A stretch of DNA of 64,000 nt from an uncultured Candidatus Saccharibacteria bacterium (lineage in GTDB: Bacteria; Patescibacteriota; Saccharimonadia; Saccharimonadales; JAGQNJ01). Of this stretch, positions 1 to 64,000 are shown piece after piece (the first letter of the stretch is position 1; every line of letters begins with the position of its first letter). The notes under the pieces are model-generated. The model was not told the DNA's origin, ran no database searches, and saw nothing but the letters and a program-made list of their open reading frames with translations. Location of the stretch: contig CAZOUW010000002.1 of the NCBI GenBank assembly GCA_964583075.1, positions 5,915-69,914 of the forward strand, read 5' to 3'. The position numbers were made by a program, and so were the translations under genes.

Positions 1-159
1 GATGAGCTTTTCTATATAAGGGACCACTTCTTTTGCTTTTGGTAAGGTTGTCTCAATTGACTCGTTCTTTATGAGTGACTCAGCAAGGCTTTTGATGAGC
101 GCGTCACGCTGATCAGTCTCTCGCCCAAATTTACGACCTTTGTATCCATGGCGGTGCAT
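1..159 (-). CDS. rplQ: 50S ribosomal protein L17 (N-terminal part; gene continues beyond the window start)
   Basis: The reverse-complement of 1-159 translates to [53 protein letters not shown]. This is a typical L17 N-terminus, and the gene is positioned after rpoA as expected. Confidence 0.85.
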
Positions 160-160
160 C

Positions 161-1096
161 TTAAATCTCCAACTCCGCCATTTTATCTTTTACTTCATCT
201 AAAGCTTTTGCACCAAAGCCTTTCAGGTCACGGAGTTCCGTGTCGCCAAGACTTAATAGGTCTTTTAAAGTATGGATATCGTTGTTAATTAGTGCGTTGG
301 TTGTGCGTGCAGAAAGGTTTAAATCTTCAATCGGAGTCATGAGTTCAGCACTATCTTCGATAACTTCTTCTTTTACTTGTTCGCTGCCAAGACTAGCAGT
401 AGCTTCGACACGTGTTTGTCCGGCAAGTGCGGTATACTGGTTAACTAGAATTGCTGCTGCTTCTTCAAATGCATCTTTTGGCGTAATTGTGCCGTCCGTA
501 TCAATGACGATGATGAGCTTGTCAAGATCAGTCATTTGGCCAACACGAGTGTTCTCTACTTTATATCGTACTCTGTAAACTGGGCTGAAAATTGCGTCAA
601 CAGAAATCATGTCACTTGACTTACGATGAGCTGTCTCATCAACTGGACGATATCCTCGGCCAGTCTCAACTGTTAACTCAATATTCAACGTGGCCTTTGG
701 ATCATCAATGTTGGCGATGACGTGATCTTTGTTAACGACTTCTACATCAGAGTTTATAGTAATATCGCTTGCAGTAACGGGACCCTTACCTTTTTTAGCA
801 ATGGTGAGAGTTTGAGGGTCGCTCGAAAATACCTTAAAGCGTACACCCTTTAGTGCCAACATAATATCGACAATATCTTCTTTAACCCCAGGTATGGTTG
901 TAAACTCATGAGTTGCGCCATCGACTCTGAAGGCCGTGACAGCAGCACCCGCAATACTCGACAACAAAACTCGACGAAGGCTGTTACCAAGCGTCATTCC
1001 GTAGCCAGTGTGCAGTGGTTCGATCGCAAACGTTGCACTCGTTGTCGAGTGATCTTGTACGCTTACGACGCCTGGTGTGTAAATATTTTTTGACAT
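161..1096 (-). CDS. rpoA: DNA-directed RNA polymerase alpha subunit
   Basis: 311-aa ORF with an RpoA-like N-terminal dimerisation domain and a C-terminal domain. It lies between rpsD and rplQ. Confidence 0.93.
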
Positions 1097-1112
1097 GTTA
1101 TTTATCGCCTCC

Positions 1113-1730
1113 TTAGCGTGAGTAATACTCTACGATTAATTGCTCATTAATGTCTGGTTCTGCTTCATCACGAGTTGGCAAACCAGTAACTTTAATTTCA
1201 AATTTCTTACGATTAACACTAAGCCATGATGTCTCATTTTCCTGACCACCAGGGCTTACATCATCAATTCTCTTAAAATATTCGTTGCTTTTACTCGCAA
1301 CTCTTAGCACTATTTCGTCGCCTGGCTTTATACGAATTGACGGAATATCAACTCGACGACCATTTAACATAAAGTGACCATGAGTAACAAGCTGTCGTGA
1401 TGCACGGCGACTAACTGCAAGACCGCTACGGTAAATAACGTTATCAAGTCTTTGCTCAAGGAAAATTAACAACTGTTCACCAGACTGTCCTTTTGTACGA
1501 CTGGCTTCTTCCATTAATTTTCGAAATTGGCGCTCCAGTAGTCCATATAAGCGCTTTACTTTTTGCTTCTCACGTAGCTGTATTGAATACTGACTCGGCT
1601 TATTACGGCTATTACGTCCACCGGGATTTGCGGGTGTGGCTCGCTTAACAAGTGCCTTGTGAGCTTTAGGATGAAGTGCATAGCCTTCACGTCGGCTCAT
1701 CTTAACTATTGGTTGTAAATCTCTTGCCAT
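1113..1730 (-). CDS. rpsD: 30S ribosomal protein S4
   Basis: 205 aa with S4 N-terminal and S4 RNA-binding domain motifs (YRSGLAVSRRASRQLV..HG). Position is canonical. Confidence 0.93.
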   Translation of the reverse strand: MARDLQPIVKMSRREGYALHPKAHKALVKRATPANPGGRNSRNKPSQYSIQLREKQKVKRLYGLLERQFRKLMEEASRTKGQSGEQLLIFLEQRLDNVIYRSGLAVSRRASRQLVTHGHFMLNGRRVDIPSIRIKPGDEIVLRVASKSNEYFKRIDDVSPGGQENETSWLSVNRKKFEIKVTGLPTRDEAEPDINEQLIVEYYSR

Positions 1731-1738
1731 AACTACTC

Positions 1739-2134
1739 CTAGACCCTTCGTGCTTTCTTTGGCCTTACGCCACCGTGGGGTGCACCTGTTACATCGATAA
1801 TCTTCTCGACGCGAATATCCATCCCGCCCAAAACACGAACAGCAGCCTCTCGGCCAAGACCGATGCCTTTTATGTATACATCAACCTTACTAACGCCATG
1901 CATTTGCTTCGCGGCTTGAGCCGCCTTCTCCGCTGCAACCTGAGCCGCGTACGCAGTACCTTTCTTAGAGCCACGAAAACCGCAACCGCCAGCACTTGCA
2001 TAGGTTAAAGCATTCCCCTTGCTATCTGTAAAGGTGATAATTGTGTTATTAAATGTTGCCAAGACGTGAACCTGACCATATGGCACAGACCGTTTGGACT
2101 TCTTTTTCTTAGCTACCGTTGTTGCTTCTGTCAC
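1739..2134 (-). CDS. rpsK: 30S ribosomal protein S11
   Basis: 131 aa; VHVLATFNNTIITFTD...GLGREAAVRVL is a typical S11 sequence. Confidence 0.93.
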   Translation of the reverse strand: MTEATTVAKKKKSKRSVPYGQVHVLATFNNTIITFTDSKGNALTYASAGGCGFRGSKKGTAYAAQVAAEKAAQAAKQMHGVSKVDVYIKGIGLGREAAVRVLGGMDIRVEKIIDVTGAPHGGVRPKKARRV

Positions 2135-2148
2135 TTTATCATGTCTCC

Positions 2149-2535
2149 TTAGGTCTTAGCTGGTGCTTTCTTCTTGGTGCCACCAACTGTTGTTTTCTTA
2201 CCGCGCCTTGTACGAGCGTTAGTTCTAGTTCGTTGACCGTGTGCAGGAAGATTAGCTTTATGACGGAGACCTCTATAAGCGTTAATATCTTTGAGACGTT
2301 TAATGTTTGCGGCTACGATTCTTTGCAGCTCACCTTCAACCGTGTATTCATTATTAATAACTTCTTGAATTTGCGAAATCTCGATATCGGTAAGATTCTT
2401 TACACGTGTTGTGGGGTCAATTTTTGCAACTTTCAAGATATCTTGACTCGTTTTTAGCCCAATACCATATACGTAAGTTAAGGCAGTTTCAATCTGTTTA
2501 TCATTGGGTATTGTTACGCCTGAGATTCTTGCCAT
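2149..2535 (-). CDS. rpsM: 30S ribosomal protein S13
   Basis: 128 aa; MARISGVTIPNDKQIETALTYVYGIG is a typical S13 start. Confidence 0.93.
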   Translation of the reverse strand: MARISGVTIPNDKQIETALTYVYGIGLKTSQDILKVAKIDPTTRVKNLTDIEISQIQEVINNEYTVEGELQRIVAANIKRLKDINAYRGLRHKANLPAHGQRTRTNARTRRGKKTTVGGTKKKAPAKT

Positions 2536-2537
2536 TA

Positions 2538-2654
2538 TTAACCTTGCCTCTGCTTGTGTTTGGGCTTCATTTTATTGATAACGTATAGTCTACCTTTACG
2601 ACGAACAATTTTGTCATCTGAAGTAATTTTTTTGACGCTAGCACGCACTTTCAT
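2538..2654 (-). CDS. rpmJ: 50S ribosomal protein L36
   Basis: Hand translation of the minus strand gives [38 protein letters not shown] (38 aa). This ORF is not in the supplied track. Its position between infA and rpsM is canonical. Confidence 0.85.
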
Positions 2655-2727
2655 CCTATTAGTAATCTCCTTTACTTGGACGTTTCATGATGCGGATCCA
2701 CCAACGGCGGACACACTGCTTTAATTA

Positions 2728-2949
2728 TTATGTCTTGCGATACGTGATTCTGCCCTTAGTAAGATCATAAGGGGTCAACTCGACCGTAACGCTGTCTCCT
2801 GGGACAATGCGGATGAAATGCTTCCTCATTTTACCGGCGACATGAGCTATAATTTGGTGGCCATTTTCGAGCTCGACTTTAAATTGCGTACCTGGTAAGG
2901 TCTCAACAATTGTCCCATTTAACTCGATCACTTCCTTGTTATTAGCCAT
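2728..2949 (-). CDS. infA: translation initiation factor IF-1
   Basis: The internal Met of ORF 2728..3132 gives [73 protein letters not shown] (73 aa). This is a textbook IF-1 S1-like fold. The longer ORF overlaps the secY 3' end. Confidence 0.9.
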
Positions 2950-3001
2950 AAATATATAACAAGAAGAAATTGTATCAGAGATGGCCTCTGTTGTAAAGAG
3001 T

Positions 3002-4516
3002 TTATTTTTTGGTTTTTTGTGAACGTTTTGGAATACTTGGTCTTGGTATAAAGCGCAGTCTCCTACCGCCTGTTCCAGCTTCTGCTGGAGTAGTTGCTTC
3101 ATATAAAAAGTCAGGTTGCTCATACTGATCATAAGTAAGCATTAATGCCTGTGACTCCAGTTTGCGTAGCGTTTCTAAAGCCACAGCAACCAGGATTAAG
3201 ATACTGGTTCCTCCAATGGTAATGTTTACTTCTAGGAATGCTTGTCCTACGATTGGCATTACAGCTAAGACACCGAGTGCCAGCGCACCAAATAATGTCA
3301 GGCGGTTCACCACTTTACTCAGGTATTTTTCTGTTTGCTTACCTGAACGTACGCCCTCTAAAAACCCACCTTGCTGCTGTAGGTTTTCGGCTATCTCGGT
3401 CGCATTGAATGCTATACTTGTATAAAAGAAGGTGAATATAAACACAAGTAGAAAATAAACAATCGGATAAATGTATGGCTGTATGCCTCCTGCTGCAAAT
3501 GTCTGTGATGTTGGCGTTTGGAACCATTGTACTAAGTTTGCTCCAATTTCCTGGAGTCTTGCACTTTCAGATCCAGAAAAGATTTGACCCAAGAAACTAG
3601 GTACACTCAAAAATGCAACTGCAAAGATTATTGGCACCACGCCAGCTGTGATTAATTTGATCGGCAGGACAGTTGTCACTCCACCGTAAAGTCGATTACC
3701 TTGAACTCGCTTCGCATAGTTAACGGTCAAATTCCTCGAGGCTTCATTGAGTTTCACTACAAGAATTGTCGTAACCGTAATGATCGTTAAAATCAGTAGT
3801 GTATACCAAAATGCCTTTTCATCTATTGGTAACTGCTTGCCAAAAATGTTCCACTTTTGATCTTCTTGAATGATGCTATTGAGCAAGTTGGCTGCGGTCG
3901 TTGGTAGCTGACTCACAATACCAACGGTAATAATCAGCGAAATACCATTGCCAATATTTTGTTCTGTTATTAGCTCGCCCAGCCACATCAGGAGCATTGA
4001 TCCACCAGTAAGAGCGGCAACCATAAGCACCCATTGGCCAAAGCTTGCATTAGCTGTTATGTCGCCCAGGCCGCCAATACTAGCCGCAGTCTGTTTAACT
4101 AGATAGATTGAGCCGACAGATTGAATGATTGCAAGTGGCAACGCCAGGAGTCTTGTATACTGGTTAATTTTTTTACGACCAAATTCACCCTCTTTGTTGA
4201 GCGTCTCTAACTGTGGAATCGCACGAGTCAGAAGCTGCATAATAATCGAAGCATTAATATACGGTCCGAGTCCTACTAGCATAATTGAAAAGTTTGCTAG
4301 AGCTCCTCCGGATAGAACATCAACAAAACTGAGTAGTTGTGACGTCTGCGCAGAATTAAATAAAGTCTCGAGAATTTGTTTGAGAGTTTCACCGTTAGCA
4401 ATTGGAATTGGTATGTGCGCAAGTATGCGAAATACCAAGATCATCCCTAAGACTGCGAGGATCTTTTTTCGCATGTCAGCATTAGTTAAAGATTTCCCGA
4501 TAACTTTCCAGTTCAT
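3002..4516 (-). CDS. secY: preprotein translocase subunit SecY (with ~50-60 aa C-terminal extension)
   Basis: 504 aa polytopic membrane protein. SecY motifs are present ([21 protein letters not shown]; 10-TM pattern). It follows rplO. Confidence 0.92.
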
Positions 4517-4650
4517 CTTCTCAGAAGTCTCCGATTTACGCTACGCATTATAAACATATCTTTATACCTATTTTCCCCACACAGTTCTTAACCTGTCTTT
4601 ATCCCTCATAGTCACTTCATTGTAGCCTACAAATAGGCTACAAATGAAAC

Positions 4651-5118
4651 TTATTTTGTTGTTTTTTCTTTAGCAGTCCGTTTTGGACGTTCCACGATCG
4701 CTACATTACCACCGGCTTTTTCAACAGAAGCGATTGCTTTTTTGCTTGCAGCCTGAACTTTAACCGATGTCTTTTTACCAACCTCACCATCTGCTATTAA
4801 TTTTACTCTGACATATGGATTAGAAATCAACCCTTTATCTGCCAAGGCAAAGTTATCTACATTAGTACCTATCTTAGCGAGTTGGCTTGTATATACATTT
4901 TCTGCCTTAGGACGAATCGAACGAAAACCCGGCAATTTTGGCAGCCGTTGAGCAAGCGGATTTTGGCCGCCTTCAAAGCCTGGCCTTACACCGCCACCCG
5001 TACGCGCATTCTGGCCTTTAGTGCCACGTCCAGCAGTTTTGCCTCTGCCGGCAGATATACCGCGTCCAACCCGGGTAGATTTTTTTTGTTTGTTCGTGGT
5101 TAGCTCATGAAACTTCAT
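4651..5118 (-). CDS. rplO: 50S ribosomal protein L15
   Basis: 155 aa with a Gly/Arg-rich N-terminus (RVGRGISAGRGKTAGRGTKGQ) typical of L15. Confidence 0.93.
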   Translation of the reverse strand: MKFHELTTNKQKKSTRVGRGISAGRGKTAGRGTKGQNARTGGGVRPGFEGGQNPLAQRLPKLPGFRSIRPKAENVYTSQLAKIGTNVDNFALADKGLISNPYVRVKLIADGEVGKKTSVKVQAASKKAIASVEKAGGNVAIVERPKRTAKEKTTK

Positions 5119-5654
5119 TATTTCTTCTCCGCTGATTTAACCGGCTTCTTTGCAAGATTTTTCTTGGTAGTTATCCATTTACTCGCTGGTTCAACACTTG
5201 CTAACGCGTCAATGGTTGCGTACGCAATATTAATTTTGTTAGCTGATCCCAGTGACTTTGATAGAGCATTGTGTACACCGGCAACTTCTAGTACTGTGCG
5301 CACAACACCGCCTGCAATTAGCCCAGTACCAGCACTAGCTGGCTTTAGTAGGATACGTGCACCTGAAACTTTTGCTTCTGTTTCGTGAGGTATTGTACCC
5401 TTATACAGTGCTACATTTACCATGTTTTTCTTGGCAACATCAGTTGCCTTTGTGATTGCGCTCGTCACATCAAGTCCCTTCGACACGCCAGCACCGACAC
5501 GCCCTTTATGATCCCCAACAACCACGAGAGCTCGAAATCGGAACCTTCGGCCGCCTTTTACTACACGTGCAACGCGATCAATATGGACCATACGCTCGTC
5601 AAGTTGATTCTCGTCTTGACGTAGTTCTTTTGCTAATTGTCTGTTCTCAGCCAT
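5118..5654 (-). CDS. rpsE: 30S ribosomal protein S5
   Basis: 178 aa with S5 dsRBD and C-terminal domains (VVKGGRRFRFRALVVVGD). It abuts rplO directly, with no L30 gene in between. Confidence 0.93.
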   Translation of the reverse strand: MAENRQLAKELRQDENQLDERMVHIDRVARVVKGGRRFRFRALVVVGDHKGRVGAGVSKGLDVTSAITKATDVAKKNMVNVALYKGTIPHETEAKVSGARILLKPASAGTGLIAGGVVRTVLEVAGVHNALSKSLGSANKINIAYATIDALASVEPASKWITTKKNLAKKPVKSAEKK

Positions 5655-5655
5655 A

Positions 5656-6012
5656 TTAAAACTCCAATCCGCCTTCTCGGGCTTTATCCGCCAAGGCCTT
5701 CACGCGTCCGTGGTACAGGCGTCCATTACGGTCAAAAATAACCTTTTTTATCTTCTTTTCCTTCGCTAATTTAGCAATCTCAGTACCGACCCACTCGGCA
5801 CGCTCTGTCATAGTACCTTTTGCTGACTTGTTACCTATAGTTGTAGTCGCTACGATTGTTGCATGTTTACTATCGTCAATTATTTGTGCGCTTATATGAA
5901 TGTTACTCACAAATACACATAGCCTTGGACGTTCCGTGGTGCCACGAGTAACCTTGCGAATACGTGCCTTACGGCGAGCCAGATTTTGAGTTTTTTGATG
6001 CAAACGGTTCAT
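5656..6012 (-). CDS. rplR: 50S ribosomal protein L18
   Basis: 118 aa. L18 family sequence in canonical position. Confidence 0.92.
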   Translation of the reverse strand: MNRLHQKTQNLARRKARIRKVTRGTTERPRLCVFVSNIHISAQIIDDSKHATIVATTTIGNKSAKGTMTERAEWVGTEIAKLAKEKKIKKVIFDRNGRLYHGRVKALADKAREGGLEF

Positions 6013-6552
6013 CTACTTATCCTTTCCTGACTTACCTGATTTTCTGATGATATGTTCACCCTCGTAGCGAATACCCTTGCCCTTATATGGTTCGGGTTTC
6101 TTAAGCGCTCTGATCTCTGCTGCTACCTGACCAACTTGCTGCTTCGTAATTCCAGAAACAGTTATGGTGTTTTGCTCAACGGAGGCAGTAATACCTTCTG
6201 GGAGCGTGTACTCAACTTGGTGCGAGAAGCCTAAATTCAACTTTAGCTGATTACCGGCAAGGGCAACACGAAAGCCAACGCCATGAATCTCAAGCTTCTT
6301 GCTAAAGCCTTCTGTTACACCCGTAACCATATTATTAATGAGTGCTCGCATTAAGCCATGCTTTGCACGATGTTCCGGCTGGTCATCAACGCGGATTACA
6401 ATAACTTGATCATCTTCTTGTTTAACTGTAATACCTGTCATTGTAAACTGTTTAAGTTCACCCTTAGGGCCTTTTACAGTAACAAAATCGTTGTCGACAG
6501 TGATTGTCACACCAGCTGGAATCTTGATTGGTAGTTTTCCTACTCGACTCAT
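6013..6552 (-). CDS. rplF: 50S ribosomal protein L6
   Basis: 179 aa; MSRVGKLPIKIPAGVTITV is a typical L6 start. Confidence 0.93.
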   Translation of the reverse strand: MSRVGKLPIKIPAGVTITVDNDFVTVKGPKGELKQFTMTGITVKQEDDQVIVIRVDDQPEHRAKHGLMRALINNMVTGVTEGFSKKLEIHGVGFRVALAGNQLKLNLGFSHQVEYTLPEGITASVEQNTITVSGITKQQVGQVAAEIRALKKPEPYKGKGIRYEGEHIIRKSGKSGKDK

Positions 6553-6566
6553 CTTATTACCTCGTT

Positions 6567-6965
6567 TTAATAAACCTTACAAATTAACTCTCCGCCCAGA
6601 CGTGACTTACGGGCATCGCTGCCAGTCATTAGCCCTTGCGAAGTTGAAACAATAACAATACCACGACCACGCTTTACGGTTGGGATACCTTGTACATTAA
6701 CGTACTGACGTCGGCCAGGTGTGCTCATACGTTCAATTGCCGTAATATTTGCGTTGTGGTCTTCAGAATTGATGCGTATTACAAGATGTTTGTTTACACC
6801 TTCACCATCTACGCTAACACTTTGAATAAAGTCATTATCGGCAAGTAGTTGAGCAATTGATTCTTTAATGCGTGAATACGGTACATTGACCTCGTTTTTA
6901 CGAACCATAATCGCATTGCGGATTCTGGTAAGCATATCTGAAATTGGATCTGTAGATGTCATCAT
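6567..6965 (-). CDS. rpsH: 30S ribosomal protein S8
   Basis: 132 aa; DPISDMLTRIRNA is an S8 signature. Confidence 0.93.
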   Translation of the reverse strand: MMTSTDPISDMLTRIRNAIMVRKNEVNVPYSRIKESIAQLLADNDFIQSVSVDGEGVNKHLVIRINSEDHNANITAIERMSTPGRRQYVNVQGIPTVKRGRGIVIVSTSQGLMTGSDARKSRLGGELICKVY

Positions 6966-6972
6966 TCTCTCC

Positions 6973-7242
6973 TTACCAGCTTGCCTTTGTTACGCCTGGA
7001 ATCTCACCTTTGGAAGCATGTTCACGGAATGAAATGCGACTTAGGCCAAATGTTCGCATATAGCCGCGAGGTCGACCGGTCTCTTCGCAGCGGTTCTTCC
7101 AACGCGTTGGCGATGAATTGCGAGGCAACTTATGTAAAGCCTCAAAATCACCAGCAGCCTTTAACTCAGCCCGCTTGTCAGCATATTTTGTTATCATGTT
7201 ACGACGCTTCTTATCACGAGCAACAATAGATTTTTTAGCCAT
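6973..7242 (-). CDS. rpsN: 30S ribosomal protein S14
   Basis: 89 aa; the C-terminus [31 protein letters not shown] is S14-like. Confidence 0.9.
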
Positions 7243-7817
7243 TACTTAGCCTCCTTATTCTTCTCAAACGGCATACCAAACTTGGTTAGTAGCGCCTTTG
7301 CATCTTCTGGTTTTTCAGCCCGTATTGCACAGACGACTTGCAAACCATGAGTAATTGGTGAATCTTCAAAGGTGATCTCTGGGAACACGGTCTGATCATT
7401 CAAGCCAATACTATAGTTGCCTTGCTTGTCAAAAGCCTTTGCACCTACACCGTGGAAGTCACGAAGTCTTGGCAGCACAATATTGATCAGTCGATCAAGG
7501 AACTCGTACATTTGATCACCACGAAGTGTCACTTTAAGACCAATTTTATTACCTTCACGCAGTTTAAAGCTAGCAATTGAAAGTTTAGCGGTTGTTTGGA
7601 TTGGTTCTTGGCCAGTTATTTTGCGAAGTGTAGTTGTCGCAACTTCCATGAGCCGTTTATCATCTTTTGCACGCCCCAAACCAACGTTAATTACTATTTT
7701 TTCAAGTTTTGGTACTTGGTTGACGTTTTTTAGTTCTAACTCTTTTACAAGTTCACTAACAAATTGATCATTGTATTGGCTCTTCAAACGAGCTGATATT
7801 GCAATTGTTTTAGCCAT
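7242..7817 (-). CDS. rplE: 50S ribosomal protein L5
   Basis: 191 aa with L5 family motifs. Confidence 0.93.
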
Positions 7818-8146
7818 TACTTGATCTCCTTTCCTGATTTCTTGTATATACGAATTTTCTTGCCGTCTTTATCGAGCTTGTAGCCAATTTTACTTGGCTT
7901 TTTGCTGGTAGCCTCTACAATGGCGACCTTGCTTACGTCAATTGGCTTGGTAACATCAATAATGCCACCTTGTGGGTATTGTTTGTTGGGCTTAACATGT
8001 TTCTTAACGATGTTAATACCCTCTACCGTAACCTTATTTTCGGTAGGGTGGGTAGTAACAACCTTGCCGGTCTTGCCCTTTTCTTTGCCACTAATAACAA
8101 CTACGGTATCGCCTTTTTGTAATCGGATTTTATAAATAGTATTCAT
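7817..8146 (-). CDS. rplX: 50S ribosomal protein L24
   Basis: 109 aa with a KOW motif (KIRLQKGDTVVVISGKEKGKTGKV). Confidence 0.92.
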   Translation of the reverse strand: MNTIYKIRLQKGDTVVVISGKEKGKTGKVVTTHPTENKVTVEGINIVKKHVKPNKQYPQGGIIDVTKPIDVSKVAIVEATSKKPSKIGYKLDKDGKKIRIYKKSGKEIK

Positions 8147-8147
8147 A

Positions 8148-8516
8148 TTAGAGCACCTCCGGCGCTAGGCTGATAATCTTTGCATACCCCTGGTCACGTA
8201 GTTCACGCGGAACTGGGCCAAAAATACGAGTTGCCTTAGGTAGTTTGTCATCACCAATAATTACTGCTGCATTGTCGTCAAATTTAATAGTAGAACCATC
8301 CTTGCGCTTAATGACAGCCTTTGAGCGCACCACGACTGCACGTACCACAGTCTTCTTCTTTACATTGCCAGTCGGGCTGGCATCTTTAACAGTCGCAACG
8401 ATAATGTCACCTACGCTTGCGTAGCGACGACGAGTACCACCAAGGACGCGGATACACAAAATTTCTTTTGCACCGCTGTTATCACAGACTTTTAGTCGAG
8501 ACTCTTGCTGTACCAT
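8148..8516 (-). CDS. rplN: 50S ribosomal protein L14
   Basis: 122 aa; [18 protein letters not shown] is a typical L14 start. Confidence 0.94.
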
Positions 8517-8800
8517 TATGCCGTCTCCTCGGTTGCTTCTTTAATATCTTCATCACGAAGTGCTGGTCGCTCGATAATCTTCTTAAGTTCGTAACGCTTA
8601 CGTGCACTCAATGGACGTGTCTCGCTAATCAAAACTTTATCTCCTATTTTGGCTTCGTTCTTCTCATCATGTGCCATAACTTTTTGAGACGCAATGTAGC
8701 GTTTCTTGTAGATTGGGTGACTCTTATGGGTGACAATAGTCACAACAATTGACTTGTCTGGACGATCAGAAGTAACGGTACCTTGTAAGACTTTTGCCAT
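8516..8800 (-). CDS. rpsQ: 30S ribosomal protein S17
   Basis: 94 aa. S17 OB fold in canonical position. Confidence 0.92.
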
Positions 8801-9001
8801 CTACTTGGTCTCCTTTGTTAGTTGTTCGCTTAGCACAGTAAGCATACGTGCAAGATCACGGCGTTTGCCACGGATTGCTCGTGAATTTTGTAACTCACCC
8901 ATGGCAATCTGACGACGCAGTTCTGCAATCTCTTCTCTCAGCTGTGTGCTCTGTTTAGTTAAATCAATAGTTGATAATTTACGGATTTCTAACATCTTCA
9001 T
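8801..9001 (-). CDS. rpmC: 50S ribosomal protein L29
   Basis: ORF 8801..9022. The likely start is the internal MKMLEIRKLS, which avoids overlap with rplP. The sequence has the L29 helical signature. Confidence 0.85.
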   Translation of the reverse strand: MKMLEIRKLSTIDLTKQSTQLREEIAELRRQIAMGELQNSRAIRGKRRDLARMLTVLSEQLTKETK

Positions 9002-9002
9002 A

Positions 9003-9416
9003 TTAATTTTCCTCCCGTACAAGGAATTTAGTCTTTACAGGTAGCTTATGTGCAGCTAGGCGCATCGCTTCGCGTGCTACCTCTTCTGATACTCCCTGCA
9101 TCTCAAACATAATGGTACCGGGACGGACTTTAGCGACAAAGAAGTCGGGGCTACCCTTACCGCTACCCATTTTAGTTCCAACTGCTTTGCGAGTCACTGG
9201 GGTGTGCGGAAATATACGGATCCAAATTTTACCACCACGCTTTATGTAACGAGTCATCGCTTGACGTGCCGCCTCAATTTGACGTGAAGTAATACGGTCC
9301 ATACCTTGCGACTGCAGGGCATACTGACCAAAGGCAATCGTATTACCGCTAGTGGCAACACCCTTCATTCGGCCAACGCGTACTCGTCTAAACTTCGTTC
9401 GTTTTGGTATCAACAT
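9003..9416 (-). CDS. rplP: 50S ribosomal protein L16
   Basis: 137 aa; [19 protein letters not shown] is a typical L16 start. Confidence 0.94.
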
Positions 9417-9417
9417 C

Positions 9418-10047
9418 TTAATTCACCTCGCCTTTGTAGATCCAAACTTTTACGCCAATAATGCCGGCTGGAGTTTGAGCAGGAACGTATGCATAATCAA
9501 TATCAGCACGAAGTGTATGAAGTGGAACGCTGCCCTGTATCTCTTTTTCGCGTCGCGCCATCTCGGCGCCGTTCAGACGTCCAGAAACTTGAATACGAAT
9601 GCCTTTAGCACCAGCACGCATTGTTGCCGCCGCAGAAGACTTAATTGCACGTCTGAATGAAATACGTCGCTGAAGTTGGAATGCAATGTTTTCTGCAACT
9701 AGCTTTGCATATAGTTCAGGCTTCTTGACTTCTTCAATATTCACTCGCACTGGTACTTTATATATCTTCTCAATCGCAGACTTTAGCTCTTGAACACCTG
9801 CACCACCACGACCAATTACGACACCTGCTTTAGCAGTCGAAAGTGTTACTGTGACTAGATTGGGTGATCGCTCAATATCAACTTTATTAATCGCAGCTCG
9901 GCTTCCAAGCTTAACATCAATCATGCGTCTTACTTCAAGATCCTGAGTCAAGTATTTGGCGTACTCTCTCTTGCTAACAAACCACTTACTACGCCAGTCT
10001 TTATTGACCTGCAGGCGCATTGAAATTGGGTTAACTTTCTGTCCCAT
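9418..10047 (-). CDS. rpsC: 30S ribosomal protein S3
   Basis: 209 aa with KH and S3-C domains ([12 protein letters not shown]). Confidence 0.94.
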
Positions 10048-10436
10048 TATTTAGTCTCCTCTTCGGCTTTCTTTGCCTTTGCGGTAGCCTTCTTAGCTTC
10101 ACGCTTATCACCATCAACAACAACACGAATGTGTGAAGATTTCTTCTGGAAAGGCAAGGCTCGACCGTGCGCTGCAGGTTTGTAGCGCTTGAGGCGTGGA
10201 CCAGGAGTTACGGAAATCTCTACAATCTGAAGCGTTCCTGGCTTATAGCTGTGGTTGTGCTCAGCATTAGCCTGTGCTGATTTGATAACACGTGCAACTG
10301 CGTCGGCACTACGTCGTGGCGTATTCTCTAAAATAACCAGTGCATCGCTTACACTACGACCACGTACTAGTGAGGCAACTACACCAGTTTTGCGCGGACT
10401 AATGCTTACCCCTTTGGCGATAGCTTGAACACTCAT
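10047..10436 (-). CDS. rplV: 50S ribosomal protein L22
   Basis: 129 aa. L22 family with a Lys-rich C-terminal tail. Confidence 0.9.
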   Translation of the reverse strand: MSVQAIAKGVSISPRKTGVVASLVRGRSVSDALVILENTPRRSADAVARVIKSAQANAEHNHSYKPGTLQIVEISVTPGPRLKRYKPAAHGRALPFQKKSSHIRVVVDGDKREAKKATAKAKKAEEETK

Positions 10437-10711
10437 TATTTGCCACCTTTCGCAAGCTTACCACCGTGTGTACGGAATTTACGGGTTGGGGCAAACTCAC
10501 CAAGCTTGTGACCAACCATGTTTTCTGTAATGAAAACCGGCACATGTACCTTGCCATTATGAACAGCAATGGTCTTGCCAACAAATTCAGGAGCAATCGT
10601 AGAAGAACGAGCCCATGTTTTAACAATAGTTCGGTCTTCTTGCCCCAAGGCGCCCATCTTTTTGGCTAGCTTTGGATCTACAAATGGTCCTTTTTTCAGT
10701 GAACGACTCAT
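10436..10711 (-). CDS. rpsS: 30S ribosomal protein S19
   Basis: 91 aa; [12 protein letters not shown] is a typical S19 start. Confidence 0.94.
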
Positions 10712-10724
10712 TGTCTACTACCTC

Positions 10725-11579
10725 TTACCTTCTCTTACTTTCATGACGTGATTTAACAATAAACTTGTTACTGCTCTTGCGGCGGCGTGTCTTGTAGCCA
10801 AGCGTCTTTTGACCCCAAGGCGTGCGCGGAGCAGCACCGTGGTTTTTACCACCACCAATACCGTGTCTACCACCGTCACCACCACCATGTGGGTGATCAG
10901 CCGCGTTCATAACAACACCGCGTACACCTGGGCGAATACCCATGTGTCGTTTGCGGCCAGCAGAACCAATCTTTACGTTCTGGTGTTGTTCGTTGCCAAC
11001 AGAACCGAGGCTTGCTGTACAGTTAATGTTAACTAGGCGAACTTCGCCACTCGGCAACTTAATTTGCGCATAGTCGCCCTCTTTGGCAGCCAACTGCGCA
11101 CTTGCACCAGCACTACGCACCATCTGTGCGCCCTTGCCAAGTTGCAGCTCAATAGCGTGAATTGTACTACCAACTGGGATGTTCTTGAGCGGCAAGCGGT
11201 TACCAACTTCAATTGGCGCTTCTTCACCTGACTCTAGTTTCTGACCAACCTTCATGCCACTGGCAGCCAGTACATAGTGATATTTGCTTGTGCTATCTTT
11301 GATACGAGCGATATTTGCTGAACGATTTGGGTCATATTCAATTGCTTCAATTACTGCAGTTGTACCAGGTGCAAGCTTAAAGTTCATAATTCGGATAAAC
11401 CGACGAGCACCACCGCCACGATGACGTACGGTAATACGGCCCTGATTGTTGCGACCACTATTTTGCTTACGTGTAACTGTTAGAGACTTGATTGGACGCT
11501 TAGCAGTAACTTCTGAGAAGTCGCGGTTTGTCATACCACGACGAGCAGGAGTCGTCGGTTTATACATCGTAATACTCAT
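10725..11579 (-). CDS. rplB: 50S ribosomal protein L2
   Basis: 284 aa with L2 motifs, including the C-terminal GGGEGR-like HPHGGGDGGRHGIGG. Confidence 0.94.
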   Translation of the reverse strand: MSITMYKPTTPARRGMTNRDFSEVTAKRPIKSLTVTRKQNSGRNNQGRITVRHRGGGARRFIRIMNFKLAPGTTAVIEAIEYDPNRSANIARIKDSTSKYHYVLAASGMKVGQKLESGEEAPIEVGNRLPLKNIPVGSTIHAIELQLGKGAQMVRSAGASAQLAAKEGDYAQIKLPSGEVRLVNINCTASLGSVGNEQHQNVKIGSAGRKRHMGIRPGVRGVVMNAADHPHGGGDGGRHGIGGGKNHGAAPRTPWGQKTLGYKTRRRKSSNKFIVKSRHESKRR

Positions 11580-11938
11580 TACTTAGTCTCCTTCTTTTCT
11601 GCTTTGGCTGCTTTCTTTTCACTTTTTTTGTCGACTTGTTCTTCTTCGCCAAATATGTTGATAGAATTGCCGTTAATTAAACGAACATAGGCCTTCTTGT
11701 AATTAGCTCGCTTTCCATCAACTGGACGGTTACGCTTTTGATAAGACTTCTTACCTTTACCTTTAATAACAGTTGTTTTTACATCTTGAACCTTCACATC
11801 AAACTGCGCTTCAACAGCAGCCGTAATAGTAAGCTTGTTAGAAGACATTGGAACGTCAAATACATATGTGTTGAGCGCCAAGCTTGTTGCGTAAGCCTTT
11901 TCGCTCATGCGAGGCTTGAGAATCATTGTTTTGCTCAT
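11579..11938 (-). CDS. rplW: 50S ribosomal protein L23
   Basis: 119 aa with the L23 fold and a Lys-rich C-terminal extension. Confidence 0.88.
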   Translation of the reverse strand: MSKTMILKPRMSEKAYATSLALNTYVFDVPMSSNKLTITAAVEAQFDVKVQDVKTTVIKGKGKKSYQKRNRPVDGKRANYKKAYVRLINGNSINIFGEEEQVDKKSEKKAAKAEKKETK

Positions 11939-12570
11939 TATTTGTCACCTCCGAGCCACTCATGAACAATATCAAGCGCTTTTTTAGTAAGCACAATATT
12001 GTGAGCGTTAAGGATATCATAGGTATTAAGGTACTTAGCTTGTACTAGTTTCACATACGGAACGTTTCGGCTGGCACGCACAAGTTCTGGAGTTTTCTCT
12101 TCAACGACTACCAAGACACCACGGTTTGCATCAAGTTTATTCAAGATTGCTACAAAGCTCTTAACCTTAGCGTCCTTGCTATCAAAGCCATCAATCACTT
12201 TAACTAAATCCTTCTGTAGGCTTAAAGCTTGACGGATAGCTACACGCTTAGACTGTGTGTTGAGCTTCTGGCTATAGTTTTCGTTACCAGTTGGACCAAA
12301 TACAATACCACCACCGCGCCAAATTGGGTTGCGTGATGAACCAAAACGAGCACGCCCTGTACCTTTTTGCTTCCATGGCTTTTTACCACCACCGCGTACT
12401 AAACCACGCGTTTTAACAACCGCGACGTTTTCGCGGCCATTGGCTAGGTATGCAAGATATGCTTGCTTCAACAAATCATGACTTTCAACCTTGAGATCAA
12501 AAATAGTTTTATCAAGTTTTGCAGGGGTGCTTGCTTTTGCGCCTGCTTTTGTAAAGGTAGGGACGCTCAT
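11938..12570 (-). CDS. rplD: 50S ribosomal protein L4
   Basis: 210 aa with L4 family motifs (GGGKKPWKQKGTGRAR). Confidence 0.93.
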   Translation of the reverse strand: MSVPTFTKAGAKASTPAKLDKTIFDLKVESHDLLKQAYLAYLANGRENVAVVKTRGLVRGGGKKPWKQKGTGRARFGSSRNPIWRGGGIVFGPTGNENYSQKLNTQSKRVAIRQALSLQKDLVKVIDGFDSKDAKVKSFVAILNKLDANRGVLVVVEEKTPELVRASRNVPYVKLVQAKYLNTYDILNAHNIVLTKKALDIVHEWLGGDK

Positions 12571-13181
12571 TAGTTGGCCTCCTTAATCAGCACGATGCCT
12601 TTACGCGGTCCAGGTACTGCACCAGTCACGCCAATAATATTAAGTTCTGTATCAACAAGCGCTACTTTAAGGTTTTTGACCGTTACTCGCTCATAGCCCA
12701 TTTGACCAGCCATTTTCTTACCCTTAAAGATCTTTTGTGGATACATAGATCCAATTGAGCCTGGGCGACGATAGCTACGGCCACCATGAGTTTTACGTCC
12801 GCGGTGGAAGTTATGACGCTTAATAGTACCGGCGAAGCCCTTGCCTTTGCTTGTGCCAACAACATCAATGGTGTCGCCAACAACAAAAGAATCGGCCGAG
12901 ATTGACTCGCCGATCTTGATATCTTCTGTGATTTCGCTCACGCGGAATTCGCGAATTACTTTTGGTGTTACACCCGCTTGCTTTACGTGTCCCGTCAGTT
13001 GCTTAGAAAGGTTTTTACCTGTCTCAAAACCAACCTGGACAGCGGTATAGCCGTCTGATTCAACGTTTTTTACTTGTGTAATAACGCTTGGACTAGCGGA
13101 AAGCAAGGTAATAGCCTGCAAGGTGCCATCTTCAGCGATGGTACTTGTCATGCCAACCTTTCTTGTAATTAATGCTTTCAT
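12570..13181 (-). CDS. rplC: 50S ribosomal protein L3
   Basis: 203 aa with L3 family motifs (GKGFAGTIKRHNFHRGRKTHG). Confidence 0.93.
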   Translation of the reverse strand: MKALITRKVGMTSTIAEDGTLQAITLLSASPSVITQVKNVESDGYTAVQVGFETGKNLSKQLTGHVKQAGVTPKVIREFRVSEITEDIKIGESISADSFVVGDTIDVVGTSKGKGFAGTIKRHNFHRGRKTHGGRSYRRPGSIGSMYPQKIFKGKKMAGQMGYERVTVKNLKVALVDTELNIIGVTGAVPGPRKGIVLIKEAN

Positions 13182-13361
13182 AGTTCTCCTGTTGTCTTTT
13201 TAGTGGTCTAGTTTGCAAAGGCCAGACATAAAAAGGCTTGGTATATTGCAGTTTTCACCTCTGTTATTGATGGTGAACTTACGGGTATACACCAAGTAAA
13301 TTTAAAATATACCATAACAGAGTACCACTAAACTCCTACCTCTGTCAATATGTTGTTTATT

Positions 13362-13628
13362 CTACATGACTATATACAGACCAGCAGGGGCCCAGAAGCC
13401 AACAAGCATTGCCACTAAGAGAACAGCATAGTCAATCTTTTTATCAATTTTGAATCTATTACTGTTAATCAGAAACAGCCCGATGATGAGGCCGATTGGA
13501 ATTGGGATTTGCCATGACCCAGACACGCCGATCTTAACCCAAAAAAAGCCAAGAATTAAGAAGATAACTAGCTTTAGAAAGTAGTTGTTATCTGTTTTTG
13601 CAACTCGTTTTTGTTTTGTTTTTGCCAC
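13362..13628 (-). CDS. hypothetical small membrane protein (2 predicted TM helices) inserted between rpsJ and rplC
   Basis: 88-aa ORF. It has a Lys-rich N-terminus followed by two hydrophobic segments (FLKLVIFLILGFFWVKIG and IDYAVLLVAMLVGFWAPAGLYIVM). It is flanked upstream by the rpsJ terminator. No family was recognised. Confidence 0.45.
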   Translation of the reverse strand: MAKTKQKRVAKTDNNYFLKLVIFLILGFFWVKIGVSGSWQIPIPIGLIIGLFLINSNRFKIDKKIDYAVLLVAMLVGFWAPAGLYIVM

Positions 13629-13647
13629 TTTAACTATTGTAGCACAT

Positions 13648-13678
13648 CAAAAAACCGCTCATTGCTGAGCGGTTTTTA
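13648..13678 (-). terminator. Rho-independent terminator after rpsJ
   Basis: Hairpin ccgctcattgctgagcgg (13655-13672) is flanked by an A-run and a T-run. On the minus strand it is followed by TTTTTT immediately downstream of the rpsJ stop. Confidence 0.6.
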
Positions 13679-13680
13679 GC

Positions 13681-14013
13681 TTACATCTTGATTTCGGCGT
13701 CGCAACCAGCTGGTAGTGATAAATTCATAAGACTATCGATTGTTTTTGGAGTTGGCTCAAGCACATCAATAATACGTTTATGAATACGCATTTCAAACTG
13801 TTCGCGGCCTTTTTTGTACACATGGGGGCTTTTAACCACTGTATAGGTTGTCTTCTGCGTTGGCAAAGGGATTGGCCCAGCAATACTTGCACCAGTACGG
13901 AGTGCGGTATCTACAATTTGTTTTGCTGATTGGTCGATCACTTTGTGATCATACGCTTTAAGGCGAATACGAATACGAGCCTTGCCGCCTTCTGTTTTCT
14001 TGGCATCTGCCAT
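13681..14013 (-). CDS. rpsJ: 30S ribosomal protein S10
   Basis: 110 aa; [24 protein letters not shown] is a typical S10 sequence. Confidence 0.94.
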
Positions 14014-14122
14014 AATGGATTATCTCCTTGTGATGTAACATCTCTACACAGCTATTGAGAGCATATGCAACGACTTTTAGTCATCACGATTAGTTTACGT
14101 GTCTATTCTACAATAATCCCTC

Positions 14123-14157
14123 ACAAAAGAAAAGAGCCCGAACATATTCAGGCTCTC
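14123..14157 (-). terminator. Rho-independent terminator after tuf
   Basis: Hairpin agagcc-N12-ggctct (14134-14157) lies 20 nt after the tuf stop. On the minus strand it is followed by a T-rich run (tttcttttgt). Confidence 0.55.
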
Positions 14158-14178
14158 TTCATTTTTTGGCTCCCTAGA

Positions 14179-15360
14179 TTACTTAGTAATCTTGGTTACA
14201 ACACCAGCACCTACGGTACGACCACCTTCACGGATAGCGAAACGTTGACCCTGATCCATAGCGATCGGCTGGATCAATTTAACCTTGAAGGTTACTGTAT
14301 CACCAGGCATTACCATTTCTTTGTCGGCTGGAAGCTCAACCTCACCGGTTACGTCCGTAGTACGGAAGTAAAACTGAGGCTTGTAGCCCTTGAAGAATGG
14401 CGTGCGACGGCCACCTTCTTCTTTTGTAAGTACGTACACTTCTGCGTCAAACTCAGTGTGCGGCGTAATCGTACCTGGTTTAGCCAAAACCTGACCACGC
14501 TCAATGTCTGCACGCTCAATACCGCGCAGCAAGATACCAGCGTTGTCACCTGCTTGACCTTGATCAAGGTTCTTTTTGAAAGCTTCAATACCAGTTACAA
14601 CTGATTTTTGAGTATCTTTAATACCAACAATCTCAACTTCGTCGTTTAGTTTGACAACACCTTGTTCAATACGGCCAGTCGCAACAGTACCACGACCTTT
14701 AATTGAGAACACGTCTTCAATTGCCATCATGAAAGGCTTGTCTAGGTCACGCTTTGGCTCCGGAATATATTCATCCATAGCCTTAACGAGTTCCATAACT
14801 GCATCCATGTCAGCCTCAGAACCTTCAAGTGCCTTAGTAGCAGAACCCTTGATGATTGGAGCATCTTCGTCAAAGCCATTCTTTTCAAGCAGTTCACGAA
14901 CATCCATCTCAACAAGTTCAACGAGTTCTGGATCAGCAAGATCCATCTTGTTTAGGAACACAACAATCTTAGGCACACCCACTTGACGAGCAAGCAAAAC
15001 GTGCTCACGAGTTTGTGGCATAGGACCATCAGCCGCAGAAACAACCAAAACAGCACCATCTACCTGTGCGGCACCGGTAATCATGTTCTTGATGTAGTCT
15101 GCGTGACCTGGCATGTCAACGTGCGCGTAGTGACGCTTTTCAGTTTCGTACTCTTGGTGAGATACGGCAATGGTAATACCACGCTGCTTTTCTTCTGGCG
15201 CGTTGTCAATTTGGTCGTAGTTAATTGGCTTATTTACATCACTAGGCAATCGCTTTGAAAGCGTGTGTGTAATGGCAGCCGTTAGAGTTGTTTTACCGTG
15301 GTCAACGTGGCCCATAGTACCAACGTTTACATGCGGTTTGCTTCGATCGAAGTCAGCCAT
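14179..15360 (-). CDS. tuf: elongation factor Tu
   Basis: 393 aa with [17 protein letters not shown] and NKMD GTPase motifs. Strongly conserved EF-Tu. Confidence 0.97.
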
Positions 15361-15745
15361 TTATGTTAGCTCCTTTTAATTACTTAATTTTATCTAGCAT
15401 GAGTAAATAACACTCACACGAGTTACCAGTAAATTTTATCTGATATTACTCTGTTTGTAAAGACATGAAGCTCAAGCCTTAAGATCAACGGCAGTTTCTA
15501 CAATTGAGCAAACCTCATACTGAGTACTACCAAACAATCGAAACAAACTTAAACGATGCCGCTCCATTGGCTCTGGCCCCGCACAACGTTCAATATCACA
15601 ATATAATAGGGTTAATTTGCATTGTTGTATGCTCGCCAAACACATCTGATTCACCATTATTGACAGCTTGATAGAGTACTACTTTAGCTGGACATATTTT
15701 CTCCATAAGACAAATTTTACCTCACCGCAAACAAACGAGAAACAC

Positions 15746-17833
15746 TTATTTGTTGTTTTTGGCAACAATTGCATCGGCTACATGGCCGGGTACATCGGCA
15801 TAGTGATCAAGCTCCATACTTGAACTAGCACGACCCTGAGTCATTGAGCGTAGGTTGGTTGTATAGCCAAACATCTCACCAAGTGGAACAAAAGCAGTAA
15901 TTTCTTTAACACCGGCAGATAAATCCTCCATGGATTCTATGCGACCACGCTTAGAGTTCAAGTCACCGATGGTGTCACCCATGAATTCTTCTGGAGTTAC
16001 AACAACTACCTTCATAACAGGCTCGAGCAGTACGGGGCTAGCGTTTTTAACGCCTTGCTGTAATGCCATACTCCCGGCAATCTTAAAGGCCATCTCGCTG
16101 GAGTCAACATCATGGTAGCTACCATCATAAAGCTCGGCCTTAATGTCAACGACTGGATATCCCGCAAGAACACCATTCGCCATCGCTTCTTCAATACCAG
16201 ACTTAACAGGGTTTATGTACTCAGCCGGCACAACACCACCTTTGATGGAGTTGATAAATTCAAAGCCCTTACCGGCTTCGTTTTGGCTGAGGCGCAGCCA
16301 AACGTGACCATACTGACCACGACCACCAGATTGGCGTACAAATTTACCTTCAACCTCTACAGCATCCTTACGGATTGTTTCACGGTAGGCAACCTGTGGT
16401 TGACCAATGTTAGCCTCAACATTAAACTCACGTTTCATACGGTCTACCAAGATTTCAAGATGGAGCTCACCCATACCAGAAATAATTGTCTGCCCTGTTT
16501 CGTCATCAACTCTCACGCGGAAGGTTGGATCTTCTTCAGCCAAACGTTGCAACGCAATACTCATCTTTTCTTGATCAGCTTTGGTTTTTGGCTCAATCGC
16601 AATACTCACTGGCGGCTCGGGGAATGTTATACTTTCGAGTACAATTGGATTATTTTGATCGCACAGCGTATTGCCGGTAGTTGTGCCCTTGAGTCCAACA
16701 ATTGCAGCAATATCACCTGCGCCAACTTCTGTTACGTCGTCTCGCTTATCTGCGTGCAAGCGTACAATTCGACCTACACGTTCTTTCTCGCCAGTCGAAC
16801 TGTTATACACATAGGAGCCAGCCGTTACCTTACCTGAGTACACGCGGAAGTAGGCTAATTTACCTACAAATGGGTCAGAGGTAATTTTAAAAGCAAGTGC
16901 GGCAAATGGTTCGCTATTACTAGGCTTGCGCTCAATCTCTTCATCAGTTTTAGGATGTCGGCCCCAGTTAGAACCAACATCAAGTGGGCTTGGCAGGTAA
17001 TCATTGACCATATCAAGAACTTTTTCTACAATCACGCCACGGCCATCACCACCAGTTACCGGGAAGAATTTACCAGTAAGCGTTGCTGTACGGATAGCTT
17101 GCCTGATTTCATCTTCTGTCAGGCCATCCTCACCCACTTCAAAGAATTTCTCAAGCATTGTTTCATCTTCAGCAACTGCGTTTTCAATCAAAAGGCTACG
17201 GTATTTTTTGGCTTTATCAAGCACATCGGCAGGGATTTCACCCTCTATCAATTCTTTGTCAGAAAATTCCTTATACGTATAAGCCTTCATAGTAACAAGG
17301 TCTATGACGCCATTAATTGACTGCTCAAAACCAATTGGCAGGTGGACTGGGAAAGCGTGCTTATTAAGGCGTGCATGGATAGAATCAAGTGATTTATAAA
17401 AGTCACCCCCAGTTTGGTTGATTTTGTTAATAAAGCAAATACGTGGCACACCATATTTATCGGCTTGGCGCCACACGGTCTCAGATTGCGACTCAACACC
17501 CATTTTACCGTCAAACACCACGCAAGCACCGTCAAGCACACGCAAAGAACGCTCAACTTCAACTGTAAAATCAATGTGGCCGGGGGTATCGATAATGTTA
17601 ATCTGCTTACCCTTCCAAAAACAAGTGACAGAAGCGGCAACAATAGTAATGCCACGCTCGCGCTCCTGAGCCATCCAGTCAGTTGTTGTTTCACCCTCAT
17701 GAACGGCACCAATCTTGTGGTTCAAGCCAGTGCGGTACAAGATACCTTCAGTTGTAGTTGTTTTACCCGCATCAATATGAGCAATGATGCCCAGGTTACG
17801 GATGTCTTTCATATCTACTTTTTTATCTGCCAT
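15746..17833 (-). CDS. fusA: elongation factor G
   Basis: 695 aa with [17 protein letters not shown] and NKINQ motifs. EF-G domains II-V are present. Confidence 0.96.
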
Positions 17834-17844
17834 TTATGCCTACC

Positions 17845-18126
17845 TTATCTTGTTATAGTTTTCTGTGTCTTAGGACACATAATTATTTCTTCACATTGAA
17901 TTATCTGATCCATTGCCACCGTAATTACCTCAGTAGACATGAGTCCAACACGTTGTGGGCCTGCACATCCCCCTTCTTTGCGCGTAGCTTCCTCGGGCGT
18001 AGGACACCCTGGACATGACGGGTATTGTACGGGTGGCTCTTTTTCAGGTGCTGGTGCAACTGGCGACATATCTACCTGTTCAGCAACTAATTGTACGTGT
18101 TCACCATAGAATTCTCCAACACCCAT
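17845..18126 (-). CDS. hypothetical small Cys-rich protein between rpsG and fusA
   Basis: 93-aa ORF beginning 10 nt after the rpsG stop and ending 12 nt before the fusA start. It contains CPGCPTPEE...C and CEEIIMC motifs. No family was recognised, and it may not be a real gene. Confidence 0.3.
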   Translation of the reverse strand: MGVGEFYGEHVQLVAEQVDMSPVAPAPEKEPPVQYPSCPGCPTPEEATRKEGGCAGPQRVGLMSTEVITVAMDQIIQCEEIIMCPKTQKTITR

Positions 18127-18135
18127 GCCCGTGAT

Positions 18136-18612
18136 TTACCTTGCAAAGTGAGCAAAAGCTCGGTTAGCTTCTGCCATCTTATGTGTATCTTCACGCTTTT
18201 TAACTGCGGTACCGGTATTGTTGTAGGCATCCATAAGTTCTAACGCGATGCGGTCTTCCATGCTCATACCTTTACGTGAGCGTGCAGCCTGGACAAACCA
18301 CATAATTGTTAGATGTTGCTGGCGCTGACCTTTAACTTCAAATGGAATCTGGTAGTTAGCACCACCTACACGTCGTGAACGAGTTTCTACATGTGGCTGA
18401 ACATTCTTCATCGCCTGCTCAAACACTTCTAGTGGGTTTTTAACCTTTAGTTTATCCGCAGATTTCTGCATACCACCATACACAAGACGCTCAGCGACTT
18501 GCTTTTTACCGTCAAGCATAACGCGGTTAATAACTTTCTGAACTTGAACGCTGTTGTACAAGCGATCTGGCTGGATATCTCGAACAAGTGATTTGGTCTT
18601 TTTCCTCGGCAT
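18136..18612 (-). CDS. rpsG: 30S ribosomal protein S7
   Basis: The likely start is the internal MPRKKTKSLVRDIQPD of the longer ORF 18136..18657. This gives about 158 aa and avoids overlap with rpsL. S7 family. Confidence 0.9.
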   Translation of the reverse strand: MPRKKTKSLVRDIQPDRLYNSVQVQKVINRVMLDGKKQVAERLVYGGMQKSADKLKVKNPLEVFEQAMKNVQPHVETRSRRVGGANYQIPFEVKGQRQQHLTIMWFVQAARSRKGMSMEDRIALELMDAYNNTGTAVKKREDTHKMAEANRAFAHFAR

Positions 18613-18616
18613 GACT

Positions 18617-19030
18617 TTATTTACCTGCCTTTTTGGTACCGTACTTAGACCGGCCATTCTTGCGGTTTTCTACACCCTGAAGGTCTAGAGCACCACGAAC
18701 AATGTGGTAACGCACACCCGGAAGGTCCTTTACACGACCACCACGGATCATTACAACTGCGTGTTCTTGCAAATTGTGGCCTTCACCTCCAATGTAAGCC
18801 CATACTTCGTACCCGTTTTGCAGACGCACACGAGCTACTTTACGAAGCGCGGAGTTAGGTTTTTTTGGCGTTTTGGTGGTTACCTTAACACATACACCAC
18901 GCTTAAACGGTGATGGTTTTTCGTAGTTCTGTGTTTTGAGGTTGTTAACCACTCTGTGCAAAGCAGGTGACTTAGACTTTTTAGTCACCTTGGCACGTGG
19001 TTTGCGCACTAATTGATTGATTGTTGGCAT
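18617..19030 (-). CDS. rpsL: 30S ribosomal protein S12
   Basis: 137 aa; [12 protein letters not shown]...[11 protein letters not shown]12 carrying an internal insertion relative to the ~124-aa form. Confidence 0.94.
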
Positions 19031-19122
19031 TAATTCTCCTTAAAAGTTGTGATCTGCTGCGTTGCCACGAATGCCACGCGACCGCTCGGACCACTTAGTT
19101 TAACTTGTATATTTTAACAGAT

Positions 19123-22100
19123 TTAGATCTCGGCTGCAACTTCTGCGTCTTCTTCGATTTCGACTTTATCTTCATATGCGTTGTAGCCGGTCCCAACCGG
19201 TATCATACGACCTAAGATAACGTTTTCCTTCAAACCGTACAGTTGATCAACCTTACCACTAGTTGCGGTTGCGATAAGCACACGAGTCGTATCCTGGAAG
19301 CTAGCTGCACTCAAGAATGACTCAGTTGAAAGTGAAGCCTTGGTAATACCAAGAAGTAACTGGTTAAATTGAACCTGTTCTTTGCCAGCTTCTTTCAAAC
19401 GATCATTTTCCTCTTGAACGGCAATCTTACTGACAATATCACCAGTAACAAAGTCACTATCACCAGCGTCTTCAATTTGAACTCGAGAGAACATCTGACG
19501 CACGATGATTTCAAGGTGCTTATCTGCAATATTTTGACCTTGCGAGGCAAAGATACGCAAAATTTCATTCATGATGTAGCGCTGAGTTGCCTCTACGCCC
19601 TGCAAGCGCATTAGTTCATGAAGGTTGATTGAACCATTCGTTAGCCTTTCACCTGCAACCACTTCATCGTTATCCTTAACAAATAATTGCTTGTAGCCAG
19701 GAATCTCATACCTTACAGCAGATTGACTATTAGGACTAATGAAAATGGATTTCTTTGTCACCTTAGCCGTACCCGCAACTGGTGCAACAAGTGGGTTTGC
19801 GCCTTCTTCCTCTGAAGCGAGGACGTCACCAATACTAATTGATGCACCATTTTTTACATGAACTTTACGTCCAGCAAGTGGATACTCTACCGGTTCACCT
19901 TCTTTCGCGGTAACTTCTACCACGTAGTGATCGCCATCTTCCCACGCCTTAACCGTACCTGAAATTTCAGCCAAATACGCTTGACCTTTTGGTGTACGAA
20001 CCTCAAACAACTCTTCTACACGAGGTAAGCCGGTAGTAATGTCTTCGCCCGCTACACCACCAGAGTGGAAGGTTCGTAGCGTCAACTGCGTACCAGGTTC
20101 ACCAATACTCTGCGCAGCAATAACACCGACTGGGTGGTGGTCTGCTACTAAGTCACCAGTTGCCGGGTCAATACCATAACATTTGCGGCTAATACCACGA
20201 ACATTAGTGCAACTTAGTACACTCATAATACGAACGCCATCTATATCCTTATCTTCCTCTATTGCAGTCGCGATATCAGCAGTAATAAGCTCGCCCTTCT
20301 TGACGTGACCCTTAACAGCTACGGCAGCAAAACGGCCTTCTAGCCTGGAAGCGTAACTTACGCCAATTTCTTCGGCATCACTACGATGAATCGCAAAGCC
20401 TGGATCCGCATCATCATCCGTTATAGTAAAGACATCTTGGCTAACATCGACTAATCGACGAGTAAGATAGCCTGAATCAGCTGTCTTTAGGGCAGTGTCA
20501 ATCATACCCTTACGAGCACCACGAGTTGCAGTAAAGTACTCCAGTGGTGTAAACCCAGACTTGTAGTTAGATTTAACCGGCAGTTCAATCGTACGACCAG
20601 TCGCATCAGCAACAGGCCCAAGCATACCAACCGCAGTCTTGACCTGACCGATATTACCACGAGCCCCAGAGACTACTGCGGTTGACATAGCACTATCTTC
20701 GTTAGCAAACTGCTCACTTAGAGTCTTCTGTACTTGAGAGTCTACATCTTGCCAGGTTTCAATAGTCAAACGATAGCGTTCATCATTAGTAATGAACCCC
20801 TGCTCATATTGTTGACTAATTTCAGCGACGCGTTCTTCGCCCTTATCTAGAATGGTTGGTAGTTCTGGGATATCAGTGAAGTCATCCATACCTAAACTTA
20901 GACCCGACTTGGTTGCGTATTGGAAACCTAAGTCTTTTAGATCATCAGCAATAAATGCTGTTTTGTCTTGGCCATATCTTTGGTACGCCAATGCCATTAC
21001 ACCCGCAAGCTTCTTTTTTGTCATTGTTACGTCCTGGAACGGAAAATCTTCTGGAAAAATTTCGTTAAATAGAATCCGCCCCAAGGTCGTATTCCTGACT
21101 TCCCCACGGAAAGGCAAGCTGACTTTTGATTGCAAAACTATCTCGCCAGCATCTAAACTCATAAGTGCTTCAGCTAAGCCAGTAAAGTTTATTGGCTCTT
21201 CGCTTACGCCTTTACGCTCATAGGTTAGGTAGTAACAACCCAGTACGATATCTTGTTCGATATGCAAAATAGGTGAGCCATCAGCAGGCTTAAGAAGGTT
21301 CTTGTTTGATGCCATAATCTCACGAGCCTCGTCTTGAGCAGCGTCAGAAAGTGGCAAATGAACAGCCATTTGGTCACCATCAAAGTCAGCGTTAAAACCC
21401 TTACAAACGAGTGGGTGAAGTTGAATTGCTTTACCCTCGATTAGCACAGGTTGGAAGGCCTGAACACTCAAACGGTGAAGTGATGGGGCCCGATTCAGAA
21501 GTACGTATTTGCCCTTAATCACCTCGTCAAGTGCATCCCAGACAGCTATTTCACCAGCTTCTATCATGCGCGTTGCAGAACGAATGTTATGTGCATGTTC
21601 GTTTTGAATCAAGCTACCAATAACAAATGGCTTAAATAACTCTAGTGCCATCATTTTTGGTAAACCACACTGATTAATCTTCAGTTCAGGACCAGCTACA
21701 ATTACAGAACGGCCAGAGTAGTCAACACGCTTACCAAGAAGGTTCTGGCGGAAACGACCCTGTTTACCTTTAAGCATGTCACTCAAAGATTTTAGACGGC
21801 GACGTTGCCCCGTAGCAGCAACTGCACGTCCAGAACGAGCGTTACCGTTATCAATCAAAGCGTCAACTGCTTCTTGCAGCATGCGCTGCTCATTACGACG
21901 AATCACCTCAGGTGCATTAAGTTCAATCAACTTCTTCAAGCGATTATTACGGTTAATCACTCGACGATATAGGTCATTCATATCACTAGTTGCAAAGCGA
22001 CCACCAGTAAGCTGAACCATTGGCCTAAGGTCTGGAGGAATAACCGGTAATGTGCTCAAGCACATTGAACTTGGTTTAATACCAGCGATCTCCATGCTTT

Positions 22101-22941
22101 CAAGCAATCTTAGTCGCTTCATGAGCTTCTTCTTGCGCTGACCTTTAGCGGCATCTGCTTCTTCCGTAAGCTCCTTAATAAGAGCCGGTAGATCAATCTC
22201 ATCTAATAGATCTTTAAGTGCGGTACCACCCATACCAACATCAATAATATCCACAAGTTCGTCAGGCAAATTATAGTAATCATTCTCACTAAGCAAGTTA
22301 AGTTTAACGAGTGATTCAACTTGTGCCTTGTACGTCTCAAACGCTAAAGTTACTTCTTCAAGTTCTTTGGTGCGCATTTCAGCCAAGGCCTTTACATTTG
22401 CGTCATCTTTGGAAGCTTCAGCTTCATATCGAGCCTTAATTGCCTCTTGAGCGGCCGCAAACTCAGCCTCTTTATCAGAGAGTAGCTGATCTCGTTTTGT
22501 AGCATCAACCGACTTAATAACGTAACTTGCAAAATATGCAATACGCTCTAGATTTTTGACGGTTAGGCCCAGTAACAAGCCGACAGCACTCGGTGTACCA
22601 CGAAGGAACCAAATATGTGCAACAGGGCTAGCCAGACTGATATGACCCATGCGTTCACGCCGTACAATACTCTTTGTGACAATCTCACCATTTTTATCAA
22701 CGGCAGCTTCTCGTGATCGTACGCCTTTATATTTTGCGTCATGCGGGTTGATATCTTTTACGGGACCAAAGATTCGTTCACAAAACAGACCGTCTCGTTC
22801 TGGTTTTTGTGTTCGATAGTTAATTGTCTCTGGTTTTGTTACTTCACCATATGACCAATCCATAATGTCATCTGCACTCGCAACAGCAAGACGAACAGAA
22901 TCAAAATCTGAAATTGTTGGACTATTAGAATAACGTCTCAT
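19123..22941 (-). CDS. rpoC: DNA-directed RNA polymerase beta' subunit
   Basis: 1272 aa with the NADFDGD catalytic motif and beta' domains. It directly follows rpoB. Confidence 0.96.
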
Positions 22942-25900
22942 TATTTTACCTCCTCCTCATCTGTTGCCAGATCGTCATCATCAATACTTGCGGCTGAAAC
23001 TATAGCAGGTACCTGATCATCAAGCTCAATGATGTCAAACTCATCAATTCCGTCTTCCGCCGTCATATCAACATCTGATACTTCTGGAGCAGGAACGTCG
23101 ACATCCGCCTGGTGAATTGCTTCATCCTTAATATTTTCGGCAAGTACATTCTCAGCATCAACAGCCTTGTCAGACAAGATAAGATCAACTTTTAGACCAA
23201 GACCTTGAAGCTCCTTAACAAGCACGTTAAAGCTTTCCGGAACTTTAGGGCCTACTATCGGCATACTCTTAATGATTGATTCGTATGCTTTAGAGCGACC
23301 GTAAACGTCATCCGATTTAATTGTTAGCATTTCCTGTAGGGTATTTGCTGCACCGTAAGCTTCTAGTGCCCAAACTTCCATCTCACCAAATCGTTGACCA
23401 CCATTTTGAGCCTTACCACCGAGCGGCTGTTGAGTAACCATAGTATAGGGGCCAGTTGATCGCGCATGAATCTTGTCTACAATCATGTGATTTAGCTTGA
23501 TCATATACATGCTTCCAACTGTTGTTCGCTCTGCAAAAGCTTCACCAGTTCGCCCATCATAGAGTTGCTGCTTGCCATCCTCCGGCAATCCAGCTTCTTT
23601 TAGTAAGTCCTGAATCTTTTCGATCGGCACACCATTAAACGATGGTGACGCAACATGTAAGCCCAGCGCACGTGCTGCCATGCCAAGGTGAGTTTCAAAT
23701 AGCTGGCCGATGTTCATTCGAGACGGCACACCAAGTGGGTTCAGCAAAATATCTACTGGAGTCCCGTCCTCCATAAATGGCATGTCCTCAACCGGTAGTA
23801 CTCGAGCGATGACGCCTTTGTTACCATGACGACCACCTAACTTGTCGCCAACTGCAATTTTTCGCATCTGAGCAACAAAAACTTGGATTTGCATTATTAC
23901 GCCAGCCTTAAGCTCATGACCATTTTCACGACTGAACACCTTAACACCAACAACCTTGCCATGTTTACCATTACTCATGCGCTGAGAGGTATCACGAACA
24001 TCTTTAGCCTTTTCACCAAAGATCGCGCGGAGTAGCCGCTCTTCACTTGATAACTCCTGTTCACCCTTAGGCGTAATCTTACCAACCAAGATGTCCCCAG
24101 GATGTACATCAGCACCAATTCGCACAATGCCATCTTCATCAAGGTGACGAAGCGCCTCTTCGGAAACATTAGGGATATCACGCGTCACGACTTCTGGACC
24201 AAGCTTCGTTTCACGAACCTCAGTCATGTAATCAACAATATGTATAGAAGTCAGCGTATCATCCTCAACTAGTTTTCGAGACACAATAATAGCGTCTTCA
24301 AAGTTGTAACCAGTCCATGGCATGAAAGCCGCTACAAGGTCCTTACCAAGCGCAAGCTCACCACCATCAATTGACATACCTTCAATCAATGGGTCACCAG
24401 CCTTAAGCTTATCACCACTGCTAACTACCACTTTTTGATTAATCGATGAGCCTTCATTGCTGCGCACAAAGTGTTGTGGATAGTAGGTAACTTTCCCCGC
24501 ACTCTTATACTTAACAACCACCTCACTTGCTGATGCACTCAATACTTCACCGTCTTCCTCAGCCTGAATAAGTTGCCCTGTGTTACTGGCAACAATACCT
24601 TCAAGTCCAGTACCAACAATTGGTCGTTTTGGTTGAACGAGTGGCACAGCTTGACGCTGTTGGTTACTACCCATCAGACTTCGATAGACGTAATTCTTTT
24701 CAATAAACGGAATGAGACCGGCGCTTGAGCCTATAATCTGTCGCTTTGATGCGTCTAGATGGGTCACCTCATCTGCGTCAACTTCACCTGAAACAAGTCG
24801 ATTGCGTGCAGAAACACGTTCGTTAACGAAAAATCCGTCTTCAATTTTTTCGCTAGAACCAGCAATAACTGCCTGTTCCTCTTCAGCTGCGTCAAGATAA
24901 ACGACTTTGTTTGTAACCTTCGCTTTAACTGGCCAGGTTGCTTTGCTTTTTATAGCTGCCAGCTTCTTGGCGTCATCTGCTGAAATAGCTTTACCAGCCT
25001 TAACAATTACCTTGCCTTTTTCATCTTCAAGATCAACGCTTGCGGTATGTCCAACCGCATCTTTTGCAGTCACTGCGTTGATAACTTTGATGTATGGAGT
25101 TTCAACAAAGCCATATTCGTTAATACGCGCATAAAGACCCAGGTTAAGCACCAAGCCAATGTTGGCACCTTCTGGTGTCTCAACAGCACAAATACGTCCG
25201 TAGTGAGTTGCGTGTGCATCTCGAACTTCAAACCCAGCGCGCTCACGTGATAGGCCACCAGGACCCATAGAGCTCAAACGGCGTTTGTGAGCCAATTCAC
25301 TCAGTGGGTTAATCTGGTCCATGAACTGCGAAAGCTGAGAGCTTGCAAAAAATTCGCGAACAGCAGCTACTACTGGACGTGCATTGATAAGCTGCCCGGG
25401 TGTTACTGTTTCGATTTCGCTCATGCTCATGCGATCTTTGGTGTTGCGTTCCATACGTAGCAAACCGATCCGGAACTGGCGCTGCACAAGTTCGCCCACC
25501 AATTTAACACGTCGATTAGCTAGAGAATCGATATCATCAGCAAGTTCTTGTGTGTTATTCAGACGGATGACTTCAGCAATAATCGCAGTTAAGTCCTCAA
25601 TCCTCATTACTCGGTTTTCTACGGTATTAGGGACATCCAAATTTAGACGTTTATTAATCTTATATCGACCAACACGACTAAAGTCAAAGCGCTTGAAGTT
25701 ATAGAACATGTTCTCAATGAGACCTCGAGCATTATCTACGGTGGCAAGATCCCCAGGACGCAATCGTCGGTAAACCTCAATTAGCGCATCATTTGTACCT
25801 TTAGCTGGATCTTTTTCAAGTGTTGCCTCAATGTAGCTGGTTTTACCCTGATCAACATGGGTGAACGACTCTTTTATTTTGTTCTCAGTCAAACCAAGCG

Positions 25901-26486
25901 CGCGAAGCAAAGTTGTAACTGGAATTTTTCGTTTTCGATCAATCTTTACATAGATAGAGCCGTTTGCAGCGGTTTCAAATTCAAGCCATGCACCACGACC
26001 AGGAATGACCTTAGCACCATATAACTTCCCGGAAGCATGTTGCTCAGAAGTGAAGAATACACCTGCCGAACGAATCAACTGACTCACAACAACGCGTTCC
26101 GCGCCATTGATTACAAAGGTTCCACGGCTTGTCATCCAGGGATAATCACCAAGGTAGATCTCTTGCTCTTTGACTTCACCAGTTACCTTGTTAGTCAGAA
26201 CAACAGTTGCCTTCAGAGGTGCTTCGTAAGAAATATTATTCTCACGAGCTACGGCTTCGGTTGTCTTTGGATCTTCAAATCTGTAGTCTTTAAAACTTAG
26301 TGATAATTTTGTGCCTGTATAGTCATCAATCGGGCTAATCTCGGCTAAGAGCTCTCCAAGCCCTTCTTCTACAAACCATTGAAATGATTTGTTTTGGTGA
26401 TCTACTAGGTTTGGTAGATCAAGGATGTCATCTTTTTGTGTAAAGTACGTGCGTTTTTGAGGCGCAGTTGCAGACGTTTTTGCCAT
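22941..26486 (-). CDS. rpoB: DNA-directed RNA polymerase beta subunit
   Basis: 1181 aa with conserved beta subunit regions (GEMEVWALEAYGA, rifampicin cluster region). Confidence 0.96.
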   Translation of the reverse strand: MAKTSATAPQKRTYFTQKDDILDLPNLVDHQNKSFQWFVEEGLGELLAEISPIDDYTGTKLSLSFKDYRFEDPKTTEAVARENNISYEAPLKATVVLTNKVTGEVKEQEIYLGDYPWMTSRGTFVINGAERVVVSQLIRSAGVFFTSEQHASGKLYGAKVIPGRGAWLEFETAANGSIYVKIDRKRKIPVTTLLRALGLTENKIKESFTHVDQGKTSYIEATLEKDPAKGTNDALIEVYRRLRPGDLATVDNARGLIENMFYNFKRFDFSRVGRYKINKRLNLDVPNTVENRVMRIEDLTAIIAEVIRLNNTQELADDIDSLANRRVKLVGELVQRQFRIGLLRMERNTKDRMSMSEIETVTPGQLINARPVVAAVREFFASSQLSQFMDQINPLSELAHKRRLSSMGPGGLSRERAGFEVRDAHATHYGRICAVETPEGANIGLVLNLGLYARINEYGFVETPYIKVINAVTAKDAVGHTASVDLEDEKGKVIVKAGKAISADDAKKLAAIKSKATWPVKAKVTNKVVYLDAAEEEQAVIAGSSEKIEDGFFVNERVSARNRLVSGEVDADEVTHLDASKRQIIGSSAGLIPFIEKNYVYRSLMGSNQQRQAVPLVQPKRPIVGTGLEGIVASNTGQLIQAEEDGEVLSASASEVVVKYKSAGKVTYYPQHFVRSNEGSSINQKVVVSSGDKLKAGDPLIEGMSIDGGELALGKDLVAAFMPWTGYNFEDAIIVSRKLVEDDTLTSIHIVDYMTEVRETKLGPEVVTRDIPNVSEEALRHLDEDGIVRIGADVHPGDILVGKITPKGEQELSSEERLLRAIFGEKAKDVRDTSQRMSNGKHGKVVGVKVFSRENGHELKAGVIMQIQVFVAQMRKIAVGDKLGGRHGNKGVIARVLPVEDMPFMEDGTPVDILLNPLGVPSRMNIGQLFETHLGMAARALGLHVASPSFNGVPIEKIQDLLKEAGLPEDGKQQLYDGRTGEAFAERTTVGSMYMIKLNHMIVDKIHARSTGPYTMVTQQPLGGKAQNGGQRFGEMEVWALEAYGAANTLQEMLTIKSDDVYGRSKAYESIIKSMPIVGPKVPESFNVLVKELQGLGLKVDLILSDKAVDAENVLAENIKDEAIHQADVDVPAPEVSDVDMTAEDGIDEFDIIELDDQVPAIVSAASIDDDDLATDEEEVK

Positions 26487-26709
26487 AACGTGTTTGCATT
26501 CTCCTTTGATACGTGCCCTAAAACAGCTCTGGCCACACCATCAAGTCTCCCAAAAACCTGATGCGCAAACAGAGGTATAAAGCCTTAGATTGTTGATACT
26601 CGCGCGAAGATCCTAAGCTAGTTTGGACTGCTATCTAGGGTACCAATAGCAAGCCCGCTTACCCTACTTCTTAAAGGTATTCTAGCACGCATCATAAGTA
26701 AATATCAAG

Positions 26710-27306
26710 CTATTTTGCTAGAACTTTATCTACAATGCCGTAATTTTTTGCTTCGGTGGCTGATAGCCACTTGTCACGCTCCATATCTTCCTGGATTTTA
26801 CTAACTTTCTGACCAGTATTCTTTGCCATAATTTCATTTAAAAGTTGCTTGAGGCGTAACCCCTCTTTGAGATCAATCTCCATATCAGTAACCTTGCCGC
26901 GAGTACCAGCAGATGGCTGATGGATCATTACGGTTGCGTGTGGCAAAAGGAAACGTTTGCCCTTTGCACCAGAACTCAGCAAAAAGGCTGCTGCGCTGGC
27001 TTGGACACCAATACCAACGGTTTGGATATCGCATTTCACATACTGCATCGTGTCATAGATTGCAAAAGCATCGTAGACGCTACCACCTGGACTGTTAATG
27101 TAAAACTTAATATCTTTCTTTGGGTCTTCGTTTTCTAAAAATAACATCTGGGCAACAACCAGGTTTGCGGTGTGTTCGTTAACGTCTGTCCCTAAAAAGA
27201 TGATTCGGTCTTTCAAAAGACGAGAGTAAATATCAAAGGCGCGTTCCATGCGACCTTCTGATTCAATAACGGTTGGTACGAGTACTGAGTTTTGTGGAGT
27301 TATCAT
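26710..27306 (-). CDS. clpP: ATP-dependent Clp protease proteolytic subunit
   Basis: 198 aa with a ClpP Ser-His-Asp triad context ([16 protein letters not shown]...MIHQP). Confidence 0.93.
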
Positions 27307-27354
27307 ACCACCAGTGTAGACAATAAATTAGCACTCGTCAAGTGAGAGTGCCAA

Positions 27355-28659
27355 TTACTTACTTGTTGCTATATCCATAAGTCTTTCGACAGTTTTTTCA
27401 GTAAGTAAACGTGAGGCAATCTCTTGACGTGCTTCAGGCTTGGCAAGCTCTGTTTGCATTTCAGCGTCAGTGTATTGCCCCTTTAAAATTTGCATGCGAA
27501 CTTCAAGTTCTTCAGGAGTCACTTTAAGTTTTTCTGCGACGGAAATCTCAGCAAGTACAAGACCAGTCTTAACACGACGCTCAGCCTCTGGACGGAGTTC
27601 TTTCTTTGTGTATTGTTCTTCGGTTACGCCTTCTGCGTCCAGCATTTCTTGCCAGGTTTGACCACGATATGCCAAGTTCTGACGCACTTCGGCCCTCAGT
27701 CGTTCAAGCTGCTCATCAACCAGTGTTTCGGGCAAATAGAGGGAGCTATTATCAACAACCTCCAGGATAATCTCATTCTCAAGTTGACGATCAGCCTGAT
27801 TCTGCTTTTCAACTCCAAGTTGCTTCTTAATATCAGCCTTAAGCTCAGCAACCGTTTTAAATGGCCCAACTTTGGCCGCGAACTCATCGTCCACTTTTGG
27901 TTCTGTTAATTCATTAATAGTCTTTACGGTGACGGTAAACGCCACTTTCTTATTAGCCAGCGTTTTTACACCGTAGTCTTTGGGGAAGGTTAGCGTAAAT
28001 GTCTTTTCTTCACCCGCCTTCATGCCGATCACGTTGTCCTCAAAACCTGGGATAAAAGTATTACTGCCAAGCGTGAGTGGGTAATCTTCACCGTCAGCAC
28101 CCTTAATCGGCTTCTTTGCGGCATCAACACCTTTAAAGTCAATGATTGCTTCATCTTCTGCTTTGGCTGCGCGTGTAACTGCCGTCTTGGTTGCAGAACG
28201 TTGTTTTAGACTATCAATCACCTCCGATACGTCTTTAGCCGTAACTTCAGCTTTAGTCTTTGTCTTCTTGATTTTTTTATAGTCTGCCAGCTTTACATCA
28301 CCAAGTATTTCGACTTCTGCGTCAAATTCTAAGTTTGTAAAGGGCACAAACTTCTTAAGCGATATGCTTGGGCGCCCAAAGGCCTTTACCTTTTCATTAG
28401 TTACGGCAGATTGATATAAATGATTGACTGCTTCATCAAGAAATTCAGACTGTAGCGCTGTCTGGTCGACATTTTTTTCAACCACGTTCAGCGGTGCCTT
28501 ACCAGTGCGGAAACCGGCAACTTTAGTTTTTGCCTGAAAATGTGAGAGCGTATGTTGTTTTAGCTTTGTAAGCTCTGGCTCATCAGCAGTAATGCTCAAT
28601 TGAACTTTTGTTGGAGAAATGTCTGTACGTGTAACTTGCATAGAGCTTAACTCTACCAC
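27355..28659 (-). CDS. tig: trigger factor
   Basis: 434 aa. It has an N-terminal ribosome-binding domain, a central FKBP-like PPIase domain and a C-terminal domain. The tig-clpP order is canonical. Confidence 0.85.
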   Translation of the reverse strand: MVELSSMQVTRTDISPTKVQLSITADEPELTKLKQHTLSHFQAKTKVAGFRTGKAPLNVVEKNVDQTALQSEFLDEAVNHLYQSAVTNEKVKAFGRPSISLKKFVPFTNLEFDAEVEILGDVKLADYKKIKKTKTKAEVTAKDVSEVIDSLKQRSATKTAVTRAAKAEDEAIIDFKGVDAAKKPIKGADGEDYPLTLGSNTFIPGFEDNVIGMKAGEEKTFTLTFPKDYGVKTLANKKVAFTVTVKTINELTEPKVDDEFAAKVGPFKTVAELKADIKKQLGVEKQNQADRQLENEIILEVVDNSSLYLPETLVDEQLERLRAEVRQNLAYRGQTWQEMLDAEGVTEEQYTKKELRPEAERRVKTGLVLAEISVAEKLKVTPEELEVRMQILKGQYTDAEMQTELAKPEARQEIASRLLTEKTVERLMDIATSK

Positions 28660-28679
28660 CTTTTACTCTGTTAGTCCAG

Positions 28680-29141
28680 TTACGAGAAAATGAGCCAGCT
28701 CAGTAGTGCAACAGTTATAGCAAACCAAATAGATTCTACAATCCAGCCCCATGAAACTTCAAAGCGCTGAATTTTTTTATGCACTTTGCGCACAATATCC
28801 CAATGTTTATCTTCACCGTGAATATCATTCTGATAATGTTTGTACCACATAACATCTGGGATCCAACCAAGCATCGCACCAGCTGGTACAAGCCAAACTG
28901 GCAAGCCTGCCCGATAGCCCGCAAATGTCGATATTAGTACAAACGAGGTCGTCAAAAAAGTATCAAATTTCAGGATTGCACTAAACTCTTTACTGCCTGG
29001 TTGAGCAACTGTGTGCGCACCAAAGTGCGGTAGTGAGTCAAGCAAGAAATGCGAGGCAAAGGCAAGCGGAAGGCCAATAACTGGGTTGGCTACTCCAACT
29101 GCTACAATCGAGCCCATCACCGCATGATTAGTAGCCGTCAT
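28680..29141 (-). CDS. hypothetical membrane protein (possible YdjM/DUF457 membrane-bound metal-dependent hydrolase family)
   Basis: 153 aa with about 4 TM helices and a SHFLLDSLPH motif reminiscent of the DUF457 family. The assignment is tentative. Confidence 0.4.
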   Translation of the reverse strand: MTATNHAVMGSIVAVGVANPVIGLPLAFASHFLLDSLPHFGAHTVAQPGSKEFSAILKFDTFLTTSFVLISTFAGYRAGLPVWLVPAGAMLGWIPDVMWYKHYQNDIHGEDKHWDIVRKVHKKIQRFEVSWGWIVESIWFAITVALLSWLIFS

Positions 29142-30448
29142 TACTTCTTACGATAATCCTTTACTATACTGGCTAAGCGTTCGAGGCTATGTGCTTCTTC
29201 TCTGCCAGTTTGTAAATCCTTTAGTTTATATTGGCCGGTTGTAAGTTCTTGGTCGCCAATGAAAATAATGTAGCGAATGCCTTTTTTATCTGCCGTTTTT
29301 ATTTGCTTATCTAGTTTTCTGCCAGTGGTATCGATAGCGACATTAAGCTCCATCTCTCGCAAAAGCTCAATTGGCTTTAATGCCTGTTCGTACACGTTAC
29401 CAAGTAGTGCAACATAAACATCGGTGTGGCTTTCTAATTTTGGCATTAGTTCATGCAGCACAAGAAAGTTATGGAGAGTCGCGTCACCCATACCAAATCC
29501 AACCGTAGGAACGGGCTCAACACCAAATTGCGCCACCAAGCCATCGTAACGACCGCCACCAAACATTGAGCGATTGTTGTCGGGATGAGTGTCAAAAACT
29601 TCAAACACTATATCGGTATAGTAATCAAAACCTCTCATTAGCGTTATGTCATACGAAATATTTGTAATACCGTCTTGGCCCGCAAGTTCAAGTAAGTTAG
29701 ACAGCTCTTGTACAGAAGTATGTTTTTGCACGTCAGTTGGCAAATCACTAAGTTTCTTGGCCTTTAGAAGCTCCCATATCTTTTCCTCTGTTCCATCTTC
29801 GCGCTGATCGGGCGATAATACCGCATCTAACTTAGCAGCAAACTCACTCTCAGGAATCTTGTGCATTTTATCTATCAGGTGAATCAGCGTTTCTGATTCT
29901 ACGTCATCGAGTTTTAGATAATCTTCCAGTATGTGATTTATAAGTTTCCGACTATTTACTTTTATTGTATACATACTGGCTTTGGCACCAAACGCTTTCA
30001 TGATGGCATGGCTAACTTGAATCATCTCAAAATCCGCCGATAAATTACTCACACCAAATAAGTCAACGTTTAGCTGCCAAAACTCCCGCAAACGACCACG
30101 CTGTGGACGCTCATAGCGCCACAAATTAGGAATAGAGTACCACCTCAACGGATAAGCAAGCTCTTGACGCCTCCCGGCTACCATCCTGCTAACAGATGGT
30201 GTCATTTCTGTTCTGATAGTCACTTGACGATTGCCGCGGTCAGTGAAATTATATGTTTGCTCGTTGACAATCTCGTCACTCGTTTTGGTCGCATACAGTT
30301 CTGTTGGCTCTAAAAGTGGCGCGTCGTATTCTTCATAGCCAAACGATTCAACGGTTTTGCGCCACACACCAAACATCCACTTTTGTAAGCGTTTATCTTC
30401 TGGGTAAAAATCCCGTGCACCCTTATATGGTTGTGTCGACAGACTCAT
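29141..30448 (-). CDS. hisS: histidine--tRNA ligase
   Basis: 435 aa class-II aaRS with HisRS motifs (GARDFYPE, RYERPQRGRLREF, GGGRYD). Confidence 0.92.
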   Translation of the reverse strand: MSLSTQPYKGARDFYPEDKRLQKWMFGVWRKTVESFGYEEYDAPLLEPTELYATKTSDEIVNEQTYNFTDRGNRQVTIRTEMTPSVSRMVAGRRQELAYPLRWYSIPNLWRYERPQRGRLREFWQLNVDLFGVSNLSADFEMIQVSHAIMKAFGAKASMYTIKVNSRKLINHILEDYLKLDDVESETLIHLIDKMHKIPESEFAAKLDAVLSPDQREDGTEEKIWELLKAKKLSDLPTDVQKHTSVQELSNLLELAGQDGITNISYDITLMRGFDYYTDIVFEVFDTHPDNNRSMFGGGRYDGLVAQFGVEPVPTVGFGMGDATLHNFLVLHELMPKLESHTDVYVALLGNVYEQALKPIELLREMELNVAIDTTGRKLDKQIKTADKKGIRYIIFIGDQELTTGQYKLKDLQTGREEAHSLERLASIVKDYRKK

Positions 30449-30803
30449 AACAATTTACACTCAGTTTAGCATTATCTTTACGAAAATTAAATGTTAGCGA
30501 CATGAACTATGTTGGGTCAAAACTACAAAATACACTTTTACTTTTTTACACAGCTTATTGTAATGGTCTTGTGGAATAGCTAAATAATATGCACGAAAGA
30601 GCCCGTATCAAAACCCTGAATGATGGCGATGAACACCTAGAGGTAGCGTTGTTTAAGTCAGTGACTCAACGTTTGGCGTTAATTACACTTGTGGGATCGG
30701 ATGAATCAGAAAAAATAGTCGCGAAACGCAATAGGTATTCATCAGATTCAAGAGATAAAAGCCTTAACCAATTTGTAATTCATTATTTAAAATGGAGCAA
30801 AAG

Positions 30804-31754
30804 TTAACACGGACCGTAACTTCCGCTATATTCTTTCCCTAAATCAAGTGTCTTATAAATAGAGCTAAAACCCTGTGGCTTACTATTGCACATTTTAGTC
30901 TTGCCACCCGTATATTCAACATGAAATACTGGCTTTCCTTGACTAATGAAACCACTAACCAGAACATCGCATTCGTCGTACTGCAGACACTCCTCATTTA
31001 CAGCGTATTCCACATAGGGTGAAAGTTTGTTGACCGAACCAGAATCCAACATATTTTTAAGCCCAGCAGCCATCCCTCGCTCGTGAGCCGCAGATGCTAG
31101 ATTAATAACTAACTGTTCAGCCTTGGCTTTGGTAAGCGAAAAACCCGTACCAGAGTATTGATCTACATTGTCAGGTTCAACCCCATCACAGCCTCGTGAT
31201 TTTGCTAAATCAAGCCGTTTTATTATCACTGGCCAATATTCTGGAGCATCCCAGTTTACATACCATTCTCCGTCCCAGTCGGGATACTTATTTCCCCTTA
31301 TACTCAAAGGAAAATTATATTCTCCACTTCGCCAATCTTCGTAGTGAACAGAAAAATAACAAATTATTTTCTTGTTTTTAGACTTCAACGCACTGATATC
31401 ACTATCTTTAGCATCAAATAAATCAATATCAAAAACTTCAGCGTTAACGTTCGTATCTACCGTACCTGTGATTTGCCACTGCCAAGAGATACCAGCAGAC
31501 GGCTTCCAATACGTATCTACAGGCGGTTGAGTGACAGTCCCGAATTGAACATAAGAACCACCAGATGCGCCTGAATCACCACCTTTACGCAAACTTTGCT
31601 GACTAAAAGTTCCTTGTTGTGATTCTGGTTCAATAGAAATGGAGTTTACAGCAGCGCTAGCCAGCAAAGTTGCCCACAAACCGACAAAAGCAATAATAAT
31701 AAGCACTAGACGATATTTCTTAGCCGCCACCATTACTGCTTGAAGTTTAATCAT
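30804..31754 (-). CDS. secreted/membrane-anchored glycoside hydrolase, GH114 (TM1410/PelA-hydrolase-like) family
   Basis: ORF 30804..31832. The likely start is the internal MIKLQ, followed by a signal/TM segment. Motifs DIDLFD, ICYFS, GCDGVEPDNVD and VFHVEY resemble endo-alpha-1,4-polygalactosaminidase/GH114. Confidence 0.6.
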   Translation of the reverse strand: MIKLQAVMVAAKKYRLVLIIIAFVGLWATLLASAAVNSISIEPESQQGTFSQQSLRKGGDSGASGGSYVQFGTVTQPPVDTYWKPSAGISWQWQITGTVDTNVNAEVFDIDLFDAKDSDISALKSKNKKIICYFSVHYEDWRSGEYNFPLSIRGNKYPDWDGEWYVNWDAPEYWPVIIKRLDLAKSRGCDGVEPDNVDQYSGTGFSLTKAKAEQLVINLASAAHERGMAAGLKNMLDSGSVNKLSPYVEYAVNEECLQYDECDVLVSGFISQGKPVFHVEYTGGKTKMCNSKPQGFSSIYKTLDLGKEYSGSYGPC

Positions 31755-31934
31755 ATCAACCGTGATTATGCTTTTATAACAAGCATTGTAACGTAAACCA
31801 TAAAATAATAATACACAGTGAAAACTTAACAATAAAACCCCCTGAAAAGGAGGCCTGTTGTGTTGGTGGACCTAACCGCGCAGCAACTGAAACAGGGACC
31901 CCTAAGGACCCCTGCTGTTTCAAGTAACAACTAT

Positions 31935-32220
31935 TTGGTGCCTCTATACGATGAGGTTAGAACCTATTTTATCTCAAAAAGCTGAAAAGCGAGAACCTAA
32001 GCTCAGCCCTGCTGCCTTGCGGGCAAGTCTGCCCGTTGCGCCCCGCCAGAAAACCGCCTTTGAATTTTTAGATTTTCCCGCCGTTCCTTATTTTTCTAAA
32101 TGAAAAGTCGGTATTTTTGTCGGTTCGCCTGCGCATAGCGCAGAAGTGGCTGGGGCTTGGCTGGTTAATATTACAAGTATGTGCGTTAGATCACTCACAG
32201 TGTTTTTAAGTATTTTTGTT
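31935..32220. repeat. IR1-L: 286-bp inverted repeat, exact reverse-complement of 36194..36479
   Basis: A manual reverse-complement comparison of this stretch (ggtgcctctatacgatgaggttagaacc...cagtgtttttaagtatttttgtt) against IR1-R found no mismatch. Its outer end is ttggtg. Confidence 0.9.
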
Positions 32221-32661
32221 GGCTTTTTTATGCCGTCGGATTTCTATGAACGTAAGTGCCGTAATGACCAGGAAAGACAAAAAAGACATAAAAGGAATAG
32301 TGATAAAACCAAACCAGTTAATCTGCGGTACGGCACAAGAACTATCTATTGAACAAGTTTTAATTGCTTCTTCTATTATGCCCCATTGTAAGAGTGAATG
32401 GTAGAAAGCGATCATCGATCCGACAAGGCTAAGCGGCAACACATAATAGGCCGCATTATTGTCTTTACGGTAAACACCGACACCTAATATAAATGCGAGT
32501 GGAAACATAAATATCCTTTGATACCAACACAAGGCACACGGTACCAAATCCATCACCTCACTAAGCACCATACTGCCTAGTGAAGCCCCGATTGCTACTA
32601 GCCAAGCAATAAAAACCAAATTATTTAAAAACAAAGTATGTATTTGTTTCGTTTTAATCAT
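32206..32661 (-). CDS. disulfide bond formation protein B (DsbB/BdbC family, quinone-dependent thiol oxidase)
   Basis: The internal start MIKTKQIH gives 151 aa. There are 4 TM helices, a CALCWYQR motif in periplasmic loop 1 and a second Cys pair (CSIDSSCAVP). The longer ORF 32206..32718 overlaps the upstream gene. Confidence 0.75.
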   Translation of the reverse strand: MIKTKQIHTLFLNNLVFIAWLVAIGASLGSMVLSEVMDLVPCALCWYQRIFMFPLAFILGVGVYRKDNNAAYYVLPLSLVGSMIAFYHSLLQWGIIEEAIKTCSIDSSCAVPQINWFGFITIPFMSFLSFLVITALTFIEIRRHKKANKNT

Positions 32662-32674
32662 ATATTTTATTCTA

Positions 32675-33847
32675 CTATTGTTTGCAGACTGGACAAACTT
32701 CTTCCTCGACAAACCCATACCGCCAGGTGATTAAAGCCTTCCGCAGTGGAAGAAATGATAGATATAATTTGAAGTCAGCCAACCGTCTTAATAGCCACCC
32801 TAACCGTCCATAGATACGAACCTTCCCCCACAGTACTGCAGCCCAATGCGGACCGACTGGGATAGCATAAATTGGGCGTTTCGGTTTATAACTATATAAG
32901 GTTTGTCTTTTCGATTTTCTAAGCAAGTTTTCTGCAACAAATTTTGCATCGTGAATTGCGGTCTGCGCCATACCAGCGTAGGTAGTCGAGGCACTGTCGC
33001 CAATCACATAGATATTTTGGTTAGCTTGGAGAAATTGATCTACCTCAACTCGACCTGACTTACCTTGCCTAAACAGTTTTCCAGATTGACTAAAAAATGG
33101 GTTATTGACTACTCCCGCTGTCCATATAACGGTATGTGACTTGATCGGTCCTCTAGGTAAGTAAATGCCATCGAGTGTCTCTGATTTAACTGATGCTTCC
33201 AGCTTAGTCTTTACGCCCACCTTTTTAAGCCGATTTAGAACGTCAGTCGAAAAATCTTCTGGCATTGAAGCAAGAACCCTAGGAGCAGCTTCAACTAAAT
33301 TAACCGTAAAAGGGGCTTTTATCTTGTGCTTTTTTCGTATCTTTTTTAGATATGCTACCAGTTCAGCACTGAGTTCCACGCCGGTTGCTCCAGCTCCGAT
33401 CACCACATAATTTCTTTCCGTCTCTGTAGCCAACAACTGTTCATGCATATGGCGTTTTAGCTGTAATGCTTCGTGAACCGTCTTCACACCGTAAGAGAAC
33501 CTCTCAAGCCCCCTGATATTATAAAATTCGGTCACATTACCCAACGCTAGTATCAGCTCCTCATATGTATACTTCGAGCCTGATTCGCCTGAAATAAACT
33601 TTTTTTGTTTGTCGATTGTTGTAACTGTGTCCTCAATTACCTCAACATTTTTTGCATAAGCAAAAAAATCACGCAGCGGTATGGCTACTTCTAGTGGCGA
33701 ACGTCCAGTAGCTGATCGATACAGCGCAGCGTGATACTCAAAATAACTCTGGCTAGAAATCAATTTTACTTCCACTCCTGATTTATTCGACAAGGATAAT
33801 GCAGCTCGTACACCACCAAACCCGCCGCCAACAATAACGACCTTCAT
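32675..33847 (-). CDS. ndh: type II NADH:quinone oxidoreductase (NDH-2) / FAD-dependent pyridine nucleotide-disulfide oxidoreductase
   Basis: 390 aa with two Rossmann GxGxxG motifs (VVIVGGGFGGVRAA; VVIGAGATGVE) and NDH-2-like architecture. Confidence 0.8.
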   Translation of the reverse strand: MKVVIVGGGFGGVRAALSLSNKSGVEVKLISSQSYFEYHAALYRSATGRSPLEVAIPLRDFFAYAKNVEVIEDTVTTIDKQKKFISGESGSKYTYEELILALGNVTEFYNIRGLERFSYGVKTVHEALQLKRHMHEQLLATETERNYVVIGAGATGVELSAELVAYLKKIRKKHKIKAPFTVNLVEAAPRVLASMPEDFSTDVLNRLKKVGVKTKLEASVKSETLDGIYLPRGPIKSHTVIWTAGVVNNPFFSQSGKLFRQGKSGRVEVDQFLQANQNIYVIGDSASTTYAGMAQTAIHDAKFVAENLLRKSKRQTLYSYKPKRPIYAIPVGPHWAAVLWGKVRIYGRLGWLLRRLADFKLYLSFLPLRKALITWRYGFVEEEVCPVCKQ

Positions 33848-35506
33848 TTAAAAACTCTTTCTGATGTGGATTTGCGAAAACTCCAAACTAGCATCGGTTT
33901 TTTTGTGTGGATTAAATATGTTATCAGGATCAAACAGTTTCTTCACAGTTTTGAATATCTGCATCATTTCTGGAGAGTACATATACTCAAGCATCGGACC
34001 ACGTATCATACCGTCGTTATGCTCACCAGATAACGAGCCATTGTATTGTAATACCAAATCCGTAACCTCTTCGAGAGCTGGATATATCTTGTGTCTTTCG
34101 GATTCAACACGTAAATCCATTAGTGGGATGATATGGAAATTTCCATCTCCCATATGCCCAGCAACGGTGTAAAGCAATTTATATCGCTCTAATATTTCGG
34201 TTAAGCGTGGTAAAAATTCAGGTAGCGTTTCCGGAGGTACTATCAAGTCATCAATAAAAGGGGCGGTGTGTTTACGTTTAACGTTTTTTCTAAGCAAGTT
34301 AAAGCTTTCTCGGCGCATTGTCCAAAACTTCTCTTCCTGATGCCTATCTTCGGCCAATTGGGTCTCAATGTTCTTACTCTGCATCATCTGTTGTAACTGA
34401 TGTATCTTTCTGTCTATTTCATTTTGTTCTGTAGCTTCAAACTCGCACAAGAGGATTATTTTTGGAAAACTGGGCAAAAACCGAAGTAAATGTTTTAAAA
34501 CTGGTAAGAAACTTAAGCCAAGTAATATAAACCGCTTCCAACCTAAAGTTTTACGAAAACTAAAGAAAAACCTGAAAGCAAACTTGAGTGTATGGTCGTC
34601 AAACGACTCCAAACTTGTTGGCCTCATTGGCAATATATCGTTAATTATTTCACCGAGTCCATCGAGATTTTTTAGAAAAATCACTACCATCCCCGAGAGT
34701 GGCTTAGCCGGAACAAGCCGAAAAGTAGCTTCAGTTATTAGACCCAGTGTACCCTGAGAGCCAACGATGATCTTTGTCATGTCAAACGCTTCTCCGTCCC
34801 AAACATCCCAAATATTGTAAGCAGTTGAGTTTTTGCTGACCTTGGGCTTTGATGCCTTAATTATTTCTTGATTTTCCGTGACCAATTTATAAATCCCACG
34901 GTATAAATCGCCTTCTAAACCAGTCTCGTTTAACTTTTGTTTCAATGTTTTTTTATCAATAGCTTGAAATGTATGCTCTTTGCCGTCTCTCAGCACAATC
35001 TTGACCTGTTTTACATACCGATCTGTTTTGCCATATATCAGAGATTTTTCACCGCCAGCATTGTTTGCCACCATACCACCGATCATACATAAATCTTTTG
35101 ATGCGGGATATGATGGCATTATTAACCCCTGCTCCAATGTCTTGGGTTCAAAATCACGATAGTAAACGCCAGGCTGTACGGTAACTTCATTATCTTTGAT
35201 TTGCCCAACCTGTGTAAAGTAGCGCCCATATGCCACGATAATAGACTCGTTAATAGCTCCGCCGGACATATCTGTACCGCCGCTGCGACCAGTCAGTGAA
35301 AGATCAGGGTGCGATAGTTTATTCTTAGACACATGTTCTACTAGGTTGCAAATGTCTGTTACGTCTCGTGGATAAGCTATTGCTTCAGGTTTAATCTCAA
35401 ACAAACTGGCGTCGTGGCTATATAAACCACGCGCATGTCTATCTACTTCTATATTGCCCTTGAAAAATCTTTTGATGTCCTCGTGGAGGTGGGTAAATTT
35501 ACCCAT
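33848..35506 (-). CDS. FAD-linked oxidase (FAD_binding_4 + FAD-oxidase C-terminal domains; GlcD/D-lactate dehydrogenase-like)
   Basis: 552 aa with TGRSGGTDMSGGA in the PCMH-type FAD-binding domain and a C-terminal FAD-oxidase domain. Confidence 0.7.
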   Translation of the reverse strand: MGKFTHLHEDIKRFFKGNIEVDRHARGLYSHDASLFEIKPEAIAYPRDVTDICNLVEHVSKNKLSHPDLSLTGRSGGTDMSGGAINESIIVAYGRYFTQVGQIKDNEVTVQPGVYYRDFEPKTLEQGLIMPSYPASKDLCMIGGMVANNAGGEKSLIYGKTDRYVKQVKIVLRDGKEHTFQAIDKKTLKQKLNETGLEGDLYRGIYKLVTENQEIIKASKPKVSKNSTAYNIWDVWDGEAFDMTKIIVGSQGTLGLITEATFRLVPAKPLSGMVVIFLKNLDGLGEIINDILPMRPTSLESFDDHTLKFAFRFFFSFRKTLGWKRFILLGLSFLPVLKHLLRFLPSFPKIILLCEFEATEQNEIDRKIHQLQQMMQSKNIETQLAEDRHQEEKFWTMRRESFNLLRKNVKRKHTAPFIDDLIVPPETLPEFLPRLTEILERYKLLYTVAGHMGDGNFHIIPLMDLRVESERHKIYPALEEVTDLVLQYNGSLSGEHNDGMIRGPMLEYMYSPEMMQIFKTVKKLFDPDNIFNPHKKTDASLEFSQIHIRKSF

Positions 35507-35516
35507 TGATTACCTC

Positions 35517-36056
35517 CTATTCGAGTATTGGAAATCGTTTGACCAAAGACTGTTTAACCCACCAGCTCCGCAAACCCCAAACCTGTCTGTCATTTGCAGC
35601 TAACAAGCCCAGTAAGACCACGGAGTAAATGACGTGATCGTCTATAATCGGGTTATTTTCAGGTAATATCATTGCCGACCACATCATCATAAACAGCAAT
35701 ACCCCTGAGATTGTTGCTATTCTCATACCGATACCGGCTATTAGTGCAAACCCAATAAGCAAAAGTCCTGCCATAAACAGTACATCAACAAAGGTATTGC
35801 CAGCTAAGCCCTGATAGAAATCAGCAAATGGTCCCTTAGTAGCAAATTCTAAGAATCCAGTGGTTGGTGAACCACCGTTTATCCAAGCTTTTTCACATAA
35901 CATAGTTACAGTATTAGTTTCGGCATCTCGACAGGTAGCGAAGCCTAGGCCAAGCAGCTTATCGAAAAATGCCCACAACAGCGTGAATCCGAGTAAAATA
36001 CGAGCCATTGCCCAGAAGTATGGTGATTTATCATTTGTTGAATTTTGTTTTGCCAT
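35517..36056 (-). CDS. DoxX-family membrane protein (quinone-interacting, TQO small-subunit-like)
   Basis: 179 aa with about 4 TM helices. RILLGFTLLWAFFDKLLG is a DoxX-like N-terminus. Confidence 0.6.
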   Translation of the reverse strand: MAKQNSTNDKSPYFWAMARILLGFTLLWAFFDKLLGLGFATCRDAETNTVTMLCEKAWINGGSPTTGFLEFATKGPFADFYQGLAGNTFVDVLFMAGLLLIGFALIAGIGMRIATISGVLLFMMMWSAMILPENNPIIDDHVIYSVVLLGLLAANDRQVWGLRSWWVKQSLVKRFPILE

Positions 36057-36193
36057 ATTAATCCTTGCTTAACGTTAACGCTTATCTATAGTAAGTATAG
36101 CTTCAGAAGCTTTTATATTCAAGATTCAAGTGCTGGGCAGAGCCATTAATAACCACTTACTTTATAGCGCTAACTCTGACTGTTAGAGTGCTT

Positions 36194-36479
36194 AACAAAA
36201 ATACTTAAAAACACTGTGAGTGATCTAACGCACATACTTGTAATATTAACCAGCCAAGCCCCAGCCACTTCTGCGCTATGCGCAGGCGAACCGACAAAAA
36301 TACCGACTTTTCATTTAGAAAAATAAGGAACGGCGGGAAAATCTAAAAATTCAAAGGCGGTTTTCTGGCGGGGCGCAACGGGCAGACTTGCCCGCAAGGC
36401 AGCAGGGCTGAGCTTAGGTTCTCGCTTTTCAGCTTTTTGAGATAAAATAGGTTCTAACCTCATCGTATAGAGGCACCAA
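36194..36479. repeat. IR1-R: 286-bp inverted repeat, partner of 31935..32220
   Basis: Perfect reverse-complement match to IR1-L. Its outer end ...gaggcaccaag fuses directly to IR2-L. Confidence 0.9.
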
Positions 36480-36610
36480 GAAAGTACTAAAATCGGAATT
36501 GCGGCGCAAATGCGCCGTTTTTTCTTTGGTTGCGCGAAGCGCCAACCAAGGATTTTTCAGAGGGGGAGAAATATTTGGGGCGGCCGCTGGCTGCGCCTTC
36601 TTGGATTTTA
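36474..36610. repeat. IR2-L: inverted copy of tRNA-Leu 3'-flank, its terminator, and the recombinase 3' end (partner 38155..38295)
   Basis: Sequence caccaagaaagtactaaaatcggaattgcggcgcaaatgcgccgttttttctttggttgcgcgaagcgccaaccaaggatttttcagagggggagaaatatttggggcggccgctgg is the reverse-complement of 38155..38295 with about 3-4 mismatches at the distal end. It includes an orphan hairpin+T7 terminator at 36503-36524 on the plus strand. It encodes a 75-aa minus-strand ORF (36429..36656) that mirrors the recombinase C-terminus. Confidence 0.85.
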
Positions 36611-36643
36611 GACCGCCATTGGTGGTTTTTGCTATACTGGAGT

Positions 36644-36726
36644 TGGACACAATCAAAGCGGAATAGCTATTTTAATTGGCTCAGATAGCCGTCTCGTACA
36701 ATTTGGTTATTCCGGATTGTGTCCAG
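36644..36726. promoter_or_regulatory. 12-bp inverted repeat pair (ttggacacaatc ... gattgtgtccag) upstream of the recombinase gene; candidate operator/recombinase binding site
   Basis: 11/12 match, separated by 59 bp, ending about 30 bp before the recombinase ATG. The palindrome aatagctatt also lies between them. Confidence 0.3.
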
Positions 36727-36757
36727 CGAGGCGGCTATTTGAGTTCAAGGGGGTGTT

Positions 36758-38503
36758 ATGAGTAAGTGGTACACTTATGCTAGAAAATCAACAGACGTTG
36801 AAGATAAACAAGTTTTATCCATTGAAGCACAATTGGTTGAACTCCGGGAGTTTGCCAAGCGAGAGGGTTTAGATATAGCCGCCGAGTTTGTCGAGAAACA
36901 ATCCGCTAAAAGTCCAGGTCGTCCGGTTTTTGGCAAATTACTGACTGAAATTGAAAAATCTGGCGGTAATATACTCGCTTGGCATCCAGACAGGCTTGCC
37001 CGCAATTCCATTGACGGCGGACAGATTGTCTACTTACTGGACAGTGGCAAGCTGGACAACCTGAAGTTCCCGTCATTTTGGTTTGAAAATACTTCTCAAG
37101 GCAAATTTATGCTGAGTATTGCTTTTGGTCAAAGCAAATACTATGTAGACAATCTGTCCGAGAACACCAAGCGTGGACTTCGCCAAAAAGTCCGAATGGG
37201 ACTTTATCCGGGCTGTGCGCCCGTTGGATATATAAATGATGTCCGCAGTAAAAGCATTGTCATAGACAAACGGCTTGCGCCGGTTGTTGTTTCCGCTTTT
37301 GAGCTGTATGCCAAAGGCGAGAGCCGGCTGGAAGATATTGCAGTTTTTCTTAAAAGCAAAGGCGTTGCCACCAAAAGCGGCAAACAACTAAGCAAAGACC
37401 AGATCAAACGGATATTGACCAATCCGTTTTACTACGGACACTTCAAATTCTTAGGCGAAGTCCACGAGGGCAAGCATAAACCAATTGTGCCTAAAAAACT
37501 GTTTGACCAAGTACAAACAGTTTTAAGCCGTAGAGGGCGACCACAAAAAGGAAAAACCACCCCGCAAATCTTTTGCGGTTTGCTGGCCTGCGCTTCTTGC
37601 GGATTATCCGTAACTGGCGAGCACAAAATAAAACGTCAGAAAAATGGCAATATCCATGAGTATATTTATTATAGGTGCACCAAAAAGCGCAAAGATTTCA
37701 AATGCTTAGAACCTGCTGTTACCCAAAGTGATTTAACAGAGCAATTATCTAGCTTATTGACTGAATATGCCATGCCAAAGGCATGGGCCAGCAAACTTGA
37801 AGCTATGCTTCAAGAAGATGAAAAGGAAGTCAACCAAACTGTTTCAGTGTTTGTAGCTAACGCCCAAACACGACTTGTTAGTTTGCAAGGTAAACTCCAG
37901 CGACTTTTAGATGGTTATTTAGACCAAGACATTGAGCAAAGTGTTTATCGAGCTAAACAAGCTGGGTTGATGTCCGAGAAAAAGTCGCTGGAAGAGCAAG
38001 TCAGCAAACTCACGCTTGCCGGAAGCAGTTGGATAGAACCTATGCGCCAATGGATAAAACAGGCTGTTTCAAACGGTGAAACAGCCAAAAAAGCCGAGCC
38101 AAGTGCCATAAAGGAAGCACTAACTAAAATGGAAGGATTGAACCTATTTCTAAAATCCAAAAAGGCACGGCCAGCGGCCGCCCCAAATATTTCTCCCCCT
38201 CTGAAAAATCCTTGGTTGGCGCTTCGCGCAACCAAAGAAAAAACGGCGCATTTGCGCCGCAATTCCGATTTTAGTACTTTCTTGGTGGGCGAGAAAGGAC
38301 TTGAACCTTCACGCCTTGCGGCACTAGTTCCTAAGACTAGCGTGTCTACCAATTCCACCACTCGCCCACGATACCAAATTGTTAAATACCGATGTATTTT
38401 ACCCTATGCGACGGTAAAATACCAGTGTCGAATCGCCATACTCTTTCTTTGTCCTCAAATTAAAACCCTCGCCAAGATTCACTTCGACATCTGGTGGAAG
38501 TGA
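36758..38503 (+). CDS. large serine recombinase (resolvase catalytic domain + recombinase domain + zinc ribbon); 3' ~350 nt of ORF reads through att-like repeat and antisense tRNA-Leu
   Basis: 581-aa ORF. The N-terminus YARKSTDVEDKQ...LAWHPDRLARN carries the serine-recombinase catalytic Ser and Arg motifs. Recombinase-domain and Cys4 zinc-ribbon motifs (CGLLACASCG...YYRC) follow. The C-terminal part after about aa 465 overlaps IR2-R and tRNA-Leu and is probably not native coding sequence. Confidence 0.8.
   Translation: MSKWYTYARKSTDVEDKQVLSIEAQLVELREFAKREGLDIAAEFVEKQSAKSPGRPVFGKLLTEIEKSGGNILAWHPDRLARNSIDGGQIVYLLDSGKLDNLKFPSFWFENTSQGKFMLSIAFGQSKYYVDNLSENTKRGLRQKVRMGLYPGCAPVGYINDVRSKSIVIDKRLAPVVVSAFELYAKGESRLEDIAVFLKSKGVATKSGKQLSKDQIKRILTNPFYYGHFKFLGEVHEGKHKPIVPKKLFDQVQTVLSRRGRPQKGKTTPQIFCGLLACASCGLSVTGEHKIKRQKNGNIHEYIYYRCTKKRKDFKCLEPAVTQSDLTEQLSSLLTEYAMPKAWASKLEAMLQEDEKEVNQTVSVFVANAQTRLVSLQGKLQRLLDGYLDQDIEQSVYRAKQAGLMSEKKSLEEQVSKLTLAGSSWIEPMRQWIKQAVSNGETAKKAEPSAIKEALTKMEGLNLFLKSKKARPAAAPNISPPLKNPWLALRATKEKTAHLRRNSDFSTFLVGEKGLEPSRLAALVPKTSVSTNSTTRPRYQIVKYRCILPYATVKYQCRIAILFLCPQIKTLAKIHFDIWWK
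38155..38295. repeat. IR2-R: partner of 36474..36610; spans recombinase 3' end, tRNA-Leu terminator and tRNA-Leu 3' terminus
   Basis: Near-identical inverted copy. Its outer end ...gtactttcttggtg corresponds to the complement of the tRNA CACCA 3' end. Confidence 0.85.
38236..38258 (-). terminator. Rho-independent terminator downstream of tRNA-Leu
   Basis: Hairpin ggcgcaaatgcgcc followed by TTTTTT on the minus strand, about 25 nt after the tRNA 3' end. Confidence 0.55.
38283..38367 (-). tRNA. tRNA-Leu (anticodon TAG), 85 nt including encoded CCA
   Basis: Manual fold: acceptor GGGCGAG/CTCGCCC, U8, 3-bp D-stem GTG/CAC with GAATTGGTAGA loop, anticodon stem CTAGT/ACTAG with loop CTTAGGA (anticodon TAG), a long 13-nt variable arm, and T-arm GAAGG-TTCAAGT-CCTTT, followed by ACCA. 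Confidence 0.85.
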
Positions 38504-38932
38504 TATAACCACCATACCCCCTAGTTTGGTACATTGTGATACTTTCTGTACCCGGGTAATGCTTACATCGTCATACGGCGGGTCACACACAACAATATCA
38601 AAGTATTTGTCGGGGTTATTATCTATCCAAGAAGTTATGTTCGCTCGAGTTACCTTCAATGACGCGTCCAGATTTTTAGAATTTGTGCTGATTACCTCAG
38701 AAGCCTTCTTGTCTGAATCTATTGCAACCACGCCCACAGCTCCCCGACTAATTGCTTCAAGGGCAATCGCACCACTTCCACTATAAGCATCTAGCAGGGT
38801 CAGGCCAGATATATCACCCAGTATATTAAAGATCGCTCCACGCATCTTTTCGCTCATTGGGTGAGTTTTATGCCCACTTGGAGAGTCAAAAGTTCTGCCA
38901 CCTAACCTGCCAGCAATAACCCTCAATCTCAC
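38399..38932 (-). CDS. rsmD: 16S rRNA (guanine966-N2)-methyltransferase RsmD
   Basis: 177 aa with a SAM-binding motif LDAYSGSGAIALEA and the DPPY catalytic motif. Confidence 0.8.
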   Translation of the reverse strand: MRLRVIAGRLGGRTFDSPSGHKTHPMSEKMRGAIFNILGDISGLTLLDAYSGSGAIALEAISRGAVGVVAIDSDKKASEVISTNSKNLDASLKVTRANITSWIDNNPDKYFDIVVCDPPYDDVSITRVQKVSQCTKLGGMVVISLPPDVEVNLGEGFNLRTKKEYGDSTLVFYRRIG

Positions 38933-39756
38933 TCCTCGATCTCCGGAGTAATCAACTTTGCCTCGACTAATGCCAGATACCAGATTAATGCCACCGTACG
39001 CGCAATCGTCGGCGCAAGCTTGCTACGTACATCGACTATTAGCTTCGTAGACCAACCACGCTTCCTAAAGCGTTCGTACATATCAAGAACGGCAATTTCG
39101 CGAGCTGTGCGACGAAACAGCTCTAGCGGACCAACATCGAGTGCTGTAGCGATCTCGTGGTCTTTGGGTGCAGCCATACTCATACCGAGTGGCGCGATTA
39201 TTGTTGCAATTCCAATCTCAAATAAACCGTGCGTCGACATTAAACCTTTTGGTCCATAAACCTTCCAACTCCGCTTTATTGTTTCACGTTTCGTGGCACC
39301 TTGCGGAATAACTTTCTTACGGAAGGTTGTACGCGTTTCTTTAGCCTCTCCACGTATTTCGCTTAACTTTTCTTCGTAAGGATAGTGATGAGCGGGTGTC
39401 AGCCCATCAACGATAGCGTGCGCCAACCATGCAGCCTCAAAAGCAATGCGCTCTTGGTTATTTTTCTTTAATTCCTTTACTAACTGATTATAGTGATCAT
39501 GGATCAAGTCAATGAGCTCTGAGTCATTATTATCAAATGGACTGTAATAATGCCAGGGCTCATCTTTGGCCGGACTCTTGCGCTTAATTGCGTCAGGTCC
39601 CTTCCTACCTTCAAAATGTAAGATTTTTTTAGCGGACGGGAAAAGCTCTTTTTTTGGCAAAAGTTTCGCCAGTTGCTTACGAGCAACTCTGTCTAGTTTC
39701 TGGTGTGCACCGAGAATGCGGCCAGACATAGGTGTCAATGTTGTTCCAGAATACAT
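38929..39756 (-). CDS. hypothetical protein (His-rich motifs; possible zinc-dependent hydrolase/phospholipase-C-like fold)
   Basis: 275-aa ORF. AWLAHAIVDGLTPAHHYPYEE contains clustered His/Asp. No confident family assignment was possible. Confidence 0.4.
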   Translation of the reverse strand: MYSGTTLTPMSGRILGAHQKLDRVARKQLAKLLPKKELFPSAKKILHFEGRKGPDAIKRKSPAKDEPWHYYSPFDNNDSELIDLIHDHYNQLVKELKKNNQERIAFEAAWLAHAIVDGLTPAHHYPYEEKLSEIRGEAKETRTTFRKKVIPQGATKRETIKRSWKVYGPKGLMSTHGLFEIGIATIIAPLGMSMAAPKDHEIATALDVGPLELFRRTAREIAVLDMYERFRKRGWSTKLIVDVRSKLAPTIARTVALIWYLALVEAKLITPEIEE

Positions 39757-39858
39757 AAATACTACGAGACAAACCTGTAGGTTTTCTCATTAGGCCGTGC
39801 AAAAAAATCTGACTTTTTACTTAGGCCAATCTCTTCCCTTATTTGAAAAATATTCATG

Positions 39859-41892
39859 TTAGTTTAGGTGAACCACGGATTGTAGTTCTATTATTCGCTT
39901 CTTAATATACGGGTATTGTACCAGATTCTGCTCCTTGCGCATGAACTCTTTTACAGCATTGCGAGCTCGTGCAATAAGTTTTGTGTCTGAAAAATTAGCT
40001 ATTCTTAAATCCAACTGTCCATGCTGCATCATGCCGTAGAGCGCTCCTGCACCCCGTATGTCTAAATCTAGCTGAGCAAGCTTGAAGCCGTCAGTAGTTG
40101 ATTCAATTGCGCGTAACCTCCTTGAAGGTGCGCGTGAGTCGCTCAACATTAAATAACAATACCCTCGTGTTTTTCCCCGACCAACCCGGCCCCGCAGTTG
40201 ATGAAGTTGTGCTAAACCAAAACGCTCAGGCGCTTCAATAATCATTATCGTTGCATTTGGAACATCTACGCCTACTTCAATAACTGTGGTTGCCACCAAA
40301 ATGTCAATGTCTCCATTGACAACTTTTTGCATGATCGTCTGTTTGTCTTCTGTCTTCATCTTTCCGTGCAATATCCCAACCTTAAACTCCTTGAAGTGTT
40401 TTTTCATTTCAATATATGTCGCTTGAGCAGATTTTGCCTCGACTGCATTTGATTCTTCAATCAGAGGACAAACAACAAAAGCCTGACGACCATTTTTTAG
40501 CTCCTCTTCAACACGTTCATATAGTTTAAGCTGATCCGTAGGCTTCACTAAAGCAGTTATTATTGGCAATCTGTCCTTTGGCTTTTGATTCAAGATTGAA
40601 ATATCAAGCTCACCAAAGACAGTCAGCGCAAGACTACGCGGAATCGGTGTTGCAGTCATACTAAGCATATGGGGCACGTGTCCAGACTTGGCCAGTAGCT
40701 TTTTGCGTTGCTCAACGCCAAAACGATGCTGCTCATCAATAACCACGAGCGCTAATTTGCTTAGGTTAACTTTTTCCTGAATCAATGTATGTGTGCCAAC
40801 TATAAACTGGGCTTGACCGTTGCTAATGAAATCATGAGCTCTTTTTTTGTCTTGTGCGCTCATACTGCCAACCAAAAGTATGGTTTTCTCTGCAAAACCC
40901 AAGGGTGTCACTAGATTATAGATTGTCTCTGCATGCTGTCGAGCTAGTAGCTCGGTTGGTGCCATAAAAGCGACCTGATAGCCCTCTGCTAAAGCCATGA
41001 CTGCTCCCATTGCCGCCACAACGGTCTTACCGGCACCAACGTCACCTTCTAGCAGCCTATTCATAACCTTACCTGAGTCCATATCTTGATAGATCTGCCA
41101 AACAGCACGTTTTTGAGCATCGGTGAGCATGAATGGTAGGTGTTTTATGAAAGCTTTGGCATAGTCCTGCTTGAAGGCCACTTTTATACTAGGCTGATCT
41201 GCGATGTCCCGCTTGGAGTGCTGTGCAGCTAGAATAAGTTCAAATAACTCCTCAAACCCTAAGCGTTGATCCGCCAACTTTACATCATTAATGGTGTCGG
41301 GGAAGTGCTTCTTTTTAATTGCATCCTTGCGCGCTATTAGCTGCTCGTCTTTTAGCACATAATCAGGTAATGTCTCTGGTATATAGGTTGCGCTCGTTAT
41401 GACCTCCCTGACAATTTTTCTAATTTGCCTGGACGATAGTCCTTTGGTCTCACGATATACCGGTACTATCCGTGCAGCATTTATTGGAAACGTCGATTCA
41501 AGTTCGATTGACGGGTTAGTAATTGATAACTTGCCGTATCTCAGCTCAAACAAGCCAGAAACAAAATATGACTCGTGCTTTTGTATGCTTGCCGCACGAT
41601 ATGGCTGATTAAACCAAACTAATCGTACACTGCCAGTAGCATCGCTGGCGATGGCCTCAGTAATATGAAGACCGCCCCGTACATATTTCCCAGACGCCTG
41701 CTTAATTTCAGCCTTGATGCTAACGTTACCTGGCTTGATACGGCCTATACTGAGCAGATTGGAGTAGTCTTCATATCGACGCGGATAGTACTCAAGTAAA
41801 TCCTTAACGTTTCTTAGTCCAAGTCTTGCTAATATCGCAGCCGTACTAGGCCCAACTCCACGAACATCACGTAACGATGTATCCAATTGCAT
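39859..41892 (-). CDS. recG: ATP-dependent DNA helicase RecG
   Basis: 677 aa with a wedge domain and SF2 helicase motifs (GDVGAGKTVVA, DEQHRFGV, helicase C). Confidence 0.9.
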   Translation of the reverse strand: MQLDTSLRDVRGVGPSTAAILARLGLRNVKDLLEYYPRRYEDYSNLLSIGRIKPGNVSIKAEIKQASGKYVRGGLHITEAIASDATGSVRLVWFNQPYRAASIQKHESYFVSGLFELRYGKLSITNPSIELESTFPINAARIVPVYRETKGLSSRQIRKIVREVITSATYIPETLPDYVLKDEQLIARKDAIKKKHFPDTINDVKLADQRLGFEELFELILAAQHSKRDIADQPSIKVAFKQDYAKAFIKHLPFMLTDAQKRAVWQIYQDMDSGKVMNRLLEGDVGAGKTVVAAMGAVMALAEGYQVAFMAPTELLARQHAETIYNLVTPLGFAEKTILLVGSMSAQDKKRAHDFISNGQAQFIVGTHTLIQEKVNLSKLALVVIDEQHRFGVEQRKKLLAKSGHVPHMLSMTATPIPRSLALTVFGELDISILNQKPKDRLPIITALVKPTDQLKLYERVEEELKNGRQAFVVCPLIEESNAVEAKSAQATYIEMKKHFKEFKVGILHGKMKTEDKQTIMQKVVNGDIDILVATTVIEVGVDVPNATIMIIEAPERFGLAQLHQLRGRVGRGKTRGYCYLMLSDSRAPSRRLRAIESTTDGFKLAQLDLDIRGAGALYGMMQHGQLDLRIANFSDTKLIARARNAVKEFMRKEQNLVQYPYIKKRIIELQSVVHLN

Positions 41893-41912
41893 ACCCCCAG
41901 TATACAGATAGT

Positions 41913-42710
41913 TTAAGAGGCTTTTTTGACCAAAAAGAAGACACTTGGGCCAAAGTAGGTTTTAGCCAAAGCTGATTGTAGGAAAGTTTCAAGCGAAAGC
42001 ATAACGCTCTGCGGTACAACTTTTTTAAGCGTCGGCGAACGTAAATTGGAAACTGATAGAACTTTATCAACCCTAAGGCCAGCATGAGCCAACTGCTTAA
42101 CAACAGTTTTTGGATTGTGATTTACAAACGCCACTTCATCATCATTTCTATTTTCTGGACTGCGAATATCAACCGGCTCAACTGGCAATTTCTTTAGTCT
42201 TAGTGCGTGTTTTATACGGTTACGGCCATGCGCATAGTTAGCCATCTCAAGTATAATTACCCCCTCGTCCGATAGTACGCGCGCAAGTTCAGCGAATTCA
42301 GTTGATGGATCTGGTAAATGGTGCATCACTCGAATCATAGTTATCAAATCGAGGCTACTATCCTTGAACTTCAAATCATCTGCTTGCATCTTTTTCTGAT
42401 CAATTTCTGGGTAATTTTTTAAGAAATCCTTGGCGATATCCAGCTGTTGTTGACTTGGTTCAGCTAATGTCACCTTATCTGCATACTGCTCAAGCAAAAT
42501 GCAAAGTCGCCCATAGCCACCACCTATGTCGACGGCTGAACCAAAGTGCCTGTCTTTTATAAGTCGGCGTATAGCCATTTCCTCAGCTGCGTGCTCATAG
42601 TCACGACCATTCCAATAATGAAGGTAATTATAGTTGCCGCTATCGTACTGATCTGCTTTCTTCTTCTGATTGTTCGTTTTTTTAATTTCTTTGGTTGTTT
42701 TCTTTGTCAT
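41913..42710 (-). CDS. class I SAM-dependent methyltransferase
   Basis: ORF 41913..42773. The internal start MTKKTT avoids overlap with tyrS. Motif I is VDIGGGYGR and motif II is LDLI. Confidence 0.65.
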   Translation of the reverse strand: MTKKTTKEIKKTNNQKKKADQYDSGNYNYLHYWNGRDYEHAAEEMAIRRLIKDRHFGSAVDIGGGYGRLCILLEQYADKVTLAEPSQQQLDIAKDFLKNYPEIDQKKMQADDLKFKDSSLDLITMIRVMHHLPDPSTEFAELARVLSDEGVIILEMANYAHGRNRIKHALRLKKLPVEPVDIRSPENRNDDEVAFVNHNPKTVVKQLAHAGLRVDKVLSVSNLRSPTLKKVVPQSVMLSLETFLQSALAKTYFGPSVFFLVKKAS

Positions 42711-42732
42711 ACCAGACCAGTATAACAGCTTT

Positions 42733-43980
42733 CTAGGTGCTAAGTTGGATAACTGCGTTATTGTTTTTACCACGCCTTACAATGACGTGGCCACCATCAA
42801 GTGCATCTCCCACTTCCCAGTTTCTATCCGACTCTAGTGTCTTACCGTTGATATATAAACCACCCTGTTCAAGAAAACGACGCGCTTCTGAGTTAGAAGT
42901 AATAAAGCCTGCTTCTACGAATGATTTCAGAATTGGTTGCCCAACCTCGGCATTAACAAGCGGCAGCTCTTGCTTGAGTGCAACAAAGTCGGCCGACCGT
43001 AAACTATCATAGTTCTCACCTTTAAATAACACGTCTGTAACACGCTGTATTGAATCTGTGGCCTGCTGGCCATGCACAAGCTTGGTTACTTCTCGCGCCA
43101 AGGTCTTTTGAGCAGCACGGCCTGATTTATTTGCCTGAAATTCTCGCATAACCCCGTCTATGGCTGACTTATCTAACTCAGTAAACACCTTTAGATAGTC
43201 TTCGACACCTTCGTCGTCAACGTTAAGCCAGAATTGATAAAAGCTATAAACAGACGTTTTGGTTGGGTTAAGCCAAACTGCGCCATCTTCACTTTTACCA
43301 AATTTCTTACCAGTTGTCTTATTAATAATGAGTGGGCAGGTCAATACATTAACCTCCTCACCTTCAACACGTCGAACCAAATCAACACCTGAGATAGAAT
43401 TCCCCCATTGATCGCTGCCAGCAACCTGTAACTTAACCCCATATTCACGGTAAAGATGCAGGTAGTCATAGCCCTGCAAAAGTGTATAACTGAATTCTGT
43501 ATAACTAATACCGCGACCACCCTCACCTATTCGTTTAGCAATGTAGTCGCGCTGGACAAGTGGCGTCATACTGAAATGTTTACCAGTATCACGCAAAAAT
43601 TCAAGAACGCTCATATCCTTAAACCAGTCTAGGTTATTCGCAAAAGTTGTCTCAGATCCAAAAAGTGTTCTTATCTGGGCAGAAACAGCCGCTACATTAG
43701 CTTCTATTTGTTCTACAGATTGTAACGGACGCTCGCTATCTTTTCCGCCCGGATCCCCAACCAAGCTTGTAGCACCACCAGCTAGTATTACTGGCTGCCA
43801 GCCATGTCTCACAAAAACCTTGTCCATCATGACTGCAGCTAAATTTCCAATCGTTAAAGAGTCAGAGGATGCATCATAGCCATGATAGAATCTCAGCTTG
43901 TTCTCATCTAAGGTTGATAGGTTTTCTATAGTTGTCTGGTTAATAAAACCACGCCAACGGAGCTCTTCGGATAGTGTCAT
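42733..43980 (-). CDS. tyrS: tyrosine--tRNA ligase
   Basis: 415 aa class-I aaRS with a HIGH-like motif (TIGN), KMSKS-like motif (KFGKS) and a C-terminal S4-like RNA-binding domain typical of TyrRS. Confidence 0.85.
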   Translation of the reverse strand: MTLSEELRWRGFINQTTIENLSTLDENKLRFYHGYDASSDSLTIGNLAAVMMDKVFVRHGWQPVILAGGATSLVGDPGGKDSERPLQSVEQIEANVAAVSAQIRTLFGSETTFANNLDWFKDMSVLEFLRDTGKHFSMTPLVQRDYIAKRIGEGGRGISYTEFSYTLLQGYDYLHLYREYGVKLQVAGSDQWGNSISGVDLVRRVEGEEVNVLTCPLIINKTTGKKFGKSEDGAVWLNPTKTSVYSFYQFWLNVDDEGVEDYLKVFTELDKSAIDGVMREFQANKSGRAAQKTLAREVTKLVHGQQATDSIQRVTDVLFKGENYDSLRSADFVALKQELPLVNAEVGQPILKSFVEAGFITSNSEARRFLEQGGLYINGKTLESDRNWEVGDALDGGHVIVRRGKNNNAVIQLST

Positions 43981-44100
43981 AAATACATAATATGACAGAT
44001 TTATAAAATAGAGTAGCCCCCAGTAAAAACATAAAAATTATGGCTATAAAACGGCTTCTGTTTGCTATAATACCTTGGTAACAATGGAGAAGACTAATAG

Positions 44101-46899
44101 ATGAATACTTCTAGGCGTCGCGGACGAGTTAGTAAGAATATCTTTACTACTCGCAGCGGTAAAACGGTTAAGGTCAACCGTAGCTTGTCACAGCGTGTAA
44201 AGGGAATGAAGGATAGTAGAGCCTTGCGTAAGGCAGAGCGTCTAAGTGGCATGCCAAAATCTCGAGTCAAACGCTTCTTTTACCGTCTACATCCAAAGCG
44301 TTTAGCTAACTATTGGTTTAGCCGTGAGGGTGGAATCATGGCCCTTAAACTTCTAGGGATCGCATTCATTGCTGGCTTTGTAATGCTGGCTGGACTTTTT
44401 GCATATTTCAGAAAAGATCTGCCTAATCTTCGCGACATCTCTGGTAATAATATTGGTGGCAGCATCCGCTATTATGACCGCACTGGCCAAACACTACTAT
44501 TTGAAGATTATGATGCCGTTAAACGCATCCCCGTTGGCGAAGCAGGCATCAATCAGTACATGAAGGACGCAACCGTCGCCATAGAGGATAAGGATTTCTA
44601 CAAACACGGCGGGTTTGATGTACGCGGTATCATGCGTGCTGGTATCAACAATGTTTTTGGACTTTCCGGTGGTCAGCAAGGTGGCTCTACCATTACACAA
44701 CAGCTCGTCAAGCTTTCTCAGGACTGGACTAAAGACCAGACTTACACACGCAAGGTCAAAGAATTAATATTATCTGTTGAGCTTGAACGTGAATACTCAA
44801 AACAGCAAATTCTAGCCGGATATCTCGATACCGCACCGTATGGGGGTATCGAGTATGGCGTTGAAGCTGCTGCTCGTGATTATTTTGATAAATCCGCCAA
44901 GGATTTGACACTTGATGAAGCAGCTATGTTTGCAGCCATACCAAAATCACCAACCTATTATTCGCCATACAGTAATGACTTTGATCGTGAAGCGTTTATT
45001 GGACGACAACACTATATTCTTGATCAAATGGTCGCCCAAGGCATGATTTCTTCAGAAGATCGTGATGCCGCCAAGCAAGTTGATACAGTTGCAAAAGTTA
45101 AACCACGTAAGCCTAAGTTTGATGGCATTAAGTCACCCTGGTTTGTATTAGCCGCCAAAGAACAGCTTGAAGAGACGCGTGGTCAGGACGCGGTCAAACG
45201 AAGTGGTTGGAAAGTAACTACAACTCTTGACATGGACCTCCAACAAAAGGCTGAGGAGCAAGTTTCCAAAGGGCTTGCCCAAGTTAAGCGACAAGGTGGT
45301 GATGTAGCCGCCATGACCGCAGAAGATGTCAAAACTGGCCAAGTCGTCGCACTTGTAGGTGGTAGTGATTTCTCTAACCCTGATTATGGCCAAAACAACT
45401 ATGCACGTTTGCGTCTGCCACCAGGTTCTAGCTTTAAGCCATACGATTACACGACCCTTATAGAAAATACCGAGAATTCTGGGGCCGGCTCAGTCTTGTA
45501 CGATAGTCAAGGCCCACTTGAAGGTTACCCATGTACCAAAAAAGAGAGACCAAAACAAGGTGGTAATTGTTTGTGGGACTATGACTTTAAATATCCGGGT
45601 GCAATGACGCTACGCTACGCACTCGCTGGTTCGCGCAACGTACCGGCTGTAAAAGCAATGCTCATACCCGGCATAGACAAGACTATTCAAACTGCTGAAA
45701 AACTAGGGCTTAAGAGTGGTTACAAGTGTTACGAAGACGAGTCCCTTACAAAAGAATCTCAATGCTACGCCTCATCTGCCATAGGTGATGGTGCTTACCT
45801 GCGCATGGATGAACATGTTCATGCTTATGCATCGCTATCGCGCAATGGCCTAAACATACCTCAGAGCTACATCCTGAAGATCGAGGACTCCAATAATAAG
45901 GTCGTTGACGAATGGAAGCCAAGTAAAGGCGAACAAGCGGTACGCCCGGAATCAGCCTATATAATCTCTGACATTTTGTCTGACCCGAATGCCAGCTACC
46001 TTTCAACAAAGATTCAAAACTATAAAGGTCATAAATTCTCTGTTAAAACCGGTACTACTAACGACTCTAAGGACGGCTGGATGATGGGATACTCAACTCA
46101 ATATGCGGTTGGTGTTTGGGTTGGCTACCACACTCGACAAAAAGAGATGTCTGGCTTCATGGAAACCATGACCTCACCAATGTGGCGTGGTTGGATGAAT
46201 TCTGTTCATGATAACCTCAAACCAGAGGAACGAGTTAAGCCTGCTGGTATACAAACCGCCACAGCCTATGTTCAAAGAACAAGTCCGAGTGCTGGTGCAC
46301 GCGTACCCGGGCCAGCACAAGATCTATTTCCTTCTTGGTATAAGAATACCCGTAAAGCAAATAATGTTAAACGAGTAATGGACCAGGTATCTGAAAAGTT
46401 AGCAACAGACTGCACACCACCACGTGCTCGCAAAGAAACCAACGACGCAGGTGCTGACGCGTTCTCTAGTGACACATTTGCTGGTGCGGGGGGTACAAGT
46501 AACTCAGAAACTAGTGATAAAGACGATATCCATAAATGCGAAGATATTAAGCCAACTATTACCCTAACAGTTCAGCAAAATGGAGACAGTTACAACTTGA
46601 TTGCTACTGTTGCACAAGGCACCCATCCACTATCGAGCGACAAATTTAAAGGCAACGTTACCTTCTCGGTCGATGGACAAGCCATACCTGGTGGGTCATA
46701 CGAAGTCAGTAGCTCGGGGTCGGTTGTGTACCAAAATTACAAGCCAACTGGAAGTGCAACGATAACCGCCACGGTTGTTGACAGCGTGCTTTACGAAGCA
46801 ACAGACACTAAGACCATTACCCCTAAGGCAGCAACTCTGATGAACTCCCAATCAAACAACTCCAACTCAGAGCGACGAAATCGAAACCGAGACAACTAA
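44101..46899 (+). CDS. class A penicillin-binding protein (glycosyltransferase GT51 + transpeptidase) with C-terminal Ig-like extension
   Basis: 932 aa with an N-terminal TM segment, GT51 motifs (GGSTITQQLVK), transpeptidase motifs SFKP/SXN/KTG and a ~200-aa Ser/Thr-rich C-terminal domain. A strong SD (ggagaag) and a -10-like tgcTATAAT lie upstream. Confidence 0.88.
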   Translation: MNTSRRRGRVSKNIFTTRSGKTVKVNRSLSQRVKGMKDSRALRKAERLSGMPKSRVKRFFYRLHPKRLANYWFSREGGIMALKLLGIAFIAGFVMLAGLFAYFRKDLPNLRDISGNNIGGSIRYYDRTGQTLLFEDYDAVKRIPVGEAGINQYMKDATVAIEDKDFYKHGGFDVRGIMRAGINNVFGLSGGQQGGSTITQQLVKLSQDWTKDQTYTRKVKELILSVELEREYSKQQILAGYLDTAPYGGIEYGVEAAARDYFDKSAKDLTLDEAAMFAAIPKSPTYYSPYSNDFDREAFIGRQHYILDQMVAQGMISSEDRDAAKQVDTVAKVKPRKPKFDGIKSPWFVLAAKEQLEETRGQDAVKRSGWKVTTTLDMDLQQKAEEQVSKGLAQVKRQGGDVAAMTAEDVKTGQVVALVGGSDFSNPDYGQNNYARLRLPPGSSFKPYDYTTLIENTENSGAGSVLYDSQGPLEGYPCTKKERPKQGGNCLWDYDFKYPGAMTLRYALAGSRNVPAVKAMLIPGIDKTIQTAEKLGLKSGYKCYEDESLTKESQCYASSAIGDGAYLRMDEHVHAYASLSRNGLNIPQSYILKIEDSNNKVVDEWKPSKGEQAVRPESAYIISDILSDPNASYLSTKIQNYKGHKFSVKTGTTNDSKDGWMMGYSTQYAVGVWVGYHTRQKEMSGFMETMTSPMWRGWMNSVHDNLKPEERVKPAGIQTATAYVQRTSPSAGARVPGPAQDLFPSWYKNTRKANNVKRVMDQVSEKLATDCTPPRARKETNDAGADAFSSDTFAGAGGTSNSETSDKDDIHKCEDIKPTITLTVQQNGDSYNLIATVAQGTHPLSSDKFKGNVTFSVDGQAIPGGSYEVSSSGSVVYQNYKPTGSATITATVVDSVLYEATDTKTITPKAATLMNSQSNNSNSERRNRNRDN

Positions 46900-48240
46900 C
46901 TACGTTTTTAAGAAATTATTAAGGGCCTCTCGGACATCTCTTACGGGCGAATGAAATGGGTTCTTCCTGGTCATTGGACCGATGGATCCTTCGAACCCAA
47001 GTTTTTGTGCCTCTTTGATACGTTGGTCAATAAAAGGTACGTGACGTATCTCACCCGCGAGACCAACCTCGCCAAAAACAACTGAGTTACTTTTTAGCTC
47101 CAAGCCCTTAGTAGCTGATCCAATGGCCATACACACAGCTAAGTCCGCTGCTGGTTCTTGAATCCGAATGCCACCAACTATGTTAATGTAAATATCTTTA
47201 TCAGCTAGATTAAGTTTTGTGCGACGTTCAAGCATTGCCACTAAAACATTTAGGCGATTAATCTCTATACCGCTGGCTGTACGTTTTGGGTAACCAAAAC
47301 TGGTCTTGTTCACGAGTGCTTGCACCTCAACCAATATAGGACGCGAGCCCTCCATGGTTGCGAGCACAATTGAGCCGTCTGTGATTTGTCTTTCGGCGAG
47401 AAGCGCCTTTGATGGATTGTCTATAGGTTCAAGCCCGTAGTCTTTCATCTCAAATAGTGCTGTTTCGTTAGTTGATCCATAACGATTTTTCACACTTCTC
47501 AGCACTTTAAATCCCCCATACCGATCACCCTCAAGCTGGAATACACCATCCACAATATGTTCTAAAATTTTTGGCCCGGCAATCGAGCCTTCTTTTGTAA
47601 CGTGGCCAACAATTATCAGGCAAGTCCCTGATTGCTTTGCTGCAGCAGTTAATAAGTGGGTACTGCTGCTAATCTGGCTAACGCTACCGGGTGATGATGT
47701 AACACCCGTACACTGCAATGTCTGAATTGAATCTACAATAACCAATTTGTATTTCGCACGTGAAACTGTAGCTGAGATTTCGTCAGTGACACTACTAGTC
47801 GCAAGATCAACCTTATCAGTTTTAACGCCCAAACGCTTAGCTCGTATCGCCACCTGATGGTCAGACTCCTCTCCACTTACGTACAGAACGGACTGATCTT
47901 GCGATGCAAGCGAGTTACAGATTTGCATTAGCAGAGTGCTTTTTCCGATTCCAGGCTCTCCGGCAAAAAGTAGTACCGCACCCTTTACTATACCGCCGCC
48001 GAGTACACGGTCAATTTCTCCATACTTTATTGGCAGTCGTCCTTCGTTATCTGCCGCAACAGAAACAATTGCCCGTGGTTTCAGAGCACCTGCGCCGTTA
48101 GTCTTCATTAATCCATTTTTTTGCGGGACTACTTCTTCCTCAAGTGTGTTCCATTCGCCACAAACATGACATCGCCCAGACCAAGATGGTGACTCGGCAC
48201 CACAATTGCCACAAATATAGCGCTTCCCTAGCTTTACCAT
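46900..48240 (-). CDS. radA: DNA repair protein RadA/Sms
   Basis: 446 aa with an N-terminal C4 zinc finger (CGNCGAESPSWSGRCHVCGEW), a RecA-like ATPase (GEPGIGKST) and a Lon-like C-terminal domain. Confidence 0.92.
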   Translation of the reverse strand: MVKLGKRYICGNCGAESPSWSGRCHVCGEWNTLEEEVVPQKNGLMKTNGAGALKPRAIVSVAADNEGRLPIKYGEIDRVLGGGIVKGAVLLFAGEPGIGKSTLLMQICNSLASQDQSVLYVSGEESDHQVAIRAKRLGVKTDKVDLATSSVTDEISATVSRAKYKLVIVDSIQTLQCTGVTSSPGSVSQISSSTHLLTAAAKQSGTCLIIVGHVTKEGSIAGPKILEHIVDGVFQLEGDRYGGFKVLRSVKNRYGSTNETALFEMKDYGLEPIDNPSKALLAERQITDGSIVLATMEGSRPILVEVQALVNKTSFGYPKRTASGIEINRLNVLVAMLERRTKLNLADKDIYINIVGGIRIQEPAADLAVCMAIGSATKGLELKSNSVVFGEVGLAGEIRHVPFIDQRIKEAQKLGFEGSIGPMTRKNPFHSPVRDVREALNNFLKT

Positions 48241-48297
48241 ATCAATAGTCTATCAGATTACTCGACATTATGAGGGACTGGGGTATTCATTTGTAAC

Positions 48298-49257
48298 CTA
48301 AAAACTTTGCGGGCGACTGTCTATAGCCTCTGCAAGATTCTGCACCTCACCTGCTATATTATTACGCTTTTCTACTATTTCGTTATAACTGTTTATAAGC
48401 TTGTCAGCCTCACGAACACTGGCATTATATTGACTGACCTGTTCATTGAATGCAGGCACAGCCTGGTTGTAGCCAGAAACATCACCGCTATTAAGCATTT
48501 TATCTAAACGTCGCTTTCCGCTCGTGAGCGCATTGTACTGCAAGGAAAGTTCGTTTCTATTTGCATCTACTTCGGTTTTGAGCTGTGCTAACTGATTATC
48601 ATAATCGTTTACCTGTTTTTGTCTAGATGAAAATTCCGATTCATACTGATCAGAGAACACAATAATTGCTGCCCGGTTTGAAAAGTACCGTTTATAATAC
48701 GTTTCTAGTTCAGGTGAAAGATCCTTAACTTCTGTGGCAAGTATAGAGTGTAGCTCGTTAGGAACGACTCGGGGATCTTGTTGCCGGTACTTCTCAACAG
48801 TTGATTTGATTCGCTCATTGGTTACCGTTAGAAACGCCGCCTGAGTGAGCTTGTCAACACGCTCACGTTCTATCTTTGAGAGCCTATCGTAAGCTGCATG
48901 GAGCATTTCATGTGCCGCTGTAACCTCTTTCACCCCACTAAGCCTTGAATCTGTGACATCATAAAGGAATATCCCCTTCGCGGGTACATAGCACCCAAGG
49001 ACAATCGACGTTTCTGAGCTACATTCAGCGTTAAACTCCGAAGCAGTGCTGATGGCTGGACGATTCACGTAAAAGATCTTCTTCCCTTCAGGTGTCATCG
49101 TAGTACTATTGGCAAGCGATACGACTACTTGGGGTGGTCTATAATCTCTGAGTCTCCACCAGTCATAAATATCCTGCCGGAAAAACCACACCAACAGTAT
49201 TGTACTGATAGATAATGCAGTAACAATTAGGCCAGCAAATCGACGCAGAAAGTTCAT
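48298..49257 (-). CDS. hypothetical membrane-anchored protein with HExxH motif and C-terminal coiled-coil
   Basis: 319 aa with an N-terminal TM helix, AAHEMLHAAYD (candidate zincin motif) and a Gln/Asn-rich coiled-coil C-terminus. Confidence 0.5.
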   Translation of the reverse strand: MNFLRRFAGLIVTALSISTILLVWFFRQDIYDWWRLRDYRPPQVVVSLANSTTMTPEGKKIFYVNRPAISTASEFNAECSSETSIVLGCYVPAKGIFLYDVTDSRLSGVKEVTAAHEMLHAAYDRLSKIERERVDKLTQAAFLTVTNERIKSTVEKYRQQDPRVVPNELHSILATEVKDLSPELETYYKRYFSNRAAIIVFSDQYESEFSSRQKQVNDYDNQLAQLKTEVDANRNELSLQYNALTSGKRRLDKMLNSGDVSGYNQAVPAFNEQVSQYNASVREADKLINSYNEIVEKRNNIAGEVQNLAEAIDSRPQSF

Positions 49258-49293
49258 CTGATACTATTATAGACTACTTATGCCTACTATCGA

Positions 49294-51771
49294 TCATTCG
49301 CCAGCAACAGAGTATTCAAGTTTTTTATTCTTTGCACTCACTTCAATAATCGAACCTTTATCATAGCTGCCACTAATTAGCTCGACTGCAATGTGGTCTT
49401 CAAGTGTATCTTGCAACAATCGACGCATAGGACGCACACCATTCAATGAATCGTAGCCATGGTCAAGTAAATAATTCTTAGCGGCAGGTGTTAATTTTAC
49501 ACTTATACCTTGTTTAGCGAGTCGCTCCTTTAGTTCGTTGATTTGAATATCTAAAATACGTAGGATGTTTTGCTTTGTCAGCGCCCGAAAAACAATTGTC
49601 TTGTCAATGCGATTTAACAGTTCTGGACGTAGCATTTTTTTAAGCTGCTCGAGCACTTTATCCTTGTTTGCCTCATGTAACTTATCAAGATCTTTAAGAT
49701 CTGCCTTATCATCCGCACTAAAACCGAGGGAAACTTCCTTCTGTAGTTTATCTGCACCAATATTACTCGTCATGATCACAATCGTATTTGTAAAGTCTAT
49801 CCTGCGACCTTTCGCATCCGTCAGATAACCATCTTCAAGCATTTGCAACAACATGTTAAAAACATCGGGGTGAGCCTTTTCAATTTCATCGAATAATACG
49901 ACGCTATACGGTTGACGACGAATTTTATCCGTCAACTGACCACCGTCATCATAGCCAACATAGCCAGCTGGTGCACCAACAAGACGTGATACATTGTGAT
50001 GTTCCCCAAACTCGCTCATATCAATCTTGACAAGTGACTCTTCTGAACCGAAGAATTCTCGAGCTAAAACCCTCGCCAGCTCAGTTTTACCAACACCAGT
50101 TGGGCCAAGAAATATAAACGAACCAATCGGGCGCTTACCACTACTCACACCAGAGCGATTACGTCGCACTGCCTTGGCAACCGCATGGACAGCTTCGTCC
50201 TGACCAATAACATATTTATCGAGATTTTTCTCCAAGTTAAGGAGATACTTGGCCTCAGAGCGAATAACTTTCTGCACTGGTACACCAGTTGTACGCGCCA
50301 CAATCTCAGCCACGTCATCACTCGTCATTGTCAGCTTTTTGGCTTGTTTCTCAGCAGACTGCAACTTCTTAAGCTCACTATTAATCTGGCTGGCTCGCTG
50401 TTTGTACTGAGCAGCCTTTTCATAGTCCTCATTATCAACTGCTTCTTCAATCTGTGTGTTGATAAGTTTCAGTTCTTTTTTGAGTTTCCGAACTTCAGGT
50501 GGTGTTCTACCTTTATCAATCCTTAGGTGCGCAGCCGTTTCGTCCAGTAAATCAATTGCCTTGTCTGGCATAAAACGGTCATTTATATAGCGATCAGCTA
50601 AATTAACGGTATCTTCAAGCACCTCGTCTGGAATTTTAACACCGTGAAAGGCTTCGTAATGCTTACGTAAGCCCTTTAGGATAGCAATTGTTTCGCTAAT
50701 ATTAGTCTGGGGCACCTGAATTGGCTGAAAGCGTCGCTCGAGGGCGCTATCTTTTTCAATGTGCTTCGTATACTCAGCCGTTGTCGTAGCACCAATAACC
50801 TGAATCTTGCCACGAGCAAGCGCCGGCTTTAAAATATTCCCAGCATCCAGTGCACCTTCAGCTGCACCTGCACCAACAATAAGGTGAAGTTCATCAATAA
50901 AAATAATCGTTCGCTTATCATTCTCAAGCTCGGTCATGACTTTTTTGAGCCGTTCCTCAAACTCACCACGGTATTTCGTACCTGCAATCATGCCAGTTAA
51001 ATCAAGCATGACAATTCGCTTATCGACTAAGCTATCGGGTACATCTTCATTAATAATGCGCTGGGCGAGACCCTCAACAATTGCCGTTTTGCCAACACCA
51101 GGCTCGCCAATAAGAACCGGGTTGTTCTTGGTACGACGATTTAAAATTGTAATAACCCGACGAATTTGCGCCTCACGGCCAACTACTGGATCAAGCTTCC
51201 CAGCACGAGCTTGAGCTGTCAGGTCAGTGCCAAAAAAGTCTAGAGCAGTTTTACGGCGCTGCTTTGTACGCACCCTTCCCTCACCATTACCAGGCTGATC
51301 TTCGTATTGCTGACGATTCAAGAACTGTTCAAGGCCAGTCATAAGTCCATCAACATTAACATTCATATCACGAAGTAGCACTGTTGCTCGGGCATTCTTT
51401 TGGCTCAAAATACTGTATAGAATATGCTCAGTACCACAGAATTCTTGGCTATAATCCTGCGCAATATCATAAGCCATTTTAAGTGTTAACTTAGCTGTTT
51501 CGCTCAAGCCCTTAGCACCCATATTAATTACCATGGTCTTTGGTGTCAGGTTAAGCGCAAGCCGTGCACGATCAAGTGTTATACCGGCATCAGCCAGCAT
51601 TTTTGCACCCATAGAACTCTCTTGAGCGAGTACGCCAAGCAGCAAATGTTCTGTACCAACATATGGGCTACCAGCTGCACGTGCAATACCGTCTGCATGG
51701 CGCAGACTCTGTAACGCGTTCTCAGTTAAATGATTCAAAAAATCTTGGAATTCAGATGAATTTGGTGGCAT
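49294..51771 (-). CDS. clpC: Clp ATPase ClpC/ClpB-type (two Clp_N repeats, two AAA+ modules)
   Basis: 825 aa with Walker A motifs GEPGVGKTA and GPTGVGKTE and a ClpB-D2-small domain. The short middle domain is consistent with ClpC. Confidence 0.88.
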
Positions 51772-51855
51772 ATTTATAGACCCTCTTATGTATTTACGTA
51801 CTTATACATACGCTAACTTAAGTTTAGCTTAATTAGCACTCACAAGTCAAGAGTG

Positions 51856-52173
51856 CTAATTATTCGGGCAAATAAACTTGTGTGAATCCTCTGCGATCTC
51901 TTCTTCGCAAGAAACACACATCTCGGTTAAACCGTAAAATCTTTCACCAGAATTATTAGGATTCGCCTGAAGCGATTCTGTGCCAAGCTCTGTAGAATAG
52001 TGCGTGCAATCATCTGCTTCTTCAGAAAGAATATAGTCTGGATATTCTTCATGATCTGATTGCCCTAACTTAATTGCAGTGTCCCATAACACTTCACACG
52101 ACTGTCTGCAAACCTCAGGAATTTGACCATCAGCATAGAATCCTCCAGCGCGCAATGGACATCTTTCAGACAT
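51856..52173 (-). CDS. hypothetical acidic Cys-rich small protein
   Basis: 105 aa with 7 Cys residues including CxxxC and CVSC pairs. It lies between clpC and nusA. No family was recognised. Confidence 0.4.
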   Translation of the reverse strand: MSERCPLRAGGFYADGQIPEVCRQSCEVLWDTAIKLGQSDHEEYPDYILSEEADDCTHYSTELGTESLQANPNNSGERFYGLTEMCVSCEEEIAEDSHKFICPNN

Positions 52174-52180
52174 TTTGTGC

Positions 52181-53338
52181 CTATTCGCCGTGTTCTTCGA
52201 TTGCTTCTAGCAGGCTGCTCTCAAGCTCACTCTTCTTCTTGAGCTTTGGCGCTTGCTTCGGAGCTTCAGGGGCTGCCTCTACTGGTGCCTGTGCTTCTTC
52301 TTTCTTACCAACAATATCAATTTCATAGCCCGTCAGTTTACTAGCAAGACGCACATTTTGCCCACTCTTACCAATTGCAATGCTTAACTGGTCTTCTGGC
52401 ACCTGCACAACAGCCTTTTTCTTATCTTCGTCAATGTTCACACTCGCAACTTTAGTTGGGCTCAGCGCATTAACAATGTAGTTTTTGCTATCTTCATCCC
52501 AAATGATGATGTCAATCTTTTCTTGCTCGCCAATTTCGCTCATCACAGCGTTCACGCGCGTACCGTGACCACCTACAAACGTGCCAACCGGATCAACACC
52601 TGGTACTGTGCTTACAACTGCAATTTTGCTACGAATCCCGGCTTCACGCGCAATACCCTTGATCTCAACGGCACCACTCTCCATTTCTGGCACTTCCGCA
52701 CGGAAGAGCCACTCAACAAATTGCGTATTGCCGCGTGATAATACAAGCTGCGGACCACGCATACCGCGTTCAACATCTTTTAAAAACACTTTAAGGCGCT
52801 GCCCAGGATAGTAATGTTCACCCTGGATCTGCTCGCTAGAAGGCAAGATGCCCTGCGCCTTACCAAGATCAACGCGGACAATACGCCCCTCAACACGAGC
52901 AACAATACCGTTAATAACCGTACCGATTTTATCTTGGTATTCATTTACAATAATTTCTCGTTCAGCCTCACGCAAGCGCTGCAAAATAACTTGCTTTGCG
53001 GTCTGCGCAGCCACACGGCCAAAGTTAGATACGTCTTGGTGAAGTTCCAGCGTTTCACCCACCTTGACATTCTTACGGATAGCCTGGGCTTCTGTCAGTG
53101 ATATTTCAAGCTGTGAGTCTTCAACAGAATCGACCACTTCTTTTGAAACATAAGCATCGACGTCACCGGTGTGCAAGTTTACGCTCACGCGGACTTCTTG
53201 TTCTTTATCACCATAATCTTTCTTGTAGGCCGCAGCCAAAGCCTGCTCAACAATTTCCTGAACAGTCTCTTCTGGTAAGTTTTTTTCTTCCGCAATTGCG
53301 CGTAGCGCTACTGCAAGTTGTTTTACATCTAAATCCAT
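52181..53338 (-). CDS. nusA: transcription termination/antitermination factor NusA
   Basis: 385 aa with an N-terminal RNAP-binding domain, an S1 domain and two KH domains. Confidence 0.9.
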
Positions 53339-53483
53339 TTTATTTTCCTTTCAAGTCAATGAATCAAAAAAGCCGACCTGCCGGCCGACCTAAATACAAC
53401 GCTAATTATACTGCTTTGATCTACAGGAGTCAAAACATTTTATCTTACAGAGATTTTTACTCTGGGCATGCTACTCTATAGTA

Positions 53484-56057
53484 ATGAGTAAATCCGCCAA
53501 GCACCTTTTTGAGCAATTTAAGCCAGAGCACTACGACCTAGCGCTCACTATCGATAAAGAAAAACTAACATTCACAGGAAAAGTCGTAATTACTGGCCAA
53601 AAAACTGGCCGGCCAAGCAAGCGCATTACATTGCATCAACGTGGGCTTACAGTCGTATCAACCAGAATAACCAAATATAGCAAAGCCGACCAAGAAAGCA
53701 TAGAGCCTTCACGAATAGTTCTACATAAAGCATATGATGAGGTGCGATTGCACACAGAAAGAGAACTCTACGCCGGTAAGTACACGGTTGAGATAGAGTT
53801 TTCAGGCAAGATTACCGAGAGCATGCTTGGTATTTACCCTTCATACTTCACACACAAAGGTCGGAAAGAGACGATTATTGCAACTCAATTTGAAAGCCAC
53901 TATGCACGTGAAGTTTTTCCCTGCATTGATGAGCCAATTGCCAAGGCCACTTTTGATTTGACACTCACAACTAAAAAAGGTGACGTTACTCTCTCTAATA
54001 CTCCGTTAAAGTCAGAGACATCAAGTGGAGAATCTACAACCACTATTTTTGAAACAACACCAAAGATGTCAACGTACTTGCTGGCATTTGTGACTGGACC
54101 AATGCACTCAGTTGAAAGTAAAACCAAGAGCGGAACCACCGTGACAAGCTGGAGCAGTATTGCTCGGCCAAAAAAAGAGCTCCAATATTCTGTTGACGAG
54201 GCGGTACGAGTACTCGATTTCTTTACCGATTATTTTGGTGTGCCGTACCCGCTTAAAAAGTGCGATCAAGTTGCATTGCCAGACTTTGACGCTGGTGCTA
54301 TGGAAAACTGGGGACTTATAACCTACCGAGAAGTTGCACTTCTAAGTGACCCTGACAACCCGTCAGTATCAAGCGAGCAATACATATCGTTAGTTGTGGC
54401 GCATGAACTCTCGCACCAATGGTTTGGCAACCTAGTAACCATGAAATGGTGGGATGATCTATGGCTTAACGAAAGTTTTGCGAGCATTATGGAGCACATT
54501 GCCCTTGATGCCATTCACCCCGATTGGCACCAATGGGAGTTTTATGTCGCTACTGATGTAATAGCTACAACCTCTAGAGATATCTATAAAGATATCCAAC
54601 CAGTTGGCGTAAAAGTGACCGATCCGGATCTTATAGATACGCTGTTTGACCCAGGAATTGTCTACGCTAAAGGTGGCAGATTGCTAAAAATGCTGCGCGA
54701 ATACATTGGCGACGCAGCATTCAGAAAAGGCCTGAAGAGCTATTTTGAAAAGCATGCTTACAGTAATACCTCTCGTGAGGATTTGTGGAAAGCGATGGCT
54801 GATGCAAGTGGCAAAGATATCTCTTCCCTAATGACTCCGTGGATCGAACGACCTGGCATGCCCGTACTAACGGTCAGTCAGGATAAAAAGAGGCTTGCGC
54901 TATCGCAGGAACGATTTATATTGGATGCTCAAAATGATCCAACCATTTGGCCAATACCGTTGCTCGCAAATCAGCAATTGCAGAAAGATATTATCACCAG
55001 AAAAGATAGTGGCAATCTTGCCAGCAGTGATGACCCAGTTATCATTAACCAGTTCGGAAGTGGCCACTACTATACTCATTACTTAGAGCCAAAACATAAC
55101 GACTTTTTGGCAGAAGCAATTGCAAAGCGCGAAATCCCAGCAGAAACCAGAATCAATATACTTAATGATAGTTTAATGTTAGCGCGAGGTGGCAAAAGTT
55201 CTTTAGTTGATTCGCTTAAGCTCATTACCAATTGTGCCAATGAAGATAGAGACAATGTTTGGGCACTCATTAGCAGAGTAGTTGGTTCAGCTAGCCAACT
55301 AACAGAAGGTGATGATATTACAGAAGATACGATCAAAATGTTTAAACGTAGTCTCGCGCACAATTGGTACGAAAAGCTAGGCTGGAATGATCAAGCGGAT
55401 GACGACCCAAATACAAAACAGCTCCGTCATACTGCTATTGCGTTCATGCTGGGCGGAGAGGATAAAGTAGCTATAAATGAAGCACTTGCTATTTTTAAGA
55501 AGTCAGATGACCTTTCTGCACTTAATGCTGAACTGCGTGCGAGCATTTTAAGTACAGCGATTCGGCATGGCTCACCTAATAATGTTGATTCGCTCACTAG
55601 AGCCTATAAAGATGCCTCGCCGGATCTGCAAATAGATATCACCTCTGCTCTTTCTAGTACTAAAGATCCACAAGTTGCAAAAAATGTCATCAATCAGGCA
55701 CTCGGCAAAAATGGTTTTGTAAGACCACAAGATATAATGCGCTGGGTTGCGATGTTCCTGCGCAACCGATACACTCGCTCGGTCGCTTGGGATTTTATTG
55801 TCAATGAATGGAAATGGCTTGAAGAAACGCTTGAAAAGAGTAAATCCTTCGATTATCTGCCTGTATACTGCGCAAGTGTTATGAATAGCAAATCCTGGGA
55901 AGAAAAATATCACGAGTTGTTTGAACCAAAACTAAGTAATAAAACGCTTGAGCGCAATATCCGAGTAGGCTTTTCAGACATTGCCGCCCGGGTTGCGTGG
56001 CGAGAGCGTGATGAAAAACCAATAAAAGATTTCTTCAAAGCTCAAGCAAAAAATTAG
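53484..56057 (+). CDS. pepN: aminopeptidase N (M1 family metallopeptidase)
   Basis: 857 aa with the GAMEN motif and HELSHQWFGNLVT...E zinc-binding signature. Confidence 0.92.
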   Translation: MSKSAKHLFEQFKPEHYDLALTIDKEKLTFTGKVVITGQKTGRPSKRITLHQRGLTVVSTRITKYSKADQESIEPSRIVLHKAYDEVRLHTERELYAGKYTVEIEFSGKITESMLGIYPSYFTHKGRKETIIATQFESHYAREVFPCIDEPIAKATFDLTLTTKKGDVTLSNTPLKSETSSGESTTTIFETTPKMSTYLLAFVTGPMHSVESKTKSGTTVTSWSSIARPKKELQYSVDEAVRVLDFFTDYFGVPYPLKKCDQVALPDFDAGAMENWGLITYREVALLSDPDNPSVSSEQYISLVVAHELSHQWFGNLVTMKWWDDLWLNESFASIMEHIALDAIHPDWHQWEFYVATDVIATTSRDIYKDIQPVGVKVTDPDLIDTLFDPGIVYAKGGRLLKMLREYIGDAAFRKGLKSYFEKHAYSNTSREDLWKAMADASGKDISSLMTPWIERPGMPVLTVSQDKKRLALSQERFILDAQNDPTIWPIPLLANQQLQKDIITRKDSGNLASSDDPVIINQFGSGHYYTHYLEPKHNDFLAEAIAKREIPAETRINILNDSLMLARGGKSSLVDSLKLITNCANEDRDNVWALISRVVGSASQLTEGDDITEDTIKMFKRSLAHNWYEKLGWNDQADDDPNTKQLRHTAIAFMLGGEDKVAINEALAIFKKSDDLSALNAELRASILSTAIRHGSPNNVDSLTRAYKDASPDLQIDITSALSSTKDPQVAKNVINQALGKNGFVRPQDIMRWVAMFLRNRYTRSVAWDFIVNEWKWLEETLEKSKSFDYLPVYCASVMNSKSWEEKYHELFEPKLSNKTLERNIRVGFSDIAARVAWRERDEKPIKDFFKAQAKN

Positions 56058-56376
56058 TCACCGCAAAATCCTTGCCACTTACTTCAATGGCCGCCAGTTG
56101 ATAATCATTGCTCCAGTTGTTTGAATTCACCCATACTTCAGCTGCAAACCCCATTTGTTTGAGCTTGTTTGGTGTAATATAATCTAAACCTTCACCCCAA
56201 GAATCTGAGGCACGGTATTTGACCTCCACAAAGTAAACTGTTTGACCTTTACGAGCCACGATGTCGATTTCACAGTAACGTGTCCGCCAATTTTGCTCCA
56301 ATATTGCAAACCCTTGCTGCTGCAAGTATTCTGCAGCTGTTGCTTCTGCCTGCCGGCCAGTGCTTGTCGTAGTCAT
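56035..56376 (-). CDS. yraN: YraN family (UPF0102) endonuclease
   Basis: 113 aa with an EIDIVA...VYFVEVKYR restriction-endonuclease-like core. Confidence 0.85.
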   Translation of the reverse strand: MTTTSTGRQAEATAAEYLQQQGFAILEQNWRTRYCEIDIVARKGQTVYFVEVKYRASDSWGEGLDYITPNKLKQMGFAAEVWVNSNNWSNDYQLAAIEVSGKDFAVTNFLLEL

Positions 56377-56945
56377 GCGAATTCTCTCACTGGCCTATAT
56401 GATAGGCGATGGATAGCCGTTACACCGTGGTCTTTTAATGCCTGAATGTGTTTTGCTGTCCCATAGCCAACGTGGCTATCAAAACCATGGTTCGGGAATT
56501 CTTTGGCTAAACCCGCCATCAAGCTATCTCGTGTAACCTTCGCATAAATACTCGCTGCACTCACAATTGGATAATCTGCATCTGCCCTGATTGCACAGGT
56601 TACATTGGTGAATATAGAATTACAGTAGTTTATGTTCCCATCCATAATAATTTCTTCATCATTTTGAGCTCTAATTTCGGTCAGCGCTCGCATGACTGCC
56701 AATCTCATCGCGTTAGATAATCCAAGTTCGTCAATTTCATTTGGTTTGGCCCAGCCATGCCCAAGATCACAAGATGTTTTGATATCTTGAATAAGATTTG
56801 ATCGTGCACTTTTTGTCAGTTTTTTTGAATCAGCCAAGCCCTTTGGAAGTTCGGACTTCTGGCGCGCAGCTACAACCAGTAACGGCCCAGCCCATGCACC
56901 ACGACCAACCTCATCAATCCCAATCATATTAGTAGTATAAACCAT
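56373..56945 (-). CDS. rnhB: ribonuclease HII
   Basis: ORF 56373..57059. The likely start is MVYTTNMIGIDEVGRGAWAGPL (or MIGIDEV at 56927). RNase HII DEDD motifs are present. Confidence 0.88.
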   Translation of the reverse strand: MVYTTNMIGIDEVGRGAWAGPLLVVAARQKSELPKGLADSKKLTKSARSNLIQDIKTSCDLGHGWAKPNEIDELGLSNAMRLAVMRALTEIRAQNDEEIIMDGNINYCNSIFTNVTCAIRADADYPIVSAASIYAKVTRDSLMAGLAKEFPNHGFDSHVGYGTAKHIQALKDHGVTAIHRLSYRPVREFA

Positions 56946-56970
56946 ACTTAAACTGTGGTAATATACCCCT

Positions 56971-57043
56971 GATGTGGTGGCCGAGAATAGGTGGTAGCTT
57001 GCAAAGCTACATACGGTAGGATAATGTCTACCCCACATCTCCA
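56971..57043 (+). tRNA. probable tRNA-Cys (anticodon GCA), 73 nt with encoded CCA; non-canonical T-loop
   Basis: Manual fold: 7-bp acceptor GATGTGG/CCACATC, U8, a short 3-bp D-stem, anticodon stem GTAGC/GCTAC with loop TTGCAAA (anticodon GCA), and T-stem GGTAG/CTACC with an 8-nt loop GATAATGT, followed by TCCA. It sits exactly in the gap between rnhB and the divergent ORF. Confidence 0.5.
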
Positions 57044-57049
57044 ATAAAT

Positions 57050-58030
57050 ATGACCGCACAAGAATACATTACCGAAAAACTAGAAGAGTTAAGTCAGCCA
57101 AAAAGCCTGAAACAACCGACCAGTCAGAATGCGATGGTAGAGGCCATCTACACTGCAGTGATGTCAAAAAAGTTTCGCAAATACTCTGCAAACGATAACC
57201 TAAAGCGATACATTAGAAACGCAATCAAGATTAATATCGAAAAGAATGAGCCGATTAATATTACCTTTGTCCACGGTGCATACAAGCTATGGAGGCTCGA
57301 AGAGTCACCAGAAGTTGATTGGGCTGAACTTTTTTCGTTAATGTATTACACGAATTGGGTAAAACCAATCTGCGAAATTTACAAACCTGGTGTCTGGTTC
57401 GATTTCTTCGTTGATGACTTCATTATCAACAGGCTAAACAATGTATCCATGGACGATATAAGAACATATATTCACACGTACCAGAGTTTGATTGATTTTT
57501 TAAAGTCATACCAGCCGAAGAATCTCAAGATGACCATTACGACCGTAGGTGGACAATTTCCCTCTGAAAATGCGTTCAATGAATCATTGCAGAATAATCT
57601 AGACAACCTCGAATCAGCAAATAACAATAAGCTACCTGTGCTAACTACAGAGCAAAAAGCTATGGTTGAGATGAATGCCCGGCCCACAGAAGAACAGCTG
57701 AAAGATCCGGAATGGAAAGAGAAAATCTATAACCTCCATAACGCATACATGGCCACAAAAGCCGAACCTGGCTACCATAAAGGGCGGCCTGAAAAGATTA
57801 TTGCCTTTAATCAGCCACTTCCTTCGGGTACAACAATATCTGTTGGTTCAACAAAAGATTCAATTATGAAATTCTGGATTGGAGTCGGAGTACTAAAACC
57901 TCGAGATGATTCGTACCGTCAAATCATACTATCATCGAGTCAAGTAGAGAAAGCAGAATTTCACTTCGAGCAAGTTCATATCGGTTCGCTTAAAGATAAG
58001 AATTTCGCAAAAATTCGTGTTTTGAACTAA
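57050..58030 (+). CDS. hypothetical protein
   Basis: 326-aa ORF with no recognisable motifs. It is terminated by a bidirectional hairpin terminator. Confidence 0.5.
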   Translation: MTAQEYITEKLEELSQPKSLKQPTSQNAMVEAIYTAVMSKKFRKYSANDNLKRYIRNAIKINIEKNEPINITFVHGAYKLWRLEESPEVDWAELFSLMYYTNWVKPICEIYKPGVWFDFFVDDFIINRLNNVSMDDIRTYIHTYQSLIDFLKSYQPKNLKMTITTVGGQFPSENAFNESLQNNLDNLESANNNKLPVLTTEQKAMVEMNARPTEEQLKDPEWKEKIYNLHNAYMATKAEPGYHKGRPEKIIAFNQPLPSGTTISVGSTKDSIMKFWIGVGVLKPRDDSYRQIILSSSQVEKAEFHFEQVHIGSLKDKNFAKIRVLN

Positions 58031-58054
58031 AAACCGCTCACAGGAGCGGTTTGA
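58029..58054. terminator. bidirectional Rho-independent terminator between hypothetical gene (+) and rplS (-)
   Basis: Hairpin ccgctcacaggagcgg (58034-58049) is flanked by AAAAA on the 5' side and TTTGATTT on the 3' side. Confidence 0.6.
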
Positions 58055-58055
58055 T

Positions 58056-58502
58056 TTATTCCTTGGTTTCTTCGACTTCAGGTTTAGCGTCTTCTGCTTC
58101 AGCCTTTGGCTCTTCAGCAGGCTTTTCTTCTACCTTGTTAACCGCTTCTTTATCAAAAGCAACGCCAGTCAAGCGTGCTGATTTGCCAGTAAGCTTACGC
58201 ATATAGCTTAAGTAGTTACGGCGTACTTTGCTACGCTTAACAATCTCAACCTTTACAACAAGTGGTGAATGCAGCAAATAGCTTTTTTCTACACCGATGC
58301 CGCTGGCAATACGGCGGACAGTAATACGTGAGGTATGGCTATTTTTACGGTCAGTACGGATAACAAGGCCTTCAAAAACCTGAACACGCTCTTTGTTGCC
58401 CTCTTTAATCTTTTGGTGCACACGAACAGTGTCACCAGAGCGAACATCCACTACTTGGTGTTTCTTATATTTTTCTTCAATTTTCTGAACTACAGAATTC
58501 AT
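58056..58502 (-). CDS. rplS: 50S ribosomal protein L19 (with Lys/Glu-rich C-terminal extension)
   Basis: 148 aa; VVDVRSGDTVRVHQKIKEGNKERVQVFEGLVI is a typical L19 sequence. Confidence 0.9.
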   Translation of the reverse strand: MNSVVQKIEEKYKKHQVVDVRSGDTVRVHQKIKEGNKERVQVFEGLVIRTDRKNSHTSRITVRRIASGIGVEKSYLLHSPLVVKVEIVKRSKVRRNYLSYMRKLTGKSARLTGVAFDKEAVNKVEEKPAEEPKAEAEDAKPEVEETKE

Positions 58503-58588
58503 AGACCAATGTATTCTACACTGTTTAACAGATTAATGCAACTGGCAATGTGCCTTGAGAAAGTTTGCATGAATGCTATGATTAGTAG

Positions 58589-59728
58589 ATGAGTAGAGAC
58601 TACGGCCAAGAAGCGTTAGAGCAACACAAAAACCTAAAAGGCAAAATTAGCTTGCAATTAAAGGACGTGCTCGATTCACAAGACAAATTAAGCACCCACT
58701 ACACACCTGGCGTAGCCGCCGTGAGCAGCCACATTGCCAAAAATCCGCATGAAGCCCGCGATTATACGTGGCTCCATAACACCGTAGCAGTTATTAGTGA
58801 CGGCTCTGCTGTACTTGGCCTCGGTAATATTGGCCCTAAAGCCTCTTTACCAGTTATGGAAGGCAAGGCTATGCTGTTTAAGCATTTTGCGGACATTGAC
58901 GCTATTCCGCTGATACTTGATGTTCATAGCCCAGACGAAATTGTGGCTGCTGTAAAAGCTTTTGCGCCAAGTTTTGGAGGTATTAACTTAGAGGATATTG
59001 CCGCGCCGCAGTGTTTTGAGATTGAAGAGCGTCTAAAGGCCGAGCTTGATATTCCAGTATTCCACGATGACCAACACGGCACCGCAATTGTAGTTTTAGC
59101 TGGCCTGATCAATGCCATGAAAATCACTGGCAAGGACCTCAGCAAATCAAGAATTGTTGTAGTCGGTGCTGGCGCGGCCGGAACTGCAATTATCAAGCTA
59201 CTCAACTTTTACGCAGCACCAGAAATTCTAGCGGTAGATAGCAAGGGTATCGTTAGCCAAGACCGAAACGATTTAAATGATGAAAAGAAAAAACTGTTGG
59301 AATTTACCAACAAAAATAACGTCAGTGGCTCGCTAGAAGACGCATTAAAGAATGCAGATATATTTATTGGCGTATCAAAGGGCGGTCTTTTAACTTCTGA
59401 TATGGTCAAGGCAATGGCCAAAGACCCAATTATCTTTGCCATGGCCAACCCTACGCCCGAGATCATGCCAGAAGAAGCTAAAGCTGCCGGTGCTGCTATT
59501 GTTGCTACTGGCCGTAGCGACTTCCCTAACCAGGTGAATAACGCACTGGCCTTCCCGGGTATCTTCCGTGGTGCGCTTGATAACAAGGTGACCAAAATTA
59601 CCGACCAGCATAAAATTGACACCGCGCAAGCAATTGCAAGCCTGGTAGAAAGCCCGTCTGCAGAGCAAATTATTCCGTCTGTACTCGATGATCGCCTGGT
59701 ACCAACAATCGCCAAGGTAATTGTTTAG
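58589..59728 (+). CDS. NAD(P)-dependent malic enzyme (short form)
   Basis: 379 aa with a malic enzyme N-terminal domain (YTPGVAAVS) and NAD-binding domain ([11 protein letters not shown]). Confidence 0.88.
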
Positions 59729-61329
59729 CCCAAGACTCGCATAACCTCGTCCAGTGTAGTCTGGCCAGCGCAAACTTTTAAGATCGCATCATGTCGCATG
59801 GTCTTCATGCCGCTTTTTACTGCTGCTTGTTCAATCTCGTCCGTTGTAGTTGCTTTATTGCCACCCTGCATAAGCTGCAGAATCGGTCCACTCATCAAAA
59901 ACTGCTCACGTAACGCAAGTTGCCCACGATACCCATATGGGTTATCCGCAGATTTACCAGGCTTATAGAGTTTTAGACCATCGAGTACGGGCTTCTGTAT
60001 ACCGTCTGGTAAGGTATCCAGCGATTTTTGTATATAAGCACGTTCTTCCTCAGTAGGGTCATAGGCTTGCTTCGTTGAGTCATCCAACTTACGCACTAGC
60101 CGCTGGGCCATGACCAATCGAATAGCGGATGCAAACAATGGATTTGCACCAATCACATCCATCAGACGCGTCAGTGCTGCTGCAGCTGAGCCGGCGTGGA
60201 ACGTAGAAAGTACCAAATGACCAGTTAGGGAGGCTTGCAAAGCCGTCTTGGCCGTATCCATATCTCGAATCTCCCCCACCATCACAATATCTGGGTCAAG
60301 ACGCAAAACCGCCCTCAATTTTTCTGCAAAGCTAAAATCCTGCGTTCCATGGCTCGTCACAGATATCTGAGTTAGTCCTTCAAATTGATATTCAACAGGA
60401 TCTTCAATGGTTATAATCTTGCGACTGTCATCGTTGAGCGAATTAAGCATGGAGTACAGAGTTGTAGTTTTACCTGAACCAGTCGGACCAACCGCCAAGA
60501 CAAGACCCGAGGGCTTGGCGATAATATCATCGACAATCTTACGCTCTTCTGGACTTAAACCTAGTTTATCGAGTTTATACATGTCCTGACTCATGTTAAA
60601 CAAGCGCATGACAACATCCATGCCATTGATTGCAGGAACAGTTTCGACACGAAGATTTACATCAACCTCAGCGCCATCCGCCATGCGTACGCGCTGGGCA
60701 ATATGACCCTGTTGCGCATCAGGGGCCTGAGTTGATATATTAGCCGCACTCGCAATCGCCGAAATCAAGATCCGGTATTTATCTGGCCTTATACGGGCAA
60801 TAGGGTGAAGAACACCATCAATCCTAAAACGTATTCGCACATAATCACGTTGGTTCTCTGTGTGAATATCAGATGCCTTCAGCTTATGAGCTTGATGAAC
60901 AAGATATGCCAGCATGTCATCCGCCCTAACTTGTTCCAGCATATTAGAAACCCTAGAAATTAGATCATTCGTCCCTGCGTTTGTAAGCTCAATGTCTTGG
61001 TATTCAACTTTTTTGGGAGGATCATACAGACGCATATACTCGCGAAAACCGCTGTCAGCAATCAATGCGAAACTAACACGTTGATCAAGAAATCGTTGGC
61101 GCAAACTCGACATAGTCGCCTGAGATGTTGTGTTTGTTACTCCAAAGGTAATATTGTTAGGGTCTGCTTGTATTGGCACTATTTTAAGTTGATAAAGTTC
61201 GCTACTGGGCATCAGGTCTTTATAGAGAATCTTGTTTGTGATCTGAGAGGTGTCAATATATGGCAATCCCAGGATTCGAGCACGTCGCAAAGTTGACTGC
61301 TCGTCGTCGTATCTTGCATTCTGACTCAT
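59725..61329 (-). CDS. pilB: type IV pilus assembly / type II secretion ATPase (PilB/GspE family)
   Basis: 534 aa with a GspII_E_N domain, Walker A VGPTGSGKTTTL, and Asp and His boxes (GEIRD). Confidence 0.85.
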   Translation of the reverse strand: MSQNARYDDEQSTLRRARILGLPYIDTSQITNKILYKDLMPSSELYQLKIVPIQADPNNITFGVTNTTSQATMSSLRQRFLDQRVSFALIADSGFREYMRLYDPPKKVEYQDIELTNAGTNDLISRVSNMLEQVRADDMLAYLVHQAHKLKASDIHTENQRDYVRIRFRIDGVLHPIARIRPDKYRILISAIASAANISTQAPDAQQGHIAQRVRMADGAEVDVNLRVETVPAINGMDVVMRLFNMSQDMYKLDKLGLSPEERKIVDDIIAKPSGLVLAVGPTGSGKTTTLYSMLNSLNDDSRKIITIEDPVEYQFEGLTQISVTSHGTQDFSFAEKLRAVLRLDPDIVMVGEIRDMDTAKTALQASLTGHLVLSTFHAGSAAAALTRLMDVIGANPLFASAIRLVMAQRLVRKLDDSTKQAYDPTEEERAYIQKSLDTLPDGIQKPVLDGLKLYKPGKSADNPYGYRGQLALREQFLMSGPILQLMQGGNKATTTDEIEQAAVKSGMKTMRHDAILKVCAGQTTLDEVMRVLG

Positions 61330-61398
61330 GACCTAGAGCCCACCCATTGTCACTTTTAACATATACTGCTATTTAACCACAGATGTTAGACTATGTGA

Positions 61399-61893
61399 AT
61401 GCGTTCTATTGCTGTAATTGCACACAATATTCGTAGCACACATAATGTCGGCTCGATTCTACGAACTGCAGATGGTTTTGGTGTCGAAGAGATATACTTT
61501 ACTGGCATCACACCGTACCCAGCAACAGAAAACGATACACGCTTGCCGCACATTAGCAAAAAACTAACTGAGCAAATTAATAAGACAGCTCTCGGTGCAG
61601 TAGCTACAACCAAGTGGAGTCACAATCAAGATGTTATTAAGTTAGTAGATGACCTAAAGCAGCAAGGTTATCGTATTATCGGCCTAGAACAAGCCAAAGA
61701 TAGCATCCCCTTAAGTAAGTACACTCCGGCAGAAAAATGCGCTCTCATCCTTGGTAATGAGGTGTCTGGGATTAACAAAGAGCTATTAGCAACGTGCGAT
61801 GATATTGTTGAAATTATAATGTATGGTCATAAAGAATCATTTAACGTCGTTCAAGCTACAGCCGTTGCACTTTACGCCTTGCGTGAAGCGTAA
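61399..61893 (+). CDS. SpoU/TrmH family RNA 2'-O-methyltransferase (TrmL-sized)
   Basis: 164 aa with a SPOUT fold (HNVGSILRTADGFGV...LILGNEVSGI...ESFNV). Confidence 0.8.
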   Translation: MRSIAVIAHNIRSTHNVGSILRTADGFGVEEIYFTGITPYPATENDTRLPHISKKLTEQINKTALGAVATTKWSHNQDVIKLVDDLKQQGYRIIGLEQAKDSIPLSKYTPAEKCALILGNEVSGINKELLATCDDIVEIIMYGHKESFNVVQATAVALYALREA

Positions 61894-61914
61894 GCATGTT
61901 ATATAGTAAAACTT

Positions 61915-62784
61915 ATGAAGACCGCAAAGACGCGGGCAAACAAAAATCTTCGCCCAAAACACAAACAAACTAAGGAGTATTTAAAACATTACTACCCTTT
62001 CATTCCTATGTTACTGAGCATTGGTTTTCTATTAATGGTTCTGATGAGTCCTATAAAAAGCCAGAAACAAAGTGTTTTGGCGGTTGCCACAAGCATTACC
62101 CCAGCCTCATTACTTGAAGGCACAAATACTGAGCGACTAAATGCTGGCGGTTCGGCACTTGTACTTAATGAAAGACTCAACGGAGCGGCACAAAAAAAAG
62201 CTCAAGATATGGTGACTCGTAATTACTGGTCACACAAGACACCCGAAGGCAACGACCCATGGAATTTTATTGTTAAGGAAAGTTATTCGTATAAGAAAGC
62301 GGGCGAAAACCTTGCTTACGGTTTTAGTGATAACAGCGGTGTGATCAATGGCTGGATGAATAGCCCGTCACATCGAACAAACTTACTCGACAAAGACTTT
62401 AGTGAAGTAGGTTTTGGCATTGCAGACAGTAACAATTTTAATAGCAGCGGGCCTTCAACAGTTGTTGTGGCCATGTATGCCAAGCCACTTGCAATCAATG
62501 AAGCTACGAACGGCAGTAACGATGGTAATGCTCATATTCTTGGTGATGGCATGACAGTTAGTACTGCTGCAATTTTTACGGGATCTCATTGGTCTGTTTA
62601 CGTTGTGGGCGCAGTTATAGGTGCTTGTGTAATGTATTTAGCAATCACACATGGGTACGGGATCCGAAAGGCTATAAAACGTGGTGAAAAATTTGTTATC
62701 AACCACCCCCTGCTCGACAGCGCTGTTATATCACTGATGGCCATTGGGATTTTGCTACTCCAGACAGCAGGTAGAATACTTTAG
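61915..62784 (+). CDS. CAP/SCP-domain (YkwD-like) protein with N- and C-terminal TM segments
   Basis: 289 aa. CAP motifs are GENLAYGF and GWMNSPSHRTNLLDKDFSEVGFGI. There are hydrophobic segments at both ends. Confidence 0.7.
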   Translation: MKTAKTRANKNLRPKHKQTKEYLKHYYPFIPMLLSIGFLLMVLMSPIKSQKQSVLAVATSITPASLLEGTNTERLNAGGSALVLNERLNGAAQKKAQDMVTRNYWSHKTPEGNDPWNFIVKESYSYKKAGENLAYGFSDNSGVINGWMNSPSHRTNLLDKDFSEVGFGIADSNNFNSSGPSTVVVAMYAKPLAINEATNGSNDGNAHILGDGMTVSTAAIFTGSHWSVYVVGAVIGACVMYLAITHGYGIRKAIKRGEKFVINHPLLDSAVISLMAIGILLLQTAGRIL

Positions 62785-64000
62785 CTAACCTTGATATTTT
62801 CTTTTCCCACTATTGCCATCATGCTCTGCAGAGCATCGTCTGTTGCATTTACGCCAAACGGCAGTCTTACTATCTGTTTAGAGTTTGAAGCACCCAGTAC
62901 AAGCACAACTTCAGTCTCGCCCACAAAAGACATAAGCGTATCTTTAAGTGTAGTGAGCTGATTGCTGTCACGCGTATCATTTATTCGGACGTACAACCGT
63001 TTTGGTTTGATTTCTGCAACCTTTTCCGACGTCTTAAAGGCCACTGTTGAACTTTTGGGCGTACGTACTTTTTTACCGATTGGCTGGTAGGCTTGAGCTT
63101 GTTCAAGTGTAACTTCACGCGCATCGTCAACCATAACTTTTGCTTCATCACCTAGCTCGCCATCACGACCCTTAGCAGAAACCTTACCCTTTGCAATAAT
63201 AATTGCGTCTTTTTGCCATATACCAACCGTTTGCTGATAAACGCTAGGGAATATTACCAGCTCTATATCGGATTCCCCATCCGTAAGCTGAATAAATGCC
63301 ATCTTCTGACCATTTTTAGTAGTAATTTCACGCATGTCGCTAATAGATCCGCCAACTATCACAGATTTGCCATGATGGCCTGGTTTAATACTTGCCATCT
63401 TTACGGTTGTTTCGCCGAGGATATTCTTGTAAGCCTCCAAAGGATGCTGAGAAAGATACAGCCCAAGCAGTTCACGCTCCCACTGGAGTTTATCAGTTAA
63501 ATTAAATGTACTAGTGGTATCTGCAAGCAATAAACTTGGTTTTGTCAAAGCGTCATTTGAGGCACCGAATAAATCCGTTTGCCCGCTATTTTGTTCCTTT
63601 TGAACCTTGGAGGCATACGCCATGATAATGTCAATATTGTCGAGGAGTTGCAACCGATCGCCCAAACCATCAAAGGCACCAGCTTTAATAAGACTTTCAA
63701 CCGCCTTACGATTCACAGTACGTGAACTGACATTTGTAAAGAAATCTTCTATCGTATCAAAGTGTTTCTTTTCGTCTCTGGCACGCAAAATCTCTTCCAC
63801 CGCAGATGAGCCGACATTCTTTATGGCGTTGAGCCCAAATCGGATTTGACTACTATCAGGAACAATCGCAAATTCAAGGAAAGATTCATTGACATCAGGC
63901 TGCAAAACTTCGATACCCATGTGATTACACTCTTTAATCTCAATTGCCAAACGATCCGTGTCGTCATAATCACTGGTCATCAAAGCTGCCATAAAAGCTG
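62781..64000 (-). CDS. dnaE: DNA polymerase III alpha subunit, C-terminal part (gene continues beyond window end)
   Basis: Translation shows a DnaE C-terminal OB-fold/tau-binding region (HHGKSVIVGG...FGLNAIKNVG). The ORF runs open to the window edge. Confidence 0.85.
   Translation of the reverse strand, partial: AFMAALMTSDYDDTDRLAIEIKECNHMGIEVLQPDVNESFLEFAIVPDSSQIRFGLNAIKNVGSSAVEEILRARDEKKHFDTIEDFFTNVSSRTVNRKAVESLIKAGAFDGLGDRLQLLDNIDIIMAYASKVQKEQNSGQTDLFGASNDALTKPSLLLADTTSTFNLTDKLQWERELLGLYLSQHPLEAYKNILGETTVKMASIKPGHHGKSVIVGGSISDMREITTKNGQKMAFIQLTDGESDIELVIFPSVYQQTVGIWQKDAIIIAKGKVSAKGRDGELGDEAKVMVDDAREVTLEQAQAYQPIGKKVRTPKSSTVAFKTSEKVAEIKPKRLYVRINDTRDSNQLTTLKDTLMSFVGETEVVLVLGASNSKQIVRLPFGVNATDDALQSMMAIVGKENIKVS

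Follow-up and report, generated by a model that had tools for sequence, protein, structure and literature searches.

The locus lies in a 64,000-nt window, the whole stretch of DNA that was analysed, from an uncultured Candidatus Saccharibacteria bacterium, and consists of a cargo segment and a recombinase segment framed by two nested pairs of inverted repeats (Table 1). The two arms of IR1 (286 nt) are 100% complementary, and those of IR2 (139 nt) differ at 3 positions, all at the inner end, 119–127 nt from the core. The pairs overlap by 6 nt, CACCAA, and the same hexamer, read as TTGGTG, forms the first 6 nt of IR1-L and the last 6 nt of IR2-R. Since the next-longest inverted repeat in the 9.5-kb region measures only 32 nt at 72%, both pairs are far beyond chance. 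The recombinase ORF contains the Resolvase (PF00239), Recombinase (PF07508) and Zn_ribbon_recom (PF13408) domains, which identify it as a large serine recombinase (LSR). It also matches the A118 integrase C-terminal domain (4KIS, E = 7e-11), and its best NCBIfam match is CcrB (128 bits, E = 5e-37), far under the 900-bit cut-off. Residues 1–510 are native, while residues 511–581 are encoded by the antisense strand of tRNA-Leu and by the 3' end of the adjacent methyltransferase gene. The tRNA itself is intact after integration, with a perfect acceptor stem, and its encoded ...GCCCACCA end abuts the core. An earlier, sequence-only reading had proposed both the nested repeats with a common core and an LSR gene running antisense across the tRNA; the repeat analysis bears out the former, ARAGORN, Rfam and Pfam the latter, and the three domains that it named for checking were all found.

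Table 1 Features of the element and its flanks (window coordinates)
Feature	Position	Strand	Remarks
Chromosomal flank X	31833–31934		Adjoins GH114 gene, abuts site 1 core
Core of site 1 (predicted attL), TTGGTG	31935–31940	+	Joins flank X to B arm; three-site comparison
IR1-L (B arm)	31935–32220	+	Core, last 14 recombinase codons and stop (attP configuration), then structured non-coding part
attP-form recombinase tail	31941–31985	+	PLYDEVRTYFISKS and stop; includes GAACC box
GAACC box of B arm	31960–31964	+	Within IR1-L
IR1-L outer stem	32005–32016 with 32148–32157	+	Non-coding part
IR1-L hairpins	32019–32035; 32129–32143	+	Non-coding part
IR1-L long hairpin	from about 32043	+	Loop motif TTTTCCCGCCG at 32073–32083; covariation
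Cargo segment	32221–36193	−	3973 nt, four genes, all on minus strand; Pfam and NCBIfam
DsbB	32206–32718	−	Pfam/NCBIfam
Pyr_redox_2/NDH-2-like oxidoreductase	32675–33847	−	Pfam/NCBIfam
FAD-linked oxidase	33848–35506	−	Pfam/NCBIfam
DoxX-like membrane protein	35517–36056	−	No family match
Promoter-like site of cargo	36122–36094	−	Promoter scan
IR1-R (B' arm)	36194–36479	−	Inverted, identical B-arm copy; right half of predicted internal attP (site 2)
Core of site 2, CACCAA	36474–36479	−	Minus strand reads A-TTGGTG-B, predicted intact inverted attP
IR2-L (A' arm)	36474–36612	−	Inverted copy of last 46 recombinase codons
Intrinsic terminator in IR2-L	36501–36518	presented on +	Faces recombinase gene
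Recombinase −35/−10	36609–36638	+	TAGACC-18-TATACT; predicted, promoter scan
Recombinase promoter and structured leader	36613–36757	+	Covariation, promoter scan
Leader hairpin and T-run	36613–36630	+	Upstream of recombinase
Leader helix P1	36645–36654 with 36715–36724	+	98.8% paired, 8/10 pairs compensatory
Leader helix P2	36659–36665 with 36708–36714	+	
Leader helix P3	36680–36696 with 36727–36743	+	99.2% paired, 5 compensatory pairs
Recombinase ribosome-binding site	36747–36753	+	
Recombinase gene, integrated form	36758–38503	+	581 aa; reads antisense through tRNA-Leu(TAG)
IR2-R (A arm)	38149–38287	+	3' coding end of recombinase
Terminator in IR2-R	38260–38243	presented on −	Directly downstream of tRNA
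Core of site 3 (predicted attR), TTGGTG	38282–38287	+	TGGTG is complement of terminal CACCA of tRNA
tRNA-Leu(TAG), target gene	38283–38367	−	ARAGORN; Rfam tRNA, 58 bits

Comparison of the three core copies suggests that site 1 (X-core-B) is attL, that site 3 (A-core-tRNA) is attR, and that site 2 (A-core-B) is an intact attP, placed in inverted orientation between cargo and recombinase. All three junctions are found in independent public assemblies, attL in L011–L013 and L121, and site 2 and attR in L001/L016, L002, L017 and L018, so the repeats are not a collapse or chimera of one assembly; the 3 differences between the IR2 copies likewise show that these are two real copies. Specifically, L001/L016 and L018 traverse IR1-R and stop at its inner end, L122 terminates precisely at the site 2 core, and L125 is exactly the unique cargo segment of the window. 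Integration by an LSR at the 3' (CCA) end of tRNA-Leu, with the common core as crossover region, is supported, as the sequence-only reading had held.

The predicted attP core lies within the recombinase ORF, and hence integration would swap a conserved 14-aa tail for antisense-tRNA sequence. The alternative C-terminus noticed earlier, ...STFLV-PLYDEVRTYFISKS and stop, proved to be real and is the native tail of the family, (F/L)Y(D/N)xx(A/V)RT(Y/H)F, present in 18 of the 121 homolog representatives and conserved across the family despite synonymous codon variation, although part of this conservation could reflect the overlapping DNA half-site. The native-tail proteins that could be traced come from tandem arrays or circle-like contigs. 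In a collection of 15 billion proteins, the full-length 524-aa form of the window recombinase is absent, and its protein cluster contains only integrated forms of 581 aa and 522 aa.

Both arms are rich in covarying hairpins, and the A arm carries three of them, with covariation, inside coding sequence. The B-arm family consensus reads TGGTg.a.TT.TACaAC...GCTcGAACCTATTTT. Upstream of the recombinase, helix P3 of the leader crosses P1 and P2, which would give a pseudoknot or an alternative fold. None of 500 shuffles attained the observed pairing values of the leader helices, and the leader has no match in Rfam.

The B arm also appears to mimic its target. The T arm of tRNA-Leu(TAG) has a GAACC box at a distance of 20 nt from the CCA complement, and GAACC is found at +24 in 38 of the 45 B arms family-wide, which suggests that the B arm copies the tRNA T-arm box 4 bp further from the core; known LSRs show a comparable offset between attB and attP motifs. 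The +20 position in tRNAs was read by eye from the listed sequences, and an automated tally, whose pattern accepted GAATC as well, was for that reason divided between +15 and +20. The core would be the complement of the tRNA NCCA end, with acceptor and T arm as the tRNA half-site. Flank X, on the opposite side of the target, is not conserved, which would explain why many tRNAs and the junctions of resident elements can serve as targets. Family targets include Leu, Arg, Gln, Gly, Val, Ile, Lys, Met, Asn, Ser and Thr tRNAs, and the tRNA is always antisense to the recombinase 3' end. The sequence-only reading had advised looking for an empty tRNA-Leu site in relatives. Related species lack the island (in L102, HisRS lies about 570 nt from tRNA-Leu; in L100, tRNA-Leu is followed by its own terminator), but no empty site was found for the same species, and the exact 26-mer of the predicted attB gave 0 matches in JGI metagenome contigs.

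The layout recurs widely. IR1 and IR2 occur together in 30–31 of the 39 related loci whose upstream flank spans at least 4 kb, IR2 in 49 of the 55 loci with at least 450 nt upstream, and the three-site logic holds in 33 loci (window included), the layout being seen at about 15 different tRNA species. The recombinase module of the window (36194–38287) is found again, 99.8% identical and joined at TTGGTG to tRNA-Val(TAC), in another metagenome (L018), where the insertion likewise has the conserved inverted-attP layout. Recombinase modules with a tRNA on both sides (L082), or with B' replaced upstream by the 3' end of a tRNA and the contig ending at the downstream junction (L040, L083), indicate that the internal attP is a live site. 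Two contigs (L108, L120) run in the order recombinase, A, core, B, cargo, B', with both ends of each within the second inverted copy; they resemble free circles that carry attP twice, in inverted orientation, and could also be tandem identical copies or flipped integrated copies, all compatible with the assembly graph. Four loci hold tandem arrays (L035, L109, L118, L119); such arrays could form by integration into attL rather than attR, so we infer the competence of attR as a target. The recombinase faces the tRNA in every one of about 60 integrated loci, and the flipped state, with the tRNA directly upstream of the recombinase and a native tail, occurs in no locus or contig examined. The cargo is hypervariable (135 ORFs, nearly all singletons) and lies in opposite orientations in two relatives (L027, L034), and no conserved replication gene is found across it. 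Phage, plasmid and viral collections hold no close relatives (at most 30% identity).

Together, these data are best explained if window 31935–38287 is one integrated copy of a tRNA-targeting, inverted-attP element family, a reading to which we give a probability of roughly 0.6. Its members would be small, integrative and non-viral, and common among Saccharibacteria and further ultra-small Patescibacteria, with the CcrB-like LSR as the sole conserved gene; we found no published description of it. In its free form the element would be a circle in which two inverted A-core-B copies (139 + 6 + 286 nt in the window) divide the unique cargo segment from the unique recombinase segment. If one copy recombined with the 3' end of a tRNA gene, the order X-core-B, cargo, B'-core'-A', recombinase, A-core-tRNA would result. 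Full-length recombinase would be encoded only on the circle, or where a neighbouring element supplies the B arm, and the truncated enzyme, presumably weak or inactive, would keep the element fixed at its site. Together with the tRNA-proximal junction, the internal attP would form an attP × attB-type pair in inverted orientation. Recombination between the two would turn the recombinase segment round and re-create the full-length gene, and the long-lived state would be the one that faces the tRNA. Active inversion of this segment is plausible.

The second attP may instead function solely after excision, on the circle, much as in the 2-micron plasmid, permitting isomerisation or integration via either copy, with the chromosomal copy a passive passenger and the recombinase segment never flipping. 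This account is possible, yet we consider it unlikely. It agrees with the two inverted copies on the circle-like contigs, with a cargo orientation relative to the recombinase that is roughly half and half over loci and inverted between two related elements (L027 and L034), and with the lack of a flipped recombinase in the surveyed loci. Integration by either copy, however, predicts that half of the recombinases face away from the tRNA, and none does, unless a later flip corrects them; to our knowledge, typical LSRs do not recombine attP with attP; and the missing replication gene leaves 2-micron-style copy-number amplification without a basis. The repeats themselves might have another role. 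Arms in the family span 130–360 nt with copies usually 99–100% identical, far above what an LSR site needs and unaccounted for by our preferred explanation, covarying hairpins fill both arms even within coding sequence, and Saccharibacteria have been reported to be naturally competent. The repeats could act on single-stranded nucleic acid: in single-stranded DNA that arises during natural transformation or replication, B would pair with B' and A' with A, so that the continuous strand B'-core'-A' splints the ends into a duplex attP and allows circularisation or recombination without a second strand. We judge this improbable, since serine recombinases work on duplex DNA by concerted double-strand cleavage and the hairpins have simpler roles as tRNA terminators, recombinase insulation and mRNA structure.

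It is more doubtful still that two independent, self-moving transposon-like modules lie side by side, an IS-like recombinase with 139-nt terminal inverted repeats and a passenger cassette with 286-nt ones. The recombinase module without cargo between two tRNAs (L082), the tRNA in place of B' (L040, L083) and cargo modules with unusual flanks (L045) fit such a view; against it, serine recombinases are unable to cut out a segment whose flanking sites are inverted, solo modules are the expected product of the internal attP and a second tRNA site, the outer junctions follow attL/attR logic with one attP, and the pair is kept as a unit across the family. The sequence-only reading had taken the nested repeats as scars of one or two inversions after integration of a simple tRNA island, and the short common core and inverted orientation do fit serine-recombinase inversions. 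Site-specific inversion, however, does not duplicate 139 or 286 nt, and the same architecture recurs in dozens of unrelated genomes at different tRNAs, besides the tRNA-Val copy; we rejected this view, which the conserved family layout contradicts and leaves with hardly any probability. Its variant, an assembly artefact from a collapsed repeat, fares no better, as several assemblers and samples recovered the junctions and the IR2 copies differ.

The closest published relatives that we found are the Dehalococcoides ssrA-specific islands, which lack an inverted attP and carry the CcrB-like serine recombinase DsiB (McMurdie et al. 2011, PMC3146451). Like the window element, these islands have a CcrB-like LSR (about 540 aa), insert at the 3' terminus of a tRNA-like gene, and have a recombinase ORF that overlaps the target 3' end on the opposite strand with a context-dependent stop; tandem islands, variable cargo and the lack of replication genes are common to them and the present family (PMC3146451). 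McMurdie et al. suggested that a complete DsiB may exist only on the circle or beside a neighbouring island (PMC3146451). Their islands differ in their target, a site within the T-loop of ssrA with a 20-bp direct repeat, and in a six-gene integration module with a second, small serine recombinase, DsiA, and the paper reports no inverted repeats, a term that never occurs in it (PMC3146451). The present family, in contrast, conserves only one gene, uses many tRNAs as targets, and has a 3–10 nt core at the CCA end and a predicted internal inverted attP.

SCC/SCCmec elements (CcrAB or CcrC) are small cassettes that do not replicate, bring variable cargo and occupy the 3' end of a conserved gene. 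The window element resembles them in this and in CcrB being its best profile match, but has no CcrA partner and targets a tRNA rather than rlmH (orfX); we know of no internal inverted attachment site in SCC elements. Phage-type integrases (A118/LI, Bxb1, phiC31) share the domain set, A118 C-terminal homology, short att sites, a small core and an attP half-site motif further from the centre than that of attB (4 bp here, about 5 bp in the LI integrase model). The family differs from them in not residing on phages, in having no candidate directionality factor, in the second attP, in one non-conserved attB half-site, and in an attP within the recombinase ORF. Hin, a small serine invertase dependent on an enhancer and on Fis, likewise has its gene inside a segment bounded by inverted repeats holding its own sites, and the yeast 2-micron plasmid, a replicating circle served by the tyrosine recombinase Flp, likewise has two unique regions split by inverted repeats with recombination sites; in our family, only one orientation of the recombinase segment is observed and no origin of replication is evident. 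Finally, SSV1-type archaeal integrases carry attP inside the integrase gene, which integration splits or changes, and Islander-type islands land at tRNA 3' ends and restore the tRNA, as here. These two systems rely on tyrosine recombinases, with direct repeats tens of bp long, whereas the window element uses a serine recombinase and shares only the NCCA end with its target.

A repeat finder run over 30500–40000 recovers the two nested inverted-repeat pairs that the sequence-only reading had described around a common junction core: IR1, whose arms bound the cargo, and IR2, which is formed by the 3' coding end of the large serine recombinase (LSR) gene. Both pairs stand out clearly, the next best inverted repeat measuring 32 nt at 72%. 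Their arms overlap by six bases, CACCAA (36474–36479), and the reversed hexamer TTGGTG begins the left arm of IR1 and closes the right arm of IR2. All three mismatches of IR2 lie 119–127 nt away from this core, and the two copies are therefore distinct. At each of three sites the core joins a different pair of half-sites, namely the chromosomal left flank X with the B arm (the IR1 repeat), the A arm (the IR2 repeat) with B, and A with the tRNA; site 2 is oriented opposite to sites 1 and 3. Read from these junctions, site 1 corresponds to attL, site 2 to an intact attP and site 3 to attR. In the window and in 32 other loci, attL and attR each combine halves of a single attP and a single attB in reciprocal fashion, with cores of 3–10 nt, and attP itself is seen as site 2 and in two circle-like contigs (L108 and L120). 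The proposed LSR integration at the 3' end of tRNA-Leu is borne out.

Repeats, junction sites and structured features of the element, in window coordinates
Feature	Coordinates	Strand or orientation	Description
IR1	31935-32220 and 36194-36479	inverted	286 nt, 100% (repeat finder)
IR2	36474-36612 and 38149-38287	inverted	139 nt, 98% (repeat finder)
Site 1	31935		aacaactat-TTGGTG-cctctatacga (X-core-B)
Site 2	36474	reverse complement	tagtactttc-TTGGTG-cctctatacga (A-core-B)
Site 3	38282		tagtactttc-TTGGTG-ggcgagaaagg (A-core-tRNA)
tRNA-Leu(TAG)	38283-38367	-	ARAGORN and Rfam; encoded CACCA end within the core
Recombinase ORF	36758-38503	+	large serine recombinase
Recombinase leader	36613-36757		hairpin and T-run, promoter-like TAGACC-18-TATACT, conserved fold; same position in related loci L019-L073
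Leader helix P1	36645-36654 with 36715-36724		10 bp, 8 compensatory pairs, 98.8% paired
Leader helix P3	36680-36696 with 36727-36743		15 bp, 5 compensatory pairs, 99.2% paired
Predicted terminator	36501-36518	+	
Predicted terminator	38260-38243	-	

The origin of the repeats as an assembly artefact, which had been named as a possible objection, is excluded, since every junction is reproduced by independent public assemblies. The junction of the GH114 flank, core and B arm was also assembled in contigs L011–L013 and L121, that of B', core, A' and recombinase in L001/L016 and L018, and that of recombinase, A arm, core and tRNA in L001, L002 and L017 (primes mark inverted copies). The breaks of these contigs sit at repeat boundaries or at k-mer distances inside the repeats. 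Contig breaks inside the tRNA (L003–L008) were considered as evidence of heterogeneity and rejected, because tRNA sequence common to community members explains them better.

The recombinase belongs to a large group: of 8000 candidates scored in a protein search, at least 7936 metagenome proteins match at E <= 1e-20; the closest of these candidates are 65–80% identical and come from Saccharibacteria wherever a name exists. An alignment of 23 homologs, used as query against pattern-matching stretches from species-representative genomes, yielded 554 relatives, and 78 of these loci were analysed by self-comparison, tRNA calling and exact boundary extension. IR2 (~125–150 nt) bounds the recombinase in 49 of the 55 loci with at least 450 nt upstream. 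Among the 39 loci with 4 kb or more of upstream sequence, IR1 (100–360 nt) bounds the cargo in 30, and in 31 if L050 with its split repeat is included. An overlap of 3–10 nt between the two repeats is constant, the three sites are consistently X-core-B, A-core-B and A-core-tRNA, and the recombinase is directed toward the tRNA at every integrated locus. The nested layout is a design shared by a large family and no local accident. The repeats are thus built in throughout the family, and the earlier view of them as scars of later inversions does not hold. The targeted tRNAs include Leu (five anticodons), Arg (four), Gln, Gly, Val, Ile, Lys, Met, Asn, Ser and Thr.

The cargo between the IR1 arms spans 0.9–8 kb across the family loci. 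It is a four-gene redox cassette in the window and differs in nearly every family copy; by all-against-all BLASTP, nearly all of 135 cargo ORFs from 33 segments are singletons. There is no second conserved gene among these ORFs, and a candidate directionality factor and a replication gene are therefore lacking. The recombinase segment likewise offers no directionality factor, as it consists of the leader and the recombinase gene alone. A phage or plasmid origin finds no support in IMG/VR, INPHARED (GenBank phages) or PLSDB, where no relative above 30% identity was found. Patescibacteria (CPR) have tiny genomes and few described mobile elements, and this element family appears to be a major vehicle of gene exchange among them. 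We found no published description of the family in Patescibacteria, or of an internal inverted attP, in the library searched, which is incomplete, so that a prior description is possible.

All three LSR profiles proposed for checking the recombinase matched (PF00239, E = 2.7e-20; PF07508, E = 4.8e-17; PF13408, E = 8.7e-07). Additionally, the protein shows homology to the C-terminal domain of A118 integrase (4KIS, E = 7e-11), and its N-terminal YxRKSTD motif is invariant across 23 homologs. The best NCBIfam match is CcrB, at 127.8 bits against an equivalog cut-off of 900, and the recombinase is a branch related to CcrB without being its equivalog. No second ORF with a Resolvase domain, as a counterpart of CcrA or DsiA, occurs within 31935–38287.

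The attP core lies inside the recombinase ORF, in which codon 510 ends at 38287. The chromosomal form continues for 71 codons across the antisense tRNA, and the protein in the attP configuration ends in ...STFLV-PLYDEVRTYFISKS*, encoded at 31941–31985. This alternative C-terminus had been anticipated from the sequence and proves to be real, with a native-type tail in 18 of 121 homolog cluster representatives, of the form (F/L/I)Y(N/D)xx(A/V)RT(Y/H)Fxxx(C/S/A/V). Another 85 representatives end in antisense-tRNA peptides (G-L/I/F-E-P...), and the remainder are truncated or end otherwise. Synonymous differences are seen among the tail codons (AGA/CGA, ACC/ACT, TTT/TTC, several Leu and Phe codons), which argues for selection both on the tail peptide and on the DNA site overlapping it. 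The full-length protein therefore probably has a role in some state, either on the circle or next to a tandem neighbour, and an integrated single copy codes for a variant whose tail is junk. No full-length, 524-aa form of the window's recombinase occurs in the protein collection searched. A separately translated C-terminal peptide, from a minus-strand ORF at 36429–36656, was also considered and rejected; as read by eye, its sole start is TTG, and the conserved antisense ATG/GTG of the leader hairpin is out of frame.

The closest published system found is that of the Dehalococcoides ssrA islands, for whose DsiB the same idea of a context-dependent full-length protein was raised (McMurdie et al., PMC3146451). 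In both systems a CcrB-like LSR targets a tRNA-like 3' end, the recombinase ORF extends over its target on the opposite strand, cargo varies and elements accrete in tandem. The overlap and accretion typical of CcrB/DsiB-type cassettes (SCC and the ssrA islands) are seen here in the window, where the recombinase ORF runs over the att site into tRNA-Leu, in the 85 homologs with antisense-tRNA ends, and in the tandem arrays. By contrast, the ssrA islands carry a six-gene module that includes a second recombinase, use a 20-bp repeat and a single target, and have no reported inverted repeat. Hin-type switches and the 2-micron circle resemble the element in geometry alone: a Hin/Gin-type switch uses a small serine recombinase with a C-terminal helix-turn-helix, whereas the protein here has at least 510 aa and LSR domains, and a 2-micron-type circle carries its own replication origin and genes with a tyrosine recombinase, whereas no conserved gene besides the serine recombinase is present here. 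Tyrosine-integrase tRNA islands leave a direct repeat of the tRNA 3' fragment of roughly at least 15 bp; here the enzyme is a serine recombinase, 5–6 nt are shared, and no tRNA fragment is present at 31935. SSV1-type integrases share the principle of attP within the gene, but their chemistry is that of tyrosine recombinases. The element belongs to a known kind, the LSR-driven integrative cassettes, has several unusual features and offers a mechanism that can be tested.

With all sites aligned on TGG, the complement of CCA, the GAACC box of the tRNA T arm falls at +20 as read by eye (a script tally, whose pattern also matched GAATC, splits between +15 and +20), and a B-arm GAACC falls at +24 in 38 of 45 elements, within the consensus TGGTg.a.TT.TACaAC...GCTcGAACCTATTTT. 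In the structural model of LSR directionality based on LI/A118 integrase, the half-site motif lies a few bp further out in attP than in attB. The offset between the two boxes fits this model, and we infer by analogy that the zinc-ribbon domain may read the T-arm box, which would explain why many tRNAs serve as targets. Such an enzyme would be a natural LSR that reads a universal tRNA feature, the CCA end plus the T-arm box, and tolerates an arbitrary second half-site. Core positions +3 and +4 match the discriminator base and base 72 of each lineage's tRNA (TGGTG, TGGTA, TGGCT, TGGCG, TGGAG), and so the crossover dinucleotide probably includes +3. Flank X is T-rich and otherwise not conserved; the A arm is conserved and not a mirror image of B, and a search for dyad symmetry between the A and B half-sites revealed none. 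At the inner boundary of the right IR2 arm, the G-L-N-L-F codons at 38131–38147 read GGATTGAACCTATTT, which resembles the GAACC box of the B and T arms. TTGAACC near this boundary is kept in the few relatives inspected by eye, and the stretch may be a coding coincidence or a third box.

Evidence of movement comes from L018, a 7.1-kb contig of another metagenome, which carries window 36194–38287 at 99.8% identity, here with tRNA-Val(TAC) as its partner across the same TTGGTG and with other genes around it; the module is therefore mobile. The predicted attB, searched as an exact 26-mer, had no match in JGI metagenome contigs, and a search for the empty site with a tRNA-Leu 37-mer retrieved related species only. 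In such species, at 70–80% nucleotide identity, tRNA-Leu and its flanking genes occur without the island: HisRS lies ~570 nt from tRNA-Leu in L102, and the tRNA is followed by its own terminator in L100. A GH114 glycoside hydrolase gene (30804–31832) sits between HisRS and the island in the window and is absent from the syntenic region of L102 and L099; the gene may belong to a variable region that formed earlier at this tRNA. A further locus, L009 (960–1041; ERZ27258482 k141_1373213), corresponds to about window 38282–38300 with the same methyltransferase gene and tRNA-Leu. Its tRNA 3' acceptor strand, CATCCCC, has two mismatches to the 5' strand, and CACCAA is followed there by 67 nt with an unrelated hairpin and T-run. 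L009 may represent a different family member with a deeper crossover.

Tandem arrays are frequent (L035, L109, L118, L119), with two different family members at one tRNA. In these arrays the upstream recombinase crosses the core into the neighbour's B arm and thereby regains a native-type tail. Since X is arbitrary, the junction A-core-tRNA should itself be usable as a target; the arrays fit such a use, and integration at attL would yield the same final order. The array of L109 spans 1367–10339, and its second element encodes an N6/N4 methyltransferase and a helicase, a cargo resembling a restriction or defence system. The contigs L108 (4705 nt) and L120 (3186 nt) each run through partial A', leader, recombinase, A, core, B, cargo and partial B', and each contig starts and stops within the second inverted copy. 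Such contigs are what an assembler would make of a circle with inverted repeats, and L108 and L120 are accordingly read as putative circles of ~4.84 kb and ~3.39 kb; tandem identical or flipped integrated copies would look alike.

The copy at site 2 is conserved, usually 99–100% identical to its partner arms over the full length, and this internal attP is able to recombine with tRNA sites. In L082 (9689–11604) a tRNA lies on either side of the recombinase module with both 3' ends inward, and in L040 (9624–9700) and L083 (4934–5009) a tRNA replaces B' upstream, these two contigs stopping at the downstream junction. Such a product is expected from recombination of the internal attP at a second tRNA site, and a chromosomal inversion between tRNA genes is its simplest implication. 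The cargo module of L045 has correspondingly unusual flanks. In this locus (5247–7060) the unit CACCAA, 33-nt hairpin and TTGGTG is present twice, inverted, which places the cargo module between inverted copies of one chromosomal-type flank. With a live internal attP, the element would be expected to drive inversions between tRNA genes and so to contribute to genome rearrangement in these lineages. In L093 (9500–10000) the end of an insertion-sequence transposase gene takes the place of site 2, with site 1 and the tRNA junction kept; this locus is a natural derivative with a single attP and is probably immobile.

What the second attP does in the element can be read in several ways. Excision between sites 1 and 3 would yield a circle of ~6.35 kb, holding two inverted copies of the 431-nt attP region that part the 3973-nt cargo from the 1536-nt recombinase segment. 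According to the main alternative, the second attP matters in this circle alone, and a third alternative gives it a role in single-stranded DNA. Cargo orientation does differ between relatives, as L027 and L034 share 630 nt at 87.6% in inverted orientation; for the window's own element, the sole orientation-informative contig, L121, agrees with the window. The recombinase segment has one orientation in all integrated loci. No flipped segment with a tRNA directly upstream was found among seven native-tail cases traced (P0006, P0090, P0051, P0046, P0097, P0102 and locus L096), of which four are tandem or tandem-like (L109, L118, L119, L096), two circle-like (L108, L120) and one ambiguous (L117).

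The reading we develop for the integrated state starts from the possibility that recognition is governed by the right-hand half of each site, the B arm in one case and the tRNA arm in the other. Sites 2 and 3 would then make an inverted pair of attP x attB type, and with A as the left half of both, their recombination would regenerate the junctions A-core-B and A-core-tRNA. The recombinase segment would thereby flip reversibly, and the flip would put the intact tail of site 2 back onto the gene. The full-length active enzyme would go on flipping, or excise, and the truncated form would be slow, so that the tRNA-facing state would be the long-lived one, which fits all integrated copies being in that state. 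The reversible flip is a tentative reading, at odds clearly short of even. On the wider reading, to which we give a probability of roughly 0.3, the element would be a self-regulating switch made of one protein, truncated on integration and restored by the attP flip without a directionality factor, that toggles between locked and mobile states and occasionally inverts segments between tRNA genes. Because no flipped copy was found, the switch is a prediction rather than a finding. With no visible directionality factor and attP in its own gene, the LSR makes directionality without an accessory protein testable. If true, reversibility would be set by site architecture instead of an accessory protein, and the switch together with T-arm mimicry would mark out a new class of serine integrases that target tRNA ends.

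The A arm, at 38149–38287 and in homologs, holds three hairpins within the recombinase coding sequence. These are 85% paired, compared with 74.5% in shuffles, of which 0 of 500 reach the observed value, and with ~38% when the partner strand is slid. In helix h2 (codons W-x-L-L-R-K), double compensatory changes occur in 13 of 33 sequences at each of two pairs, so that the amino acids covary and the stem is kept; this pattern indicates selection on nucleic-acid structure inside the ORF. On the opposite strand a T-run follows the last A-arm hairpin, and the two predicted terminators both point into the recombinase segment. One would end tRNA transcription, and the other would shield the recombinase gene from upstream transcription.

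None of the leader, A-arm and B-arm structures has an Rfam match, the tRNA being the only match in the window region, and the recombinase leader and B arm thus represent two conserved structured nucleic-acid elements absent from Rfam. Helices P1 and P3 of the leader cross directly upstream of the ribosome-binding site, so that the leader forms either a pseudoknot or two alternative folds; its G-U pairs assign the structure to the recombinase sense strand, and it could be an autoregulatory element. The B arm past the stop codon (31986–32220 and 36194–36428) is non-coding and has a conserved multi-hairpin fold. Its long hairpin covaries across the family and carries a nearly invariant loop motif, TTTCCCCCGCCGA, which occurs in the window as the variant TTTTCCCGCCG at 32073–32083.

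Follow-up and report, generated by a model that had tools for sequence, protein, structure and literature searches.

The pair of 286-bp inverted repeats found in this 64-kb window (the whole stretch of DNA that was analysed) most probably constitutes two copies of the P arm of an attachment site, belonging to a 6.35-kb integrative element (31935-38287) that was inserted at the 3′ end of a tRNA-Leu(TAG) gene by its own large serine recombinase, termed int. The element is an unusual variant of the serine-recombinase integrative elements, and is not an insertion sequence, a MITE, an assembly artefact or a recent duplication. It is built from two modules, each with its own inverted repeat, namely a cargo module with 286-bp arms (A) and a recombinase module with 139-bp arms (B), and every arm tip ends in a shared 6-bp crossover core. 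About a hundred related elements of the ultra-small Patescibacteria have the same double-inverted-repeat design, and no published description of such an element family was found in the searchable literature.

Two inverted repeats bracket the cargo and the recombinase gene

A repeat search placed the A arms at 31935-32220 and 36194-36479, where they are 286 nt long, 100% complementary and 3973 nt apart. Comparison base by base gave 0 mismatches, with homology ending sharply at both arm ends; a perfect inverted match of 286 nt within 64 kb is beyond chance. The original prediction had described the first arm as the exact reverse complement of the second, which is confirmed at 286 of 286 positions, and had suggested a search for further copies of the unit, of which the 64-kb window contains only these two. 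It also held that the unit does not resemble an IS or a MITE, and we reach the same conclusion: with neither transposase nor terminal repeats of their own, and with two copies in the window, the arms do not correspond to an IS, a MITE or the ends of a composite transposon.

Assignment of the distal A arm (31935-32220) as a P-side attachment-site arm is based on arm identity, the half-site motif and its spacing, and the proximal arm (A′, 36194-36479) is its exact reverse complement. The outer ~45 nt of the distal arm correspond to a recombinase half-site and, on the plus strand, encode the natural last 14 codons of int together with the stop codon (PLYDEVRTYFISKS followed by the stop), and the remainder is occupied by GC hairpins. 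Such hairpins had been noted at the outset, and one of them, gggcaagtctgcccg, is retained across the family with compensatory changes. Family-wide, elements retain the terminal ~150 nt of the A arm in an equivalent position. The role of the outer arm tips as crossover sites for recombination had been overlooked by the original prediction, as had the adjacent serine recombinase, the tRNA gene and the second inverted repeat.

The second repeat (36474-36612 and 38149-38287) brackets int and adjoins the tRNA-Leu gene. Its arms are identical at 136 of 139 nt, with mismatches at 36592, 36594 and 36600, and it shares 6 nt (CACCAA) with the right A arm. The 139-bp B arm (36474-36612) is P′-side and comprises a half-site, then a terminator hairpin with a T-run (36501-36518) and then two conserved hairpins, all of them pointing into the int module; an alignment of relatives reveals both compensatory changes and T-runs in these hairpins. 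Its inverted copy, the B′ arm (38149-38287), encodes the last 46 conserved codons of int, and on the minus strand places a terminator (38260-38243) directly downstream of tRNA-Leu. A promoter-like site for int on the plus strand (36609-36638; TAGACC-18-TATACT with an upstream TG), proposed from a pattern match and alignment, is located just inside the inner end of the B arm, and relatives carry TGnTAAAAT at the same place.

Junctions of the attachment-site type at a tRNA-Leu gene

Three junctions share the sequence CACCAA, and a three-way alignment shows that arm identity is confined to one side only, as in attL, attP and attR. At J1 (core 31935-31940, reading TTGGTG on the plus strand and CACCAA in the tRNA sense) the host flank meets the A arm, which forms the attR-type outer junction, and at J3 (core 38282-38287) the B′ arm meets the 3′ end of tRNA-Leu, which forms the attL-type one. 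Where the modules meet, at J2 (36430-36520, plus strand), the A′ arm, CACCAA (36474-36479) and the B arm together make up a complete attP, which sits inside the integrated element and is inverted relative to both J1 and J3. The same junction pattern recurs in 30 of 30 dissected relatives. From this arrangement of arms and modules, the excised circle is predicted to consist of two unique segments with an attP region of 431 bp between them on either side, the two regions being identical and inverted relative to each other.

The integration target is the tRNA-Leu gene with anticodon TAG (38283-38367, minus strand; detected by ARAGORN and, with 58.4 bits, by Rfam RF00005), the 3′-terminal CACCA of which falls within the crossover core. 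A motif at the A arm tip, ATAGGTTCGAGC, mimics the GGTTCGA of the tRNA T-arm. This half-site motif is positioned 26 nt from CCA in the attP of 66 of 81 elements and 22 nt from it in the tRNA in 72 of 74, an offset of the kind expected for half-sites of attP and attB. The presence of the same motif at different distances from the crossover, with that in attP being further away, is typical of A118/LI integrase. Recognition of the target by this recombinase family appears to be one-sided and limited to the tRNA, given that the flank on the opposite side shows no conservation. A pattern scan of the host flank revealed a terminator-like hairpin (31835-31856, minus strand) ~80 nt past J1 in the tRNA sense, which, by junction logic, may have served as the terminator of tRNA-Leu before the insertion moved it away.

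No empty target site, in which tRNA-Leu is joined straight to the GH114 flank on the left, was recovered among contigs carrying the flank genes. Those with the left-flank gene all carry the A arm as well, and those with the right-flank gene end within the tRNA or at its edge or, in one case (L009), diverge there. For this reason we infer insertion from the logic of the junctions together with a second copy of the int module. In another metagenome, the A′-B-int-B′ block is joined, with 99.8% identity, to a tRNA-Val(TAC) gene in a different genomic context; that contig stops at the inner end of A′, short of any cargo module.

The recombinase and its displaced 3′ end

The int gene (36758-38503, plus strand) encodes a large serine recombinase in which Pfam recognises the Resolvase (PF00239, residues 5-148), Recombinase (PF07508, 174-259) and Zn_ribbon_recom (PF13408, 272-328) domains, all above cutoffs, with a conserved YxRxS near the N-terminus. 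Its best match in the PDB is the C-terminal domain of the A118 serine integrase (4kis, 6dnw; E 6e-11), and NCBIfam matches to CcrB, XisF, CcrC and CcrA are all sub-threshold. Among 2.9 million viral contigs (IMG/VR) no close relative was found, the best match being 30% identical. A prophage was therefore rejected on the grounds of this distance and of a cargo of redox and metabolic genes devoid of phage genes.

In its present state, the int ORF of 581 aa has no stop codon of its own. It runs through the B′ arm and the core, crosses tRNA-Leu in antisense and enters the next gene at its 3′ end, such that the integrated gene has lost its natural 14-codon tail and stop codon. A spare 3′ end is present upstream of int on the minus strand (36429-36656), as a 75-aa ORF that repeats the last 46 codons of int in the B arm, crosses the core into the A arm and ends in FSTFLVPLYDEVRTYFISKS followed by a stop; this tail and the position of its stop are conserved family-wide. 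When int is reconstructed across attP, its native form is ~525 aa, and in 76 of 81 elements a stop occurs 12-16 codons past the core (13-14 codons in 71), with a conserved tail. The natural tail is present in 17 of 120 database homologues.

With regard to a recombination directionality factor, the cargo modules contain no conserved gene, as 73 of 95 ORFs are singletons, and the 1.5-kb int module has no room for one. Directionality factors cannot be recognised by homology.

Cargo cassette

Between the A arms are four ORFs, in agreement with the four genes originally counted, all on the minus strand. The first (35517-36056), taken from the ORF list, encodes a 179-aa hydrophobic protein that has no family match in Pfam or NCBIfam and that we take, by our own reading, to be DoxX-like. 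It is followed by an FAD-linked oxidase resembling GlcD and D-2-hydroxyacid dehydrogenase (33848-35506; Pfam PF01565 and PF02913, NCBIfam matches below cutoffs), a pyridine-nucleotide-disulfide oxidoreductase akin to NDH-2 flavoproteins (32675-33847; PF07992, E 4e-40, NCBIfam matches all below cutoffs) and a DsbB/BdbC-type disulfide oxidoreductase (32206-32718; PF02600, E 6e-16; NF002849, 131 bits against a cutoff of 124), whose stop codon is located 15 nt inside the A arm. A promoter-like site on the minus strand (36122-36094), identified by pattern match, lies within the potentially invertible unique segment. Pfam and NCBIfam revealed no replication gene in the cargo.

Related elements and cargo orientation

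The recombinase family is abundant, with more than 550 matches among species-representative genomes and thousands of homologues, and its elements target 29 tRNA isoacceptors. Among 87 complete int copies, 79 have a B repeat of at least 100 bp, with a median of 137 bp and 99.3% identity; an A repeat, with a median of 179 bp and 100% identity, is found in 32 of the 34 copies for which at least 9 kb of upstream sequence is available. Arms range in length from 101 to 360 bp across the family and are mostly 99-100% identical within an element, but differ by 3-20% between related elements; for one pair of relatives (L034 and L039), the arms are 97% identical and int is 85% identical. The 3′ end of int is at the tRNA in 91 copies and reversed in 2-3 (L049, L093, L077). 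The very recent duplication that had been considered as a source of the perfect repeats does not accord with these data: the two-repeat architecture is shared by ~80 elements whose recombinases are 52-79% identical to that of the window, which indicates that the duplication is old and that the arms have been kept identical.

The cassette is known in both orientations, as read from assembled contigs, with opposite orientations occurring between strains or elements. In contig L024, a left flank 97% identical to that of the window is followed by the A arm and then by the DoxX end of the cassette, that is, with the cargo flipped, and the element is 100% identical beside this 97% identical flank. 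Coverage of this contig is ~2x, and its flipped order could be a repeat-induced misjoin. A comparison that is independent of L024 is provided by L034 and L039, whose int modules are colinear and whose cargo is reversed. The inversion or gene conversion first put forward to account for the repeats was thus the right kind of explanation, cargo being inverted in another strain and also between two related elements. In tandem arrays, hybrid A2′/core/B1 junctions occur, which shows that exchange takes place at the cores. Two contigs (L106 and L181) fit an excised circle but also fit a tandem array, and a circle as such was not observed.

Alternative explanations

Repeats as long as these do break short-read assemblies, a danger of which the original prediction had warned, and the window is itself a metagenome-type assembly, the same proteins being found on contigs from NCBI (82.8 kb), ENA and Logan. 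In independent public assemblies of the locus, the breakpoints coincide exactly with the ends of the arms: a scaffold from one sample terminates at 36194, and the 3973 bp of unique sequence (32221-36193) make up the whole of a second scaffold from that sample. A misjoin, or a repeat that was collapsed or duplicated, might have produced one of the arms or the order of the segments. We consider this extremely improbable, given that at least four independent assemblies yield pieces that fit a single graph (the 3973-bp scaffold, contigs ending at the arms, and contigs L013 and L021, which bridge the arms in the arrangement of the window) and that the same architecture is found, with other sequences, at ~80 other loci, one of them in a genome that is both complete and curated (CP064994.1; L027). 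The contig passes through each unique segment a single time, which is not what a fold-back contig would produce. Very little credence can likewise be given to the notion that the repeats are an independent small element (a MITE, an IS remnant or a REP-like sequence) or that they arose by chance, through a recent inverted segmental duplication that has nothing to do with the recombinase. Non-coding, hairpin-rich and perfectly identical arms would suit such an origin, but their outer ends match the crossover core of the recombinase to the base, their terminal portion holds its position family-wide, the unit lacks the transposase and terminal repeats of such elements and has only two copies in the window, and the duplication is common to recombinases down to 52% identity.

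Two further readings would assign the repeats a function of a different kind. The arms might be purely functional boundary modules (terminators, insulators or half-sites) that are alike by selection, with no recombination between them or inversion of any relevance. In keeping with this, the inward terminators of the B arms are conserved at both ends of the int module, one of them terminating the tRNA, and arms are more conserved than int between elements. Selection, however, does not yield identity at every position of two arms when the arms of related elements diverge, and the A arms vary in length at their inner ends across the family (101-360 bp), here reaching the stop codon of the cargo, as is typical of conversion tracts; cargo orientation also differs between relatives. 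We therefore regard this explanation as unlikely. Also quite unlikely is a phase-variation switch, in which the recombinase would flip the four-gene cassette to toggle cargo expression in the manner of Hin/Gin invertons or fim, even though a serine recombinase gene adjoins a segment flanked by inverted repeats and both orientations exist. The whole operon and its promoter-like site lie inside the flipped segment between identical arms, such that inversion alters no promoter-gene or coding relationship, and opposite orientations are seen only between strains, not within one population, in the assembled contigs. Cargo that is wholly different from one element to the next leaves no common regulated function. 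The arm tips, moreover, are attL/attP/attR junctions at a tRNA gene, with the int module at another tRNA gene too. A Hin/Gin-type invertase was rejected for int itself, which has more than 500 aa and integrase-type C-terminal domains in place of the ~190 aa and helix-turn-helix of those enzymes. For the int gene itself, a change of the 3′ end upon inversion is predicted.

Discussion

We favor the interpretation that the repeats are attachment-site arms maintained by recombination with each other. Arms would stay identical through RecA-type gene conversion, and perhaps also through int-catalysed exchange at the cores, and arm-arm recombination would at the same time flip the modules. The internal attP may allow the integrated element to rebuild native int by inversion of the int module, and may allow modules to be inverted and reassorted; module inversion, resetting of the int 3′ end and module reassortment are accordingly the candidate roles for this inverted site. 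Equal use of the two attP copies, or free flipping of int, should leave approximately half of the int modules reversed. The observed 91 versus 2-3 suggests that int inversion is rare, transient or selected against. Canonical large serine integrases use a single attP of ~50 bp and depend on a directionality factor for excision.

A more speculative possibility, to which we attach only tentative weight, is that the internal inverted attP makes the element a self-resetting switch and shuffling system that requires the recombinase only. Integration through the attP that spans the int stop would exchange the 14-residue tail for antisense-tRNA read-through and would set int convergent with a strongly transcribed tRNA gene, such that the tRNA-abutting state, represented by ~97% of copies, might be an 'off' state. 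The tRNA/core/B junction still looks like a target, as new elements are found inserted there in tandem arrays, and together with the complete inverted attP inside the element it could permit inversion of the int module without a directionality factor, by int or by RecA acting on the B arms. Such an inversion would regenerate the same two types of site and rejoin int to its spare native 3′ end ('on'). In arrays, cargo and int modules might be inverted, reassorted and released, which would account for the hundreds of small, mutually unrelated cargos that a single recombinase family carries through Patescibacteria.

Known large serine recombinase elements (the phiC31, Bxb1 and A118 prophages, SCC/CcrAB, Tn4451/TnpX and fdxN/XisF) share with this family the combination of resolvase, recombinase and zinc-ribbon domains, a short-core crossover, hybrid junctions that each have one arm in common with attP, and a half-site motif that is further from the centre in attP than in attB. 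Whereas those elements have one ~50-bp attP and no long repeats, the Patescibacteria family has a second complete, inverted attP inside, with 100-360-bp arms that are kept identical. It also differs in targeting tRNA 3′ ends by recognition of the tRNA side only, in placing the int stop codon across attP, and in having no evident directionality factor and no phage genes. The predicted circle, with two identical inverted repeats (431 bp here) and two unique segments, one of which encodes a site-specific recombinase with its site in the repeats, resembles the yeast 2-micron plasmid (FLP/FRT), in which the repeats are likewise identical and isomers arise by inversion. FLP, however, is a tyrosine recombinase, and its plasmid replicates autonomously and amplifies its copy number by means of inversion, whereas the present element has a serine recombinase, lacks a replication function and is found integrated, its circle being predicted only. 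A plasmid of the 2-micron type was rejected on account of the serine recombinase, the lack of a replication gene in the cargo and the integration into a chromosome-like contig.

Invertases and shufflons (Hin, Gin and Cin; Rci; intragenic invertons) are comparable in that inverted repeats flank segments beside a recombinase gene and several sites share one arm and a core. As B′ lies within coding sequence, a gene would receive a different 3′ end upon inversion, a situation known from the Mu G segment and the PilV shufflon. Those systems employ small serine recombinases (a tyrosine recombinase in the case of Rci) and 26-34-bp sites; here, in contrast, the sites serve as integration junctions for a mobile element, the gene end exchanged is that of the recombinase itself, and int-catalysed inversion is putative. 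Gene-end switching that depends on integration, with attP inside a gene, is known from the SSV1 integrase and from integration-dependent immunity in mycobacteriophages. In those systems, as here, the overlap of attP with the 3′ end of a gene means that integration changes the encoded C-terminus, but they involve tyrosine integrases and have no spare inverted copy of the gene end such as that upstream of int. The tycheposons of Prochlorococcus are also small cargo elements at tRNA genes of streamlined genomes, and they too can be arrayed at one tRNA gene, with a cargo that likewise includes varied accessory metabolic genes (bioRxiv 10.1101/2020.12.28.424599). Tyrosine recombinases are used by 910 of 937 tycheposons, many of which carry replication genes, and 'inverted repeat' occurs in the text of that paper in the reference list only (bioRxiv 10.1101/2020.12.28.424599).

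One practical consequence concerns CPR genome bins, in which these arms are a recurrent cause of contig breaks, with many contigs starting or stopping there, and cargo orientation in such assemblies is not trustworthy without long reads. The design is unusual for a serine integrase in its apparent one-sided recognition of a tRNA 3′ end, in a recombinase gene that ends across attP, and in a second, inverted attP whose sequence remains the same as that of the junction arms. Should inversion or reversal prove to need no directionality factor, this would bear on how serine integrases set direction, and the system might find use in genome engineering. The genomes of Patescibacteria (CPR) are tiny, and the cargo delivered to them is unrelated between elements, with NUDIX hydrolases, methyltransferases, restriction-modification systems and racemases elsewhere in the family and a redox set here. 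The int family seems to be a main vehicle for small accessory genes in Patescibacteria.

Two pairs of inverted repeats beside a tRNA gene

Direct comparison of the segments at 31935-32220 and 36194-36479 confirmed the exact inverted repeat described in the original prediction: the two copies (A arms, the right one designated A′) are 286 nt long and 100% complementary with 0 mismatches, and their similarity ends sharply on both sides of each copy. A repeat search placed them 3973 nt apart and revealed no third copy of the 286-bp arm within the 64-kb window. The four-gene cassette proposed to lie between them is likewise present, the interval being filled by four ORFs, all on the minus strand. 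Family searches identified a DsbB-type disulfide oxidoreductase (32206-32718), a pyridine-nucleotide-disulfide oxidoreductase (32675-33847) and an FAD-linked oxidase (33848-35506); the fourth ORF (35517-36056) encodes a hydrophobic 179-aa protein with no family match. As a set, the cargo at 32206-36056 is a redox group comprising the DsbB-type oxidoreductase, an NDH-2-like flavoprotein, an FAD-linked 2-hydroxyacid oxidase/dehydrogenase and a small membrane protein, and looks like a small quinone-linked module. Saccharibacteria are usually described as having no respiratory chain, and a quinone-linked module in a genome of this type is unexpected.

A second inverted repeat (B arms) joins 36474-36612 to 38149-38287 over 139 nt with three mismatches (at 36592, 36594 and 36600). 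It overlaps the right A arm by 6 bases and brackets a 581-codon ORF (36758-38503, plus strand) containing Resolvase, Recombinase and zinc-ribbon domains. The nearest solved structure to its product is the A118 serine integrase, and its top NCBIfam matches, all below threshold, are CcrB, XisF, CcrC and CcrA; together, these features identify the gene, here called int, as that of a large serine recombinase. On its outer side, this second repeat directly adjoins tRNA-Leu(TAG) (38283-38367, minus strand). The int ORF has no stop of its own, crossing the repeat and the antisense strand of the tRNA gene before entering the neighboring gene, and because no stop occurs at the attachment core, gene callers report an inflated 581-aa recombinase. 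The portion at 38283-38503 overlaps by about 100 nt the 3′ end of an RsmD-like methyltransferase gene (38399-38932, minus strand).

The GC hairpin noted earlier within the A arm (gggcaagtctgcccg) is maintained with compensatory changes across relatives, and RNAalifold recovered this short conserved hairpin alone from the arm. An Rfam scan of the window at the gathering threshold returned tRNA only, and the A arm gave no Rfam match at E ≤ 1. Inspection of an alignment (A5) by eye suggested apparent covariation in a long-range stem, CCACCAGAAAACACCC...GGGTTTTTCTGGTGG, corresponding to 36300-36400 in the window, both sides of which change between elements (L026, L034, L039, L056 and L064). In the A arms of about 20 elements, the loop of this stem is about 55 nt long and contains TTCGGCGGGGG, and three GGCGGGG-like boxes are repeated within the arm. 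The long stem could represent a structured RNA or a platform for protein binding.

Reading inward from the core, the B arm begins with a half-site and a GC hairpin that leads into a T-run; next come a second hairpin and a G-run, and then a third hairpin, also with a T-run. Several of the base pairs in these hairpins are maintained through changes on both sides in the family alignment. A pattern scan placed the first, terminator-like hairpin at 36501-36518 on the plus strand, with its copy at 38260-38243 on the other strand. Just past the B arm are another hairpin and a promoter-like site, TGnTAAAAT, and the last 46 conserved int codons are encoded by the reverse strand of the arm. The predicted terminators point into the int module from both ends, and one of them may end the tRNA-Leu transcript, the insertion having presumably displaced the terminator belonging to the tRNA gene itself. 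The same scan detected a terminator-like hairpin at 31856-31835 (minus strand), about 80 nt beyond the left A arm.

Junction structure defines an integrative element

Alignment of the three arm ends, written in the sense of the tRNA, clarified the relationship between the two repeats. One junction (J3) reads tRNA-Leu 3′ end-CACCAA-B arm, the internal junction (J2) reads A arm-CACCAA-B arm, and the junction with the host flank (J1) reads A arm-CACCAA-host flank. J2 matches J1 on the left for 286 nt and J3 on the right for 139 nt, and only the 6-bp core is common to all three. This sharing of one arm at a time around a common core is the signature of site-specific recombination. On the strength of these alignments, J3 is an attL-type hybrid of a target half and an element half, J1 an attR-type hybrid, and J2, which is inverted relative to both, an intact attP. 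By this logic the 286-bp repeat is the P-side arm of an attachment site, present once at the left end and again in the internal attP. The element therefore spans 31935-38287 (6.35 kb) and consists of an A-bracketed cargo module and a B-bracketed int module; its base composition is no different from that of its flanks.

Excision via J1 and J3 would be expected to yield a circle carrying two identical, inverted 431-bp attP regions. No circle with a terminal overlap was present among the contigs examined. Two loci (L106 and L181) exhibit the order int-B′-A-cargo-A′, which fits such a circle and equally fits a tandem array. The join of GTCCTTTCTCGCCCACCAA and ATAGTTGTTACTTG expected of an empty target site was not found among contigs carrying the flanking genes. 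One contig considered as an empty site (L009, 850-1041) was rejected: its acceptor strand is altered, and what follows the divergence point at the core is another sequence. It encodes an identical RsmD protein and carries the same tRNA-Leu 5′ part, with CATCCCCACCA rather than CTCGCCCACCA as the acceptor 3′ strand, so that two acceptor-stem pairs are lost, and beyond CACCAA it continues into a different downstream sequence containing a terminator hairpin. At this tRNA-Leu, the contig therefore carries either a further variant or a separate element.

The architecture is widespread and old in Patescibacteria

Homologues of int number in the thousands, with at least 550 matches in species-representative genomes; they share 50-80% identity and are nearly all about 515-570 aa long. 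We examined 78 loci from species-representative genomes and 80 from metagenome contigs, using self-BLAST together with searches for tRNAs and motifs. One contig occurs in both sets, a small number of loci may have been counted more than once, and at least one misclassification by the motif classifier had to be corrected by eye. Of the 87 complete int copies with enough flanking sequence, 79 are bracketed by a B-type inverted repeat measuring 100 bp or more (median length 137 bp, median identity 99.3%). The A-arm motif directly upstream of the B arm, together with a tRNA 3′ end at the 3′ end of int, was observed for 81 copies. Where at least 9 kb of upstream sequence was available for these copies, an A-type inverted repeat was present in 32 of 34, with a median length of 179 bp (range 101-360), a median identity of 100%, and 0.9-8 kb of enclosed cargo. 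The int module is uniform, with an arm of about 135 bp and a unique part of 1530-1570 bp that leaves no room for a second gene.

The elements use 29 target tRNA isoacceptors. Their hosts are chiefly Candidatus Saccharibacteria, with others in Nomurabacteria, Paceibacterota, Moraniibacteriota, Magasanikbacteria and Uhrbacteria, and one example (L027) resides in a complete curated genome, CP064994.1. A few loci come from bins labeled Gammaproteobacteria, Spartobacteria, Syntrophaceae or Bdellovibrionales, labels that probably reflect binning error. Very many contigs (among loci L026-L186) begin 100-900 nt upstream of int or stop at its 3′ end, positions that correspond to the arms.

When 95 cargo ORFs taken from 30 elements were compared with one another by BLASTP, 73 remained singletons, and neither a gene common to the elements nor a directionality factor was detected among them. 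Pfam families represented include NUDIX hydrolases (7), methyltransferases, pyruvate phosphate dikinase, inositol monophosphatase, glyoxalase, HIT proteins, a HaeII-type restriction-modification pair, alanine racemase and leucyl-tRNA synthetase, among others; Pfam revealed no phage genes in the cargo of the 30 elements.

Several explanations for the repeats and their origin can be weighed against these data. Perfect identity of the A arms had been taken earlier to suggest, as one option, a very recent duplication. The architecture is common to highly divergent elements, and the duplication is therefore old; since the copies within each element are nevertheless nearly perfect, continuing homogenization is needed, the same arms differing by 3-20% between related elements. 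Formation of the repeats anew at each insertion was dropped as an explanation, since the divergence of A arms and that of B arms are uncorrelated. We favor homogenization by mutual recombination between the arms, for which RecA-type gene conversion would suffice in the case of perfect repeats of 140-290 bp; the variable inner ends of the A arms (in the window, 15 nt into the DsbB stop region) fit such a process. A phage origin was set aside, as a search of 2.9 million viral contigs gave nothing closer than 30% identity. Integration of linear DNA, or of a single-stranded hairpin attP as in CTX phage, was also rejected, because with a serine recombinase it would produce broken or hairpin-capped chromosomes. 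The evidence establishes that the 3′ end of a tRNA gene is occupied by an integrative element of the serine-recombinase type and that the 286-bp repeats are its duplicated P arms. This duplication is ancient, and identity between the copies is maintained.

Attachment sites and target recognition

The three-junction pattern of the window recurs in 30 of 30 elements dissected by hand. The core, defined by the overlap of the A and B arms, is 3-10 bp long, always covers tRNA positions 72-74 in these elements, and agrees in sequence with the discriminator region and the first part of CCA in whichever tRNA is targeted. At the end of the A arm, ~28 nt are conserved as AATAGGTTCGAGC-N6-GTAAAA-N3-core, within which GGTTCGA mimics the tRNA T-arm. 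The distance from this A-arm motif to CCA is 26 nt in 66 of 81 elements and 23 nt in 14; for the T-arm motif of the tRNA it is 22 nt in 72 of 74. In structures of the LI/A118 integrases, a motif several bases further out in attP than in attB distinguishes the site types of large serine integrases. The host side of J1 shows no conservation across the 30 elements, and the same int occurs at tRNA-Leu and tRNA-Val with unrelated downstream sequences; target recognition therefore apparently depends on the tRNA half and the core. An alignment of 150 nt on each side of the internal attP from 30 elements reveals that both arms are conserved far past a 25-bp half-site.

In keeping with such recognition, two contigs carry tandem arrays of two elements each, L042 (7639-14955) and L104 (1200-10340), in the order cargo-int-cargo-int-tRNA with hybrid A2′/core/B1 junctions, which identify the cores as the exchange points. 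Such arrays could arise when a second element integrates into an occupied tRNA/core/B junction, and this junction probably remains a usable target, judging from the array sequences. In L104, the tRNA-proximal int is a degraded remnant; the intact copy is the distal one, whose reading frame continues into an A arm. At the 3′ end of int in another locus (L162, 2020-2080), a tRNA-like 3′ half (T-arm and acceptor), which the motif classifier had scored as an A arm, is followed by unrelated sequence and receives no ARAGORN call. It may belong to an intron-containing or disrupted tRNA; group I introns in Patescibacteria tRNA genes are the subject of a published paper.

Mobility of the int module and inversion of the cargo

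Other public contigs of the window locus were retrieved by exact-protein look-up and are 99.9-100% identical to it; samples containing the locus include ERZ28655916 / SAMN08389278, ERZ25038326 and ERZ17987222. The original prediction had warned that the repeats might compromise assembly, and scaffolds of this locus do break at or within the A arms. One sample yielded a scaffold that stops precisely at 36194, where A′ ends on its inner side, another that coincides with the 3973-bp unique segment 32221-36193, and a third that begins 55 nt into the A arm. Elsewhere, contigs span the arms in the arrangement seen in the window (L013, 36299 to 30591; L021, 37203 to 34620). Matching pieces in several independent assemblies indicate that the A-arm repeat is real and breaks them.

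The 90%-identity cluster of int has one other member, of 522 aa, on a contig whose A′-B-int-B′ block is 99.8% identical to that of the window. There, the shared core connects the block to tRNA-Val(TAC), and the surrounding genes are unrelated. Thus, the int module has become joined to a different tRNA in a different genome. This contig stops at the inner end of A′, short of any cargo.

Another contig (L024) matches the left flank at 97% identity and then the A arm at 100%, after which the cassette follows with its DoxX end (that of the 179-aa hydrophobic protein) instead of its DsbB end. Its sequence indicates that a different strain carries the cargo module reversed, at a contig coverage of only about 2x. 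Given this low coverage, independent support was sought in a pair of related elements (L034 and L039), whose int modules are colinear at 85% identity and whose homologous cargo and arm are reversed (88% identity over 798 bp). Cargo orientation thus differs between close relatives. The B arms of this pair are 97% identical and the int genes only 85%; either the B arms evolve more slowly than the recombinase or they pass between elements.

The 3′ end of int and a possible reset switch

When int is read via the B arm and core into the A arm, the state predicted for the circle, a stop occurs 12-16 codons past the core in 76 of 81 elements, and after 13-14 codons in 71 of those 76. The resulting tail is conserved as x[FLI]Y[ND]xARTYFxxxx* and in the window would end in ...FLVPLYDEVRTYFISKS. 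The conserved stop distance and tail indicate that the natural int stop codon resides in the A arm. The exact native tail is present in 17 of 120 database homologues, and most of the others read into an antisense tRNA, with the motif ...GLEPxR.... Integration thus appears to swap the natural int tail for tRNA-antisense read-through. No native-tail version of the window int occurs in the 90% cluster, which holds the tRNA-Leu and tRNA-Val forms only. A spare natural int end lies at the internal attP, as an ORF at 36429-36656 on the minus strand (...FSTFLVPLYDEVRTYFISKS*).

Our preferred functional reading, offered as a tentative possibility rather than a probable account, is that the duplicated arms may act as a reset switch for int. 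Integration would disable or down-regulate int by changing its tail and by placing it in convergence with a strongly transcribed tRNA gene. Crossovers between arms would invert the modules, and inversion of the int module between the B arms would rejoin int with the natural end at the internal attP. Since the tRNA/core/B junction is target-like and the internal site a complete attP, this inversion could be catalyzed by int alone and would restore both site types in every round. Within arrays, these sites would let int and cargo modules be reassorted. The 3′ end of int lies at the tRNA in 91 copies versus two or three reversed (L049, L093 and L077), a bias implying that int inversion is rare, transient or counter-selected. 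In L077 (9689-11604), the int module lies between convergent tRNAs in the order tRNA-Arg (+), B, int, B′, tRNA-Leu (−), with arms only 87.6% identical. It looks like a dead-end product of recombination between an internal attP and a second tRNA gene on the same chromosome, with chromosomal inversion.

Relationship to known systems

The element resembles other large-serine-recombinase integrative elements in its enzyme and junction logic, but departs from them in that they usually carry a single short attP without long repeats. The predicted circle is like the 2-micron plasmid in having two inverted repeats with a recombinase site, although here the enzyme is a serine recombinase and there is no replicon. 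The predicted swap of the int 3′ end has parallels in the C-terminal swapping of the Mu G segment and shufflons, and in the integration-dependent gene-end changes of SSV1 and some mycobacteriophages. Ecologically, the element resembles the tycheposons of Prochlorococcus. Those elements use mostly tyrosine recombinases, and the phrase "inverted repeat" occurs only in the reference list of the paper describing them (bioRxiv 10.1101/2020.12.28.424599). In the literature searched, we found no description of this architecture or recombinase family in Patescibacteria. For the study of CPR bacteria, the consequence is that these elements fragment assemblies and that the resulting pieces may be mis-binned.

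Follow-up and report, generated by a model that had tools for sequence, protein, structure and literature searches.

A Saccharibacteria redox operon as probable cargo of a 6.35-kb serine-recombinase element at the CCA end of a tRNA-Leu gene

A four-gene redox operon

Within the window, the 64-kb stretch of DNA analyzed here, four open reading frames listed on the minus strand span positions 32206-36056 and encode, from 5' to 3', a DoxX-like protein, an FAD-linked dehydrogenase, NDH-2 and a BdbC-type DsbB. An earlier reading of this DNA, made from its sequence alone, had described four co-oriented genes with tight packing and overlapping stops and starts. The ORFs are indeed present on that strand and the packing is operon-like, with 10 nt between the DoxX-like and FAD enzyme genes and 0 nt between the latter and NDH-2, but the sole overlap, between NDH-2 and DsbB, is an artefact of taking the longest DsbB ORF (32206-32718, 170 aa). 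Homologues and a public gene call (P0254, 151 aa; L047) start DsbB at M20 (32661), leaving a gap of 13 nt. A promoter-like site (TTGAAT-17-TATACT, a consensus match only) lies on the minus strand at 36094-36122, 5' of the DoxX-like gene. As for the families named in that reading, the assignments to DsbB, NDH-2 and FAD oxidase are solid and DoxX is a remote match only.

NDH-2 (32675-33847, minus strand, 390 aa) matches Pyr_redox_2 at 4e-40, and its top solved relatives are true NDH-2 enzymes, namely 4nwz (1.6e-33), YjlD and S. aureus NDH-2, with which it aligns end to end. It has two GxGxxG motifs, AQxAxH at its quinone site and, at the C-terminus, a CPVC specific to the lineage. The FAD-linked D-2-hydroxyacid dehydrogenase (33848-35506, minus strand, 552 aa), of the D-lactate/glycolate/D-2-hydroxyglutarate type, has the FAD_binding_4 and FAD-oxidase_C domain pair of GlcD, D-lactate dehydrogenase and D-2-hydroxyglutarate dehydrogenase; its best solved relatives are glycolate oxidase and the latter two enzymes. 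The motifs GHxGDGNxH and SGEH are readable, and its scores are all under equivalog cut-offs. It shares both domains with the N-terminal half of E. coli YdiJ (residues 24-540, among its best matches), but unlike YdiJ it lacks the Fe-S/CCG half and carries a single hydrophobic insertion (residues 326-344), and unlike the GlcD system it is without GlcE/GlcF partners.

The BdbC-type DsbB disulfide oxidoreductase (32206-32661, minus strand, 151 aa from M20) is recognized by Pfam (E = 6e-16) and by the BdbC-type NCBIfam model PRK03113, which it matches at 131 bits (cut-off 124). A CxxC at C61/C64, a second cysteine pair at C122/C128 (longest-ORF numbering) and the motif PCxLCWYQR liken it to Bacillus subtilis BdbC; in contrast to BdbC, no BdbD/DsbA partner is encoded in the operon or elsewhere in the 64-kb window. 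The remaining product (35517-36056, minus strand, 179 aa) may tentatively be placed among the DoxX/DoxD-like four-helix membrane proteins, which include a thiosulfate:quinone oxidoreductase subunit and M. tuberculosis DoxX. Like these it is a small four-helix membrane protein, but its own match to Pfam DoxX falls below significance (E=5.5); the placement draws on weak matches among its close relatives, 26 of 31 of which touch Pfam DoxX (best 6e-6), and on the JGI label DoxD carried by relatives. It further differs from DoxX/DoxD in an extra loop with two cysteines, C42 and C54, that are invariant in its family, and there is no solved structure with which to compare it.

Twin inverted repeats and a serine recombinase at tRNA-Leu

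The operon lies within an integrated element of 6353 nt (31935-38287) that reads x|A - cargo - A'|B' - recombinase - B|tRNA. The flanking inverted repeats noted in the sequence-only reading were confirmed: arms A (31935-32220, plus strand) and A' (36194-36479, minus strand) are 286 nt long and 100% complementary. A second pair, B' (36474-36612, minus strand) and B (38149-38287, plus strand; 139 nt, 98% complementary to B'), flanks the gene of a large serine recombinase (ORF 36758-38503, plus strand) with Resolvase, Recombinase and Zn-ribbon domains, and B' repeats the final 46 codons of that gene in inverted orientation. The A/A' and B/B' pairs are the only repeats of at least 40 nt within the window. 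The integration target is a tRNA-Leu gene (anticodon TAG; 38283-38367, minus strand) whose acceptor stem is intact. Terminator-like hairpins are found in B' (36501-36518) and in B, where the hairpin is on the minus strand and faces tRNA-Leu.

Arm B ends in a TTGGTG core that overlaps the ACCA end of tRNA-Leu, and the same six nucleotides, the shared crossover core, open arm A. Homology of the recombinase stops at 38287, where the ORF runs on antisense to the tRNA and is without its native tail, the last 14 codons. The 45 nt that follow the core in arm A encode this tail, PLYDEVRTYFISKS, followed by a stop. The native recombinase gene has the B|A joint as its 3' end; this joint is attP-like, and A' and B' together form an intact inverted copy of it (ORF 36429-36656, minus strand). 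Across all families, the beginning of A codes for the tail motif [YF][DNE]xxRT[YFH]F, which is also found directly past B' in 38 of 42 loci; its changes cluster at synonymous positions (AGA/CGA/CGT, ACC/ACT/ACG, TAT/TAC, TTT/TTC).

Palindromic joins can arise in short-read assemblers, and one locus (L095) may be an example. That the inverted repeats in the window are an assembly artefact is nevertheless exceedingly improbable, since every window junction is reproduced in assemblies from other samples (L001, L002, L053, L068, L155, L157) and the same layout is found in dozens of unrelated contigs. Independent metagenome assemblies also break precisely at the arm boundaries.

Perfect 286-nt repeats adjoining a serine recombinase could instead bound a phase-variable segment that the recombinase flips to turn expression on or off, as the sequence-only reading had allowed, and loci do differ in how the recombinase segment is oriented with respect to the tRNA (L077 and L091 against the majority). 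We consider such a switch improbable and found no support for it. The promoter-like site falls within the repeat-bounded segment, all coding sequences stay intact either way round, and all resolving contigs have one orientation: the window and L001, which both cross arm A on its GH114 side, agree, and the arm-to-recombinase junction is identical in L157. Nor does the protein collection contain a tail-restored recombinase, the cluster to which the window's protein belongs consisting of two tRNA-fused forms only.

A layout conserved across a CPR-wide recombinase family

Members of a large CPR-wide recombinase family conserve this layout, vary in cargo and use many tRNA targets, and dozens of metagenome contigs of CPR type show it. 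B'/B repeats are present in 40 of 47 evaluable loci and B adjoins a tRNA in 31 of these 40 (12 or more tRNA types); the A/A' pair, found in 11 of the 22 loci with enough upstream sequence, encloses 1.2-7.2 kb of cargo. The cargo is unrelated from locus to locus, including an alcohol dehydrogenase, a restriction-modification pair, aminoacyl-tRNA synthetases and a secreted phosphatase, among others, and L084 and L090 share a backbone and differ in cargo.

The element backbone has moved recently. A backbone 99.8% identical over 2114 nt sits at a tRNA-Val between different flanks (L155), and a recombinase 80% identical occupies the same tRNA-Leu where the housekeeping proteins on the flanks share only 53-64% identity (L109). 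Two contigs with a flank 99.8-99.96% identical have other DNA after tRNA-Leu (L156, L060). Taken with the unrelated cargo found elsewhere in the same architecture, these observations support the earlier claim that the cassette is mobile cargo. The cassette itself was not seen as cargo at a second site, the L155 contig stopping at the arm boundary, nor did an empty tRNA-Leu|x site turn up.

The enzymes of the operon are ordinary for the Saccharibacteria, a lineage of tiny parasitic bacteria. For each cassette protein and for the recombinase, the closest relatives are in Saccharibacteria/Saccharimonadales MAGs, in agreement with the Patescibacteria-type host supposed in the sequence-only reading. 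Its further suggestion of horizontal acquisition is weakened, the cassette not being foreign to the lineage. The operon is found in related Saccharibacteria at 65-83% amino acid identity and in ordinary chromosomal contexts, L047 keeping the complete four-gene order and L009, L010, L050, L150 and L152 having three of the four genes; no recombinase, repeats or tRNA lie beside these copies. The compositional comparison suggested in that reading gave a GC3 for the cassette equal to that of host genes. In codon usage, NDH-2 and the FAD enzyme fall inside the host range and the two short membrane proteins lie slightly above it.

These same observations would fit an operon that is vertically inherited and unmobilized, lying beside an integrated recombinase, with the A repeats a by-product of local rearrangement. 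In both L047 and L150 the operon lies near ValRS/HIT, and in L104 the repeat-bounded segment holds two class II aminoacyl-tRNA synthetases, housekeeping-type genes, so such a segment may sometimes be trapped chromosomal DNA. We regard this alternative as unlikely, though less so than a switch. The cassette occupies the exact slot filled by unrelated cargo elsewhere, bounded by arms of the conserved backbone; the final codons and stop of DsbB come from the last 15 nt of arm A, which we read as a capture scar; none of the window's flanking genes accompanies the operon in any relative examined; and near-identical strains differ at this very tRNA-Leu. We favor, as the probable reading, a genuine Saccharibacteria operon carried as cargo of the 6.35-kb serine-recombinase element and functioning as modeled below.

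We found no way to obtain the double-repeat layout from one standard attP x attB event. We envision a scenario in which the free form is a circle, with cargo and recombinase parted by two inverted copies of the joint; if one copy served for integration, it would be split into A and B, the outer arms. The operon would have been captured from a related Saccharibacteria chromosome.

In its domains the recombinase resembles phage integrases, SCCmec CcrAB and TnpX/TndX, and its top NCBIfam match is CcrB, under cut-off, but it is at most 30% identical to any phage or plasmid recombinase. As with other large serine recombinases, integration involves a short core and no long direct repeats; unlike in known examples, the attP-like joint is inside the recombinase ORF and has a second, inverted copy, giving two nested inverted-repeat pairs. 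The archaeal virus SSV1 carries attP within the gene for its integrase and splits that gene when it inserts into a tRNA gene. The window recombinase is similarly disrupted at a tRNA, but SSV1 relies on a tyrosine recombinase and lacks an inverted spare, whereas the serine recombinase here loses only its last 14 codons and a spare is present. In the yeast 2-micron plasmid (FLP) and the Hin/Gin/Cin segments, inverted repeats bearing the recombination site part two unique segments, with the recombinase gene in or beside one of them, as here; the window element differs in having no replication genes, in integrating at tRNA genes and in being seen in only one orientation. Prochlorococcus tycheposons are likewise small, cargo-carrying, tRNA-targeting elements that form strain-variable islands in streamlined genomes, mostly with tyrosine recombinases, in a minority with large serine recombinases, and often with replication modules (10.1101/2020.12.28.424599), but twin inverted repeats have not been reported in them. 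The papers searched contained no description of the twin-inverted-repeat design or of this four-gene cluster; the newest part is the architecture of the element rather than the enzymes.

Proposed electron flow through the operon

Quinone synthesis is absent in CPR organisms (PMC8407418), and the published model for Saccharibacteria is an NDH-2 working with scavenged quinone (PMC6031116, PMC8407418, PMC12592800, PMC13293708) in a partial respiratory chain that ends in a cytochrome bo3 oxidase (Kantor 2013; Starr 2018, PMC6031116; Nicolas 2021, PMC8407418). The window's enzyme is like the one in that chain, a single-subunit NADH dehydrogenase modeled on C. thermarum NDH-2 with quinone assumed to be scavenged, but it shares an operon with the FAD 2-hydroxyacid dehydrogenase, the DoxX-like protein and BdbC, has no linked oxidase and is on a mobile element. 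The view in the sequence-only reading that such a module would be notable in a CPR genome is weakened by this published model and by the wide occurrence of BdbC-type DsbB and the FAD enzyme in CPR. Its quinone-linked electron sink is incomplete, because NDH-2, the FAD dehydrogenase and DsbB all reduce quinone and neither the cassette nor the 64-kb window encodes a quinol oxidase. No quinone biosynthesis gene lies in the window either.

We propose that NDH-2 and the FAD dehydrogenase act peripherally at the membrane, NDH-2 taking electrons from NADH and the FAD enzyme from D-lactate or a comparable 2-hydroxyacid, and that both would hand them to scavenged, host-derived quinone, with the DoxX-like protein as a quinone-binding membrane partner. 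DsbB would oxidize extracytoplasmic thiols using the same quinone, and the quinol would have to be re-oxidized non-enzymatically or by a cyo- or cyd-type oxidase encoded elsewhere. Against this model, in CPR genomes the FAD enzyme mostly occurs on its own and so may not need quinone.

With quinone synthesis missing from CPR, the module might instead work independently of quinone, as a thiol-disulfide relay in which the C-terminal CxxC of the NDH-2-like protein is a redox dithiol acting with the DoxX-like cysteines and DsbB. This CxxC contains the protein's only cysteines and is kept in the Saccharibacteria homologues examined (six at 62-73% and four at ~40% identity), and the loop cysteines of the DoxX-like family are, as noted, invariant. 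We give such a relay little credence, however: full-length alignment with true NDH-2 and the retained AQxA quinone-site motif argue for a quinone enzyme, the NDH-2 C-terminus is expected to be cytoplasmic whereas the cysteines of DsbB and the DoxX-like protein face outward, and several versions of the operon lack DsbB.

A recombinase-bearing element around the redox cassette

Our results confirm the observation made in the sequence-only reading, that four redox genes lie between inverted repeats, and support part of its interpretation. The flanks are real: arms A (31935-32220) and A' (36194-36479) form an inverted pair of 286 nt with 100% identity that encloses all four genes of the cassette. 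A second inverted pair of 139 nt, B' (36474-36612) and B (38149-38287), 98% identical, surrounds the gene of a large serine recombinase, and these two pairs are the only repeats of at least 40 nt in the 64-kb window. Arm B ends within the ACCA terminus of a tRNA-Leu gene (38283-38367, - strand). A TTGGTG core is found at 31935, as its reverse complement at 36474, and at 38282, where it overlaps the ACCA end of the tRNA; the outer junctions, between outside DNA (x) and A and between B and the tRNA, are closed by this core too. Where A' meets B', the joined arms are the reverse complement of B followed by A, with the 6-nt core in common. All of the window's junctions were reproduced in independent assemblies, which break at the arm boundaries. 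Directly outside the left end of the element lies a gene for a GH114 glycoside hydrolase with an N-terminal hydrophobic segment (30804-31832, - strand).

The recombinase has the Resolvase, Recombinase and zinc-ribbon Pfam domains, all three above their cut-offs, and a readable N-terminal serine motif, YARKST. Arm B constitutes the final 46 codons of its gene, and a 14-residue tail, PLYDEVRTYFISKS, is encoded where A begins; a recombinase with the native tail ends ...FLVPLYDEVRTYFISKS. The tail motif [YF][DNE]xxRT[YFH]F is conserved family-wide and nucleotide changes are concentrated at synonymous positions, so that B followed by A is the native end of the recombinase gene. In the window the gene has lost this tail, B running into the antisense tRNA, and shortly before the gene stands a further B|A joint that is intact and inverted.

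The arms hold further features. Each B arm contains a strong terminator-like hairpin, GCGGCGCAAATGCGCCGT, followed by a T-run (38243-38260, - strand; 36501-36518, + strand). The one on the tRNA side points in the direction that would end transcription of tRNA-Leu, so that the element seems to supply this tRNA with a substitute terminator. About 215 nt of arm A are conserved backbone among related elements. Rfam searches over the arms and their surroundings returned only tRNA, and arm A had no family match. Its RNA (31935-32220) is more stable than shuffled controls (z = -3.4), from which we draw no conclusion.

Relatives of the element and evidence for its movement

A metagenome scan with the recombinase yielded 80 loci (L069-L148), and at least 7,897 protein clusters match it at E<=1e-30. 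The same search of viral_contigs found no relatives, and the recombinase shares no more than 30% identity with the large serine recombinases of phages or plasmids. The architecture recurs: B'/B repeats are present in 40 of the 47 evaluable loci, B abuts a tRNA gene in 31 of these 40 (12 tRNA types are represented), and native tail codons stand directly past B' in 38 of 42 loci. An A/A' pair was found in 11 of the 22 loci with enough upstream sequence, with 1.2-7.2 kb between the arms, and the element measures 4-8 kb in most loci with both ends seen. Most family members run into a tRNA; a minority, at L073, L074, L081 and L091/93/95, retain the native tail, and at L077 the tRNA lies on the B' side instead of the B side. 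Between recombinases identity falls to about 45%, yet the arms usually remain 95-100% identical to each other, which implies that the arms undergo ongoing homogenisation or regeneration.

What the elements carry is unrelated from locus to locus and includes an alcohol dehydrogenase, a methylase and HNH nuclease pair, a PGDYG protein, an ABC/SMC ATPase and a secreted phosphatase. Two elements, L084 and L090, have backbones that are 92-98% identical and different cargo. At L104 the repeats bound an S51 peptidase gene and two class II aminoacyl-tRNA synthetase genes (5464-9636); because these are housekeeping-type genes, there is a possibility that some of what we call cargo is trapped chromosomal DNA.

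We found no description of an element architecture or family with twin inverted joints in the literature searched. The nearest analogies are SSV1, whose integrase gene is split on integration, the repeat layouts of 2-micron/FLP and Hin/Gin, the Ccr recombinases of SCCmec, and the tycheposons (10.1101/2020.12.28.424599).

The proposal that the redox genes are mobile cargo holds for the element, which occurs at a second tRNA and is absent from related strains at the first; the cassette itself was not seen at a second site. The second position is on contig L155 (1-7098), where A'B', the recombinase and B, 99.8% identical over 2114 nt, lie at a tRNA-Val(TAC) gene among different neighbours. This backbone may be duplicated within one genome or may belong to a different organism; its neighbours include tRNA-Leu(GAG), a second FAD oxidase that is a distant paralogue (29% identity), a solute-binding protein and SecG. 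At another locus, L109, an 80%-identical recombinase occupies the same tRNA-Leu/RsmD/RecG site, and the flanking proteins there are only 53-64% identical. Two contigs from near-identical strains lack the element: L156, whose right flank is 99.96% identical over 13.6 kb, and L060, whose RsmD/RecG flank is in the 99.8-99.96% class. After tRNA-Leu, one of them has a terminator and a short-chain dehydrogenase gene and the other has another terminator (L156 13520-14372 and L060 900-1041, compared with the tRNA at window 38283-38367). Because such closely related strains carry different DNA after it, this tRNA-Leu is a strain-variable hotspot. In both strains the 3' acceptor strand of the tRNA, CATCCCC, mismatches the 5' strand at two positions; the sequences suggest that other islands have integrated inside tRNA-Leu there. 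Arm A provides the cassette's DsbB gene with its stop codon and the four sense codons before it, and this arm-supplied end looks like a scar of capture. Nucleotide comparison with relatives leaves the capture breakpoints undefined because homology stops at the coding regions.

A proposed circular form with two inverted joints

How the observed order, x|A-cargo-A'|B'-recombinase-B|tRNA, came about can be approached by derivation. Neither a single attP x attB integration nor an inversion reproduced this order, and the same was true of double integrations, whether in tandem or head to head, and of inversion against an attB close by. A circle carrying two inverted joints was the only derivation we tried that gave the observed layout. 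We envision a free circular form in which two inverted B|A joints would part the recombinase from the cargo; the circle joint would read ...TTTAGTACTTTCTTGGTGCCTCTATACGATG... and the empty site ...CTCGCCCACCAATAGTTGTTACTTG.... Integration via the joint at the 3' end of the recombinase gene would produce the common tRNA-fused state, and integration via the other joint, or inversion across B/B', would produce the tail-intact state. The inverted sites around the cargo would in addition permit cassette exchange. One contig, L095, in which the recombinase lies between full 448-nt repeats, was considered as a circular form and rejected because an assembler walking through a repeated B arm can yield the same path.

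The idea that the cassette is switchable found no support: a single orientation was seen, a promoter-like site (36122-36094) lies within the repeat-bounded segment, and the coding is the same in either orientation. No flipped, tail-restored recombinase of the window species was present in the protein collection, where it occurs in tRNA-fused forms only.

Our tentative model, to which we would give slightly less than even weight, is that the window contains an active member of a large element family specific to CPR/Patescibacteria, with an attP-like joint in the 3' end of the recombinase gene, an inverted second copy of that joint, swappable cargo and the abilities that twin sites would confer. 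If this is true, the twin-site design would let the element insert, in either orientation, at the CCA ends of many tRNAs. The recombinase would alternate between forms with and without the tail, which would amount to a directionality or lock switch built into the element and independent of accessory factors. Cassettes would be exchanged between elements, and the quinone-reductase operon would move between Saccharibacteria strains.

The cassette is of moderate interest and the element family of higher interest, and the findings weigh more for mobile-element biology and CPR genetics than for metabolism. Elements of this compact kind, with one recombinase and attachment sites that can be read at tRNA CCA ends, seem to be abundant throughout the Patescibacteria. 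They could account for the exchange of accessory operons among reduced CPR genomes, and could be turned into a means of site-specific integration in bacteria that are very hard to manipulate. That an inverted spare of the recombinase gene end is conserved points to a new form of serine-integrase control without a separate directionality factor.

A putative quinone-reducing operon of the Saccharibacteria lineage

The cassette consists, as first described, of four co-oriented - strand ORFs within 32206-36056. In order of transcription they encode a 179-aa DoxX-like membrane protein (35517-36056), a 552-aa FAD enzyme (33848-35506), a 390-aa flavoprotein of the NDH-2 type (32675-33847) and a DsbB homologue (32206-32718 as the longest ORF). 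The genes are indeed tightly packed, with gaps of 10 nt and then 0 nt among the first three. The reported overlap of stops and starts did not survive: the 44-nt overlap of NDH-2 and DsbB is an effect of taking the longest ORF, and both a public gene call (P0254, 151 aa) and the homologue on contig L047 start DsbB at M20 (32661), leaving a 13-nt gap after NDH-2.

Horizontal acquisition of these genes had been suspected, and base composition and codon usage show no foreign sign. Cassette GC3 is indistinguishable from that of host genes, and the codon usage of NDH-2 and the FAD enzyme is inside the host range, with the two short membrane proteins slightly above it. The window is core chromosome (a ribosomal protein operon, rpoBC, HisRS, RecG, NusA), and every cassette protein, like the recombinase, has its relatives in Saccharibacteria/Saccharimonadales MAGs. 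All four genes also occur on L047, at 65-74% identity, beside thymidine kinase, HIT and ValRS genes and without repeats, tRNA or recombinase; three-gene versions lie near ValRS/HIT (L150) and near YchF and pilus genes (L152). None of the window's flank genes accompanies the operon at any other locus. Since relatives carry the same operon in ordinary neighbourhoods, and its GC3 and codon usage are host-like, the operon is a feature of the Saccharibacteria lineage, and what is unusual here is its location, not its content.

A quinone-linked partial chain is likewise no novelty for Saccharibacteria, as a chain from NDH via scavenged quinone to cyo has already been proposed for some of them (PMC6031116, PMC8407418, PMC13293708). 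Electrons from NADH would reach scavenged quinone through NDH-2, and those from a D-2-hydroxyacid through the FAD dehydrogenase; the DoxX-like protein would bind quinone as a partner, and DsbB would draw on the same quinone pool. The electron sink that had been envisaged is incomplete: all three enzymes are predicted to reduce quinone and the window contains no quinol oxidase, so that the electrons must leave through an oxidase or another sink encoded outside it. The metabolic yield is therefore modest, a conserved cluster of DoxX-like protein, FAD 2-hydroxyacid dehydrogenase and NDH-2, with or without BdbC, that joins the scavenged-quinone electron transport already proposed; such a redox cluster can apparently be moved between Saccharibacteria strains.

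The cassette enzymes are new members of known families. Profile and structure matches uphold the assignments of DsbB, NDH-2 and the FAD enzyme; DoxX is the weak one. DsbB scores 59.5 bits against Pfam DsbB (cut-off 22.1) and 131.2 bits against the BdbC-type NCBIfam PRK03113 (cut-off 124), and both cysteine pairs can be read in its sequence, C61/C64 (PCALCWYQR) and C122/C128. Homologues are common in CPR; the Pfam scan of ORFs in the window showed no DsbA/BdbD-type partner, and literature searches gave nothing specific on DsbB or DoxX in Saccharibacteria.

NDH-2 matches Pyr_redox_2 at 3.6e-40, and its residues 3-363 align with Caldalkalibacillus NDH-2 (4nwz, 1.6e-33), the next solved relatives being B. 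subtilis YjlD and S. aureus NDH-2. It keeps two GxGxxG motifs (GGGFGG and GAGATG) and has AQTAIH at the quinone site, as opposed to AQIAIQ in 4nwz, the second Q of AQxAxQ being replaced by H. The C-terminal region, where an amphipathic membrane anchor would be expected, aligns too and has no predicted transmembrane segment. An extra C-terminal tail contains CPVC, a CxxC motif (residues 385-388, window 32675-32692), which holds the only cysteines of the protein. The motif is kept in the Saccharibacteria homologues examined (six at 62-73% identity, four at about 40%) and missing from more distant ones, and may be redox-active or metal-binding.

The FAD enzyme scores 84.6 bits for FAD_binding_4 and 167.2 bits for FAD-oxidase_C, both above cut-off, and is nearest to the N-terminal half of YdiJ and to structures of glycolate oxidase, D-lactate dehydrogenase and D-2-hydroxyglutarate dehydrogenase. 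It falls below the equivalog cut-offs of YdiJ (267 bits vs 1350, over the N-terminal half only) and GlcD (213 bits vs 568). The enzyme is widespread in CPR (Levy-, Davies-, Vogel-, Parcu- and Paceibacteria), mostly alone: within 10 kb of its homologues, NDH-2 was found at 12 of 46 loci, the DoxX-like gene at 7 and DsbB at 2. An insertion at residues 300-345, FAFRFFFSFRKTLGWKRFILLGLSFLPVLKHLLRFL, is rich in Phe, Leu, Arg and Lys and includes one hydrophobic 19-mer (residues 326-344); it could be a membrane-binding element.

The DoxX-like protein itself gives a non-significant E=5.5 against Pfam DoxX. Among its close relatives, 26 of 31 match that family at E<=1 (best 6e-6), and JGI labels relatives DoxD. 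It had no PDB match by sequence or by fold; its structural model is confident (pLDDT 87.8) and has four long helices. Two cysteines, C42 and C54, are invariant in the family; both lie in the loop that follows the first helix, and they could be joined by a disulfide whose formation would require the DsbB of the same operon.
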